Below, one piece after another: positions 1 through 64,000 of a DNA stretch of 64,000 bases. The notes under the pieces are model-generated. The model saw only the letters and a list, made by a program, of their open reading frames with translations, was not told the DNA's origin and did no database searches. Source of the stretch: Dipteris shenzhenensis. Lineage: Eukaryota. The position numbers and the translations under genes are program-made. Position 1 is the stretch's first letter, and the number at the start of each line of letters is the position of its first letter. The stretch is from the NCBI GenBank assembly GCA_047967505.1, contig CM106538.1. The stretch is one strand, 5' to 3'.

Positions 1-960
1 CCTGAAGTGAAGCACACATCATCCTTCTAATGATGTGCTATTTCACGTACAACATGCTGGAAGGGTGCAAGAGGAATGAGATTGTCCATAGTGGTCCGGA
101 ACTTGTGGATCTCTTGAAGTTCCTTCATGCCTGATTTTTTGCACCTTTTGATCTTTGGGGGACCTTGCACTAGCCTCTGGACATGGCCCCATGGCTGCTT
201 GTTTGCTTTGAACTTCTTTCGCATCTCCTCCCTTGCAACTGCCTCTCCAGACTCCTCTTCCTATGTCTGGTGGGTCCTTTGAGGTGGCTTGTCATGCCTA
301 GGGGTCTTCTTTGTCCTTGTCTCTTTTCCTTTTCATGAGGCTATGAGAGAGCAAAAGCTAAGGCTCTTGCTCAGCTCATACTAGAGGCTCCTCATATGTG
401 ATAATATCGAGGCACAAAGGGTTGATGGTGCTCTTCCGTGCGGTCTACTTAGTTGGAGGATTAGGGCCAAGGTTCATTATATATGTGAGGCCACCAAATA
501 CTTCCTCTTGTTGTGGCCCCTTTAATCTCTCCATCTCCTCTCTTTGCCTTTCTTGCTACCCTTGTTGATCTAGATGCTCCATGCCAGGACCCCACAAAGG
601 AGGGAGGGGTAGTTGATCATGATTGATTGGACTATTTTGCCCCTCTTGGGAGACCTCTCTACTTCCACGGTTAGTTGTGTGGAAGGACTGAGAGGACCCC
701 TGATTGTGCTTGGATCCTTCATCATGTTGGGATTCCTCATGGTGCTGAGATCCCTGGGATCCCCCATGAGAGTCGGATGGTGGAGACTCATGTTGCTTGG
801 ACTCCTGATGATGAGAACTGCCTTCAGATCCCTATTGATCATTTCCCTCTTGGCCACTGGGGCTTGCAGTGTGTTCAAAGGCCATGGAGTTATGAGGAGG
901 AGAGCGGGTAGCATCTAAACGGCGTCCAATGGGTCTAGCAGTTTGTTTAACTTGTGCCAT
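1..960 (-). pseudogene. Divergent histone H3-like gene with an extended N-terminal tail; decayed and running off the window start
   Basis: The ATG at 960 reads MAQVKQTARP (H3: MARTKQTARK). The same frame gives PTK*TARKST at 456-427. After a frameshift, 224-1 reads KKSGMKELQEIHKFRTTMDNLIPLAPFQHVVREIAHH*KDDVCFTS, colinear with H3 [45 protein letters not shown]. Several premature stops. Confidence 0.85.
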
Positions 961-984
961 AGAAAGAGCATAGAAATGAGGGAT

Positions 985-1055
985 TTTAGGGTTTTGAAGT
1001 GCTTTATATAGTCTTTTTTAAAGCACTTTAGGGTTTTTCTTTTAAATTAGGGTTT
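985..1055 (-). promoter_or_regulatory. Putative promoter of the H3-like gene: TATA box plus three telo-box motifs
   Basis: Minus strand has CTATATAAAG at 1002-1011, about 45 bp upstream of the ATG at 960, and AAACCCTAA at about 986-994, 1028-1036 and 1047-1055. Confidence 0.5.
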
Positions 1056-1269
1056 TTTGAGTGCACCCCCTCCCCCCCAGTCTTTTATCCCAATTCGGTA
1101 ATACTTAATCTTCACCACCCTCCCTCCCAACCCACTCACCCCTCTGCCCTGCCATGTCGCACATGCAATTCTATAATTTCCAAACAAATTTGTGAATTTT
1201 GGAATCTATAATTGACTCAAAATAGTGTTAACCTTATTCATCAAACATTTTACATTTGGGGCTCTCTTA

Positions 1270-2231
1270 GGACCCAACACTTCCCCTGTCTGACTCTATG
1301 TTGCAACCAAAGCACAACCCCTTGGCTCCCTATTGAGGACTTCTAAGTAGCACATCTCCTTGTCTTCTTGACATGTTGAAGCGCTTTTATGAGACCTCTA
1401 CCTTATCGCGATTGAGAATCCTGGCCTCTAGACATCTATAAAACTAGTTGAACATTTTGTGTACTGCATTGCTTTGCACAATACCACCCCTATGCCTTGT
1501 ATTCTTGAAGTATGCTGCCTTTGCTCTGTAGTGTGATTTCTCCATTCCTTGAGTATTCCAAATGGACAGAGGGCCCCATTACTCCACAAACCATGGTGCA
1601 TGTGCGTAAAGAATATGCTGTAAAGAAAAACATTGTATTAGAAACATAAACTGACTCAAGTTTAAAGCACAAAATTTCAATCTAACGAGGATTACCATAT
1701 AATGTGTAATATTTGACTCCCCCCATGCTTCTACCATCAAAGATATGAATTATCCCAACGCTGTCCTGAATCTCTCATAATAAAGCTCATCTATTTGACC
1801 TTGTCTAAGCAACTTTATAAATGCATCAAGCTTTGTCCATAGTTTTGCTCTCAAAGTAGCAATTCATGGATGTGAAGCTTGATTTGTAGTGCACTCACAC
1901 AAATCTTTTCAGTACTCCCAACCTAGGGTGCTTTGAGCTAATGTATGTTTTTCTTTATCAACATGGTGGTTGGACAAGAACCTCCTTGCCTTTCCTCCAC
2001 CCATGGACACTTTAGCAGGAAAATATTGTATCTTTCCTAATTGTTTCTTGTCCTGCCTAAGCTTCACATTGCCTCTATGAAGTCCCATTAGTGAGAGTAG
2101 TTCTTCAGCTTTTGCAATGCATTGTGCAGATACTTGCTATGGCCTCAAATTCCAAACATAAACTAGATGGAGATAGAGTAACTTATCAAGTATATGTAGT
2201 TCAGCATGCAAAGTACACATGTATACCCGCT
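1270..2231 (-). pseudogene. C-terminal half of a RAG1/Transib-like DDE transposase (decayed)
   Basis: Reads ERVYMCTLHAELHILDKLL...VSMGGE/ARRFL...WGESNITHYM, then a GT-AG intron (1695-1618), then HILYAHAPWFVE*WGPLSIWNTQGMEKSH. Compare RAG1 [50 protein letters not shown]. Putative catalytic Glu at 1542-1540. The lower boundary is approximate. Confidence 0.8.
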
Positions 2232-2449
2232 CTCGGGTGGGCTATTCATCATATGTAACCCTATCACGTGAGTTCAACAAAAGGATATTTTTTATTTCTA
2301 AAATTTACAAAAATAAATATACATAAGGGACTATTTAAAATAGTTTTGGAAAAAATTTACAGATTTGTATAGAAAAGGGGTACATTTTATTAATGAAAAA
2401 TTTATAGATAAGGGATTTTAAATATAGGCCTTGAACACACGTGATATAG
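2232..2449. mobile_element. Left part of a ~250 bp MITE (CTCGGG termini, 8-bp TSD), interrupted by Copia-A
   Basis: Begins CTCGGGTGGG...AACCCTATCACGTGAGTTCAA after TACCCGCT (2224-2231). The rest of the right TIR and the second TSD copy are at 20312-20352 on the opposite strand. Confidence 0.8.
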
Positions 2450-2803
2450 TGTTGAGATATCGAGCTCCACTCGTGATATGCCAAGGTGACTGTTGTGCAT
2501 TTATGTCACCGACCTGTTAGAGCTGGAGATGCGGTTGGTACACCGCCCATGAATAATAGCTGGATGACAGCTATCCTTATCTACTCTAGTTTGTGGCTCA
2601 GTTAGTATGCCACCTTAGTTAGTTGAGTTTGGTTTGAGACCCACATATAGGGTTCTTCTATTTCTTTGTACTAGAGTTCTTTTGGCTTTCACAACTAAGA
2701 AGAGGAAAACTGTTTTCAGCCTCCACCTTTGTGTGTATTCCCCCATTGTGATTGTGAGAAAGCCTCAAGTGAGACTCCTTCCCTCTCTCCCACAATCTTC
2801 ACA
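2450..2803 (+). repeat. 5' LTR of Copia-A
   Basis: TGTTGAGA...TTCACA, 354 bp. Preceded by TATAG (2445-2449) and followed by a tRNA-Met PBS TGGTATCAGAGC (2804-2815). Near-identical reverse-complement copy at 20353-20704. Confidence 0.95.
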
Positions 2804-5800
2804 TGGTATCAGAGCCTTGTTCGTGGTAAGGAGCTCAAGAAAGCAAGCCAAGTTCGTGGTGTCCTGGTAAGAGGACCAGTGTTGCTTTCCTATTTCGAGT
2901 TTGGGAGCAAATCTCTGCAGGTAGCACAGCCAGAAGTGCAGGAGTGCACTGTTTCAAATTGAGACGCCCTTCACGGTTTCGGGGCCCGTTTTGAAGGCAG
3001 AAGTTCTTCGCAGGCACTCAGAAAAAGGCCCTGTTTTTGGCTGTGCGACCACTGCGCGGCTAGTTGGTGGAAAGGTGCCGCAGAAATTGCATCGTATGCC
3101 TGTGTGCATAGATATTGGGAGTTACAGATTCATGCCTGTTGCCTGTTGATGCAAAATCGTCACTAGGAAGTGACTGTGTGGTGAAATACCACTTTCGTCA
3201 GTTTTGCAGATCTGCCCGTGTGAGGCAAAAAGCTGTGTTTTTTGCAGTGACAAAATATTTTGCAGTGTTCTGTAATGGCATCTGATTCTCTTTCACAGAT
3301 TGTCACTGAAAAGCTTGACAAGAACAACTTCCAGGCATGGAAGTTTAGAATGACGAATTTCTTGATGGGAAAAGGCTATTGGGAATTCATTACAGGAAAT
3401 GAAGAAGAATCTGTTCTTCCTAATGTTCCTAGTCAACAGGAAATGCAGGCATTCAAAGGATGGCATGAGAGAGCCGGGAAAGTTATGTACTGGCTGTCTA
3501 TCAGTATTTCGGACTCCATGATTGTGCATATTCAGGATGCAAATACGCCAAAGGAGGCATGGGATACTTTGGCAAAAATGTATAGCACAAATACGCAAGC
3601 CAGGAAAATGCAACTCAAACAGGAGTTGCACAATGTGCAGAGAGAAAATTTGAGCATAAATGACTACCACATGAAAGTGAAGAAAATTGCAGATGCACTT
3701 GCTTCCATTGGGTCACCAGTGGATGATGACGATTTGGTTTCTGTGACCTTGAATGGTCTAGGAAAGGATTATGCACACTTCCGGACATCCATTGCCATCC
3801 GTGAAAACTTTCCTAATTTTGAGGAGTTGATTGCTCTTCTAATTTCTAAAGAGCAGAGAAATGGAGGTGCATCTTCTTCAGCAGGAACTTCAAAAGAAAC
3901 TGTCTCTTCTACTCAAATGCTGGCAGAGGTAGAGGCAGAGGTAGAGGAGGCCGATCTGCAGGCCATGGTAGAAATCAGAATATGCAGCAAACGCAAGAAA
4001 ACCAGTCCTATGCAGGAGGACGTGGGAACTCTAGAGGCAGGGGGAGCCAAAGAGGCCGTGGTGGATGGTAGAGAGGCCAAAATGCAAACAGCAATATTGA
4101 ATGCTACTATTGTGGCAAAATGGGTCATATGGCTAAGGACTGCTATAAAAAGCAGAATGACATTATGAATGGAAAATTGCAGTAAGGCAATTATGCATCC
4201 TCTAGTAGACAGTGTGATGACAGAAATGAGCATTTGTTTATGGTGCAGCATATGACAAATTCTGTAACAAGTGCAGAAGAAAGCAATGATGTGTGGTATG
4301 TTGACTCGGGTGCATCAAACCACATGACAGGTCACGCTGAATGGATGCAGGATGCAAGAAAAATGGAAAAACCAGGATTTGTGGAGACTGGTGATGATAG
4401 TGCACATCCTATTGTGCAGATTGGCAAAATTCCTTTGTCTATGTAGGATGGGAAAAAGAAATACTTGTCTGATGTATTTCATGTCCTGAACATCACCAAG
4501 AACCTGGTTTCTGTTGGTCAGATGGTTGAGCAGGGCTTGCAGGTCAGATTTAATCCTCATGGATGCTTTGTTGAGGATATGAAAAATAATGGTCGCTTGA
4601 TAGCAAAAGGAAAGAAGAAGGGCAGGATGTTTACGTTGGATGTAGACATGCCTGAATTGAGTGCAGCAATGTTTGCACATGGGACCGGTGTAGTTGCAGA
4701 TATTGATATCTGGCACAAACGCATTGGTCATGTTAATATACAGCGACTTAAATCAATGCAAGCCCAAAATATTGTTGCAGGATTGCCAAAATTCAAGGTT
4801 GCAGAAATGCACAAGATTTGTGAAGCCTGTCAATTTGGGAAACAAACAAGGAAACCTTTTCCTAGGCATGTTCAAGAGAGTAAAAAACCATTGGAATTAA
4901 TCCACTCTGATGTGTGGACTACAAAAGCTGCATCTATTGGAGGCTGTCACTATTTTGTCACATTTATTGATGACTTCAACAGAAAACTGTGGGTGTATTT
5001 TATGAAAAAGAAAAGTGAAGTGTTTGGGCACTTCAAAGCTTTCAAAGCTATGGTTAAAAAAGAAACAGGCCTGCAAATAAAATGCCTAAGGTCAGATGGA
5101 GGGGGAGAGTACCTCTCAAATGAGTTTGCAAGGTTCTTGCAGGAGCATGGTATAAAGCAGCAATATTCATGCAGTCATACCCCACAGCAAAATGGAATTG
5201 CAAAAAGAAAAAACAGGCATATTGGAGAGGTGTCTCGGGCTATGCTAAATGAAAAAGATCTACCAGATTATTATTGGGCTGAAGCAGTTGCTACGGCAGT
5301 CTATATAATGAACAGGACTCCCACTGCAGCAATACATGGCATGACACCAGAGGAGATGTATACTGGTAGGAAACCAGATATTTCTCATTTGAAGATTTTT
5401 GGTTACATTGCTTATGTCCATGTGCCAGATGAGTTGAGGTCCAAGTTGGATCCAAAAGCTGAGAAGTGCGTCTTTATTGGTTATTCTCTGCAGCAGAAAG
5501 GGTATAGATGCTATAATCCTTCTACACGTAAGTTCACAGTGAGCAGAGATGTTGTTTTTTATGAGATGAGCAGCTGGTATAAACCAGTAAATGTGATGAT
5601 TGATGTAGATGCACAAAATGGTAATGCTGCACAGAATGCACAGCAGCAATCACAAAATATCAGTGGACCTGGAGTGTCCTCTACTAGTGGTTCACATACT
5701 TCACCATGGACAGGCAGATTGAGATCAGGAGAATCCCCTCAAAGCAATGCAGATAGTGGTACGCAGGTATCACAAAAAGGAAAAGAGAAGGTAGATCAGC

Positions 5801-5902
5801 CCATGTTTGATGTGAATGCAGGTCACTCTTATGTGGATGGTGAATCCAGTGGCTCAGAATAGAGCATTGATGATGAGTTGGGTATTCCTTCTGTTGTTAC
5901 AC
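2450..5902 (+). mobile_element. Copia-A 5' half: LTR, PBS, gag, zinc knuckle, protease, integrase; broken at the inversion breakpoint
   Basis: gag from ATG 3275 (EKLDKNNFQAWK), CYYCGKMGHMAKDC knuckle after a frameshift, protease WYVDSGASNHM, WHKRIGH/CEACQFGK, integrase HSDVW...RSDGGGEY...TPQQNG. Internal stops. Ends abruptly at LGIPSVVT. Confidence 0.95.
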
Positions 5903-6306
5903 GCTTTAAAATTTTATCTAATCATTATGCCCCCACGATGCACAATTCAAGGTCAAATCTCATGTCCAATTTGAGCTTGATTGAGGATTTAAAAATTTTG
6001 CTAAATAGCGAAATGTTGCGTTCACAAGGTTTCACCCAGTTGAGGACAGAATCTAGATTGATCGGATGGTGTGAAGCTACTAATGTGACTCTAAACTCTA
6101 GATCATGTAAACTAAGCATGTAATTATGTAAACAGAAACAATCGAGCAAAATATCCAAGTCCCCCCAAAACACCTTCCAAAGGACAGCTTAATTATGTCA
6201 TGTAAGGTATCAAACTAGTGTTCATTACGTGCAGCTGATTTTGCAATAACAGGAAAAGACACGATTAACGCTCGAGCTCAGGGCAGACAGAATGCTTCGT
6301 ACCCTT

Positions 6307-7600
6307 CGCAGTTTTCCCCACGCCAGGCTCCCCTATGAGTACAGGATTGTTCTTTGTTTTCCTTGAAAGGATTTGAATACAACGACGAATTTTGTCATCT
6401 CGACCAATCACAGGATCCAGCTTTCCTTGCCTAGCCATTTCTGTCAAATCTTTCCCATACTTCTCCAGAGCCTCGTACTTTCCTTCGGCATCTGCAAGTT
6501 GCACATTACTAGAAGTGAGCTCCTCTTCACTTCAAAGCTCTGTTTCGTTGTAATAACGCAACCAAAGTTTTTAATTACATGTGAAGGTGGGACATCCACC
6601 CTGATCAGTAACCTTCTGACTTCCACGAATAGCCTTGATTGCCTCTCTCAAAGCTTTTTCCGTAAGATTGACCTCCTTGAATAGCTGTTGGCCGAAGCGC
6701 TTATCCTGCGCCAAGGCGAGCGCTAGATGCTCTAGCGATAGAAACGAACGAATCTCCCATTTCCTTCTTATAAGATTTTGCTCGCTCTATCAATGCCTCC
6801 AAATCCCGGCCAAGCATGGTACCACTTGTTTCACCGTGCACCTACATCACATGGGACTAATGGCCAACTTGTTGCAGACGTCGAATTCAAGCTCACATCA
6901 GAATTGACTAATCTACTTACCTTTGGCTGGCGTTGTATGAACCTCTCTGTTGCTTGCAAAAGAGCTGTATTGTCAAGACCGGCCTTCGCAAAGTTGCGAC
7001 GAGCTAACCCGTTCCGTTGCTCTAGCAATGCCTTCATCAGGTGCTCGGTCTCCACAATCTGGTGCTTGCTCTCTTTTGCGACCTCGGTAGCCTGGAGGAG
7101 TGCTTGCCAAGCCATTTCTGTAAATTGTGACTGCTCTATCTGCAAAGGGTGCAAAGTGCTTTTCTCAGGAAAGCTCAAACCCATCAGAGAAACCTCATTT
7201 CTGATAAAACCCAGAATCTTAGGGCCATAGTCCGCATGTTTGCATGCATTCAATCTAGAGAGGGAAGCCAAATTGACTTAGCCGTGAATATATGAGGATG
7301 AGGACGTTGCAGATGACGAATTAAGCCTGCAACGTTCTCTTTGCAGCATTCGCTAAAGCATTTGAGTATTTACCGTGCCAGCTTCACTTCTAGGTGACGG
7401 TTGATAGCTTCTCGTCTGAATTCTGTTCGGCCTCCAAATCCGTTTTGCCCCTGCTTGTCTAAAACCTGCGAAGTTTTGAAAGGTTCCATTCCCGCAAGCA
7501 ATAAGCGACGCAGAAGCTACAGCTCTGACTCGACAACTTTTGCCAACCGTACTCCCAGTCGTGCCTACTGCAACAGCCGGCCCCTTAGAGGTTTTGGGAG
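6307..7600 (-). pseudogene. CLPB3: Truncated organellar ClpB/Hsp100 chaperone (ClpB3-like), N-terminal exons only
   Basis: Exons read FTEMAWQ...IVETEHLMKALLEQRNGLARR...FIQRQPK, then LEHLALALAQDKRFGQQLF...IRGSQKVTDQ, then [62 protein letters not shown]. Introns are GT-AG. Homology stops right after Walker A, and one exon is frameshifted. Confidence 0.85.
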
Positions 7601-7845
7601 GACAAGCAACACCCACAGTCCAAAATCTCACAAACCTGGGCGTACTGGGAAGTCCAGCAGGACAGAAAGTGAACACTCTTGCATACGTGGAGCCTGACTG
7701 AAAAGCGAAATACGGGCTGAAACGTCAAGAGTAGGTGGTCAAGCAAGCATGAACGTGAATTTCTTGAGCTAAAGATGAATATGAAGGGAAGACATGCCTG
7801 TCGATGTGGCTCTGGCGCTATTCCAGAGCATCGTGGGAAGAAATG

Positions 7846-8260
7846 AGAGACGAACTTTTCGTATTTTCAAACCTTCAACCATCACGTAGGCTAAATTTGT
7901 TACATCAGCCCTTTCTATGATTACCTGCGTACTTTACACAAGGGGTGGTTGGACACGGATGGCGGGTTGATTCATGTGGCACATTTAGATTCGACCAATG
8001 GCACACGAAAGGAAAATTTGTTCCACACCGCCCCTGGCCCAAGCACTCGTCAAGATATCTCTAACCAATGAAATAATTTGGCTATTCCAAAGGATCCTTA
8101 AAACTAATGAGAGAGATGAACTTTCCATGTTTTCAAACCTTCGACCATTATGTTCTATATTTGTTACATCAACCTTCTCTATGATCGTGTGCCTACTTTA
8201 TTACATAATTATGGTAGAAAATGGGTGTTGATTGACATGGCACAAGACTGATTGGACCAA
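7846..8260 (+). repeat. Diverged ~150 bp direct duplication upstream of the ClpB fragment
   Basis: GAGACGAACTTT...TTTCAAACCTTC...TTTGTTACATCA...GTTGATT...TGGCACA...GACCAA occurs at about 7846-7999 and again at about 8111-8260. Confidence 0.7.
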
Positions 8261-8383
8261 CTTCTAACCAATTACAAATTTTGGCAAACTGTAGAAGTCA
8301 AGATTTGAACCTATGTTGTTACTAATGCCCAATAACATTCTCACCCACATTAAAGTTGTGAAAAGTACCTAGCAAATAAGTGG

Positions 8384-8632
8384 CTCGAGGGGTGTACTAC
8401 TAAGAAACCCTAGGTATCACGTGTGCATTCAAGGAGTATTTAAAAAACCCCTCAACTAAATTTTTTCCCCCAATAAAGATACCCCTCTTAACTTATGGAC
8501 TAACAGAATTTGAATTTTACAACCCTTATTGTTCTTGTAAATCGGTTAAATTTTTTCCAAAAGTTCCATTAAAATACCCCTCCTTTTGAATGCACGTGGT
8601 ATACTAAAATTTTGAGAGGTGAATCCCCTAAG
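8384..8632. mobile_element. Intact MITE with 8-bp TSD, related to the MITE at 2232
   Basis: TSD ATAAGTGG at 8376-8383 and 8633-8640. Termini CTCGAGGGG and CCCCTAAG. Inner inverted motifs CACGTGTGCATTCAA and TTGAATGCACGTG. Confidence 0.85.
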
Positions 8633-9399
8633 ATAAGTGGACATATGGGGGGTTAGCAAAGATAAGAAAGTGGAAAAGAAAAGGGGGGAAGGGAGGGTTG
8701 CTTGTAAGAAAAAATTTTCCTAAGAAAATTGTGTGTGTGTGTGTCCTTCCTTTTGTGATGTTACTATGGTTGGTGCCCTTTCGACTAAGATTGTGAAAGA
8801 CAAACATAGTATAGCTGCTTTTACGCATCTTCAAAATGATATGGCTAATAGGATTGATGTCAAGGCACATGAAGCTTGTTGATTTGCCTTTGTTTTTTTC
8901 CCTCACAGAATTTTCTCTCATGTATATACCACTAAAGGGTGTCTCCTTTCTTATGTTTACCAGGTTGACAAAGCACACTCCCAATTGCATACTTGGATCC
9001 ATCAACATGAACATAAGAGACTTCACAAAAAGAAAGTCACCAAGAGCCTAACAAATTGGTTAATGATACTATGCCACCTAGTACCCATAGCACATGTCAT
9101 GCTAGCTCAACACCATCAGAGGCTGATCTTCGAGAAGTGCTGGAGTACTTCAAGAATTACACAAGTGGCAGTGTCCCCATAGCAATGCCAAGACCACTAA
9201 GAGAATCTAAATTTCAAGACAACACTAACATTGGAGAAACTCCAATCAATGAGGGACCGACAAAAACTCACACAATAAACCTCGCCCTTGAAGGGGAAGA
9301 AGAATGGATGAGGAAGAACAGGGGGACATAAATTTGCTGGTGGGGATGTATAGGAAGTGGGAAAAAAATTATCAGATTTTTGGATAAATTTTGATAGAG

Positions 9400-12300
9400 T
9401 TCTGGGGTAATAGCTATGGTGATGACCTCGCAGGGTAGGCTTGCTTTTATAGAAATTTATCCCCCTGACCGGTGGGATACTGGTATGGCGACAGTCGGTG
9501 GTGAACCTCAATGGCGATAGTTGATGTGGAGTATCTTAGGCTGTGGCCAGTGTGGTACTCGAATGGTGATGAGCTGGTGCTATTTTGGATGGCGATGACC
9601 CGATGGGGTAATGTGATCACGAGGGTGAGCGGTTAACATATCGACGATGGTCATTGGCAAACATTTCAGCGACAGACGGTGTTGTACTAGTTTGGCGAGG
9701 GCTAGGGGGTAGTGACTGTGTAAAAATAGGGAAAAGAGAAGGAAGGAGGAGTGGGGTGGGGAAAAATGTGGACTAAGTGGAGTGCACTTTGTGTGGTGCA
9801 ACGTGATGGTGGGGTCAGCATGCAAGAACATGAACACTTGTAAAAATGAAAGAATGGACTCTAATCACCTGGTGCTAATCGTGTGTGCACGTGCGGTGTG
9901 TTCGGCAGGGACTAGTGGATTGTGGGTGCATCGGGTGAGATGCCTACCGTACTGACTCACATAGACGTAGAACAATGATTATGATGAATGCGGTGGAGGA
10001 GAGCGCCATACTACAACATAGCGAGTGAGGAGGAGCCATGTAGAGTATGCGTCCAACTTGTTCCTTACCTTGGATGCTAGGGGCACCTTTGTGTCAAACT
10101 TTGTTGTTGTTGTGGGGTTTGACTTCCTTGGAGAAGCAAGCTTTCGTGAGTCTACCTGTGGGGTTGGCCCTTGCTTGTGTAAGTAGGGCGGCACCATTAC
10201 TTTCGAGTGTCCATCCCGAGGGTGAGGTTCTTGTGTAACTCTTTGTGGGTGGAACTTGGTTCTTGTGGAGTTTCTCGACTAATGGTAGCGATGCTTGTGT
10301 TAAGTCGGACTGCCTGTGGCATGAATGCATATTCGGTATCTTGAGGCTGGCTTGCTGGGTCCGGTTTGTTGGCAGGTTCTTGTGGTGTTGTATCCTAGAA
10401 AGACACAGGTTCTTGTGGTGCTGCCTTTGATGCCATTGAGAGTTGCCCTGTCTTTTTTTGGATCTAGGCGACTTTGTTGCCTTGGCCGCCTGAGTGGGCG
10501 GTATTGCTTGAACTATTGGCGATGTGTGGTGATGGATGAGGCGTGAGCTCACGGTGCAACTTTCTTTGGTTAGTGCATGTGTGTGGGAGAAGCGATCTTG
10601 AGGTGATCGGAGCTACTGTTGCAGCATGACCGTTCTCTGGGTGTCGGTTCTGATCGCGAAGTGATGTTGGGCACAGAGGATAGCATCTTGTACTTGTAGC
10701 TCTCGAATTTCTTGAGCAAAGGATGGTAGCGTTGGTTGAGCGTGCAATGGCATTGGTTTACCACTATGGTAAGCTTTCTTCTCCTTTTGAGCTGGGCCCT
10801 TAAGTGGGGTGCTGGTGGAGGCTGGGGCTTCCAATCGGCCTTGCTGCGTCGCTTCATTGTCGTGAATCGATGAGGTCGGGGTCGAAGAGAGGGGGCTTGG
10901 TCTGCACAGCAGGACTATCATCGTTTGGCCACCATTGGCAAATGAAGTAGTTTAGGCGCGAGTCGATTTGGCAGTTGACGGCGTAGCACCGGGTTCTTCC
11001 TAGAATAATTTGCTCTTTAGTGGCTTTTGTAGGGAGAGCATAAAAGCGTATATCCACAACTTGGTGAACAACCATTAGACTTAGATTTACATAACCCAAG
11101 GTTTGCAAAAGTTGGCTGTTTATAGCTCTTATTGAGGCAATAATGAGGGTTAGGGGTACCTGTAGCTTTTCCCATACCTCTCAGGAGATGAAGTTGTGGC
11201 TCGCTCCTGGGTCCACGAGTGCTTTGATGCACATGTGTGGTACCTATAGCTGAACAAGCAACTTGGCTGGCTCTATTGTTAGCTCATCCATTAGTTGCAT
11301 CTATTCAATCATTGCCTTAAGAAGAGTCATTTGTCTACACTATCCGAATCTTAGCATTACAGATTATGGCTCCTCGATGGCCTGGTGCTTCATCTTGGCC
11401 ACCTCTGCCTCGAGTTGCCATCCCTAAGCCCAACCATCAATGCTAGAAAAGGAGCAAAACCTACCCAAGATTCCCATGTACAACAAGCTAGGCCAGTAGT
11501 TCGAGGGATTGGAGGTAGGAGCAGTCTATTCATCCAATTGGACAGATCATGCCATAGGATGGGATTTCCTCTTAGCAGAGATGTCATCGGAATTTTCACC
11601 TCTGTCGATAGGAAGGTAGCCAGCCCGACACTGTCACAGGGTCCTGGGCAAGCTTCTTCCTCCATGGACATGTCATCAAAGCCATACAAGTCTCCTTCGT
11701 CTTGGAGGTTATGCAGCACTGGGTCTTCTTGGAACATCTTTTGCATCAGATCCGGAGCTTGTGACTGCTCTAAGCTGAGGTGTTCCTCTTCCTCCACTCT
11801 TTCTGGGACCTTGAGTGATTTCACTCCTTAGTGTCCCATCAGGTGGGCTGGATGGATAGTATCTAACACCCTACTGGCCTTTAGTTGATGCTCAAAATTA
11901 TCTTGGCAATCACGCACCAAGTTCTGGGCATCCTTTATGTATTGCTTTTTAAAGATCGGGTTAGGGTAGGTCTCTTTATAGGTGGGCGCAGGTGCCAAGC
12001 CCTGAGCCTACACTGGATTGTTCACTCCTGGAGTCAGGGGCACCTCAAGGTCACCCTAGGTGGAAGACTGTTTAGAAGCAGAGGAGGTGGTAAGGGTAGC
12101 CATCTATTGATTGGACCCGTCCTAGATGAGCACTTGGTCAGAACTGTCACCTACTCGAATGGCCTTCTTGGAATGAGTTAGAGGATGTAGAGGAATCTCG
12201 AGACCGGGCAACAGGGATACTCTTCCTTGTGAGCTTCCTCATGGCCTTGCCTAGTTCCTGGGCTTGCATCCTTTTAATGACTTGTAGTGGCACTACAGCC

Positions 12301-15300
12301 ACATGGCCTTGTTCGATGCTAAGCAGATTGAGGCTGATGCCCTTTGGTGGGGTGAGGGGAGTGGTTGGTCTTATGGGAAAGTCCTGGAATAGATGCTCTG
12401 TTCCACATCCTACACACAAAGGGTTGGGGTTGGTTGTGGTTGGGGCATTGGGCGTACGATCCCTATATGGACAGTCCTTTAAGAAGTGTGGGCCCTGGCA
12501 TTTGAAACATGACACCAGTGGGTTTGAAGTGCCTTGGTAGGGGCATTCACTTGCTCTATGGGGACCTTGGTAGTTATAACATTGGAGTGGGGGCCTCCGA
12601 GCAATTGAGTTCAAATCTCTCGCTCTTGCATTTATGGGGGCAAAGTCTGGAATACAGGGACTTGTTGATCCTCTGGTGGGCGGCAGTGAGTCATGTAGGG
12701 CTCCACTCCCTTCCTCATAGGGGTAATAATCATGAGGTCCATGATCAAGATCCGTTTCCTCTCGGTCATTGGGTAACTCTTCAACCAACACTTGATTGAT
12801 TGGGGCAATGCAAGGTAGCGGGGGTTGTGGACCTAGTATGGGTGGTGGTAGTAGAGTAGCCCAATACTAGGTAGAGCTTGCCATAGGGTTGAGAGATTTG
12901 GGGGTTGGATGCGGCTATTAGGGCCAATGGGGGTCACATTTGATACATGGGTTGGGGAAGGGACCTCGAAAATCAACATTGGGAGGTATCATGGTCTCCC
13001 CATCTATGGCAGTGTGCACAGTAGAGTGCCGACCTTGCCCTTAGGTGTGGGCGCTCATTGGAGGGGTGGTTGCCAACATTGTCTCTTCATGGAAACAAGT
13101 AGGGATTGCTCAGTGCCTCTTTGGAGGTTCTTGTTCTCCATTTCTAACCTAGCTGCTCCAACAGAGTGGAGGCTAGCTCACTCACATCCAAGGTTTTAGG
13201 ATCGTTAGCCTCCTTCTAGCTTGATTCTACACTTGAGGACCTAACCAATGGGGCTAGATTGGAGGGGGTCGAGGCCTTGTCCGAATCCACTTTATCCATC
13301 ATATTGTCACATATACGGATGGCAACCTTGCTGCATAGATCAAAGGAGGTGGGGTTCATCACCATGTCATGCAGCTTTGGGTCTGCTAGCCCGATAAGGA
13401 AGCGAGGCAACAGTCATTCGTCGCTCATGTGCTCATAGGGTTCACAGTGGGCATTGAGGTGCTTAATCCTCACAATGTAATCCCTCAGGGATTCCTTGTC
13501 GTTTTGTTTCACCCCATACAATTGGTTGATCGGGCTCCATTTATGGCCACTGGGGGTGAGTCCCACAATAAAAGCCTTTCTCAATGTGTCCCAATTGATC
13601 TTTTCCTCTAGAGTGAGAGCCCTATACCATTGACCAACCTTGCCATCCAGGCTAAGGCTGAATGCATTAGCCATCTCAAGGTCACCTGATACACCAAAGG
13701 CTTCACAATCTGCTCGAACCATTCCACATGGGAGACCGGGTCTCCTTCTCCAAGGAACTCGGTCATTAGCTTGGAAATGGCTATGGGACGGCTTCTTGAG
13801 GGATTTGCCATCCTTGTAGGGAACACTGGGGAGGGTGGAGGTGGTGTTGGCCCCCTTCCTAGGGAATTCACCAAAATACGCATTGCCTCATCTCGGTCAA
13901 CACCATTTGAGCAGCTAGCAGAGGTGGTGTTGTTGTGGCCCTGACGGGTCACAGGGCTGGGGCCCAAGTGGTGGTGTCCATGTAGTTGCTGGTGTCAGCA
14001 TTGGGATGGAAGTACCCATACCTACTTTCATTGGTGCAATCGGTATAGATGGGAAGGGATGGACTCCCAGAGGTGGTGGGTCATGGGGCATGGTAATGTT
14101 GGTTCCATGCAGTGGGCGGTAGGGTGGGAACTGCGGTGCCCCATAGTTGACGAAGGTTAGGGGCCGGGGCTATTAGAGGGTCATAAAGCATTTCACCTTG
14201 GAAGTTCCTAGTATCCCCTCGACTCGGGTCTTGTCTACAAAGTTCCCTCATCCATGGATATTCATCATCCATGTTCTCCCACTTGGGAAGTTTGGCATAC
14301 GCAGAGGAACTTGGTTCGACGAAGGTAGTTTCTATCCCGATTTGGGGCTCGGGGACTTTGAATAGCGATGGGTGGTGTGATGGAGTAACGCGATGGTGGA
14401 GGGGAACGATTATGACCATGGATGGAGGGGTGGGTTTGCCACATTGACGGCAAGGTAGTAGAATAGCAACGGTCGATAGGAAACCACTACAATCCCGGTC
14501 AACGACTTATCAGGTCGGTGTAAAAGTAACTCTGACATGCATTAACTTCGGGCAGTGGGGTAAACTGTAGTCAAAGGTTAGGTCAATGGGGAAGCGCTAT
14601 GGCATCGGCGGGTCAATGCAAGTTGACTAGTGGGATCTGGCTAACGCGCCGATCGGTGGGGAAACTAGTCGGTGCGATATGCTACAGCGCCGACTCGGTG
14701 GGATAGTCATACACAGTTTCGCCGATTGAGATTTTATGATTTTTGAGAATTTTGCAATTTTTGTTCATGATTTTTTGTGGTGGGGGGGTGCTACAGTACT
14801 TAATCTACCTACTCAATGAAAAAAAACTTGAAAACAAACACTTTTTGGAAGTCAAAATGCAAAAACTCAAAAAAGGGGAGTTCTAGAACTTAAAACTACT
14901 TCAAAACTTGACAAAAATCCTTCGTTTTGTTGTTTTTTGAGGTGATTAGACCACACACACACCTTAGCAATCAAGCCTTCTAAGTTGTATCAATTTGAAA
15001 CACCAAAAAACATAAAAAACAAGCTTCCCATGCTCACAAATGGCATTCCTACAAGAAAAAACAGATTTCCGTCCTCTCTCTCACCTTTCACCTCTCTTCT
15101 CTCTTACAACTCCACTAACAAGCTCCAAGTTAAGCTTGAAGACTTGTGCAATGGGAATATATCGAAGGGAGATAGGTGCAAATGCAAAAGCATACCTTTT
15201 ATCCCTGACAATGGTGCCAAAAATGTAGTGGGTCTCAGCCGGTGACTCACGTATTGTGGGGTAGTTGAAGATATGATGACGGAGTCTCCAATCTTAGCTA

Positions 15301-16239
15301 CTCCACAATGCATAGCATGAGCCATCTGCAAGTGTCACTTAAGTGGCCTCCCGATTGTTGCAATGTGGTTTCACGCAAGGAAGAGGGAAGAGGAAGAGGG
15401 GAGGGGAGAGGAAGAAGGAGGGGAGAAGGAGGGAGAAGGAAGGGAAGAAGGAGAAGGGAATGAAGGGGGACAAAGTGACAACCACAAAGGCACTACAATG
15501 GAAACAAGAGACACCCAAAACACTCTTTTGGAAGAGAAGAGGGAGCTTGTATTCAAACTTGTGCAAACAACAATGAAGACCAAAGTCAACCATTTGGTCT
15601 TTTATACATGTCACCTTTTGAAGGGAGGGCCAACACTTTTCCTTTTTAGCACTCTCCCTTACTTTACAACCATGGGCTCTTGGGCTCGTAGGGCACCAAG
15701 GCATATTGCTATTCTTACTGACTCTCCCTACTAGTGGAAATAGCACTTTTGTTAGCCATATTAAAGGGCTTGGGAAAAGCCTGGCATTAGGAGGTGGTCC
15801 TAACCGGTTCCTAAAGACTGCTTGTGTTTGCGTCGCCACTCCTAGGCTTGTGTGATTTGGGGCTCAAACTACCTGAGTTTGAGTTGTACTCCTTTCATGG
15901 CTATTTTTGTTTGCGTTGCTATTTTTTGTGGATGAGGAGCTAAAAAGTGCAAGGTGCATGGGCCCAGAAGTGTGCATCTCCTTGTTCCGGGTGGTGGTAG
16001 CTAGAACATACAACCTGTGCCTAGGATCCTTGAATCCTTGGACTTTGGGTATTTGGGGATCAAACTCCATGAGTTTGAGCTATACTCCTTCCGTGTGCAC
16101 ATTGCTTGTAATCATTGACCTTGTGTATTTGGGTATCAAACTCCCTTGATCTTGTCCTATTGAAGTAGATCATTCGGCTTGGTCACCTTTACTCCTTGAT
16201 TACCCTGCATTTGGCGGTTGTACTCTGTGGATGTTCACA
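9400..16239 (-). mobile_element. Decayed Gypsy (Athila/Tat-like) element: LTR, PBS, gag, three zinc knuckles, protease remnant; no recognisable RT
   Basis: The LTR end ...CCACTACA (15224) is followed by a degenerate tRNA-Asp PBS TTTTGGCACCATTGTCAGGGA (about 15202-15222). gag at 13216-13790 (FSLSLDGKVGQWY, QNDKESLRDYIVR, RFLIGL). Cx2Cx4Hx4C-like motifs in ORF 12147-12791. ILGRTRCYAVNCQID protease-like remnant near 10960-11010. Both outer boundaries are approximate. Confidence 0.7.
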
Positions 16240-17059
16240 AATTTGGAGGGATGTTTTTGTTCCTAGGTAAAGTGATAACGAACTAGGGGAAACATGCATT
16301 CTACCCAAATTAAGCGATATTGTTTTAACATATGGTTTATTTGGATGGTGGCAGGTAAGTGGATCCTAACCTTGGAGCCTAGACTACCTGATGGATTTGA
16401 CGCTTATTTACCATTACAAAAATTTTGGACTTAAAAAGGGGCTCTTTGGAGTACTACTAAAATATTAGAGGCTTGGATATGGGAATATGGTATCCATGAA
16501 GGAGATTATGCTATGTGGACTTCTCTGTAAAATAGAGGCTCCCCAAATCTAGGGAAAATCTCTTTTTTTTTTCAAAATACCCCAAAAAACGTGATTGGTG
16601 CTTCACAATTAAAAATTATTTTTGGCAAGCATGCCCTGACCATGTCAGGCCTTCTTGTTTTCCTACCATGGCAAACTATCCCCTAGCTAGAACTATGCTC
16701 ACGTTTTTCATTTGGTTCAACCATTTGGCCCAAACTTTGACTTCCTAACCAGCAGCTCTCTCCCTATTCTCTCACTTTCTAGCAGCTAGTTTCAAGATAT
16801 CTTCATTCCACTCTTGATTAGTCATTCTCTCTCCTCTTTGCTCACGTTTTTCTTCCACATTCGAAAATCTCTCAGAGAAACTTTTGCCCAAGATTTGTTC
16901 ATCCCTCTTCTCTTCCATTCATTCTCTACTTATTTCACTCTCTCTTAGAAACCAAAGTTGCGACCAAAATTGCTTGGAAGGAGTGAAAAAAACGGGTGTT
17001 CTTTACAAGACATAGGGAAGAGGGAGAGATTGAGGTAGATGATATTTAAAACTTCAAGA

Positions 17060-17215
17060 ATTTTTTTCTTCACTGGTATAGGAGGGATAGAGAGAGAGAG
17101 AGAGAGAGAGATATTATTTTGTGTTTTCTATTTGAGGGGATGAGTGAGGGAGAGAGAGACATTAAATAGTCATTTTTTTCTTCATTAGTATAGGAGGAAT
17201 AGATATAGGAAGGGG

Positions 17216-17251
<36 letters not shown>

Positions 17252-17460
17252 ATTTAAAACTGCTATTTTTAAAAATCTATTTGAGGGAATGAGTGAGGAG
17301 AGAGATAGAAAATAGTCATTTTTTCTTTGCTAGTATAGGAGGGGTAGATAGAGGAAGGGAAAAGAGAGAAAGAGATTATATTTCGAATTGCTATGTTTTC
17401 TTCTGTTGAGGGGATGATTGAGGGAGAGAGACAGAGATTGTAGTTCAAACTGCTAGGTTT
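17060..17460 (+). repeat. About three degenerate tandem units (~110-150 bp) containing (GA)n tracts
   Basis: Recurrent TTTTCTT...GTATAGGAGG...ATAGA, (GA)n, and CTATTTGAGGG.ATGAGTGAGG motifs. Confidence 0.65.
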
Positions 17461-17720
17461 TAGAAGTATTTGAGAAAGAAGGAAGAAAAAGAGATCCTAA
17501 TCAAAGAGTTTTGGGAGGGAGAGAGAGAGTGATATGATATTGATAATGTTTTCTTTGTTTGTGGAGAAACAGAGCAGGAAGAGAGTATATCGTAAACTAA
17601 GTATTTCAAAAAAATTTGGTGTTTGATAGACTAGGAGAGAGAGAAGTATTCTATGTTTTTTGTAATAATATTTTGTTTGTTTTTGTGAGAGGTTTAGTTA
17701 AAGTAAGAGGGAAGGAGGGG

Positions 17721-17759
<39 letters not shown>

Positions 17760-17856
17760 GCAAAGAAAGAGAAAGAGAGAATCGAAGACATAAATTTGGA
17801 GGGTCTTTCGAAGTAGAAAGAGCTAATTTTAATCATATGGTACAGGGGCAGAAACT

Positions 17857-20319
17857 ATGGAAGTAGAAAATCATAGATATAGAAGTAGTTTACAGTCTAT
17901 TGTACTAAAGAATGTCAAGGATGAGCATGGGGAATGGATTCTTCAGCTCTATAGGAAATATTCTTGGATCACAATGCAACCCACTAATTGTGGGTGCTAC
18001 AAAGTGGGTCAGAGGGATGCAATGGACATCTCCAAACATTGGAAGGGAACGGGTCTTAGATTTTGAAATTTCTCTTGGCAGTAACACAATGACATAGGTA
18101 TATATTTAGCATGTCTTTACCCATGCAAACATATATGTGCATCCGAATGTAGGACTTTCATATCGTAGGCCCTCTCCTCTGCTCCTCCCTCCTGCAAAAT
18201 CTCTCCCCTCCTCCTCCCTCCTGTAGCATCTCTCCCCTCCTCCTCCCTTTTGTAACAACTCCTTCCCTTCCTTCTACACCTGTCACCCTACTCTCCTTCT
18301 CTTCCTCTTGCCCTCATCTGCTTCTCCTCCTCCCTCTTCCCTGCTACTCTCTCCCTCTCACTGCTCCATCTTTGCCAGCTCTCCCCTACAGTTTAGCCTG
18401 CATCACTGATACCTCTCTTTGCGTACTCATGGCACCATTCGAGGACATATCCAACAAGTACCATGTGAACCTACAACTGGAGGCAGAATATGCAAGCACA
18501 CGATGTTTGTGATATAGTGGAACTCCTCAAAGTGTGCTCCATAGTCTTTGATTGCAAGGGAAGAAGCATCTTGACCTTTGGGTGGATGGAAACGTGTATC
18601 CTTTAGACCCTGCCACCCAAAAGAGTCCTCCTTTTCATACAGTGCATGATGTTGTTAGGTTTGTTGGCAAGGGACATGCTGGATTGCTTGGTTATTGCAA
18701 TTGATTGAACCATTCTTAGACATTGGCTATGTAAGCAAGCGAGGTGCAGAGAGCCCAAACAAAAGAACTTACACATTTGAGAAATATTACTATTGTGGCA
18801 ATACATAATAGTATGCAGGATCTCCAATTGCAAAACAAAGAACTCTAACAAAGCACATGCACTAGACTTGGAGCGACATGAATTGGAAGAATCAATCCAG
18901 AAGCTCACTAAAAGCAAACAAGATTTGGAAAGGTCTATCTATGGCCAAGTTCAATGTCCTATGGAGAAGGAATGAGAGAAGTTAATAGAACGAGTACAAA
19001 AGTTAAACGGAACACCTTTGGGACTGAAGGAGAGGAAAAGACAATTGCAATCTATGGATGCATTGTCAACCAATAGTGGTGCCCGAAAGAGGAGAATACG
19101 GGTTGCAAGGTTAGTTCCCCAAATTTTCAATGAAATTTCTTACTCCAAAATATTCATGGTGTTGCATTGTTTCCTTTAAGACTCATTTGTACTCTACTTT
19201 AGGAATTTTATGGAGGATGTGATGGGAACAATAGAAATGGATGATAGTGATCCTTCATATGTTCTAAGAAGTTTAATAAAGCCAAGTGATGTCATGGAAG
19301 TGCTGAAGGACCCTAGACAAAAAGGGCTACATGAACAAGTTGTTAGAGAGGTAATGAAGGATTTCAAGGGCCTCGTGGAAGCAAAGGAGGTGCTTGGAGC
19401 TTGTGATGTTGCTAGTGTAAGTCGTGAAGCTTACAACTCTGTTTTTAAAATTTTCAAGTCTGCTATGGAGGAAAAGTATAAGATATCTACAATGCCATTG
19501 CTAACACCATGGTCTATAAGGCTTGCACGTCAAGAAACAAACCAATGTGCTAGAGAAAAGCTTGGAGGATACCATTGTGTAAGTGGCACAATGACTTGGA
19601 AGAGTAAAAAGAAATCTAGCATCCAAACGTTTGAGATGAATGCTTTCAATAATGTTTATGTGGATGTAGAGAATTTGTAGAGAGCCATGGTCAAATTCTA
19701 TGGGACGAGAGAAGAAGGTAAGAGAAATTCCCTCTTCGCATTCAACTTTATTTCTTCTCATTTCTATATCCTTACTATATTTCTCTTTCATTGTATAGAT
19801 GGCAAGCTAGTATTTGTTATGAAAATGGATGAAGCTCAATTGGTAAAAGAGCACAAGCTAGAGAGGGTGAGCATTTGTATTATGAATGATGCCTTGCATT
19901 TTGCTCAAGGGGATGAGGAAGTTGAGCAAGGTTTCTCAGTCTAATATGAGAAGGACATATGGTGGCTTGTAGCCTTTAAGACGCCAAAGGAGTGCCACGA
20001 GACATTGAAGTGGGTTTTAGAGAGAACCGGCATCCTATCGATTATTTGAAGACAAGAGGCAGGGCAAACATTAATAGTGGATGGGCATGAAACGTTTCAA
20101 GTTGAATGGCATCTAGCTGGTGATTTGAAGACCCTCAAGTGCTTGTATGATTGTGATACAGGTGTAGATGGAAAATGGACATGCTTGTATTGCACCCACT
20201 CTCAGAAGATGCAAAAGTGGGAAAATGGCATCCTTTCTTGCAACCAAAGTGCAGCCCTTGATCATCACAAAAAGGATCCTAAGTGGGTCCCCATTCTACC
20301 AATTCCATTGGAGCGGGTA
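17857..20319 (+). pseudogene. N-terminal and central part of the RAG1/Transib-like transposase
   Basis: Multi-exon, with introns at about 19110-19202 and 19718-19798. Motifs KLVFVMKMDEA (first Asp candidate) and HLAGDLKTLKCLY...GKWTCLYC (compare RAG1 GTGYDEKLVREVEG...SVYICTLC). Ends PIPLERV, which joins ERVYMCTLH at 2232 on the minus strand. The 5' boundary is uncertain. Confidence 0.75.
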
Positions 20320-20352
20320 CTCGGGGGGGTCACTGTGCATAAACCCTCTATA
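20320..20352. mobile_element. Right end of the split MITE
   Basis: CTCGGGGGGGTCACTGTGCATAAACCCTC follows AGCGGGTA (20312-20319), the reverse complement of TSD TACCCGCT. Confidence 0.8.
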
Positions 20353-20704
20353 TGTGAAGATTGTGGGAGAGAGGGAAGGAGTCTCACTTGAGGCTTTCTC
20401 ACAATCACAATGGGGGAATACACACAAAGGTGGAGGCTGAAAACAGTTTTCCTCTTCTTAGTTGTGAAAGCCAAAAGAACTCTAGTACAAAGAAATAGAA
20501 GAACCCTATATGTGGGTCTCAAACCAAACTCAACTAACTAAGGTGGCATACTAACTGAGCCACAAACTAGAGTAGATAAGGATAGCTATCATCCAGCTAT
20601 TATTCATGGGCGGTGTACCAACCGCATCTCCAGCTAATAGGTCGGTGACATAAATGCACAACAGTCACCCTGGCATATCGCGAGTGGAGCTCAATATCTC
20701 AACA
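20353..20704 (-). repeat. 3' LTR of Copia-A
   Basis: 352 bp reverse complement of 2450-2803, with about 5 substitutions and a 2-bp indel by eye. The PPT (GAGGGGGAG) is at 20705-20713. Flank CTATA (20348-20352) is the reverse complement of TATAG. Confidence 0.95.
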
Positions 20705-22404
20705 CTCCCCCTCGAGCTCAATCCCAATTCCTGCACACCAAGCAGGTCTCTGAACTTGCGCAGCTTCTCTGCGCCCAATGCTTTCGTGAAGATGTCAGCT
20801 ACCTGATCCTCTGTGCTGACATAAACTAGATCAATGAGACCTAGTAAAACCTTCTCCCACACATAGTGATAATGCACCTCAATGTGCTTTGTTCTGGCAT
20901 GAAAGACTGGGTCCTTTGCCAAATGTATACTACTCATGTTGTCACAATAAATGACAACTGGCCCATCTGTAGACTGATGCATATCATAGAGTAGCTTATG
21001 CAACCAAGCTACCTCACATGCAGCCATTGCTGCACCCCTGTACTCAGCCTCTGTGCTCGACAAGGCAACTGTAGGCTGTTTCTTGCTGCTCCAAGTGACT
21101 GCAGCACTCCCAAAAGAGAACACATATCCACTGGTAGATCGTCTATCAGAAATGCTACCAGCCCAATCAGCATCAGTGTATCCATGCAACTGTATCTGAA
21201 CCCCAGCCTCATAAAATAGTCCATACTGCAATGTGGACTTCACATACCTGAGTATGCATCTAGCCGCATCCAAATGCGGTTTCCTTGGAGCCTGCATAAA
21301 CTGACTTACCTACCCAACATCATAGCTCAAATCTGGCCTGGTAATAGTCATGTAAATCAAACTTCCTACTATGCGTCTGTACATAGTAGGGTCTTCCAGA
21401 AGCTCACCTGCATCTGTGCTCAGCTTCACATTCTGCTCCAAAGGAACTGAAATAGGCTTACAGCCTGTCATCCCATATTTGGACAGCATGTCCAATGCAT
21501 ACTGCCTCTGCAAGAGCTGTATCCCACTTGGTGATCTAATCACCTCAATGCCCAAGAAATAACGCAGCTCTCCCAAATCCTTCATCTCAAACTTCTGCCT
21601 CAATAGCATTTTCACATGAAGGATATCTTCATCACTATCACCTGTGATGATCAAATCATCAACATAAATGACCAACAGCATAATCCCTTTCTCTGTTTTT
21701 CTCACATAGAGTGAGAAATCTGCCTTGGAAATCTGAAAGCCAATAGTGACAAGATACTGTCCTATCTTGTCAGACCATGCTCTAGGTGCTTGCTTCAAGC
21801 CATACAAGGCTTTCTTCAACCTGCAAACAAACTCAGGATGAATAGCATAAACATAACCTGCTGGCTGCTCCATAAAGACCTCTTCTTGCAAATCACCATG
21901 CAAGAAGGCATTCTTTACATCCATCTGATGTAAAGACCATCCCTTTGATGCAGCCATAGCAATGGCTGCTCTTACGGTTGCCATCCTTGCAACGGGGCTG
22001 AAAGTTTCTTCATAATCAATGCCATATATCTATGCATACCCCTTGACAACTAATCTTGCCTTGTATCTATTCACAGAACCATCTGCATTGTGCTTGATCT
22101 TATAAACCCACTTACAGCCAATTGCATTCTTGCCTTTAGGCAAAGGCACCAATTCCCATGTAGCATTAGCATCCAAGGCATCCATTTCTTCATCCATGGC
22201 TTTCTCCCATTTTTCATTTCCCATGGCTTGCTCAAAAGAAGTGGGTTCTGGTTCCTGTATCACTTTGACCATATAGGCATAGTGAATGGCTCTAAATCCA
22301 TCATATTTCAGCCTATCCACAGGATACCTAACCCTGGTAGACCTGCGCAAAATAGGCTCACTTCCAGGTGCTCTCAAAACATCCCTGGTCTTCCTTACTC
22401 CAGG
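20353..22404 (-). mobile_element. Copia-A 3' half: RT, RNase H, PPT, LTR
   Basis: EPTSFEQA...[66 protein letters not shown]. Starts PGVRKTRD at 22404, continuing LGIPSVVT at 5901. Confidence 0.95.
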
Positions 22405-22733
22405 ATGTCCTCCTCCTCTTCCACGATGGCGACTCTTCCCAGCTCGTCGAGAAAGCTGAGGTTATCAATGAAGGCAGAATAAGCTCCGTCAGTGGAGAGC
22501 CGTTCGTACTTTTCTTCAAAGGGCTTAGTGCAACGCTAGATGAGGGGCTTCCCTCTTCCGTAGGAACTATGATTGTAGCTCCAATTGCGGCGTTTGCTCG
22601 AGAATTGCATCTTCTATTAGTCTTTGAATTTCAGGATCCTCGTTGCAGACTACCTAGCTTTAAGGAACGGCTTGGCAGCTGCATTGGAGTTGAAGATCTT
22701 ACATGTTCAAACAGTTGGAGATAGCAAGCTAAG

Positions 22734-23017
22734 AGCTTCTTGAAGATCCCGCGCTTAATCAGATATTTGCATGCAAATCTATGGGCTTGAGACACTTTTG
22801 TTCATCGTGCAAACTTGTAATCAAAAATGTCTTCAAAGCAGAAAGACAAGCTTGGAACAGAACTCAGCTTCTTGAAGATCCAGTAGGTTTTCGAACAGAC
22901 CCGCGCTTAATCAGATATTTGCATGCAAATCTATGGGCTTGAGACACTTTTGTTTATGGTGCAAACTTGTAATAAAAAATGTCTTCAAAGCAGAAAGACA
23001 AGCTTGGAACAGAACTC
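22734..23017 (+). repeat. Tandem duplication (~132 and ~152 bp units)
   Basis: AGCTTCTTGAAGATCC...CGCGCTTAATCAGATATTTGCATGC...GCTTGGAACAGAACTC occurs twice. Confidence 0.85.
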
Positions 23018-24013
23018 GTAAGTGCATTCGAATATTGGTTGCGTACACAGAACTTGTTGGTAGATGAATGGAGCTATAAAGATCTCATGGCCGACTGTGC
23101 GGAAATTGGCAACCGAAGTGATCGATTTGATCAATCAGCTAGAGATTTTCGAGCTGTTAATTTTTCCCAGAACGGAACGTCACTCAACTACTTGGGATCG
23201 GCGATTCGTCCGTATTATCCATGCCTCATTCCTTGGTGTACGAAAATCCCGCTTGTAAAGCCAGGGTAGAGAACGTGAATCAGCAATTGTTCTTTAGCCC
23301 CCCACCACGGCTTCCCAAGTTTCAGTCTGAAGGCGGCGAAAGGGATGTAAGCCATCTCATCTTCCACCCACCACGGATGGAAGTACGGAAAGCACAATTC
23401 ATAGCTCTGCTGATATGCATATAAAGAAGAAACGATGCTCCTGTTGCATTTGCAAATGGTTTGAGCACAATCAAGATCCCAGCCTTTGGATTTGTTGCAC
23501 GAACCAGTCTGGTTGAGCTCCACGTGCCACTCCATATACTTTCCATGGTCTTCCCGAATCCCGGTGTATCTATGATCAGGGCAGAATCTCAAAAAGTGCA
23601 ATCGCCACCAGTGCTTAAATTTATTGGGCAGATTGAGCTTCATTAGACTTTTGGGCTTCCTATGACTCCCAAGAATTTCAGCAGCGGAGCATTCATGAAG
23701 CTCAAGCATATCTCCAAGACTTCAACACATAATATACATAGTGCATATAGTTAGTAGTTAGAATTTATCTACTATACTACTAATATGTATCCCAAATAAT
23801 GTGAGTCTCCCTGCTCTAGAATCTCAAGGGCCTGGCATCAGTCTCGGAGTTCGTGCAATTGTCATCTTCAGCTTAAAATGAGATTCGTACGCAGTGTCAT
23901 CTTCATTTTGAAGCTTAAATTTTTTCCAAAGACTTCACGGAATTTCTTATGAAGCCTAGAGGTGTGCAGCAAATTTAAGCACTCATCGCCACGATGTCAG
24001 TGACTACCTCTAC

Positions 24014-24701
24014 CACTACTACACACAGGTCCTATTCTGACGCTTAAGGATCGACGATTAGTGCGCGCGGAGCACTAATCATCGGTAACCAAAGCGGGAT
24101 TCGTCGTTAAGGGTCGCTATATAGTGACTTTAGGCAAACATCGCTATATAGCGACCTTTATTAGACTTGTAAATGGTCGCTATATAGCGACACTTATTAG
24201 ACTTGTAAATGGTCGCTATATAGCGACACTGAGACAGTTTCCTATAGCGACATTTTACAAAGAGTTTTTTCTCATACCAACCTTAAAAGATAGTTTTTCC
24301 CAATGATTAATTTTTTTTCTTTTTCATACATGTTTGAACCTTTGAGAGAATAAAAGTACAAGAGTATGTACATCAAGCCTTTGAAGCTCATATATTCATG
24401 TCCAAGTTTGAGATGAAAAAAATCAATGAAGAGCATTTACGTCAACGGCTTCATTCGGAGCCAAGTCTAACGTGCCAAACAAGTCTATCTCTAACTCTAT
24501 ACCGAGTTGATCTCCTATATCATCATCGTACTCTAGCATCGTACGTTCACCTAAGAGTACTTGATCATCTTCTTCAATAAAGTGTGGTGATTCTTGATGA
24601 TCGTCATCTTCTTCCTCAATATCCTGATCTCCATCTTCCTCCTGTACGATGTCATTATGCGCATCTTCCTCTTGGCTCATATTATGATCTTCATCTTCTT
24701 C
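24014..24701 (-). mobile_element. CACTA terminal fragment: terminus, subterminal repeats and acidic C-terminal coding tail
   Basis: CACTACTACACA at 24014. Palindromic GTCGCTATATAGCGAC repeats at about 24112-24252. Homologous to 24702-25365. Confidence 0.85.
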
Positions 24702-26960
24702 CACTACTACACATGGATCCTATTGCGATGTTTACGTACTGACGTTTAGTGCGAGCGGTGCGCTAATCGTCAGTATGAAAAGCGCGTTCCGTAAAGCGTC
24801 GCCATATAGTGACGCTAGATAAACGTCGCTATATAGCGACTATTATAAAGGTCGCTATATAGCGACTTACGAGTGTCGCTATATAGCGACACTGAGATAC
24901 TATTTTATAGCGACGTTTTCCAGAGAGGTTTTTTACTCATATAGGCCTTAAAAGTTAGTTTTTTCCAATGATAATTTTTTTTTAATTTTCATATAGGTTT
25001 GATCTCATAGAGAATAAAAATATGAGAGCATGTACATCAAGTCTTTTAAGCTCATATATTCATGTCCAAGTTTGAGATGAAAAAAATCAATTCAGAGCAT
25101 TTACATCAACTGTTTGATCTTGAGCCAAGTCTAAGGCGCCAAACAAGTCTATCTCCAACTCTATACCGAGTTGATCTCCTATATCATCATCGTACTCTAG
25201 CATCGTACGTTCACCTAAAAGTACTTGATCATCTTCTTCAATAAAGTGTGGTGATTCTTGATGATCGTTGTCTTCTTCCTCAATATCGTGATCTCCATCT
25301 TCCTCCCATGCGATGTCATTATGCGCATCTTCCTCTTGGCTCATATTGTGATCTTCATCTTCTTCGCTAGATTCATTGCGATCAATTGGATCCGGCATTG
25401 GTAGTGGCATCTCCATATCCACATCTCGATCTTCGAAAATTTGCTTACTTTGTGGTGCAACTTGGATCATGTACCACCATCTTGGATCAAAACGATCCGG
25501 ATGAAAAACCACCTATATTGAAGATGGGTGCCAAATGTCGTCAATTATATATATGAAATTATGCTCAAGTACATGTACTAATGGCTCTTTAAAAACGAAA
25601 GCTTTGATTAATTAAATCATTAGTATGCACCTACTCACAGTGCTCGAGAAGAACAAAAGTATCACTCTCATCGGTCCAATGTTTGGTGGAATCTATTGCA
25701 AAGAAACCGCTATTATCTTTTCTCACTGTCGCATGGGGACCATTGTAAATAGTTCTAAACCATTTTACATCAAGAATGAAAATACTAAATTGTCTAAAAT
25801 CAACTTCATAGATGTCGTGTATGGTTCCACAATAATCCAATTGTGAGGAGAGAAGATTGGTATCCAAAGCACTTGCTCGGCTATCTTGTGTGAAGTTAGC
25901 CATTACTCCACAATCATACGTGACTCTCTTTGAATCGATGCGTTCCACGCAAAAATGTCATCCATATGACCATAATGCACTTTACTTTTTGTACTGTAAA
26001 AGAGCATCATTATAACAATGAAGATGCATCTATTTTATAGCGTATATTGCCATAAATAATTACTTAATTACGTCAAAAGGTAAGAAACTTACATGCACCA
26101 TACATCTAGATGATAACTCTCGCTTGCGCTCGTTTATTATCTCTCCATCGCATTCGGCTTTACGTAGAGCCAGCTGTAGCCAATCAAGTGACATGTGAGT
26201 GGGGAGAAGAGCCAGATCCCGTGGATATGGTTGTGATTGCCTGTACATTACTCTGAATCTCGTCCTTGCATTTATTCTTTCTGCTTTGGCCACTTCATAT
26301 CTCTCAATCCACTTCTGCATCTCAGGGCTACTGAGGATACAAAACTTATTGAATTTCTCCATTTCCTCTTCGCTCATCTTTCTTTCAATCCCTTTTTCTT
26401 GAGGAACCTCGCCAATGATGTGATCATCATCCTTGTTATGCCAAGCTTGCGGCATATCGGGATCCATGGATGCAAGAACCTCTGTGATATATACTAATGA
26501 CTCTTGCACAAGCCATCCCTCTGCCATGCTTGCTTCTAGTCTTGCTCTTTGTCTTACAAATCCCTTTAAAGTTTTCATAAACCGCTCGAGAAAAAACATC
26601 CATCGACTATGAACGGTACCTGCAATAGCCACCTCATCAACTATGTGCACAAGCAAGTGGACTTGAGTTGTCATAATGCTCGAGGGAAAGTGCTTCTCAA
26701 GCAAGCATACAGCTTCGATGGATTCCACCCTAGCCTTCTCGATGCTCGATATGGAGATCTCTTTTTGAGATATCCACCTATTTCACATGTCCATGTAAGA
26801 TATTTTCATAATCAGTCTACAAATTAATCAACTTAAATTGAAGAAAATGCAATCAATGCGATTTGATAGTAAGCATACCTCACAATACCACAGATTTTGA
26901 ATATAGCATTTCTAACATCTTCTTGTAAGCACCCTTTTATTGTAATAGGGAGGATGAACT
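24702..26960 (-). mobile_element. CACTA/En-Spm element, 3' half (DUF4218/DUF4216-like transposase region)
   Basis: CACTACTACACA at 24702 with GTCGCTATATAGCGAC repeats. VHLLVHIVDEV..GTVHSRWMFFLERFMKTLK (26060-26728) and TYDCGV..DYCGTIHDIYEVDF..DVKWF (25631-25948). Confidence 0.9.
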
Positions 26961-27630
26961 ATCAAAGCAACAAAGAAGTCACGTCAACAAGCAACCAGCT
27001 ACGTCAAGAAAAGAAGCAAACACCATCGTCATCAAGCCATGAGCCAAAAGGTGACATCAATGGAATGCATTGAAAAGTAAAATCCTTGCCAACCTTGCCT
27101 ATATTTTGTAAATCAAACCTGACCACCTGAGAGTAGCTATGAAAGCACCCAGGGGAGGTATTGACATGTAAAAGCCACACTTGACCACCTTAAGTAGCAA
27201 TGCATGCACTAAGGGGAGGTGATGGATTTGTAACTCACAGCTGACCACCTTGCAGTAGCCAAAGAGTTATGGCACCAAGGGGAGGTGTTGAGAGTTTTGG
27301 TGCCATGAGCACATGTAGAGCAAAGGTATGAGTAAAGGGAAAGCTGCCACATGGCATGGAGGAGATATCCCACATGTGAGCAAGCAAATGGATGTAAGTA
27401 CCCTCACCTATAAAAGGGAGGTTCATTTGAAGTAATATCAATCAAGCACTTTGCACTATCTCAAGATTCTCTTTATGAGTCCAAGTTAATCTATCTTGGA
27501 ACCTAATTGACTTGAGGTACATGTCATGAGCACACTCATCATGTTTGCACTTAGGTTGCATCCTCCTTAGATTAGTGTTGTATTAGGATGTTGTCTCAGT
27601 GACTAGGAGAGTATGATCCTCACTCTATCA
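26961..27630 (+). mobile_element. 3' fragment (triple-PPT region plus LTR) of an element related to 56054-58788
   Basis: 26990-27310 is the reverse-complement homologue of about 56370-56690, with three TGACCACCT...AGGGGAGGT units. The LTR starts TGTTGAGA at 27286 and probably ends at about 27630. Confidence 0.75.
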
Positions 27631-28628
27631 CATCCTCCATATGCTCCATATTAATAAATGTACTATACATCACTTTGGAACATGGCCTAATAGGTATGAT
27701 GTGCCACCACCTATTATTATCCACCATTGGTTGATAGACAACCTAATTCAAACACAAATACAAACATGTTATTTTCCTTGCATCGAAGTATCAAATATTA
27801 AAAAGTAAGTAATATTTTTTTATATGTGTACAATACCTATTCACATTATTGCGATAGTACTAGTGTGTCCTTCTTTCTTTGCCAAAACTTTATGCAGTCT
27901 ATAGTTACAAATCCACTTACATGGCATTTGATTGTTGCATTAGGGCCTCTTTTTCATGAAGCGCTCGAGGAAGAACAACCATCGTGCATGTACAATGCCA
28001 CATATAGCAATCTCATCCACCAAATGCACTATGAGATGTAGTTGGCTTGTGAGAATAGAAGGTGGAAAGGTCTCTTCCACTAAACAAACCACCTACACTG
28101 ACATAACTTGAGCATCCTCAAGCATGGTGGGATCTATTTCCTTTGAGCTCACATACCTAGAAAGAAAAAAGTGCACCATATTAGCAATATGAAAACCTTG
28201 CATCGTTTATTGATATGATTCACATTTTGTATAGTGTGAAGTACCTCACAAGCTTGCTCATCTTGTAAATACAATCCTTCATATCCTTCAATGCACTAGA
28301 AGAAATGCTAGTAGGTAGTATGAATTGAACACATGAGCGATGGTTGATTAGTTCCTTCTACACTAAAAAATTTGGAAGGAAAAAGAGATTATGCCAAGTC
28401 ATACTTACTTGGAGCATCCTGTAACAATAATGAGATTTCAAGTTGTATGATTTCTCTACACCTATTTTCTTGCTCTTTGTGAAGGCCCCCTTCAAACACC
28501 TCATGCATCCAGTGGGAGTACGAATTGAAGTAATAGCCCACTTCACCACTGCCACCATCTCTAGCTTTGATAACTTCCATGGTGCACGAGGTAAAAGACA
28601 CTCCCATTCAGCCTCTCTTGTGGCCAAG

Positions 28629-28891
28629 CTTCACGCATACTCCTTGTGGTACATAGATCCTCCCTTATGCTCAAGGAATATCATGCCCCATTTAAATGTT
28701 CCCAAATGGTAGATGCCACATTCTTGAAGATATGCATGGGATCAAGAAGGTGATTGATCTTCATGCATACTCCTTAGGGTACGTAGATCCTCCCTTATGC
28801 TCAAGGAATCTCATGTCCCATTCAAATGTTCCCAAATGGTAGATGCCATGTTCTTGAAAATATGCATGGGATCAAGAAGGTGATTGATCTT
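28629..28891 (+). repeat. 130-bp tandem duplication within the CACTA transposase
   Basis: CTTCA.GCATACTCC...AGATCCTCCCTTATGCTCAAGG...GGTGATTGATCTT starts at both 28629 and 28759. Confidence 0.85.
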
Positions 28892-31340
28892 GAGGTGGGA
28901 CCAATATGATAGCCGATAAAAGATGGAGTACTAAACAAAAGATGGTGTTAGCATGCAATCTTTATTCCCATTCAATATAGCACACAATAGTTACAAACCC
29001 TTATCGGCTCATGCCACATGGAGGAGGAGTCTTGGAAAGGTCCCAAATTTTCATCCAATCTCTTGCAGTGAGTGACTGTAGGGGGACTTCATTCCAAGGG
29101 GTGACATATCTAGGATGATCAAGTGGGAGAAATCGATGGTGATTCTCATAGATGACCTTATTCAATGTGTCTGGTTGTGAAGCAACTAGCAAAGGATCAT
29201 AAATAGGTTCAATGTATAGTAATCCGATGTAGTGAGACCTTAACAATAGATGCAATTGCATAAGCAAGGTTGGTTTATGGTGCCACATTGGTTGCCTACT
29301 CATAATTAAAAGTTCAATGCTTACCTGAACACTCGCCATAGCTTGGGAAGTCATGCATCGACCACATCAAAAATGCCTTGCAGTTGAAGTCTTATGATGC
29401 ACCTCTGTACCTCTACAAAGTATCTCTAGCTCATCAATCAAAGGCTCCAGATAAACATCTGGGTTTTTGACTTTATGTTTCCCTAGTATTAGAAGGGATA
29501 ACATAACATGTCCTTTCTTAATCGCCATAGAGGGTGGAAGATTATAATTTACCAATATCACTGGCCATACACTATAAGAGGTGCTTTTGAGACCAAATGG
29601 TTTCACACGGTCCATACCCAATCCAAGTCTCAAGTTCCTAGGTTCTTCCTTGAAGATTGGCCATGTGTCTTCAATATGCTTCCACGCAGGAGTGTTTGTG
29701 GGAAATATCCACTTGCCATCAGTTGATCAATGGGAGGAATGCCATGACATGAGCTCTACAATGGATTTGCACTTGAACATATGTTGGATGCGAGGGATTA
29801 TGGGAAATTTTCATAGAACCTTATGAAGCACATCCAAAGTTTTGAGATCTGCTCTATATCTTGCCTCGCCACAAGTAGGACACTCTCTTGCCTCCTTATG
29901 TGGTCCATGAAGTAGAATGCAATCATTGATGCATGCATGGATGCACTTGTAATCCAACCCTCCAAGTGCCTCACCATATCTCTTGACATCGGTAATTTAT
30001 TCTCCCTTGGAAGCATTTGAGACAATAGCCTGCACATGAAGACCATAAACGAGAAAAAGTATTCTAGTAATTGACCCATTAGCATAATTCACCATGTTTG
30101 CAAAATAGAAATTAAAGCTTACTTGTGCCATAATGCATTCAAACTTGTATTGCTCCATCCATAAATGGTCTACAAGTTTAGTAACTCAAGGGAGGAATGT
30201 AGAATAGAGAATGTGCACCCGTCAAACACTGGTGTTGATGCTACAGTAAAAAGATCATTCTGCTCCATCTTATCATCCATATCTGAGGATTGATGGGAAA
30301 ATAAATGTCGCATATATCATTGAACACCTCCTCTTCCATGGCCTCATGAGGTAATGGTGGAGGGCTACTATCACCAATACTGCATGCATCCATAATGGTC
30401 CTTCTAGAAGATCCCACCTCATATGGCCGACGCTTTGCCTCCTCGTCGACAACCATGGGGCAACATATGTGGGTGTGGCACTGCATCCTGTATCAAATTC
30501 GAAAAGGATCACATATCAAACACTTGAACACCCATAGGTATCTCAATCAACCTCAACACTTTAACACTTACCATGGATATGATTGCATCCCATTCTCCAT
30601 ACTTTGAGATGTGACTGAGTGTAATTCTACGTGCACGATACTGTTGAGAGTTCAGGCTCAACATCATGTGATCATGTGTGCATAGCACCATCACGTGATC
30701 ATATGTGCATAGCACTAACCTTATAGAGTGCTATAAAGGAAAGGGTTAGATCCCCTAACCCTAACCCTAAAAGGATTTGTATATATTCTATTTTTTCAAC
30801 TAGATCTAGTGTACAGTTAGTCATTTGTGGTGTGCTCTCTAGCTGTGCCCTCTCTCCTCATCTCCACTCTTCTCCTCTCCCCTCTTCATATTTTGTCATG
30901 GTATCAGAGCTTCCTTGCCTTCCGCTGAGGCATTGTGATTCTTGAGAGTGATTGAGAGATTGAGAGATTGAGAGAGATTGAGTGTTCCATTCTCTTCCGT
31001 TGAGAGAAAATTCCGTCCATCGGAAGAAGATTTCCGTCATTTGTGCTTGAGAGATTTCCGTCATTTGAGAGAGTTTATTTGAGTGTTTCTTGAGTTGAGA
31101 GAAAAGAGAGATTTCAGAGACTATTGAGATTTGTGAGAGTTTCTTGAAGAGAGCTCCCTTTATTCATTTGGTTCATTGCTTTTTGTGAGAGAAAAGATCT
31201 CAGCTCTTACAAGAGCTTGTGTGAGAGATATCTTCACAGCATACAAAGAGCAGACCAGCCGACAATGAGCGAGTAGACTGCTATCTACTCCACGACAACA
31301 AGCCGACCAAGACAACAAAAGCAGCCAAGCTTCTCCATCT

Positions 31341-31877
31341 TCAAGCTCCAACAAGCTTCATATGAGGCGACATCAACGTACAACAAAAGGCGGCATATCT
31401 TAATCGACCCGATTGTGCTTGAGGCCCATTCACGGATTCATAGTACAGATGCTCAGACGAGCCCCTGGGACTCTTGGCTTCCTCCATGAGTTGATCTGAA
31501 GAAGAAACTGCACCTCTGGAAGGCATTCCAACTCGCGGGAAAAGGAAAGCACGTAGTCTGGATGCTCCGCCGTCTCGAGCCTCGTTCCGATCATACTCTT
31601 CGATCATATTCTCCACATCTTCATCACAGCTAACGGATATAAGAGCATCCAGATCCTTGCTGGGGAGCTGGTATTTGAGCCATAGATTGGATCCAAAGAG
31701 CTTCTCCAGCTTGCTCATGAGCTCTGAGAAACTAATGTTTTTTTTTTTTACGGAGACTAATCGAGTGTCGCCACCCACGTAGCGCAGCTGTCCATCGGCC
31801 TTGGGCAAGATCTTGCCGCCATGGCTGCACAAGAACTTGATGCGAGACCCAAAAAGCTCTTCTCAATCGACGGCCAT
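31341..31877 (-). pseudogene. Captured plant PB1-domain gene fragment, antisense within Copia-B
   Basis: RIKFLCSHGGKILPKADGQLRYVGGDTRLVSV...LKYQLPSKDLDALISVSCDEDVENMIEEYD...RLRAFLFP is a canonical plant PB1 domain. The in-frame ATG at 31877 is followed by TGA at 31865-31863. Confidence 0.9.
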
Positions 31878-32289
31878 TCAACTGTGTACATCAGAAGAGC
31901 CTCCTTCGAAGCTGCGCAGCCCAACCAAATGACCTTCGACTGACTTCAGCACGCAGCTCCTGCAATACTTTGCATTGCAAACGAGGCACGTCTCTTTCCT
32001 CCCAGCAGCTCCCGTGAGCTTCTAGCCGCCGCCAAAACAAGCTGCGACTTCCGACCATCATCGGAGAAGATGATAGAATCTCGAGATTCCGTCGGCATCT
32101 CAGACATTCTGATAACGATTTCGGTCTCCCTCCTTGCGACACGTGGCAGATAACCTTAGCCACAATTGCCACGTCATCAATCTACCACGTCATCTTATCT
32201 ACCACGTGGCAGATAAGCACCTCATAAATCTGACACGTGGCAATCTTATCCACAGTGCCACATCACTCGCACCACATCATCGACCACGT

Positions 32290-32405
32290 AAGCAGTCCAC
32301 ATCATCACCGACTACCATGTCATCATCGACTGCCACATCACCATCGACTGCCACATCATCATCGACTACCACATCACCATCGACTGCCATGTCACCTACC
32401 ACATC
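32290..32405 (+). repeat. 18-bp minisatellite inside Copia-B
   Basis: About 5-6 copies of CATCA(C/T)CATCGACT(G/A)CCA. Confidence 0.8.
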
Positions 32406-35400
32406 ATCAGTGACACATCATCAGCCACATCACCTGCCACGTCATCAGTGACACGTCAACATTTCCATGTCACCCTGCTGACATCATTTGTGCTAACTCA
32501 GCACTGCCACCTCAGCAGTCCAGTCAGCACTGACCCCTGCAGGCACAGTCCCTTGCCAGGCACACTGTGCACACACTGCATGTGCACATTCCTGCCACCT
32601 CAGCACAGAGCTTCACTGGAACACCTCTTGCTAAGCACAGTGCCACATCATCACTGCATGTGACTCACAGTGACACATCATCATTGAGCACCATTTGCAC
32701 TCCTTTTGCCCCTCCACCTAGATCAAGTCGTATCTCTTGATCCAGGAAGAATTTGAGGGTGCTCCAAAAAGGAAAGTCGCTCGTTTTTTCGTGCTCTACG
32801 CGCTTGTTACCTCACGTGCACATTTCGGTGCAAGTTACACTCACATTTGAGCCTCGCCGAAAAAACCACTTCCTTCATGCACATTTGCCTCTACATCGAC
32901 GCATCTGACCCAGCACTTAAAAAGAACAAAAGAAAAGGAATTATTTGCTGCTCTTTCATCGATCGACGGTTGGTTTAGATCTAGATCAGAGTAGACTAGA
33001 TTGCCATAGAGGGGACGCTTTGAATTCCCCAAGTTGCCAATTTAAGCCATGCTCGAAATTCCCGACTAGTACCTACTCGGAGTCAGTCCATACACTCACA
33101 TCCGATTTCACATCATTACATTACCTAAAACCTTACGTTCATCAGTTCAGTGAGCAGACTTCAGAGTTCAGAGGCATTGCAGCTTGATTCAGTGGGCAGA
33201 TAGCACTTAATTTCACACACACATGCCACCATTGTAAAGCCTATTTGGCTATCTCACGGCATCGTGCACATCATTTTTTTAGCCTTGTAAAGCCTCTTGG
33301 CTATTCCCGGCATCATTGCCACAAGCCTTGTAACACAGATCAGATCTTATATACTGCAGTTCTATCTTCACCGACGGTACAGAGATTTCACTTGGCATCT
33401 TCAGTGTATTTGCAATTGATTCATACAGAGTTTTTCAGGACACTTTTGAGTACATTGTTTGCACCATGTCGACTAGCAACCTCAATCTGGAGGCATCTGC
33501 TAAGTTAGACAACTCCAATTACGGTACATGGAAATACCAAATGGAGACCATTCTTGTGCTTCAGGACAAATGGGAGTATGTCGATGGATCTATACCTAGA
33601 CCATTGGCCGATTCAGCCACCAGTACCTCTACTCCATCTGTTGTCACAGTACCAGCAATGGGATCTACATCGGGATCTACATCTACACAAACAATTTCCG
33701 CACTAGTAGCAGATCCTGCCATTGCCCGAGCTCAAGCAGAATGGGATAAGAAAGACAAGTATGCCTATCATCTGATCAAGCAGAATGTGCAAGATGTCAT
33801 GCTAGGACAGCTCAACACAGTCAAGACATCAAAAGAAGCATGGGATATGTTCGCAGCTCTCTACGAGTCCAAGAACACATCCAGGATTCTCACCCTGAGA
33901 AACCAGATCAACCAGAGTTTCCACAATAGCAATGAAACGTGCTTATGTACTCCGCATCAAAGACTACAACAATCAACTTGCAACAGTAGGAGAGACTATG
34001 AATCCTACAGAAATGGTTCAAGTAATCCTGAATGGACTAGGAGAAGGATGTGAGAATCTAGTCCAGAGTATTGCCATCCCAACGGCAAATTCCAACACTG
34101 GAAGAACTTCAGTCAGTTCTACTTGGTGAAGAACTCAGGACTCAGGCCATTCAAGCACGTAAAGGTCATTCTAATGATCAGGCATTCACAGCTTCAGACA
34201 GAAGCAGAGGCAAAGGCAGAAACAGAGGTAGATCATATCAGAAAAGTGGTCATCATCAACAAAGTCAAAATCAGCATCAGCATCAGCAACATCCTCAGCA
34301 ACATCTGAATCAGCAAAGAGGAAATCATTCCAACTGAGGAAGATTCCAAGGACGAGGGAATGCATCCACCAATGTGTCAAACATTCAATGCAACTACTGT
34401 CACAAGTTTGGACACTATGAAAGAGATTGCCGCAAGAAGCAGTATGACCAAGGCGGTCAATCCAACAGTAATCGAGGGAATTCCCGAGGAAGAGGAAATC
34501 ATCGTGGTGGACATTCTAGTCACAGTCATTTTGCAAATGAACATGGCAATATGTTTCTTGCAAGTGAGGAATTGCATCAGACTAATACAATGCACCTAGA
34601 CACTGATTTCAATCCCAAAGAGGATTTCAGCTATCAAGTCGACCAAGTGGAACAGGATCCTTGGTACATCGACAGCGGTGCATCATCTCATATGACAAAT
34701 CACCAAGATGGTTCACAAAAATGAAGCCATTAGAAGGTCAAAAGAATGTCATCTACACAGTAGACAATACACCGACGAATCTGGTTCAAGGGACAGGTGT
34801 TATCCCTATGAACAATTTCACTGGTACAAAAGGATTAGTCAAAGATGTGCTTTATGTTCCGAAGCTCAGCAAGAACCTTTTGTCAGTAGGTCAAATGACG
34901 GAACACAACTACAAAGTCATCTTCGATGGTGATGAATGCACTATCAGAGACAAATCCAAAAGAGGTCAGCTAGTAGCAAAAGGTGTCAAGGAAGGATGCT
35001 TATACAGGATACTAGCTACAGTACCAGATAAGCATGCCATGTCAGCTCAAATGCAACAGATGCCACTATCTACAAAATGGCACAAGAGATATGGTCATGT
35101 CAACTTTAAGTACTTGTTAGATCTCCGGAATCAGAATATGGCAATTGGGATTCCGAAGCTACAGTTTCTTGGAAAGGTTTGTGAAGCATGCTGCTTCGGC
35201 AAACAAAAGCGAACCAACTTTGTCAGAAGTACCTCTCGTGCACGAGGTATTCTTGATTTGATTCATACAGATGTATGGGGTTATGCCCAGACCCGCAGCA
35301 TCAATGGTTCACTTTATTACTTGACCTTCATCGACGATTACAGTAGATATTGTTGGGTTTACTTTCTGAAAGAAAAATCTGAAGTGTTTGCCAGATTTCA

Positions 35401-37247
35401 AGAATTCAAAGCCATGGTAGAAAACCAAACAGGCAGAAAGATCAAGGTCATGAGATCAGATAGAGGAGGTGAATACATGTCTTCAGCATTCATGAACTTT
35501 TGCAAAAATCACGTCATTCAAAGACAATTCACATGTGCAGATACTCCTTAGCAAAATGCAAGAGCTGAAAGGAAGAATGGGACTTTAGCAGACAGTGCTA
35601 GAGCAATGCTTAGTGAAAAGCATCTTCCGAATCAGTATTGGGCAGAAGCAATAGCTACAGCTAACTACTTGCTTAATCGGCTTCCTACCGAACCGATACA
35701 AGGTATGACTCCTTATGAAGCATTCACTGGACACAAGCCACGCATTGGGCATCTCCGCATATTTGGTTGCATAGCATATGCCCACATACATGATGATCAT
35801 CGCAGGAAATTGGATGCGAAGTCACGCAAATGCATCATGGTTGGCTACAGTGAAGAAAGCAAAGCATACAAATTGTATGATCCCATCAACTGCAAAGTCA
35901 TTATCTCCAGAGATGTAATCTTCGATGAGGAATCAGAATGGAAAACCTCACCTACACAGGAAATAGAAGCATCGACTTCACAGTCATCTACAGAACAGGT
36001 TGATGAAGAAGAGCAAGAATTGCCAGCAACACCCCAAGCAGCACCACAGCAGCTCAGACGTTCTACTAGGGAAAGCAGACCACCAGCCAGATTGACATAT
36101 GCTCAGAAAGGCAAAGCAATTCAGGTGGAAACCACCAACTATGCTCTTATGACTACCATCATGGCTACAGAGATCTTGAGGGAAGGTGTTGAGAGTTCCC
36201 GCTCAACATCATGTGATCATGTGTGCATAGCACCATCACGTGATCATATGTGCATAGCACTAACATTATAGAGTGCTATAAAGGAAAGGGTTAGATCCCC
36301 TAACCCTAACCCTAAAATGGTTTGTATATATTCTATTTTTTCAACTAAATCTAGTGTACAGTTAGTCATTTGTGGTGTGCTCTCTAGCTGTGCCCTCTCT
36401 CCTCATCTCCACTCTTCTCCTCTCCCCTCTTCATATTTTGTCAGATACATGTTTCCTTGACATTGATCACACATACATTTGATTTTTTGCTCCAATCACA
36501 TTTCTCGATGGTGGATATGGAGGGATTCATCCTCACTGGAGGTAATTGTTGAAGATGAAGACATCCTACAAATAAACAACCCAAAAAATGTGTTTTTGCT
36601 TGCAAACTTAATGAGAAAACTCTATAGCATGTCTATAGGCGTGTCTGTACTGTGAAACACGTCTATAAGTGCATCTAAAGCATAGTGTAGAGACACTGTT
36701 AGATGCATGAAGTGGTGATTTTCAAACCTAAAATTTGCTCATTTCCTCACTCTACCACATTTGCTTGCCTTTTAACACATTCATCTCCAAGCATACACAC
36801 TCATCTCCAAGCACACACACTCATCTCCAGGCATACACACTCATCCCCAAGCATACAAGAGAAGAGGATGAAGAAGGAAGCCACAAGGAAAGAAGGGCAG
36901 GAAGCTTTGAAGAAAGACAAGAAGCTTTTCATACCTCTATCCAAGGTAAGTCGCTTGTTAGTTGCTCTTCTCTCTCAATCTATGATGCTTCTTGTACACT
37001 CAAAAAGTTGTTCTCTTTAGATTTGTCCTTTGTCGCATGCAAGAAATAATGTTTTTAGGTACTTTTGTTCTTTTTGGGATCGGGCATCCATCATTGTCAG
37101 CTTTTTGTCCAGATCTGCCGTCTGTTGGAGTGCATCTAAAAGTGCATCTAACTTTTTTTAAATTTATGTAGCCACACCTATAGATGCATTGTTAGCCGCA
37201 TGTGTAGATGTGCTACGACATTTTTGCATACAACATACAGCTTTGCA

Positions 37248-37325
37248 TACCTTCTCCTTCTCCTTCTCCTTCTCGTTCTCCTTCTCCTTCCCCTTCCCCT
37301 TCCCCTTCCCATCTCCCTTCTCCTT
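37248..37325 (+). repeat. (CCTTCT/CCTTCC)n pyrimidine hexamer repeat
   Basis: Directly visible in the sequence. Confidence 0.85.
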
Positions 37326-38315
37326 AATCCATTCTCCCTTCTCCTTCCATTCTCCCATCCCCCTTCTCCTTCCATTCTTCCTTCTCTTTCTCTTCTCTTT
37401 CTTAATCCTTCCTTTCTCCTTTCCCTTGGATGCATGTTTAAGTCAAATTTTCAATGCCTTAAGCATTCTTGAGGATTCTAGTTGGAGTGGGCTTGCCCAA
37501 TGGTGTGGTTATAAGATTCAAAGCACTCTTCAATGCCAGTATTTTGGCATTATAGCATGTTCATGTGAGTTTTCTTTGAGGAAAGTTAGGCTTTGACTTC
37601 TGTCAGCCATTCCTTGAGTTTGATTATGATACCACGGTAGGCTTCTAGGCCCTTTGAATAAGCTCATTGCCAATTTCCTAGAGAGAAGTATTTGGTACAC
37701 TCTCAACTTGTGATTCTCATATGAGTTGGCATTGGTGTAGCTTAGTAAGGGTGAGCTTGGTGGAGGTGCTTAGCAGAGTCTCCTATAGGCTATAGGTGAT
37801 TAAAGATATTTAAGGTGGTTTTGGTATAGCCTACCAAGTAACCCATAATCTCTTCTCCATGACCTCCTTCTTTTTTGGGTCTTTAGATTGGAGCTCTTGA
37901 TACTCTTCTATGGAATGGTAGCTTGAAGAAGAGTAGTGACCCATGGCCTCAGAGATTTTGATGCAATTGGGATGTGTTTTGTGCTTCAAGAAGGGCCTTA
38001 TCCTTGAGAGTGGCTAGCAATACATCCATTTGCTGTGCAGTAAAGTTCAGGATATTTTAAGGTTCTTGGGCCAGAGATTTCTGGAACTCAAACATATCAT
38101 ATTGGTTTTGTTGGTGGGGACCACTACCCATTGTGTTTCCTAGATAGGAATTTTTTAGTGCCACAATTGGAGGAATGGAAGTGGGTTGACCGCTACTTCT
38201 GACCTCATGAATTGCGTTGTGGCTTTCTGTGGTGGTGGTAGCTACCTTGTCTTTGTTGCATTCTATCATGATGTTGGCCCATCAAGTGCCGCTTCAACCC
38301 TTGCTCATTCTTGTG

Positions 38316-38437
38316 TTGATTTTCCCCAGCCCTTGGTGGTTGATGGGTGAGGCAGTCCTACCGAGAGGGGCCTTGTTGATTTTCCCCAACCCTTGATGGT
38401 CGATGGGGGAGGCGGGTCTCCTACCGAGAGGGGCCTT
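38316..38437 (+). repeat. ~60-bp tandem duplication
   Basis: GTTGATTTTCCCCA.CCCTTG.TGGT.GATGGG.GAGGC...CCTACCGAGAGGGGCCTT occurs twice. Confidence 0.8.
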
Positions 38438-38972
38438 ATTGTCCAAGCTATGTATCCAAAGTCTCCCATGAGCAGATCTTATTTCAACATGTGGAGCATT
38501 ATAGGCATGAACATCATTGGATTGCCAATTGTGTGGCCATGTTTGTGGAATGCTATTGCACCTCTACAAAGAAATAATCTTCTTCTAATTGGATTTGTAG
38601 ACTAGGGGTCATGTAGTCGAGGGAGAAGATTACCATAATTTTACATTATGGTGGTTTGCAATCTCCACCCAAGTGAGGAGCTGGAGAGATCAGGCTAGCT
38701 TCACGTAGGCTGGGCCCTTGATCTCTTCAAAGGGGATTCCATGCTTGTATTTCATGCTATTAAAGTCAATCACATTATTTTTGTTTCCAAGTTGTAGTAT
38801 TCTTTGAAAGATTTTGTAAGCACTAGAAGACCAAAGTCTTGTCGTACCACATCAATGTTGGGATAAAAATATAGCATTTTGCCATCGTCATTAGCCAAGT
38901 ACGAGATATCTATAGTATTGTTGTATTGCTCAATAAATTGAGCCAATATATTTAGATCCAGGTGGTAGCAGA

Positions 38973-39002
38973 TCTAGAGTTGGCTGAGCCTATAGCCTAG
39001 CT

Positions 39003-39037
<35 letters not shown>

Positions 39038-39038
39038 C

Positions 39039-39085
<47 letters not shown>

Positions 39086-41917
39086 AGACACATCGTACTT
39101 TTTGTGGGTGCAGCCACACCCTAATCTTCCATTATGCTCAGTTATATATGAAGGATACATATGAGTACAACAACGTAGACCAGACACATGGACTTTACCC
39201 CAACAACCTCCCACTTAAAGGCCAATGTGCTTTTAAGGGAGAGGAGAAAAATTAATGAACAAGATACTCAATGCCCATCAATAGGCTGTAATGTGCAAAC
39301 TGCTTGGAGGATAAGCTCTTCATAAGAAGATCTGCAAGGTTGTCATCCATGTGAATGTTGACAAGCGAAATGTAGATGCAAATAGTATATCACCATCATC
39401 ACTTGCATGTGTCGCTACATTCACTTCCTCAGACTTTGCTTTGCCTTTGTCTCCCTTCTTTGAATCATCGTCCTTCTCTTTTTGTTTGCCTTTCTCCTTC
39501 TTCCACTTGAAGCAGTCCTTCTTCATGTGACCCATCTTGCCACAGTAGAAGCATTCAATGTCTTTTTTGGACTTGGACTTGCTTCTAAATTTCCCCTCAT
39601 GACAAGATTTCTCCCTTGCATTAGACCTGCCTCTAACTGCAAGTTCACTGAAGCTCTTAGAACCTGCATTGTTCTTCTTACTCACGTCCTCCATGAGCAA
39701 ACTACTCTCTACATCGGCATTAGTCAATCCATAAGTAGGTGCATAGTTGCTAATAGCTATCCTGAAAGTATCCAAACTCTCAGGCACAATGACTAGCAAA
39801 AAAAAGCAAAAAAATAGCCTTTATGGAGTCCACAAAGGCTATATTATGAGCTGACAAATGACTGAAGATGGTATTAAAATCATTCAAGTGATTGGACATA
39901 GATAATCCCTCTTCCATAAAAAGATCAATGAGTTTGTTCAGCCAATACACCTGACTTGCCGCATTCTGCTTGTCATACAAGTCACATAGCCTTTTTCACA
40001 CACCGTAGGCACCACCATACGTTCCCTCACATTGAAATACACAGATTTCAAAAGTGTAAGCATAACAGTAGACCTGGAGAGCTCATGAAGCTCCTATCAA
40101 TCATTGGCATCCATGGCTTCTAGCTTAATGCCCTTCAGTTTGATAGGTCTAACTTGCTTCTTCTGCACCAAGACATTGTAAATCTACTCCTTCCAATAAG
40201 AAAAGTTAGTGCCATCCAACTTCTCAATGTTGAACAATGCATTCTACAAAGATGATGCCATAATGAGGCCATAATGATGGCTGAAAATATACGCCAATAG
40301 AATAATGCAAAGATACCAACAAACACCAATAACTCAGCCCCAAAACTGCCAACAACAATGGCTAGTCAATGGCAATCCCACAAGTCACCGAGCACCATTA
40401 GTACACCCAACACAACTGTTCAATATGTCCCAGAAGCATGTAATGACATTCAACAATGCATAAAGGCATGTACTAACTATCAAAAAACCAAGAAAGGGCC
40501 TCTAACATAGAGAATTCCTAATTTTGGTGAGTCTCAAAGCTGGCCTACTGTCACTCGAGGTGCCGAACCAATACCCCTGGACCCAAGCGAACCCAATTGA
40601 TCCTATCTACTATCCCTCAAGGATGTAAACAATCAAGAGTGTCCAATAGGGACAAAAATTCACTAGAAAAGTGAGCTAGCAATGCTCAACTGCACCCAAG
40701 TCCATATGCATAGTGCAGAAGCACATAAAGCTACAAAACGAAAAAAATGTGAATCCCACAAAATGTCCAAGCATCGCACTCCAAATCAGTGTAAAAAAAA
40801 AAAAAATGCATTTTGGCATCAACCACAATCCACCAAGGATCCAGGCTCACCAATGAATCAAGCCAAGAGCTCACTAGCTCCTCAAACACGTGAACCAACT
40901 CTTCTTTTGTAGAAATTGCCAAAATAGGGAACAAACTTGTACTCCTCCAAATCTCCATAAACTCACAATATTGGTTGTTATGGACGTGTTGGGAGGCTTG
41001 AGAGGGAACCTAGAGTGTCTTTGGAAGTTGGAATGACCAAGAGAATGGGGTGAAATAATTGAATCTCAGTCAAAAGAACATGCCCAATGGCACCCCTCAC
41101 TATTGTAGATCTCTTTCTCATGGCTCACAAAGTCCTTGATGCCCAATGGTGCCCCTCACTATTGTAGATTTCTTCCTCACAGCTCACAAAATCCTTGATT
41201 TGGCCTTCCAAAAAATCAAACCAAGCCAGTTTGCCTGAGTGGTTAAGGGGGAAGACTTAAGATCACCTGCGCACAAGCATGAATGGCATCCCTACTATAG
41301 GTATTTTCCTTCAACAACTTGCAAAATTTTCATTTGGGCCTCCATTATATCCAATGCTAAGCTTCTCATTGCTTCCACAATGATTTGTTGAGTGCTTTCT
41401 AAGCTCCAAAAATCCCAACAATGGCGCATGGCTCTGCAACCAAAGAATTCTTCTTCACTTACTTCACAAGCCAAAATAGGACATATAGCTAGATTTGGCT
41501 CTCCCTCATAAGTTAAGTGCTTATTCCCACACAAGGCAAGATCCAAGGCTCCTTCTCCTGCTCCAAGCTCTCCGATGCTCAAATTTCTCCCTCCATACTC
41601 AAATCTACAGCAATGCCATCCCATGCACCTCTCTCAACATAGCTCGATCCAGAGCTCCTCTCCCACGTACACCCCACAGAGGCTCGGGCCATGTAGCTTT
41701 GATACTAGTTCTAGAGTTGGCTTAGCTTGTAGCCTAACTAGAGAGAGAGAGAGAGAGAGAGACACAAAGAGAGAGAGAGAGAGAGAGAGAGATCTAAGCC
41801 ACACTATAGTTTTTATGGGTGCAACCAAACCCTAATCTTCCATTATACTCACTTATATATGAATGGTACATATGAGTACAAAAGGGGTAGACCGGGCACA
41901 TGGCCTTTACCACAACA
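38973..41917 (-). mobile_element. Old internally deleted Copia element: gag plus only the RNase H tail
   Basis: Diverged LTRs with (GA)n at about 38973-39205 and 41710-41917. Degenerate PBS at 41696-41707, PPT at 39206-39216. gag IEKLDGTNFSYWK...CFYCGKMGHMKKDC is followed directly by the RH tail NIHMDDNLADLLMKSL. No TSD match found. Confidence 0.75.
41225..41280 (+). pseudogene. tRNA-Leu(UAA)-derived 5' fragment
   Basis: GCCAGTTTGCCTGAGTGGTTAAGGGGGAAGACTTAAGATC resembles the D-arm and anticodon arm of plant nuclear tRNA-Leu(TAA), with the anticodon at 41258-41260. No T-arm GTTCGAA follows. Confidence 0.7.
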
Positions 41918-42249
41918 TGTTGTGCTGAGTGATGGACTATAGCCTTGCATCTGTACAAACAACTCTGGTAGATCAATTGTCAACCCATCAAGAGTGTAAT
42001 AATTTTCAAGGATAGCCTTATAGATTGTCATAGTTGGTTTTTGGAAAAAGTTTGGCATTTCTAGCCTTAGACTCCTCTTGGGCTTGTTTCTTTAAGAACT
42101 TTTATACCTTGTCTCAATGGATAACTTGGAGGGTTTGTTGGGTGAGGGGTCCATAATAGCATTAAAACTTACTATTGTTTATATATCCACCCATCTCACC
42201 CCCATCTAATGTCATGATTCAACACATCCCTTGTGGAGTGATTTCCACG

Positions 42250-42770
42250 AGTTGATAAGGACCCATACCATGATATTTCAAATTTTTGGTTAGTATTTCT
42301 TACACTATATAAATGCAAGATCTCCTTCACTAACATCCTTATTCCTTAGGTTGCAATCAAACCAACACTTTTCCACCTTTATTCCATATGTTGCCCTTAG
42401 TCTAGTATCATCGAGCTTTTCCAGCTCCACAAACGTTTTTGGTAAGGCTTCTATCCCTGACTATAACTCATAGGCTAGGCACCATAATTCCATAAGCATT
42501 ATTGCTTCTAGTCCAAAATCAAGTTCAAATGGCGTTCAATGTGTTGCAACGTTGTATCCCATACAATATGCCCAAAATGCAGTGGTGAGCTTGTGTTCCC
42601 AATCGCTTTAATTGGCCTCTACCATGTGCATCATTGTATCACACAAGGTTTTAATCGAGCTCTCAAATTGGCCATTTGCTCTAGGATAATATGGTTTGGA
42701 TTTTCTATGAATAATCAAGAATTCCCTCATAACAATGTAACATCTAATTTGAGAATTATAACCTCAAAAT
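42250..42770 (-). mobile_element. Decayed Gypsy (Tat/Athila-like) integrase remnant
   Basis: HRKSKPYYPRANGQFE...DWEHKLTTAFWAY...TPFELDFGLEA with stops. Confidence 0.75.
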
Positions 42771-43382
42771 GAGAACTCTAGGGGAATATTTGAAAGATTT
42801 TGTTCTTTTACTTAGAATTCCAAAAAGACATAAAATACAATAATGTCTCAAAACCATTACAATATGAACCTATGCATCCAATGCAAATAAAAGGGCCATG
42901 ACATAACATATTTCAAAAGTCTAACATGCTAGAAATTACATTACTTCAAAAATATACATGCCATTGGTCCTACAAAGAATAGTACTCATCCTCGGATCCT
43001 ATACCTTCAAATTCACTAGTGCTAAAGCTTTGTGAGGTAGAAGTTGTAAGAGACTTCCTCCTCCAATCTATCCACTAGTAGAACATTCTATGAGTAAACC
43101 TAGTTAAGTTGTGATGCCACCCTCTTTCTTGCATTGCCTGTCTTGGCTTCAAGTTGTGCACTACATCCAATCAATATCTTTCTAATCTTTCAGGATAATG
43201 TTATGTATTGTGTCCCCTTTGGCAATTGCCCCACTTGTCACAATTGAAATGCATATACCAAAATATCTAACCCAATTGCTCATTCAATGATATCATCTAC
43301 CTACCTCTACCTTGCTTGCTTTATACAACCAAGCTATATTCTTGGTCAATGATATCATTGACCAAGTCAACCAAAACCTTTG

Positions 43383-43833
43383 AAAGCTCTAAATTATTTG
43401 AGAATAATATAAAACTTTATGTAGATGTACATTTTGGCACTTTTGACATTAAAAATGAGCTCAAAAGACTTCAAAACCCTAAAAACGACTGCAAACATGG
43501 GTACCTCCCGACTTATTTTTTGAAAAAACCCAGATAGGAAAGCATGTGCCCACATGCTAGGTTGATGTGGCGCACGTTTAGTCGATATCATCAACTAAAA
43601 AATTTCTTGGTCAATGATTTCATCAACCAAATGCACACGAGGTCAATCATATCATTGATCGAGAGTCGGGCGCTGCTTTCCCACGTGGGATTTTTCAAAA
43701 TATTGTTGGAAGGTACCCATGTTTGCATATGGGTTTTAGGGTTTTAGGGCCTTTTGAGCTTTTTTCTAATGTAAAAAGTGCCAAACTATGAATCTATGAA
43801 CAATTTCATTTTTTAAAAATAATTTAGAGGTTT
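43383..43833. repeat. Long imperfect inverted repeat (foldback or MITE-like)
   Basis: Left arm CTCTAAATTATTT...TTGGCACTTTT.ACATT...AAAACCCTAAAA...TGCAAACATGGGTACCT. Right arm AGGTACCCATGTTTGCA...TTTTAGGGTTTT...AATGT.AAAAGTGCCAA...AAATAATTTAGAG. Confidence 0.8.
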
Positions 43834-44633
43834 TGGCTCACTGGAATAAAAGTTTTTCCATTCTTTCTTTATGTGATTTAAAAAGAGAGTGAAAAGTCTC
43901 ATTTGGACAATAATGAGTAGAACATGGTATTAGGCGCAACAAGCTAAGATAATAAAAGTTGTTTTTTGAGAGAAATACAAAGGTCATAGGGAGGAAAAAA
44001 CTTTACGACTTTGAGTATAGAGAAAATTGAAAGATATTTTACGATATAATGGAGGTCCTTTTTAATTTGTAGGCATGATGTTTTAGCTACAAAAATCTTT
44101 TGCTTGCAGATTATGTTTGAATAGTTGCATTCCATTGTCCTTTAGGCAACACTGCCACAATGGGCTTTTGGACAAAATAGACAAATTTTACATTGGTGAT
44201 TGGGCCGTGCATAAGGGGAGATTCAGTAGCATTTTGCCCGACACAGTGATATCAAACTCAGAGCAAGGTGAAAGAAAAAAATGTAATTTTCCCATTAGCG
44301 ATGAAAGAGAGGTATGCTGCTGCACAAGGAAGCTGGTGAACATCCTTAAGCAAACATGGATCCGTGTAAACGTCAAATTCAAGCATCTTTAAGACAGGCC
44401 AGCCATCACAAGACCACCACCAAGAACAAAACATGTAGTATACACATTGGCGAGCTATCACTCTAAACTGCAAATGTTTCCTGTGGGCTACAATGTGCAA
44501 CTCAATCCACCTGTGCCTATAACATGCCTCTTTTAGCGTGTAGCTTGACCACGAATGACTCTCATCATGCATTCTCAGTACTGTAGTTCTATCAGAGGGA
44601 TACTCGATCCCATTCAATACAAGGGGAAATACA

Positions 44634-44767
44634 ACCATACCAACAACGAGGAACAGTGCACAACTCCAACCGAGTGTCTACCACTGTCTGCTTGGGCACC
44701 ATACCAACAACGAGGAACAGTGCACAACTCCAACCGAGTGAGTGTCTACCACTGTCTGCTTGGGCAC
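44634..44767 (+). repeat. 64-68 bp tandem duplication
   Basis: ACCATACCAACAACGAGGAACAGTGCACAACTCCAACCGAGTG...CTGCTTGGGC occurs twice. Confidence 0.9.
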
Positions 44768-45843
44768 AACGGAATGAAGGCAAAAAACAAGTTCGTGCTT
44801 CATCGCTTAACATTTCCTTTAGTAATCTTTGTACATCCCACAAGGACGGACATCAGATGGCCTCATGCTGCCTTAAATACACAAATCTAGGAATGGGGCA
44901 AGTGGGTTACTCAGGATATTCAGTGTCTGGTATGACCTACTTAAGGGGCAATAGCACGTGGCTAAACTTAGGACATTCAATGTCTACGTGGCTAAAAGCT
45001 GCCAATCATGGGGTATCAAGATTGCACAAACTAGTAAACCAGTTTCAAAAATGTATATAAGTGAGGCCTGCAGAATTGGAGCTTCAATGACTTAAGAGTC
45101 GGAAGTTTTTCCATTACTCCAGAATGGTATAAAGCAAAAAAAACTGGGAAAGACAAATACTTAGGTTATATAAAGCTAGCAGCATTTTGCAGGGGCCCCT
45201 GTGATGGCCTTGCAAGCACACTACAGCATCCGTCCATTTCATGCCATCAAGGATATATTGACATCCTCTTGTCAAACTGCACTGCAGTATCCTATTTTCG
45301 CAAAATTTGTGAAGGCTGCAGGAAGCATAAAGCTTGTGAACTCTTAGGCAATTAAATTAGGACCACTTAACATCCAAAATGTAGAATATAGGTAGCCTCT
45401 TTCTGCATCTCAGATGTAAATCTAGTTGTTACAGGGTCTCTCACAGTAATCTTCAATATGCCAAGCTAACTTTGAACCACCTAAAATTGACAGAAAAATC
45501 CAAAAGCAAACAACAATATTTGCATCCTTGAAAAACCCCTCTACAAGGAGAACAATGAGTACAAGTATCACAGCTCATAGCCAAGGGTTTTTCAAATGTA
45601 TACTGGACCCATCCTGCAAGACAATTTACTCAGCCACCAAAGGCTTTGCCTTGAAACAGTAACCTTGAAAACAAGAAACCATATCTGTGTTGCTTGCTCA
45701 ATAATGCTTGTGATGACAGGCCAATCAACCAGTGAGATATGACTCCATATTGGTAATTGAGGAACCCTTTTCAGCATTAGTTCTGGTACCAGTGTCAGCT
45801 ATGTTTCGGCGGTTCGGCAGTATGAATATCATTGAACCCTCAT

Positions 45844-46995
45844 CTAGATTTTAGTTTCTGTAATGTCCTCAAGCTTTTGCTTTTGCTCCAAGTAGCTAGC
45901 AATTATTGGATTACGCCGGAAAGCAATCTCAAATGGGTTTGTTGCACGGATTTCCAGCTCTTTGTTAAGAACCTCATTATTTATCTCTTTTTTCTTTGTT
46001 GTAAGTATTATGCGATCTTTCACCGTGCGTAAAACTCGAACAGTTACCTCCTGCCCCAACCTAAAGGATTCCTCTGGCACCACAGCGACACCACTTGAAT
46101 CCACTTCAGATGCAGGAAGGAAACCTTCAAAATCTTGGGTTAAAGTTACAAAAGCTCCTGACTTGACTATATTCTTCACAACACCAGTCAGCATGGCACC
46201 CTTTTGGGGTTTTTTTGCTGGAGAATTGAGCCTTTCTTTGCTCCTTCTTTGCGGAAATCTCAGTTCCCTGCCTCCTAATTTCCTACCACCACCAACCATT
46301 TCTTGGCATTGATTGGTTTCTTCCTCTTCCTGTTTCAGTTCTTCATTCTTCAACCTTAGAGAGATTCGATTTTTCTCCAAATTCACAGCTAAGATCTCAA
46401 CTCTGACTTCCTGCCCCACTTGGACCATATCCTCCACAGCTTCCACATAAGATGTGCTCAGGTTGGAAATGTGTACAAGCCCACTTGTAAAAGCTCCAAT
46501 GTCTACAAAAGCTCCAAATTTCTGGATATTTGTCACCTTTCCAGTGAAAATTGAGCCCAGTTTTAGGGCATCAGAACTTACATTTATTGTCTTCTTATGC
46601 CTTGGAACGCTTATATTGCTCTGCTGAGCTGTGCGTCGTTCTTCTTGCATATTTGCAACTGACGTTTCATTGCACTTCTCTTTAAAAACCTGAATTTGTT
46701 GAGGAAACTCATTTTCCAGCCTTGTCTCTGTTATTGGCTCGTCAACAGAGATATCTGCGTCAGAGGTGGCAATAAAAACTCGCCTGAAAAACTGAGCACT
46801 CTGTCTTCTAAGTGTGACTGCAGTTGATAAGAATAAATGATCTGGTTGCCAGAATACATCTCTTGTCACCAACAAATCAGAACGGTGCTTTAGGCTTTCC
46901 ATGTTAACAAATGATAACTTCAGGCAACTACTTCTCAAAGTGGGTGACAACAATTGTGCTGTACCAAAATGACAAAGCATGGTTGCTGGCTCCAT
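45844..46995 (-). CDS. Plastid-type protein with two S1 RNA-binding domains, similar to the PSRP-7 (N-terminal) moiety of the plastid PETs/EF-Ts polyprotein
   Basis: Single open exon from ATG 46995 with a transit-peptide-like N-terminus. S1 no. 1: FTGKVTNIQKFGAFVDIGAFTSGLVHISNL...GQEVRV. S1 no. 2: LTGVVKNIVKSGAFV...EGFLPASE...GQEVTVRVL. Then ATNPFEIAFRRNPIIASYL. Confidence 0.85.
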   Translation of the reverse strand: MEPATMLCHFGTAQLLSPTLRSSCLKLSFVNMESLKHRSDLLVTRDVFWQPDHLFLSTAVTLRRQSAQFFRRVFIATSDADISVDEPITETRLENEFPQQIQVFKEKCNETSVANMQEERRTAQQSNISVPRHKKTINVSSDALKLGSIFTGKVTNIQKFGAFVDIGAFTSGLVHISNLSTSYVEAVEDMVQVGQEVRVEILAVNLEKNRISLRLKNEELKQEEEETNQCQEMVGGGRKLGGRELRFPQRRSKERLNSPAKKPQKGAMLTGVVKNIVKSGAFVTLTQDFEGFLPASEVDSSGVAVVPEESFRLGQEVTVRVLRTVKDRIILTTKKKEINNEVLNKELEIRATNPFEIAFRRNPIIASYLEQKQKLEDITETKI

Positions 46996-47407
46996 CTTGA
47001 AAACAAAACGCGATTCCAAACGCTCAGCTGAGATATCTTAACATAGCCTACTCCAGCCCTGTAAGCAACTGCAGCATAAAGGAGACTATTGAAATTCACA
47101 ACCTTAATGAAGCCCATATTTTATGGTTGTCCCCCTCTTTTACCATATTCAAGCAGCACATATTGTAGGGGGTGTCTCTATCATTATCATATTAAGGAAT
47201 CACATGTTGCAGAGGTCTCTCATATGGCACTTAAAACACACTTTGTACTAAAGATTCAACGCTCTTCTAGATGAAGTGCATTTTGTAGATTTTCATGCAA
47301 AGTTTCCCTCTCTTTTTCGGTGCTGAGGATGAAGGGGAATGAGAAGGAGAGTGTGTATGTGTCGTTTGGAGGAGGAAGAAGGGGGAAAGAGAGGAGGTGG
47401 GGGGAGT

Positions 47408-47655
47408 AACAAGTGGGGAAAATCTGCCCTGGTACCACAATCTCAGCTGTGGCCAAAGGAACTGTCCAGTCACACAGCGCTGCACCATTTAAAATCAAAG
47501 CAACCACAATCTCTGTATGTGTGGTTTGTGGGATTGGGGGGGTGGGGGGTGGTTGTAACAAATGGAGAAAATTTCCCCTGGTACCACAATCTCAGCTGTG
47601 GCCAAATCAACTGTCCACGGTTCCACAGCTATCCACCATTTAAATCAAAGCAACC
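47408..47655 (+). repeat. ~100-bp direct duplication, probably in the 5'UTR intron of the S1 gene
   Basis: CCCTGGTACCACAATCTCAGCTGTGGCCAAA...AACTGTCC...CACCATTTAAA.TCAAAGCAACC occurs twice. Confidence 0.8.
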
Positions 47656-48451
47656 TAAGGAGACAGTAAGTGAAAAGACCTAGCAACAGAACAACCAGGC
47701 CAAGACAGAATAGCATCAATAGTTCGGCCTATGGCTACCCTGGTCAAGATTTGGCATGACATCATATACCCCTTGCGAGCAACATGGAAGCAGAGTACAA
47801 AAGGTTTCTGATGGGAAAAGTGCTGAAAGGCAAGAGAGTTTCTGAAAGGTCTCACCTAAAGGCTTCTTTTATGTTTTCACTGATTGAGGAAATATTGGTT
47901 GTATAGGCTTCCACACTGTTTGTTGGCACTTGTCTCTGTGTTACCCTGTTGGAGTGATCTAGGACCCCGAGAAGCAAGGTGCAAGACAGCCAGCTTTTCT
48001 TGGTTAGAGCCTTATGGATCGCTGAACCTTTGTATTGTTTGCAAAGTTTTAATAGAATGTACTTCTGTCTGGGAGCGAGAAAAAATAGTCTGTCCCGGGG
48101 CGAGAAAAAAGAGGGGAAAGAACTATGCTCTTTTCTCAGTACATGTGCTTGTGTGACGTTGTCACACACGCACACATGCTTGAGCATCCATTTGACAATA
48201 AAAAATGAGATGCCGACTCAAACACAAAAGAGATGCAGAAGCAACAAAGAGGGGGAGGAGGGGGGGGAAGCACCTAATAAGTTTGCAGGAGGGAGACAAG
48301 AAAAAGCAGCAGGAAGAGCCACGAATTAGGTGCAGCTAGATGAGAGAAAGGGAGTTAGGAGGGAGGACTGAGAGCTAACTAGGAAGGAGGTGTTAAAAGA
48401 TAGGGGTTTCTCGGAGTTTGTTAGAAGCTGGAAGCGGGGAAGGGGGGGGGG

Positions 48452-48454
<3 letters not shown>

Positions 48455-48495
<41 letters not shown>
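48455..48495 (+). repeat. (GA)n microsatellite
   Basis: Directly visible; further tracts occur near 17090, 17220, 17730, 48755 and 54050. Confidence 0.9.
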
Positions 48496-48498
<3 letters not shown>

Positions 48499-48747
48499 AG
48501 GAAGGGAGGAGTTAGCAAGGGCAGAGCTTCGAGGAGGCAGAAGAGAGTAGCAGCTGCGTGGGAGAAGCAGGGAGCAGTCAGGACAGGCTAGAAGCTGCAC
48601 GGGACAGCCAGGGAGCAGCTGGGGCAGGCTACAAGCTGCACGGGAGCAGCAGAGAGCTCTCTACATGCAAAACCTTTTGAACTCTCTATCTCTCATCGCC
48701 CCTCTCTTCCCCTCTCTAGCTGTGTAAATCTCAAGGAGATCCTTTTG

Positions 48748-48790
<43 letters not shown>

Positions 48791-49499
48791 CTAGTTGCCA
48801 TCTCCTTACTAGCCTTACTAGCTCTCCTGTCCATACCTTCTACAGGCTTCTCTCTCCCCTTCTTGGGCCTCGTGGATTTAGAACCAATGAGATGAGAGAC
48901 ACGATAAGAGCAGTATAGAATAGGTGGAAATTCACTTATCCCTTTGTTTTAGAGATATGTACAAACCTCCCCATATGGCCAAGGATATACAGGGAAAGAT
49001 AAGGAACAAGAAAAAGGCAATACAAGGACAAGAACTGCACGCAAGGCAACACATAGGATGAGAACCCCAACAGAGACCCCTCCTTACGTGTTACCCCATT
49101 GATGTAAGAGGCTACCTCTCCTCTACTTGCAGAAGAGTGAGATCCTCATCCATACGAACCTACCGAAGAGTTGCATATTTGCATAGTGCCACTAGTCGAA
49201 CCTAGGTATCTCTGAAGCGCATCACCAGGGGCTAGTGGTCCGGGAGGGGCGACTCTTGACTAGTCCCAGACGAATAATCATTGACACACCTACCTAGGGA
49301 GGCGGGGTCTATGAGACTCAGACCGAGACCCTGTCTGCAGCATTTGAAACTGTAATAACTCAGTGAGATATTCTCATTGCAATTTGCTATTTCCTTCCAG
49401 AAATCTCACGTTTTGCCAGGGGGCCTCAAGAGGGTGACACATAGATATCATGGACTTCTCGAGCTGCAAGAAAGTTCTCCTTCTTCGAGACTTCAAAGC

Positions 49500-50950
49500 C
49501 AAGAATTCAGACTAACACATCTCAATCATTGACTTTCAAAATGACTCTATCATATTTGACATTGATTTGGATGAGGCAGGCATATCTTGAGTCTCTACAA
49601 ACAGGCGAGTCCCAAACCTCATATGGATACTCTCTCATGAATATGAGCAAGGTACATGACCTGATAACCTACACTGGTCTGAAAAGATGGCCTTCTTATG
49701 GTGGGCTCACTCGTTTTCCGCATGGAGAAGGCTCCATGTAGTTGACCACCTCATGGGATCCCCTGCCACCTACCTCTTCTTTAGCTTGTCCACATGTCAC
49801 ACATACATCACCTATCAGGAGATCCCCTTTGATCATGACTCCGGCTATGCTACCTGCCTCTCTACTCTGCTTGCTGATATAGATGATACCTTCCTAATGG
49901 AAGATAGAGCCACCCTGATCACCCGCTCCTTCATGATGCCACTCTTCAATCTTTTCCCCATAACACGCACCTACCACCATTGGATTGGTCCCCTGCAATA
50001 GCTGCAACTCAAATTAGAGACCAAGCATCACCTTCCAACTGAGGTGAAATTCGAATGAGAATATCAGCGTCTGGTCCGTCAGAAGAAGAGGGACTTCATC
50101 CACCAAAAAGAGGAGAACATTCTGTTTAGCAATAGGAGTTTTGACAGACGTCTCTCAAGCAAAGGTCGCACTCATATGCACACATCCTCTATACCATCTC
50201 TCGCCAGCCCACACTAGACCTTTTATAGCTATCCCACCCTACCTCTTGTTCATATTTTACCACTAGATCGACTATGCAGAGGGTTTTCTGCACTTACCAA
50301 ACTCGAGTGTCAATGCTTCAAATCCCATTTGAAAGTCCCAAGACCAAGCCTCTCCTCTTTGACTCTCTTGTTCGCCCGGCCAAAAAGTATGGCAGTCCCT
50401 TTTTGGCCCCAGACCCAAGTCGAGAGACTACAGGTTCTACTTCTTGCATGGATGATCCATAGCAAGCCATCAGTCCCACACCATATCCTGCTAAGCTTGG
50501 AGCTACTCCTCTACAGCTTTATGTATCCTTCCAGGGGGTCACATACCTCAATGGGATCGAGGACTTTGGCACCACTACATCCGAACAACACAAGCTACCT
50601 TGGCTGGCCCTGACCTCGTCTATGGTACTAGCAGCAGAAAGAGTTTAGAGGGAGTTGGTACCTCACGTAGATGCCTGGGATTCTATATCGGCAAACTACC
50701 ATCATTCAATATAGCCTTCATTCCGCTCACATCACAAGGTAAACCATGTTATCAAAGAGGATCTCTAGAGCTCCACACGTACAGGACTTGGCTAGCACCT
50801 GTTACCATCAAGTAACCTACTGCAAACACAACCTCAATGAACACCTCCATAATGCCTTTGTTTCTCCAAAACACCATGGGTTTCTGAGACAATTTCACCT
50901 CTCAACCTATGCAACGTTATCACAGCCAATGTTTAATAAATAACTCTCTT
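49500..50950 (+). mobile_element. Highly decayed LINE remnant
   Basis: TKPLLFDSLVRPAKKYGSP (about 50345-50400) resembles the post-RT LFxSLVRPxxxYG motif. LTRFPHGEGS/VVDHLM near 49710-49755 resembles the C-terminus of an APE endonuclease. Confidence 0.5.
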
Positions 50951-51949
50951 CAAAACATATGCAACAATTTTTATTTGTAGATAGATATCATGTCACGTCC
51001 CAATTCTCCTACATGGTTCTAATTCCCAACACAGCTTTCTTGCCGCTTGTCAATGACATATGCACTTAAATTTTCATGCCCTCTAAGAATTCAATTCACA
51101 ATACCTTAGTCATTCTTGCCTCTAGGGCCATGACTATTCGTGTGTTCGTAACATGAATTTGCACATTGGTCTACCAAACCACCTAGCCGTCTCAAACCCC
51201 ACATCGAAGACCTTGGCAATCAAACCCTTGATTGAATTTACAAAAAACACATTATATCAAATGACACCTTTACATCTATTATCTATATATTCTTGAAGTC
51301 TCTTAAGGACATAGTGTCCACTGACCCTTCCAAGATCATATTCCATTTCAACTAGAACGTAACTTCCCTTCCCTCTTCAAGATCAGCGTCCTTAATGATA
51401 AGAATGCTCTCCCTATCTAGTAAACAGATTTTCAGGTAGTCTTTGAGAAAAAACGTGCATGCCATGAAAGCAACACCGTAGATATCTTCCGACGTCGAAG
51501 TTGTGCTTCTCCCTAGTCCAAGATTCTTGCCGATTTGCGCTCAATGTTTTCTCCTATGTCTAGCAACATGACAATACCATCAATCAATGAATCACTAGGT
51601 TGCAAAAATCATTGCAACGTGCAACCTTATATACCTAGATGAATCCAAGAACATTCCCAAACTCATCCTCTAAAAACACAACATAGTGCAATTTCAATCT
51701 CATGATAGTCACTCGCAAGGTTGAAAACCATTAACTCCATCATGCATAGCAGGGACTAGCTACTATGACATCCCCACTGACGTCGTCAGCGCCCAACAGT
51801 GGGTGTAGACCATAGTATAAAAATATACTCTCACACATACAAATCCACACACCCACACATACTTGAGCATCCATTTATACAAAGTCTTCGTACTAAGTTT
51901 CTGTCGGCACTCCGGAGGTGAAGGGCAGACTCAGCCATGATGAAGGCTA

Positions 51950-52800
51950 GCACTAAAGGAGAAGGCTAATCAAAAGGTAGTCCAAAATCTCTTCATTCAA
52001 GCTACAAATGCTTGTGAAGTCTAAACATTTTCATTTTAGTCTCTCCCCAACGAGCATCTAAATCTAAATCTAGCTGATAGGGCAACGCGCCATTTAAGAT
52101 AGAAAGAATTATCACAATACCAGCAGGCCTCAACTTGGACGAAAACTTCACAAGGTTACTTTGCCTATTCTTTTTCGAATCAGCCATGGCCCACAATAAC
52201 CAGGTGATAACTCTTTGTATTCTTCTATAGTCAAGGACTTCGCGTATTAATGAGTCCTAAAAGTTATTTCTTCATCCGCTTAAGTCTTAGCCCTATCCAT
52301 GATTTAGTGAATATTTCCTTTAGCTAGTACTAGCATCTCCCACATCTAGATTACATAATCTATGACATTTTGGGAATCCCAACCGTGTTCGAGCTTGCTG
52401 ATCTAAATCCACAATTCAACTCAAAAAGGGCTCATCCCTGTAAACGGATGCTTTTAATCATTAACTCTGTTCCATATCATTTGCCTTGTGGTAGTTGAGA
52501 CATCCAGTTTAGGATGATCCCCATAACTCTAGTCCTAAGTGCATCAAATACTTCAATCCATAAATGACTGGTAAATCTCGTATCCCTATCTGATATTATA
52601 GATCTTGGCAATTCATATAGACAAAATACATTACTCATATGGTGCACTGACCCTCTCATCGGAATAAAGTGAGCGATCTTGGTAAGAGGATCAAGCACCT
52701 CAAGAATCATATCCTTATTGTGCTTGTGGCACATCCCGCAATAAAATCCATGGAAATGCTCTCCCATCTACCTCATAAAAGTTTCAAGGTCGCATAAATC
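51950..52800 (-). mobile_element. Decayed Gypsy integrase remnant
   Basis: VLDPLTKIAHFIP...LPRSIISDRDTRFTSHLW (52477-52767), with downstream KL...YQLDL. Confidence 0.75.
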
Positions 52801-54045
52801 TGTCAAACGACCATAGAGGCAAATAACAGAAGAGGGAGAACCGCTTAATAAGGATCCAAAAAGCTAGCACTGCTAGGGGTCAGACCACAGATAAGAGAGA
52901 CCCCGAAAAATGAGAACAGCAAATTGCCAAAAAGGCTAAGGGAAGCAATTTATCGCTCAAACAATTTCCTACAAGATTCCACTCTCCGCCCAAATAGTTT
53001 TGAATATTAAAAGTTTGAGAGTCAAGACCAACAATTGATTTCATAAATAATTTGTGCAGGACTTTGCTGGCTCGGTTTTTGAACCGTGCCTCTCACCTGT
53101 GAAAGTTAACCCGCCAGAAACGTATTTCTCCGAATGCCCATCTTGCCGTGAGGTGCCAATTGAACCTTACAATAAAGCATACGGCTGCCGTCTTTCCAAT
53201 TATCAAAGGTCTCTCAATGCGGCTGGAAATCGCCTGATCAGCTTTTGAATACATTGATCCTGGAAACGATTCTATATATTTTCATATAATCTTGATCGGA
53301 AGCTTACTGGTAATATTGGCCAGGCCAGCTAGAGAGAACTGCCAAAAGATGGAACGGTACACGATTACCAAGGTATCAAGAGCTAACCAATCTCGATCCT
53401 TTTCTAATATTCTCCCCCCCTCCCCCCTCGTTCACAATAGAATCGAAGCATTTGTTTTCCCGATTTTCGATGTTCAACAGTAATCGTGGAGGAGCAAACC
53501 TGGAGGGTCGATCGAGAGGGATCGGAAAGACGGATCGCGATTTTTGGTTGATGAGAAGAAAGAAAATCGAATTGATGGGAAGCTCCAACGAAGAGGAAGA
53601 TGGGGATCTGCGTGGAAATCTACAGGATGCCATCCATAGCCCCTCTGCAAACACACACAGGTTGACGAAAGGTGGCGGTTTCCTAAACATCATACTTAAC
53701 GTACAAACTGCGTCATTAACACCTCGTGCCCTAAAGTGGGCCTAAACCGCAAGTTTTGTCCATCTTCAAACCTGTGTGTGTGTGCACGCACGCGTGTGCG
53801 CGCACCGCTGGTCCGGGACAAGTGCCGCACAGGTCATCGCGTATGGTAGAAATATGAATTTCACTGCCTCGAGAAAGAGAAGAACAAGAAGAAGAAGAGA
53901 GAGAGAGAGGGGGGGGGAGAAAAAGATGAGTGATATTTAATCATTCATAAGGCCTACAAAAGCGAAAAAGAATACACTGGAGATGATGTGTAGGAAGACT
54001 ACAGGAGATAAAGGAAGGAGAGAGAGAGCACCAGGGGGAGGGGGG

Positions 54046-54079
<34 letters not shown>

Positions 54080-54086
54080 AGGGGAG

Positions 54087-54121
<35 letters not shown>

Positions 54122-55774
54122 CAAAAAAGTGGAGGATTTCAAGGGAAAGAAATAGAAATTAGGGAGTCTGACCAATCATAAAATCTAGGACTTTCACAAA
54201 AAGAAACATCTAAATTTTAAAGAACCTCCACTTAGACGTACCCAAAGGGTAGGCCCAAAAAAATGGGATGCAAATAGCAAGAGAAAGAGAGAGAAGAAGG
54301 AAGAGAGAGAAGGGGGGGGAGAAAAAGAAAAGAATCCGATGCAAATAGCAAGTGCAACTTAGCCCAATCAAACAAGATGAATTTCATTCATAGGGCCTGC
54401 CCATTTTAAATGTTCTTGCCATTGTCATTTTAAGTTGATGGTTGTGTAGAGAAGTGAGTGGTCTAACTAGTAGTTGAAGTTAGTGCCCGTGCGTATATAA
54501 GGGTTGTTTTTGTTTGTCCAAATGTGGTCAATACTTGAATTGTAGAGTGTAGTGTTGGTGTCAATGAGTTGGCACATGTTGTTATTGGACATGAATTGGT
54601 GTAATTGTGATGATTCACGATTTTTTTGTTTAAGTCAATGGTGAAGTCTCCAATGATGTAAGCAATGGTTTTTTGTGGGATTACTAGTGAAGTTTGAAGG
54701 CATACCAAGTCACGGAATCCGATGTTTGATTGTAGCAGTTTCTCAATGTTTGTGTCTGCTATTGCATCTCTCGCATGGATTTCTCTTCCATTAAATTTTC
54801 CTTTTTTCATGCATACCCATGTTGAGGATAGAACTTGTCGAACTAAAATCTTCATTGTTTTGAAGAACAAGTTCTCAATGCTTAAAGCGAACCTTCTGTC
54901 TGCACTTGTTAATTCCCATTGTGCAATGCTTTGGTATGGTGTAGCTGCTGAGATGTTGTATGTCCTAGCTTTTGTCCGAAAAAGATGTTTGGAAATGCCA
55001 ACTCTTTGCAATGGGTGTCTTTGAATATGCTGAGGGGAGTGAATCCTTCAGATGGTACAACTGCAATGGTTTTATCCTCAAAGTCAACCACTTGTTGGCT
55101 ACCGTTATATACCGTGCACTAAGGTAATATCAGTTTCGATGTCACCTTCTATTGGCATTGCATGCATCATCTCATTGACATCATTTTTTTTCATTTCTTG
55201 TCTTTGCATGTTCCTTATGTGCTGCACCCAGCTATTGTTAAGTTTTACATTGTACAGTTTGTACAAAGGGAAATCAAGCGCTCGAATTGTAAGTGTTGGG
55301 CGGACAAGCCCAATCATGTAGTTATGATTATATTGTAGCTTTCTCTTGATAGCTACCATCACAGTTGCACTGTCACTAATGAATCATGGAAGGACACATT
55401 GAGCTCTCTCCACATCTGCGAGAACATTGATCACACTTCCACATATTCCATATTGTCCATCGTATGTCAGTTCTTTTATTTGGCAAAATGGAATCCTAAT
55501 CGATATCAGCCTTGCTTCTATGTTGTTTAGCATGGGCACGTACGTGATCATCACCATAGTCATGCTCTTGACGTTCAGGGTTGGGATCCTCTTATTTCAT
55601 AGTTTGTTTCTGCAAGGTATACATGTTGATCTTGCTATTGATGAAGATTATGGTGCTATGAAGTCGTGCCCTCATTGGAATTTCATCATGGACTACTGAC
55701 TCGATTTCTTAAGTCTATGCTGAAATGTTAATGTAGCAGAGACATGTGAACTTGGGAGTGTCCCTTATTTTCTG

Positions 55775-55938
55775 GAGGTAGAGATCACGATGGCATATAG
55801 TTTGTCTCTTCCTCTTGCTGTTTGTTGTGGACATAGAGAAGGATCATTTAGTTATTTCCTAGAGGTAGAGATCACGATGGCATATAGTTTGTCTCTTCCT
55901 CTTGGGTGTTTGTTGTGGACATAAAGAAGGATCATTTA
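55775..55938 (+). repeat. ~87-bp tandem duplication
   Basis: GAGGTAGAGATCACGATGGCATATAGTTTGTCTCTTCC...GGATCATTTAG occurs twice. Confidence 0.85.
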
Positions 55939-56053
55939 GACTAATGTCACCCTTAATTGCAAGTTCACCTTCTGTGGTTATGCTCGGTAACTTCTTCGTG
56001 GCAAGGGGGTCTAACGGTTGTTGTAGTAGGCCTCCTTTGTAGTTTGTATATTT

Positions 56054-58788
56054 TGTCAAAAGAATGTAGGATCATGCTAAACCTGGTGCACACAAGATCA
56101 GCGGAAGAACTAAGGTGGCTCAAAGCACACTAAATAAGACATGAGAGGGAGATAGCAAATCTATATCTCTTGCAATGTGTGTGTTCAACAATACATGATA
56201 GGCCTCTTATATAGAGAGTGCCCTTTGAATAGTCAACACATGTGTGATCCTCTCATCCACATCTCTCCTTGTGGATAACCTCAATCCACATCTCCACATC
56301 ATGTAGTCCACATCTTAGGGTGGCTACTTTAATTCTTTCCTATACCATACCTTAGCCCTTTAATCTATGTGCTCATGGCACCATATCTCAACACCTCCCC
56401 TTGGTGCCATGATCCTTTGGCTACTGCAAGGTGGTCAGATGTGAGTTTACAAATCCATCACCTCCCCTTAGTGCATACATTGCTACTTAAGGTGGTCAAG
56501 TGTGGCTTCTACATGTCAATACCTCCCCTGGGTGCTTTCATAGCTACTCTCAGGTGGTCAGGCTTGATTTACAAACATATAGGCAAGGTTGGTAAGGTTT
56601 TTGTTTCTCAATACATGTTGTTCCTGTCATTCTGCTCATGGCTTGATGACGATGGCGTTTGCTTCTTTGCTTGACGTAGCTGGTTGCATGATGCTTTGTT
56701 CTTCCATGTGCCTTGATGCTTTATGTGTGGATGCCATGCTTTCTGCTATGGTCATCTCATGCACTTGTGCTTTCGGCATGCTTTGTGCGTTCATGCGTTG
56801 CTTTTTCATTTGTTGCAAAGGTCTTACCAATTGATTTCTTTCAATATTGGCAGTGTCTAATTGCATACAATGATTCTGATCTGACAGGCGCGTAGAGCTC
56901 GGAAAGACGATCACTTTTCCTTTTTGGAGCGTGTCCAAATTTTTCCTGGATTGCAAGTTACGCCTTGTTGAAGGTTTTGTGAAGAAGAGGGCCTTTGATG
57001 ATGTGTCATAGGCTATTCACATGCAACTTGAAAATTGTGCTTGGCAAGAGTTTACTGTGCTGAGGTAGGCCTATGCCACGTGGCACACTTTTAACTAAAC
57101 TGAATTAACCCAGAGTTCAAACAAACCTAACTATGATCCAAGTAACTGAACCTAACCCCACTAACTGAACCACCCCTAGCTGTGATTAAGTTTTATCTCT
57201 GACACGTGTCAATTGTGGAGACCTTAGGACTTTGTGAAGAGATAATTCAGCAGAGATCTCGTCTGCGATGTAATGAGGACGGCGTCGTGGCTAGTGGAGT
57301 TGAGACTTTTCGCAGGAGTGTTTTGTGAAGCTCAGACCTTTCATCCACTCGTCAATGCCTTTCCAACTTATGTGCCCAAGAGAAATCCCTTTGCCAGTTC
57401 GTTTCAGCAAAAGGGAGCTGTAGAAGCAGGTAGTCGAAGGTCCCGTCGCTACTGCTATCAGTCCACCTCGCTGGCTGTTGAAGCAGATCGAGGCTCCTTC
57501 ATTGCTGGGAGCTGTGGAGGGATGGAAACACGAGACTTCGGTTGCTGCTTATGAGCTTGTGTCTACGGAGTCACCAGGTTTTTGTTGGAGTGATGAAGTG
57601 CGCCGTCGACAGATCACTGATGGACTGGTGCTTGTAGGAGACTGGGAGCCATTGCTAATGAAGCTTTTCTTGGCACTGTGTCATTGAAGAGGCAGGTCGT
57701 TTGTGCGAGCCTCGGTGGCTGGAGTGCTTCAGTGGAGCAGCGCAGTTCCTGTGCTAGAGCACAGTTCGCTGATGTTTGGAGGCACCGAAACCGCAGCCCT
57801 ATTACCACCTTCTCCAATTGGCCACCACTGTGTGAGTTCGTGCTGAGAGTGGACATCCGCATACTCACCGCACTTCTCTATGACAATGGACTCCTGCCCA
57901 ATTTCTCGAGGCTCATCTGCATCATATGCCTCACATAGGACTTGTAGAGGCCCGAAACTAACGCATCCAAAACTCTATTACGCCTCTTTCTGTGAGCCGT
58001 TCAATAATCGCAGCTGCTTGATATCACTGGCAATGGTGGAGGGCTTGCTGTGAGGTCTTCTAGAAGAGGCATTGAATAGGTCTCGTAGTCTGAGCCGCCT
58101 TCGTATTGAGCTGAAGTTGTAGAGACTGCTCGTTCAGTTGAGGCTTTGAACTATGGGAGGATTGCTCACTGGGCCGAGCATAGACTAAGATAGAGAGATA
58201 TAGTCTCTCTAAAACATTCCTAACACTCTCGTTAATCTCTTTCTCCAAGATCTCTCGAGAAGAAGTGGAATGAACGGAATTCTCTCAAAAAGATGGATTT
58301 CTCTCGCTCTTTCTCTCAATGAATTCTCACAAGAACTTTCAAGATCTAACACTAATCTTACATTATAAAACTAATCTAGGAATGGGAGCAATCCTAGTGA
58401 TCTACTAAAGAGCTAAACTAGGAGAGCTAAACCTATGCTCTGATACCATGTCAAAAGAATGTAGGATCATGCTAAACCTGGTGCACACAAGATCAGCGGA
58501 AGAACTAAGGTGGCTCAAAGCACACTAAATAAGACATGAGAGGGAGATAGCAAATCTATATCTCTTGCAATGTGTGTGTTCAACAATACATGATAGGCCT
58601 CTTATATAGAGAGTGCCCTTTGAATAGTCAACACATGTGTGATCCTCTCATCCACATCTCTCCTTGTGGATAACCTCAATCCACATCTCCACATCATGTA
58701 GTCCACATCTTAGGGTGGCTACTTTAATTCTTTCCTATACCATACCTTAGCCCTTTAATCTATGTGCTCATGGCACCATATCTCAACA
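56054..58788 (-). mobile_element. Very young non-autonomous LTR element (TRIM/LARD-like) inserted into the Helitron
   Basis: 340-bp LTRs at 56054-56393 and 58449-58788, identical by eye. TSD TATTT at 56049-56053 and 58789-58793. PBS-Met at 58437-58448. Three AGGGGAGGT PPT units at 56394-56560. No gag or pol in the ~2 kb interior. Confidence 0.95.
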
Positions 58789-61700
58789 TATTTTGTTCAC
58801 TACTCTTGCCACATAATGTTTTAAATCCTTCATTCTATCAATGTAATATTGTGCACTTTCCTTTGCGGGAAGTTTTGTGTGCGTGTTTAGCAACCCATGT
58901 AGTTCAAGCTCTTCAGTTTCACTCCATAGATTTTAGGTCCTAATATTTGCTCTTCTGAAAAGTGGTGAAAAAGTGGGTGGATGGCATGTCTCATCTAAAA
59001 GTATGTTATGTGCTTACTTTTTGCCAATGTAGGATGCTTGGTTTACTACTTTCAACTTTGACCCATTATATCGAAGTATATTGTAATTGACTTGCAATGA
59101 GTCTGAGAATTTTGCCAAGCAATCATTAAGGATTGCTTGGGACATAGATGATGTTTTAACACATGTGGAGATATGCTCTATTGTAAGGTCTTCTTCGATA
59201 TGGATGTCATTCGCCTCTGCAAGTGACAACCATGGGCTTCCACATGTTTTCCTCGATGACCTTATGCATTTGAACAATGTACTCAACATTGACTCATATG
59301 TTTTTCTTGGGTTTAATGAGGTTAAGCATGTGATGATGTCGGTGTTGTTTTTGTGTTCTGCATTGAAAGTCTTGGTTTTATTCATGTCATAAGCATCGAA
59401 GTTGTGAATGTACTTCCTTTTCTTTAGGAGTGTGCCCTTTGCAAACAAATCTTCCTTCTCTTCATCCATGCTTGGGCATATTGGATGTATGGTTGGGGGG
59501 CATGTCGCTTCATCTAATACAATTTTGTAGATCGTCATGTCTGTGTCTTTCTCTATGTTTTGAAGCTCATGTAGTTTGTCTCTTTGCTTTTTGAGAATAG
59601 TGAAGCGAATGCTTAATCTCTCAGCAATGTGGCTCAAACAATCGCTCAGCATGATCCTTGATGAAGCAGCAGTGGCAGCATATTGCTTCACTTGTTAAAG
59701 CATGACATGGTTGCTGGCTTCACTATGAAGTACTCTCGCTAGCAAGTACTAGGGTGTTTTGGATGTCTTTGGTATCAATTGAATGGAGTTCCAGAGCTGT
59801 TCCACCAAAAAATCATAAGATTGTGAAGGAATAAGTTGTAAGATGCACTCAATGATGTCATTGTTTTGTGGGTTCCGCTCATTGAAATGCATTATGCTGC
59901 CAATGTATCTCGTACTCAAACATAGTGATGTATCCATATTCTATGTGTATCTAGGGTTTTCCGCTTTGATCTACCAACATGTATATGCGAAGGTCATGAG
60001 TTAAACGTTATGTAGCATGTCAGTATAGCACAATGTGATGCAATAATATGAATGTCTTTTAGTAAATTAAGGCTTTGAGAGTACCATATTCATGGGAGTT
60101 GCATCAATCAAAGAGAAGCGCAACGCTATGTGCCTATGTACCTTGCTTTTCGGATGGAAATTTCAAAGCTCGAGAATGCCATGGTGACGGAGGTCTCATG
60201 AACCGAAAAAGAATGTTATAGTTAATTCAATTTTAGTATCTCTTTTTCAAGGATGCACACTCAGAACCATAGTTGTGCGAAAGAAGATAATATGTGAGAG
60301 TAGAATATCTGTGCGAGCAATGAAAATTCCAAGATGAAAATTGTTTCTTCATAAGGATGAAGATTGCAATTCACTCGCTACATCCAAAAGCCTCTGCCGA
60401 GCAATCTACTACCATGACTATAAGTAATGGAAAACTGGAACTAGTAAACCAATGTATGTGGAAGCAATCTAGCTATCATTAGTGTGAGAAAAGCATGGAA
60501 TTAAAAAGTGGTATGTGGGAGTAACTATGGCGGCACTGGTACTACTTACTGTGGGGGTCAAAATCAATGACATAGCCAAACCTGTTGATGGTAAAACTGC
60601 CACTGGGCTTCAACTCGAGTAACATCGAGCGTACCATGAGAACATTGTCCTCATATAGGTCCAAGAAACTCGTTTGCAGTGACAAAACAACATCCACCTG
60701 TGGCCCCACGATCTGAACAAGAACATTATATCCATCTTCTAGTAGAAGCCTCCCCCTCAGTGTCGACACCTGCACAACCTTCTGAGAGTGGCATCACAAC
60801 TATAGCAATATGGATATGTTGCATCCCGGCTAACACAATCACCACCACATGACCCGCACAAGTAATCCACAAGTTGACCATTCACATTCATGAAATGCAA
60901 TATCCCATACACCTGCGTCACATTGTTTAACATAAGTACATTGTTTAACATAAGTACTTGGGGTCGCAAGATTTTAATATTAAGGAAAAACAAATAAGGC
61001 CAATTGCCTGTGTACCATAGGCAAGCTTGGCTATTTGAGCACTGAAAGCATGCTTCAACTCCTCTTGCTTGTTTCCCTCGGGCACATCCTTTGCAAAGTA
61101 GGGACTTCAACCCGTGTGCTATAATGCCTAGACTAAGGAAGACTGTATTTGCCATAGGTTTGCTTTCGAGGGTAAGCTTCTAGCAAAATACAGAACATAT
61201 AAAGCAAAGGACATTCCTTACCCTACTATCCTACGTGCCGACTTCACAGACCACAAGAATCATGATACAATCACACTGGTTGTTGTCCCCCATGGCTTTG
61301 TGCAACAGTACAGGGATTACTTCGAGATAGACCCTTTCTATCAGATTGAGGGTACTACTGTAGCTCAAAAGGCCACAGGCGAGGGGGGCACATGCAATTT
61401 CTCATTGCATGTGAACGCCACTACTGCTGTAGTAAGGGGGGAGCCTTTTGAAGGCACGATCACTCTTGTTCTGGAAGCTACCATTGCATTGTATGTTCCA
61501 TGGGCTTCATCGATGATCAAATCAGGTAGAGGAACCATATCTTTGGTGATGGGCATGATAGATTTTGTGATAATCGAGGTGGATACACACACAGCCTATG
61601 GTTTGCAAAAAAATATCATGTACATTGTGTGTGAGTAAGACTATGTATGTGCCCTACAGTAGCATGAATTCATGGTGGAACAAATAATGGTTGGTAAGTG

Positions 61701-62769
61701 CAAATGAAGCTTGCTAACCTTCTACGTAAGCCTCTTTAGCTACTTCGTGGAATGCAGTTTTTAAAGACTTCCGAGGTCGCTTGAGTGTAGGGCTCTCTAG
61801 CATTACACTCTTTGCTTTGGCTAAAGTTCTTTTAGCACTCATAGTTTCTACACACAAATAGGAAGGGGCATTTAAATATTGTGGTTGAATTAACAATTTC
61901 CACAAAGCCATGACCATTTTGGCTAAAATTGTCACCAACTCTTTCGATGTCTGCATTGTCGCCAGGCTTCACATCAGGAGTATCTCCAATATGGATGGGA
62001 GCATCCCTTGAGCATTGCCCACGTTCAAAAAGACTATTTTTAAAGGTCAAGTCACCAGGACACGTGGAGCCTTCAGGTACATCAAACATCGAACAGTCCC
62101 TGTGTTCCGTTTGTTTCTCGACGGACTGAACATCTGTGACAACAACAGAGCCAATAAAATGAGGTGGGTATCAAAAATTGCAAAGCCAAATAGCAGCGCT
62201 GGAAGAGTGACGCCTAAAACTACCTTCTGCACTCGTTTTGATAGCAACATCCTGTTTCTTCCATTTCCTCCTCAACTTCTGTTCAAACTCTACAGTAGAA
62301 CCAGAAATAGAATCACGAACCACGCCACAAGGATGCAAGAAGTTCTTAGATACGTCAAACATGGACCAGTCACCCTCTTCTGTTTGTTTGTGCACTGGCT
62401 GAACGTCTGCAACCACAACAGAGTGCTGATAATAAATTTTGGTGTGAGCAATTGCAAAAGCGAATATGAGAGATGTAGGATTGACGGCTGTCAGTACCGT
62501 TTGGAATCGTCTTCATAGCAACAACGTTCTCTGGTTTCCTTCCAAATTTGTGCTCCAACTCTGCAGTAGCAAAACGGCAAGTTGCATCACCAACACTGAA
62601 ACAAGCTTGTCTGAAGAAGGAAGTGGAAAATTGCATCACCAACACTAGAGCAAATGAGTATGCAGCAGGAAGTTTAAGCAAAAATGGAGTAATAAGAAGA
62701 AGGAAATGCAACCTCATTGGAAAGTACTCCTAGAGTCCATGGAATACCTAGAGGCAGGGTGCGAAGGCA

Positions 62770-63179
62770 TGTTGCTGAAGGGAGAATATGATGCACATGC
62801 GAGAGGCATGTTATGTCAGCCATAATCACGGGATTGTCTGGTGTGGATATGGTGAAGCGGGAAACCAGAGGGCTTAACAGTGCAACGGTTGACACGCGAG
62901 TTAATGCCTAGGCAAAATAGGCCTAGCATTATAGAAGGATGCCAAGAGGGGTCAAAAGAGTAAGGTCCTTTGAAAGGACACTTGGCATAAAAGGGGTCCA
63001 CATGGCATGCGCTGGGTTCAGGGGGGATTCTAGAGACAAGCTCCACAATAGGAACGAAGGAGAAGGAACTGAGCAGAGAGTTCATGGACAATAGGAAAGA
63101 GGAGCACTCTACAAATCGTGGCTGGGAGGAATGAGCAAAAAGCCCTCTTATTCTGTAGATGTATCATTGGTATCAGAGC
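62770..63179 (+). mobile_element. Probable LTR plus PBS of a truncated LTR element
   Basis: ...TGTATCA (63166) is followed by TGGTATCAGAGC (63168-63179). The LTR start is uncertain. Confidence 0.5.
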
Positions 63180-64000
63180 TAGAGTTTGATGATTTGTGCA
63201 ACGCGGGCTGTTATAAATTGACAAAGGTGGAGGTGGTGACTTGAGAGACCACGCACGGCACAAATCCCATTGCCAATCCTTCAATCTACTGCCTTGAGCG
63301 ATGGCGCAGAGTTCATGAATGAAGCAGAAGGATTTGAATGTTACCTTGAGGCTTGGCAGATACGGATTCGTAGAATTGAAGAGTCATGCGACCTATACAG
63401 TAACAATTCAATGGTGCAACAGCAGCCCGAGACGATGGGCTTTGGAGAACCGTGCGCACTATGCACTGTCATCTAGTACTAGTAGGCCACTAGTGCTAGC
63501 CTACTGTTAAACATAGTTGCGCATGGGGCTACAGGAGCACTGCGAGCCTACGAGTCTGAAGATTTCCAACTTCCAAGGCTACCGTGCGGCCATCGTCATG
63601 AGAGCAAGAGCTACAAGACTGGTAGGAATTCAAAGCAGAGGAAGCTGAAATTGCTTGAACGAGCCTGCAAATGGGAGCGCAAACAAATCATCGCCCAATT
63701 CGTCTATTCGTTAACCTGCACGCTACACACACACAGAGTTCTAAGCTTTGTTAAAGTCACGTAATCTAAGGTTTTCAAAACCTTAGAAAAAGCCAACTCA
63801 ACACCTTTCTCTACCCCTCTTCTTCCTAAGGCTTTAAAACCCCTTTTTACCCCCTTGTTCCTCCCGATCTTCCTAACCTCACCATTTTCAAAGAAGAAGA
63901 TTGGAGATCATTTTGAGGAGTTCAAAATGTAAAAGAAGAGGAAACTAAAAGTGGGATTTGAGAGTTTGAGATTGTGAATTAAAAGCATGAGAGGACGCAT

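Follow-up and report, generated by a model that had tools for sequence, protein, structure and literature searches.

Small inversions have been obtained by several routes, and in plants they can also be induced by nucleases. Two-break NHEJ inversions join unrelated breakpoints with 0-1 bp of microhomology and carry neither repeats nor transposon ends at their junctions, features which are also found at the locus described here. Inversions by ectopic recombination have been documented for Galileo copies in Drosophila (PMC2775673) and inversions by alternative transposition for Ac/Ds-type elements at maize p1/p2 (PMC8225341). The inversion reported here is a known and ordinary kind of rearrangement and reveals no new mechanism.

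The window, i.e., the whole stretch of 64 kb that was analysed, contains two convergent halves of a Ty1/copia element, gag-protease-integrase at 2450-5901 on the plus strand and RT-RNase H at 22404-20353 on the minus strand. The first-pass annotation had proposed that the segment 5902-22404 is inverted and that flipping it restores several nested joins. On re-reading of the sequence all of its coordinates held, and the proposal was borne out by the TSDs, the MITE ends, the Copia frame and an interrupted ORF. Flipping 5902-22404 (16,503 bp) rejoins three structures nested in one another: the polyprotein of the Copia element, the Copia TSD within a MITE, and the ORF which this MITE interrupts. 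As far as can be read from the sequence, this supports that the segment now runs opposite to its orientation at the time when first the MITE and then the Copia element were inserted, and that the inversion is younger than the Copia insertion.

The Copia element has a 5' LTR of 354 bp (2450-2803, plus strand, TG...CA) and a 3' LTR of 352 bp (20353-20704, minus strand), which form an inverted pair in the present arrangement and are 98.04% identical over 357 aligned columns (self-BLAST). In the alignment they differ by 5 substitutions, all of them transitions, and one 2-bp indel, which agrees with the about 6 differences counted before and corresponds to 98.6% identity at the substitution level. 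The TSD TATAG was read directly at 2445-2449 on the plus strand and at 20352-20348 on the minus strand, and both copies were found again as annotated. The primer-binding site TGGTATCAGAGC (2804-2815, plus strand), which presumably matches the 3' end of the initiator tRNA-Met, adjoins the 5' LTR, and the polypurine tract GAGGGGGAG (20705-20713, minus strand) adjoins the 3' LTR. With TG...CA LTRs, a 5-bp TSD, both priming signals and the integrase located before the RT, the element belongs to the Ty1/copia group.

The domain content of the two halves is complementary. Pfam finds Retrotran_gag_2, gag_pre-integrs, rve and SH3_retrovirus in the plus-strand coding region for gag, protease, integrase and the SH3-like domain (3278-5901, half A, also supported by blastx), and RVT_2 in the minus-strand coding region for reverse transcriptase and RNase H (20668-22404, half B). 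In blastx half A matches residues 3-207 and 271-878 of P0001, the closest full-length homologue among the matches listed, and half B matches residues 879-1457. The element is defective: it has five in-frame stops (4183, 4444 and 5860 in half A; 22032-22030 and 21312-21310 in half B) and changes frame between gag and pol, within 3886-4078. The description of the element as young has to be qualified, since LTRs that are 98.6% identical in substitutions stand beside a coding region with these stops and the frame change. Likewise, the inversion had been called recent, and the LTR divergence does set an upper bound on its age, but this is a bound only. The matches listed include relatives that carry the name 'Retrovirus-related Pol polyprotein from transposon TNT 1-94', and the closest database protein in the list is only 63-70% identical to the Copia element of the window. 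Since the best Copia match reaches 64%, the genome's own close relatives seem to be absent from the protein database.

At the Copia junction the reading frame LGIPSVVT/PGVRK ends its codons at 5901 and resumes at 22404. Both halves were separately compared by blastx with 10 of the 120 listed Copia homologues, and in all ten half A matched the N-terminal and half B the C-terminal part. In P0001 half A ends at 5901 with residue 878 and half B begins at 22404 with residue 879. This protein is unbroken across the join (GIPSIKT878/P879GVRK), the motif GIPS..T/PGVRK is conserved, and the frame proposed earlier is confirmed to the codon. For P0002 the residues at the join are 486 versus 485 (blastx). 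In 8/10 homologues the alignment of the variable linker ends short of the junction, so that the exactness of the junction depends mainly on a single homologue (63-70% identity). In the present arrangement, junction 1 (5901/5902, at the blastx end) joins the Copia integrase-RT linker to intron-like DNA downstream of a ClpB3-like exon 4, and junction 2 (22404/22405, at the blastx start) joins the linker to unannotated DNA.

The second and third joins concern the MITE. Its left 218 bp (2232-2449, plus strand) are AT-rich and non-coding and begin with the terminal repeat CTCGGGTGGG, and its right end of 28 bp lies, together with the right Copia TSD TATAG, at 20320-20352 on the minus strand, where it was read directly. 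The whole AT-rich element measures 246 bp and contains the 5-bp Copia TSD. Its terminal inverted repeat is imperfect (CTCGGGTGGG... versus CTCGGGGGGG...), with agreement at 9/10 of the first positions and AACCCT at the end of each arm. The 8-bp TSD TACCCGCT, read directly at 2224-2231 on the plus strand and at 20319-20312 on the minus strand, was re-read as an exact 8-mer, as had been annotated. The element may be a hAT-like MITE, as judged by the 8-bp length of the TSD. Only one related copy was seen in the window (8415-8591, 72% identity), together with weak matches near 43.4 kb.

The MITE interrupts an unnamed, conserved, transposase-like ORF, whose N-terminal part (18456-20319, plus strand) ends at the MITE site and whose C-terminal part (1399-2229, minus strand) is a pseudogene with a stop at 2139-2137. 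In tblastn 6/6 homologues of this ORF cross from 20319 (plus) to 2226-2232 (minus) with abutting residue numbers. The frame PIPLERV/YMCTLH, which had been listed among the joins restored by flipping, runs across the MITE site (20299-20319, plus strand, and 2223-2206, minus strand), and the restoration is real coding sequence, through which the homologue P0397 reads without a break (PIPLERVHICTLHAEL). This frame is not the second inversion junction. No Pfam family was found in the window ORF nor in four homologues, and an Atlas search with the interrupted ORF gave only a lead to Plavaka/Transposase_21 clusters.

Truncated elements are common, and one could therefore regard the two Copia halves as independent truncated copies which merely resemble two parts of one element. 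For this the 5-bp and 8-bp TSDs, the MITE ends, residues 878/879 and the continuous host ORF would all have to coincide, and the nested joins rule it out; its probability is practically nil. We estimate the odds that a 5-mer match, an 8-mer match and residue numbers that abut in a homologue of 1457 aa would all arise together by chance at <1e-10.

To characterize the breakpoints, their flanks of ±300 bp were aligned with each other. The best local alignments score 8 in direct and 9 in inverted orientation, compared with an average of 9.2 over 200 shuffles. A single base, C at 5902 or G at 22404, is ambiguous. In a sensitive BLASTN search of the window the junction flanks had no second copy, and the only match was a local tandem repeat of 152 bp; inverted repeats spanning both breakpoints, as expected for NAHR, were found neither by this search nor by the flank alignment. 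The breakpoints are thus free of repeats and share at most 1 bp of microhomology, as had been noted in the first-pass annotation, and its preference for end-joining over ectopic recombination fits this absence of homology.

An inversion mediated by repeats or a transposase, either by ectopic recombination between inverted repeats or by alternative transposition of a DNA transposon, could be suspected from the remnants of DNA transposons in the window (Transposase_21 and DUF4218 at 26063-29726, and the MITEs). However, the two breakpoints carry no inverted or direct repeat, the Copia break has no target-site duplication and at most 1 bp is common to both. A CACTA terminal motif, the one motif searched for, has no match under 2 mismatches; matches with 2 or 3 mismatches number 45 versus about 30 expected, and none of them lies at either breakpoint. 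We regard an origin of this kind as very improbable. As a separate observation, the CACTACTACACACAGG present in the window is confined to the starts of a pair of tandem units (24014 and 24702), each about 690 bp long.

The same junctions bear on the question whether the arrangement is an assembly artefact, in which a misoriented segment or a chimeric read would hide a real chromosome with an intact Copia element. Assembly errors are frequent in regions rich in transposons, and the evidence here is one assembled sequence, which leaves room for such an error, as the first-pass annotation also allowed. However, the window contains no N, neither junction lies in a repeat able to confuse an assembler or folds back onto its own reverse complement, and both junctions are base-exact for the Copia frame. 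We regard an artefact as improbable.

The reciprocal join, between 5902 and 22405, was followed through a ClpB3-like pseudogene fragment on the minus strand (6304-7256; two Pfam Clp_N matches, tblastn and reading of the sequence). It covers two Clp_N repeats and then NBD1 only as far as the Walker A motif (GEPGVGKTA), has a frameshifting insertion of 4 nt near 6735-6745 and falls short of a ClpB3 gene with N-domain, two AAA+ modules, middle domain and intact frame. After exon 4 there is a GT donor at ~6304, and the copy ends there, some 400 bp upstream of 5902. In none of the 16 longer ClpB homologues does the alignment pass the Walker A exon (lower ends at 6283-6319). Had the copy been complete when the event took place, the exons that follow would be expected right of 22405 on the plus strand. 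With the same 16/16 homologues no later ClpB exon was found anywhere in the 64 kb, including the part right of 22405, and Pfam detected no AAA or ClpB domain in 324 ORFs. Across the reverse complement of 5902 joined to 22405 no ORF, Pfam family or repeat was found; among 10 ORFs at or across junction 2 the only Pfam match at E <= 1 was TRASH, at a chance-level E = 0.2. The ORFs at 22405-23300 gave no Pfam family, and an Atlas search with the 168-aa ORF at 23218-23721 returned nothing usable.

These results open the way to a more complex rearrangement, namely the same inversion with a third break, where a deletion or DNA from another place at junction 2 would mean that 5902 and 22405 had not been adjacent at any time. 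The remainder of the ClpB3-like copy would then have been part of what was lost, and this would account for a copy that ends after exon 4 and its GT donor, followed by ~400 bp of intron-like DNA to the breakpoint, with no later part in the window. The change in sequence character where the ancestral join is proposed, with AT-rich intron-like DNA on one side and a stretch that is ORF-like and richer in GC on the other, points the same way. On the other hand, the 4-nt frameshift fits an old, already truncated gene fragment, a VIN3/Oberon-type PHD remnant and a PB1 ORF are further gene fragments in the vicinity, and the exact Copia junction argues for clean repair. The frameshift suggests that the ClpB3-like copy was already a dead fragment before the event; this weakens the objection of the missing exons and does not remove it. 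A third break is unlikely, if worth keeping in mind. Doubtful to a somewhat greater degree is the wider proposal that the inversion is the visible part of a multi-break event which would also have deleted or displaced the 3' two-thirds of a ClpB3 paralogue. If true, junction 2 would be a second-order join, and the locus a small one-off germ-line shattering-and-rejoining, datable by the split Copia element. The claim that the Copia element was split almost without base loss accordingly stands for the Copia junction, which is codon-exact against P0001, and is not demonstrated for the reciprocal join, beyond which the ClpB3-like copy stays uncompleted.

Since the breakpoint flanks are without homology beyond 1 bp, a two-break inversion by end-joining is the best reading, with a probability of about 0.7. 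In the proposed course of events, the 246-bp MITE would first have entered a remnant of the transposase-like gene, generating the 8-bp TSD, and a Ty1/copia element of 5.5 kb would then have entered the MITE, generating the 5-bp TSD. Two later double-strand breaks may have occurred, one in the integrase-RT linker of the Copia element and the other about 14.4 kb past its 3' end, in intron-like DNA ~400 bp downstream of the ClpB3-like exon 4. The piece of 16,503 bp would finally have been re-ligated in reverse by homology-independent end-joining, with zero net base loss at the Copia break. Four points of this course of events are inferences, namely simultaneous breakage, repair by NHEJ, a reciprocal junction as clean as the Copia one, and the presence of the arrangement in the organism as well as in the assembly.

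The sequences cut by the inversion are a dead retrotransposon and a region behind the dead ClpB3-like fragment, and no intact gene was found to be disturbed. If confirmed by reads, the locus would be a natural example of a homology-free, base-exact inversion, whose ancestral state would be proven by three nested insertions and whose maximum age would be set by the LTR divergence. It could then serve as a marker for comparisons of haplotypes and accessions and as a data point on plant double-strand break repair.

Compared with plant Ty1/copia LTR retrotransposons, the element shares TG...CA LTRs, a 5-bp TSD, PBS, PPT and the order gag-PR-INT-RT-RH, but differs from these relatives in being split in two and in its five in-frame stops. 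The Galileo inversions of Drosophila (PMC2775673) are alike in having a transposable element at a breakpoint; here, in contrast, the transposon lies at one breakpoint only, with no second copy at the other, and it is cut in two rather than recombined into chimeric full-length copies. Alternative transposition of maize Ac/Ds is reported to yield inversions (PMC8225341), and the locus resembles these as a small intrachromosomal inversion in a transposon-rich plant-like genome; unlike in those inversions, both of its junctions lack a DNA-transposon terminus and a newly made target-site duplication. With two-break NHEJ inversions it also agrees in the precision of the checkable junction, and nothing is different in kind. 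What is special to the window is that three nested insertions (ORF, MITE and Copia) document the ancestral order and cap the age of the inversion.

Two regions of the window carry an inverted repeat pair of 354 and 352 bp at 2450-2803 (+) and 20704-20353 (-), matching at 98.04% over 357 columns in the self-comparison. In the pairwise alignment these LTRs differ by five substitutions, all transitions, and one 2-bp indel, close to the about six positions counted in the first-pass annotation. The left repeat is preceded by the target duplication TATAG (2445-2449) and directly followed by TGGTATCAGAGC on the + strand. On the - strand, the purine tract GAGGGGGAG leads into the right repeat, after which comes a second TATAG (20352-20348). 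Pfam placed gag, pre-integrase, integrase core and an SH3-like domain at 3251-5859 (+) and RVT_2 at 22404-21313 (-). The two regions are the 5' half (half A, 2450-5901, +) and the 3' half (half B, 22404-20353, -) of one Ty1/copia element, 5,504 bp in sum. The earlier claims that the halves point towards each other and share this duplication were borne out on re-reading. The whole window contains no N.

The unjoined halves were compared separately by blastx with 10 of 120 listed homologues, sampled as the closest and some named ones. In 10/10, the matches of half A were confined to the N-terminal part and those of half B to the C-terminal part. The closest among the matches listed, P0001, is a Copia polyprotein of 1457 aa with 63-70% identity to the halves; its residue 878 falls on the end of half A at 5901 and residue 879 on the start of half B at 22404. 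It reads ...GIPSIKT|PGVRK... against ...GIPSVVT (5901) and PGVRK... (from 22404), so the frame LGIPSVVT|PGVRK proposed across 5901/22404 is continuous in this homologue. P0002 joins with residue 486 against 485, and in the remaining eight of the ten the alignment of the variable integrase-RT linker stops short of the junction. The alignment of P0004 runs 12 codons beyond 22404 in a weak stretch of chance-like appearance. Each half ends at a codon boundary and, compared with P0001, no residue has been lost, so that net base loss at this junction would most simply be zero, the exactness coming mainly from one homologue. The earlier claim of almost no base loss is upheld for this one junction only (878|879).

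Outside Copia lies an AT-rich MITE of 218 + 28 bp with the ends CTCGGGTGGG... and the reverse complement of CTCGGGGGGG..., flanked by the duplication TACCCGCT, which was found again at both reported sites (2224-2231 and 20319-20312, - strand). A related MITE copy, 72% similar, is located at 8415-8591. Six longer homologues were found for the 90-aa ORF that ends at 20319. Each of them (6/6) matches the + strand as far as 20319 and resumes on the - strand at 2226-2232, reaching down to 1399-1693. At the MITE site the residue numbers meet (86/84, 379/379, 157/155, 585/584, 389/388 and 113/113), with an overlap of 0-3 residues that corresponds to the duplicated TSD, and the homologue P0397 is continuous there: PIPLERVHICTLHAEL. 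The proposed frame PIPLERV|YMCTLH is therefore genuine; it is the frame across the MITE, not the other inversion junction.

This conserved ORF family, at 18456-20319 (+) and 1399-2229 (-), gave no Pfam model when the window ORF and four of its homologues were searched. Among its relatives are a Klebsormidium hypothetical protein and contig-encoded proteins as long as 898 aa, and a language-model search pointed, as a lead only, to Plavaka/Transposase_21-type clusters. It may represent an undescribed green-plant transposase family.

With the Copia join, the MITE and the interrupted ORF restored, all three nested structures are recovered by flipping 5902-22404 (16,503 bp). The nested observation is confirmed in full and lies far beyond chance, and an inversion of this segment is well supported. 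An assembly artefact is less likely, because the junctions are free of gaps, repeats and fold-back structure. Recombination between repeats is argued against by the unrelated flanks: local alignment of 300 bp on each side of the two junctions revealed no shared sequence above shuffled level (best score 8 direct and 9 inverted; 200 shuffles, mean 9.2, maximum 14), and no other copy of either flank was found within the 64-kb window. The assignment of a single base (C at 5902 and G at 22404) is ambiguous, so the join involves either microhomology of 0-1 bp or duplication of 1 bp. No target-site-like duplication was seen around the Copia break, which argues against a transposase-mediated inversion. 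Since the flanks are unrelated, microhomology is 0-1 bp and such a duplication is absent, the breakpoints fit homology-independent end-joining, which the first-pass annotation had preferred to ectopic recombination on the same grounds of missing repeats and at most 1 bp of microhomology. Other inversion mechanisms are the subject of PMC8225341, PMC2775673 and PMC6423853. An AT-only palindrome, TAAAATTTTA, is present at 5906-5916, within the inverted segment and 5-14 nt away from breakpoint 5902.

In the proposed ancestral arrangement, 22405 onward would be preceded directly by the reverse complement of 5902 onward. Just inside the inverted segment lies an intron-containing copy similar to ClpB3, a chloroplast Hsp100 (6304-7256, possibly to 7724, -), with a transit-peptide-like region, two Clp_N repeats and the NBD1 start up to GEPGVGKTA (Walker A) at 6307. 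Since a GT comes next, at about 6304, the breakpoint falls about 400 bp into the would-be next intron. If the gene was whole before the event, its remaining exons would be expected right of 22405 on the + strand. No later ClpB exons were found in the 64 kb: 16/16 longer ClpB homologues (of 150 listed) stop at the Walker A exon, with lower alignment limits of 6283-6319, and a Pfam search of 141 + 63 + 120 ORFs covering the window outside the Copia 5' half detected neither an AAA nor a ClpB domain. Because of a frameshift (4-nt insertion near 6735-6745) and the lack of a visible in-frame start, the copy is probably an old gene fragment, likely a duplicated one, so the missing exons cannot decide on the reciprocal junction. 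A deletion or third break may have occurred at this site.

Right of 22405, Pfam on ORFs gave no recognisable family for about 900 bp. Beyond this follow a 152-bp tandem repeat and a VIN3/Oberon-type PHD remnant, RCSCCICKWFEHNQDPSLWICC (23331-23513, +; E = 1.2e-5, under Pfam's cut-off), another gene fragment near the junction at 22404/22405, with a stop at its end that overlaps a 168-aa antisense ORF of no known family. Two tandem units of about 690 bp at 24009-25365, 84% identical, each start with CACTACTACACA and hold the palindrome GTCGCTATATAGCGAC in arrays, an arrangement that resembles the subterminal part of a CACTA-type element. The stretch 26063-29726 (-) carries CACTA-type transposase remnants with one Transposase_21 and two DUF4218 matches, the DUF4218 part occurring twice. 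Within the CACTA-remnant region, 26985-27343 is an inverted copy (88% similar) of 340-bp direct repeats at 56054-56393 and 58449-58788, which are 100% identical, lie 2.4 kb apart and may mark a small LTR element of very young age.

Direct repeats of 257 bp, 97.7% identical, delimit a second Copia-like unit (30642-36443), which contains gag, protease, integrase and SH3-like domain and lacks RT and RNase H; its right repeat begins inside the SH3-bearing ORF, and a PB1-domain ORF (31344-31862) lies on the opposite strand between left repeat and gag. Within the inverted segment, the GC-richer stretch at 10-14 kb includes a Retrotrans_gag (Ty3-type gag) fragment at 13417-13887 (-). At 45847-47037 (-), S1 / RRP5-type RNA-binding domains occur in an open frame of 397 aa, probably a host gene exon.

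The split Copia element is not intact, with in-frame stops at 4183, 4444 and 5860 (+) in half A and at 22032-22030 and 21312-21310 (-) in half B, and the reading frame changes between gag and pol. For the LTRs, five substitutions over about 352 aligned sites give K of about 0.014. At a commonly applied rate, 1.3e-8 per site per year, which is derived from rice and may not be that of the host, this corresponds to about 0.5 million years, an upper bound only for the inversion. The low divergence agrees with the earlier view of a recent event, but dates it only from above. Small end-joined inversions are a known class, of which the locus is a neat example rather than something new in kind.
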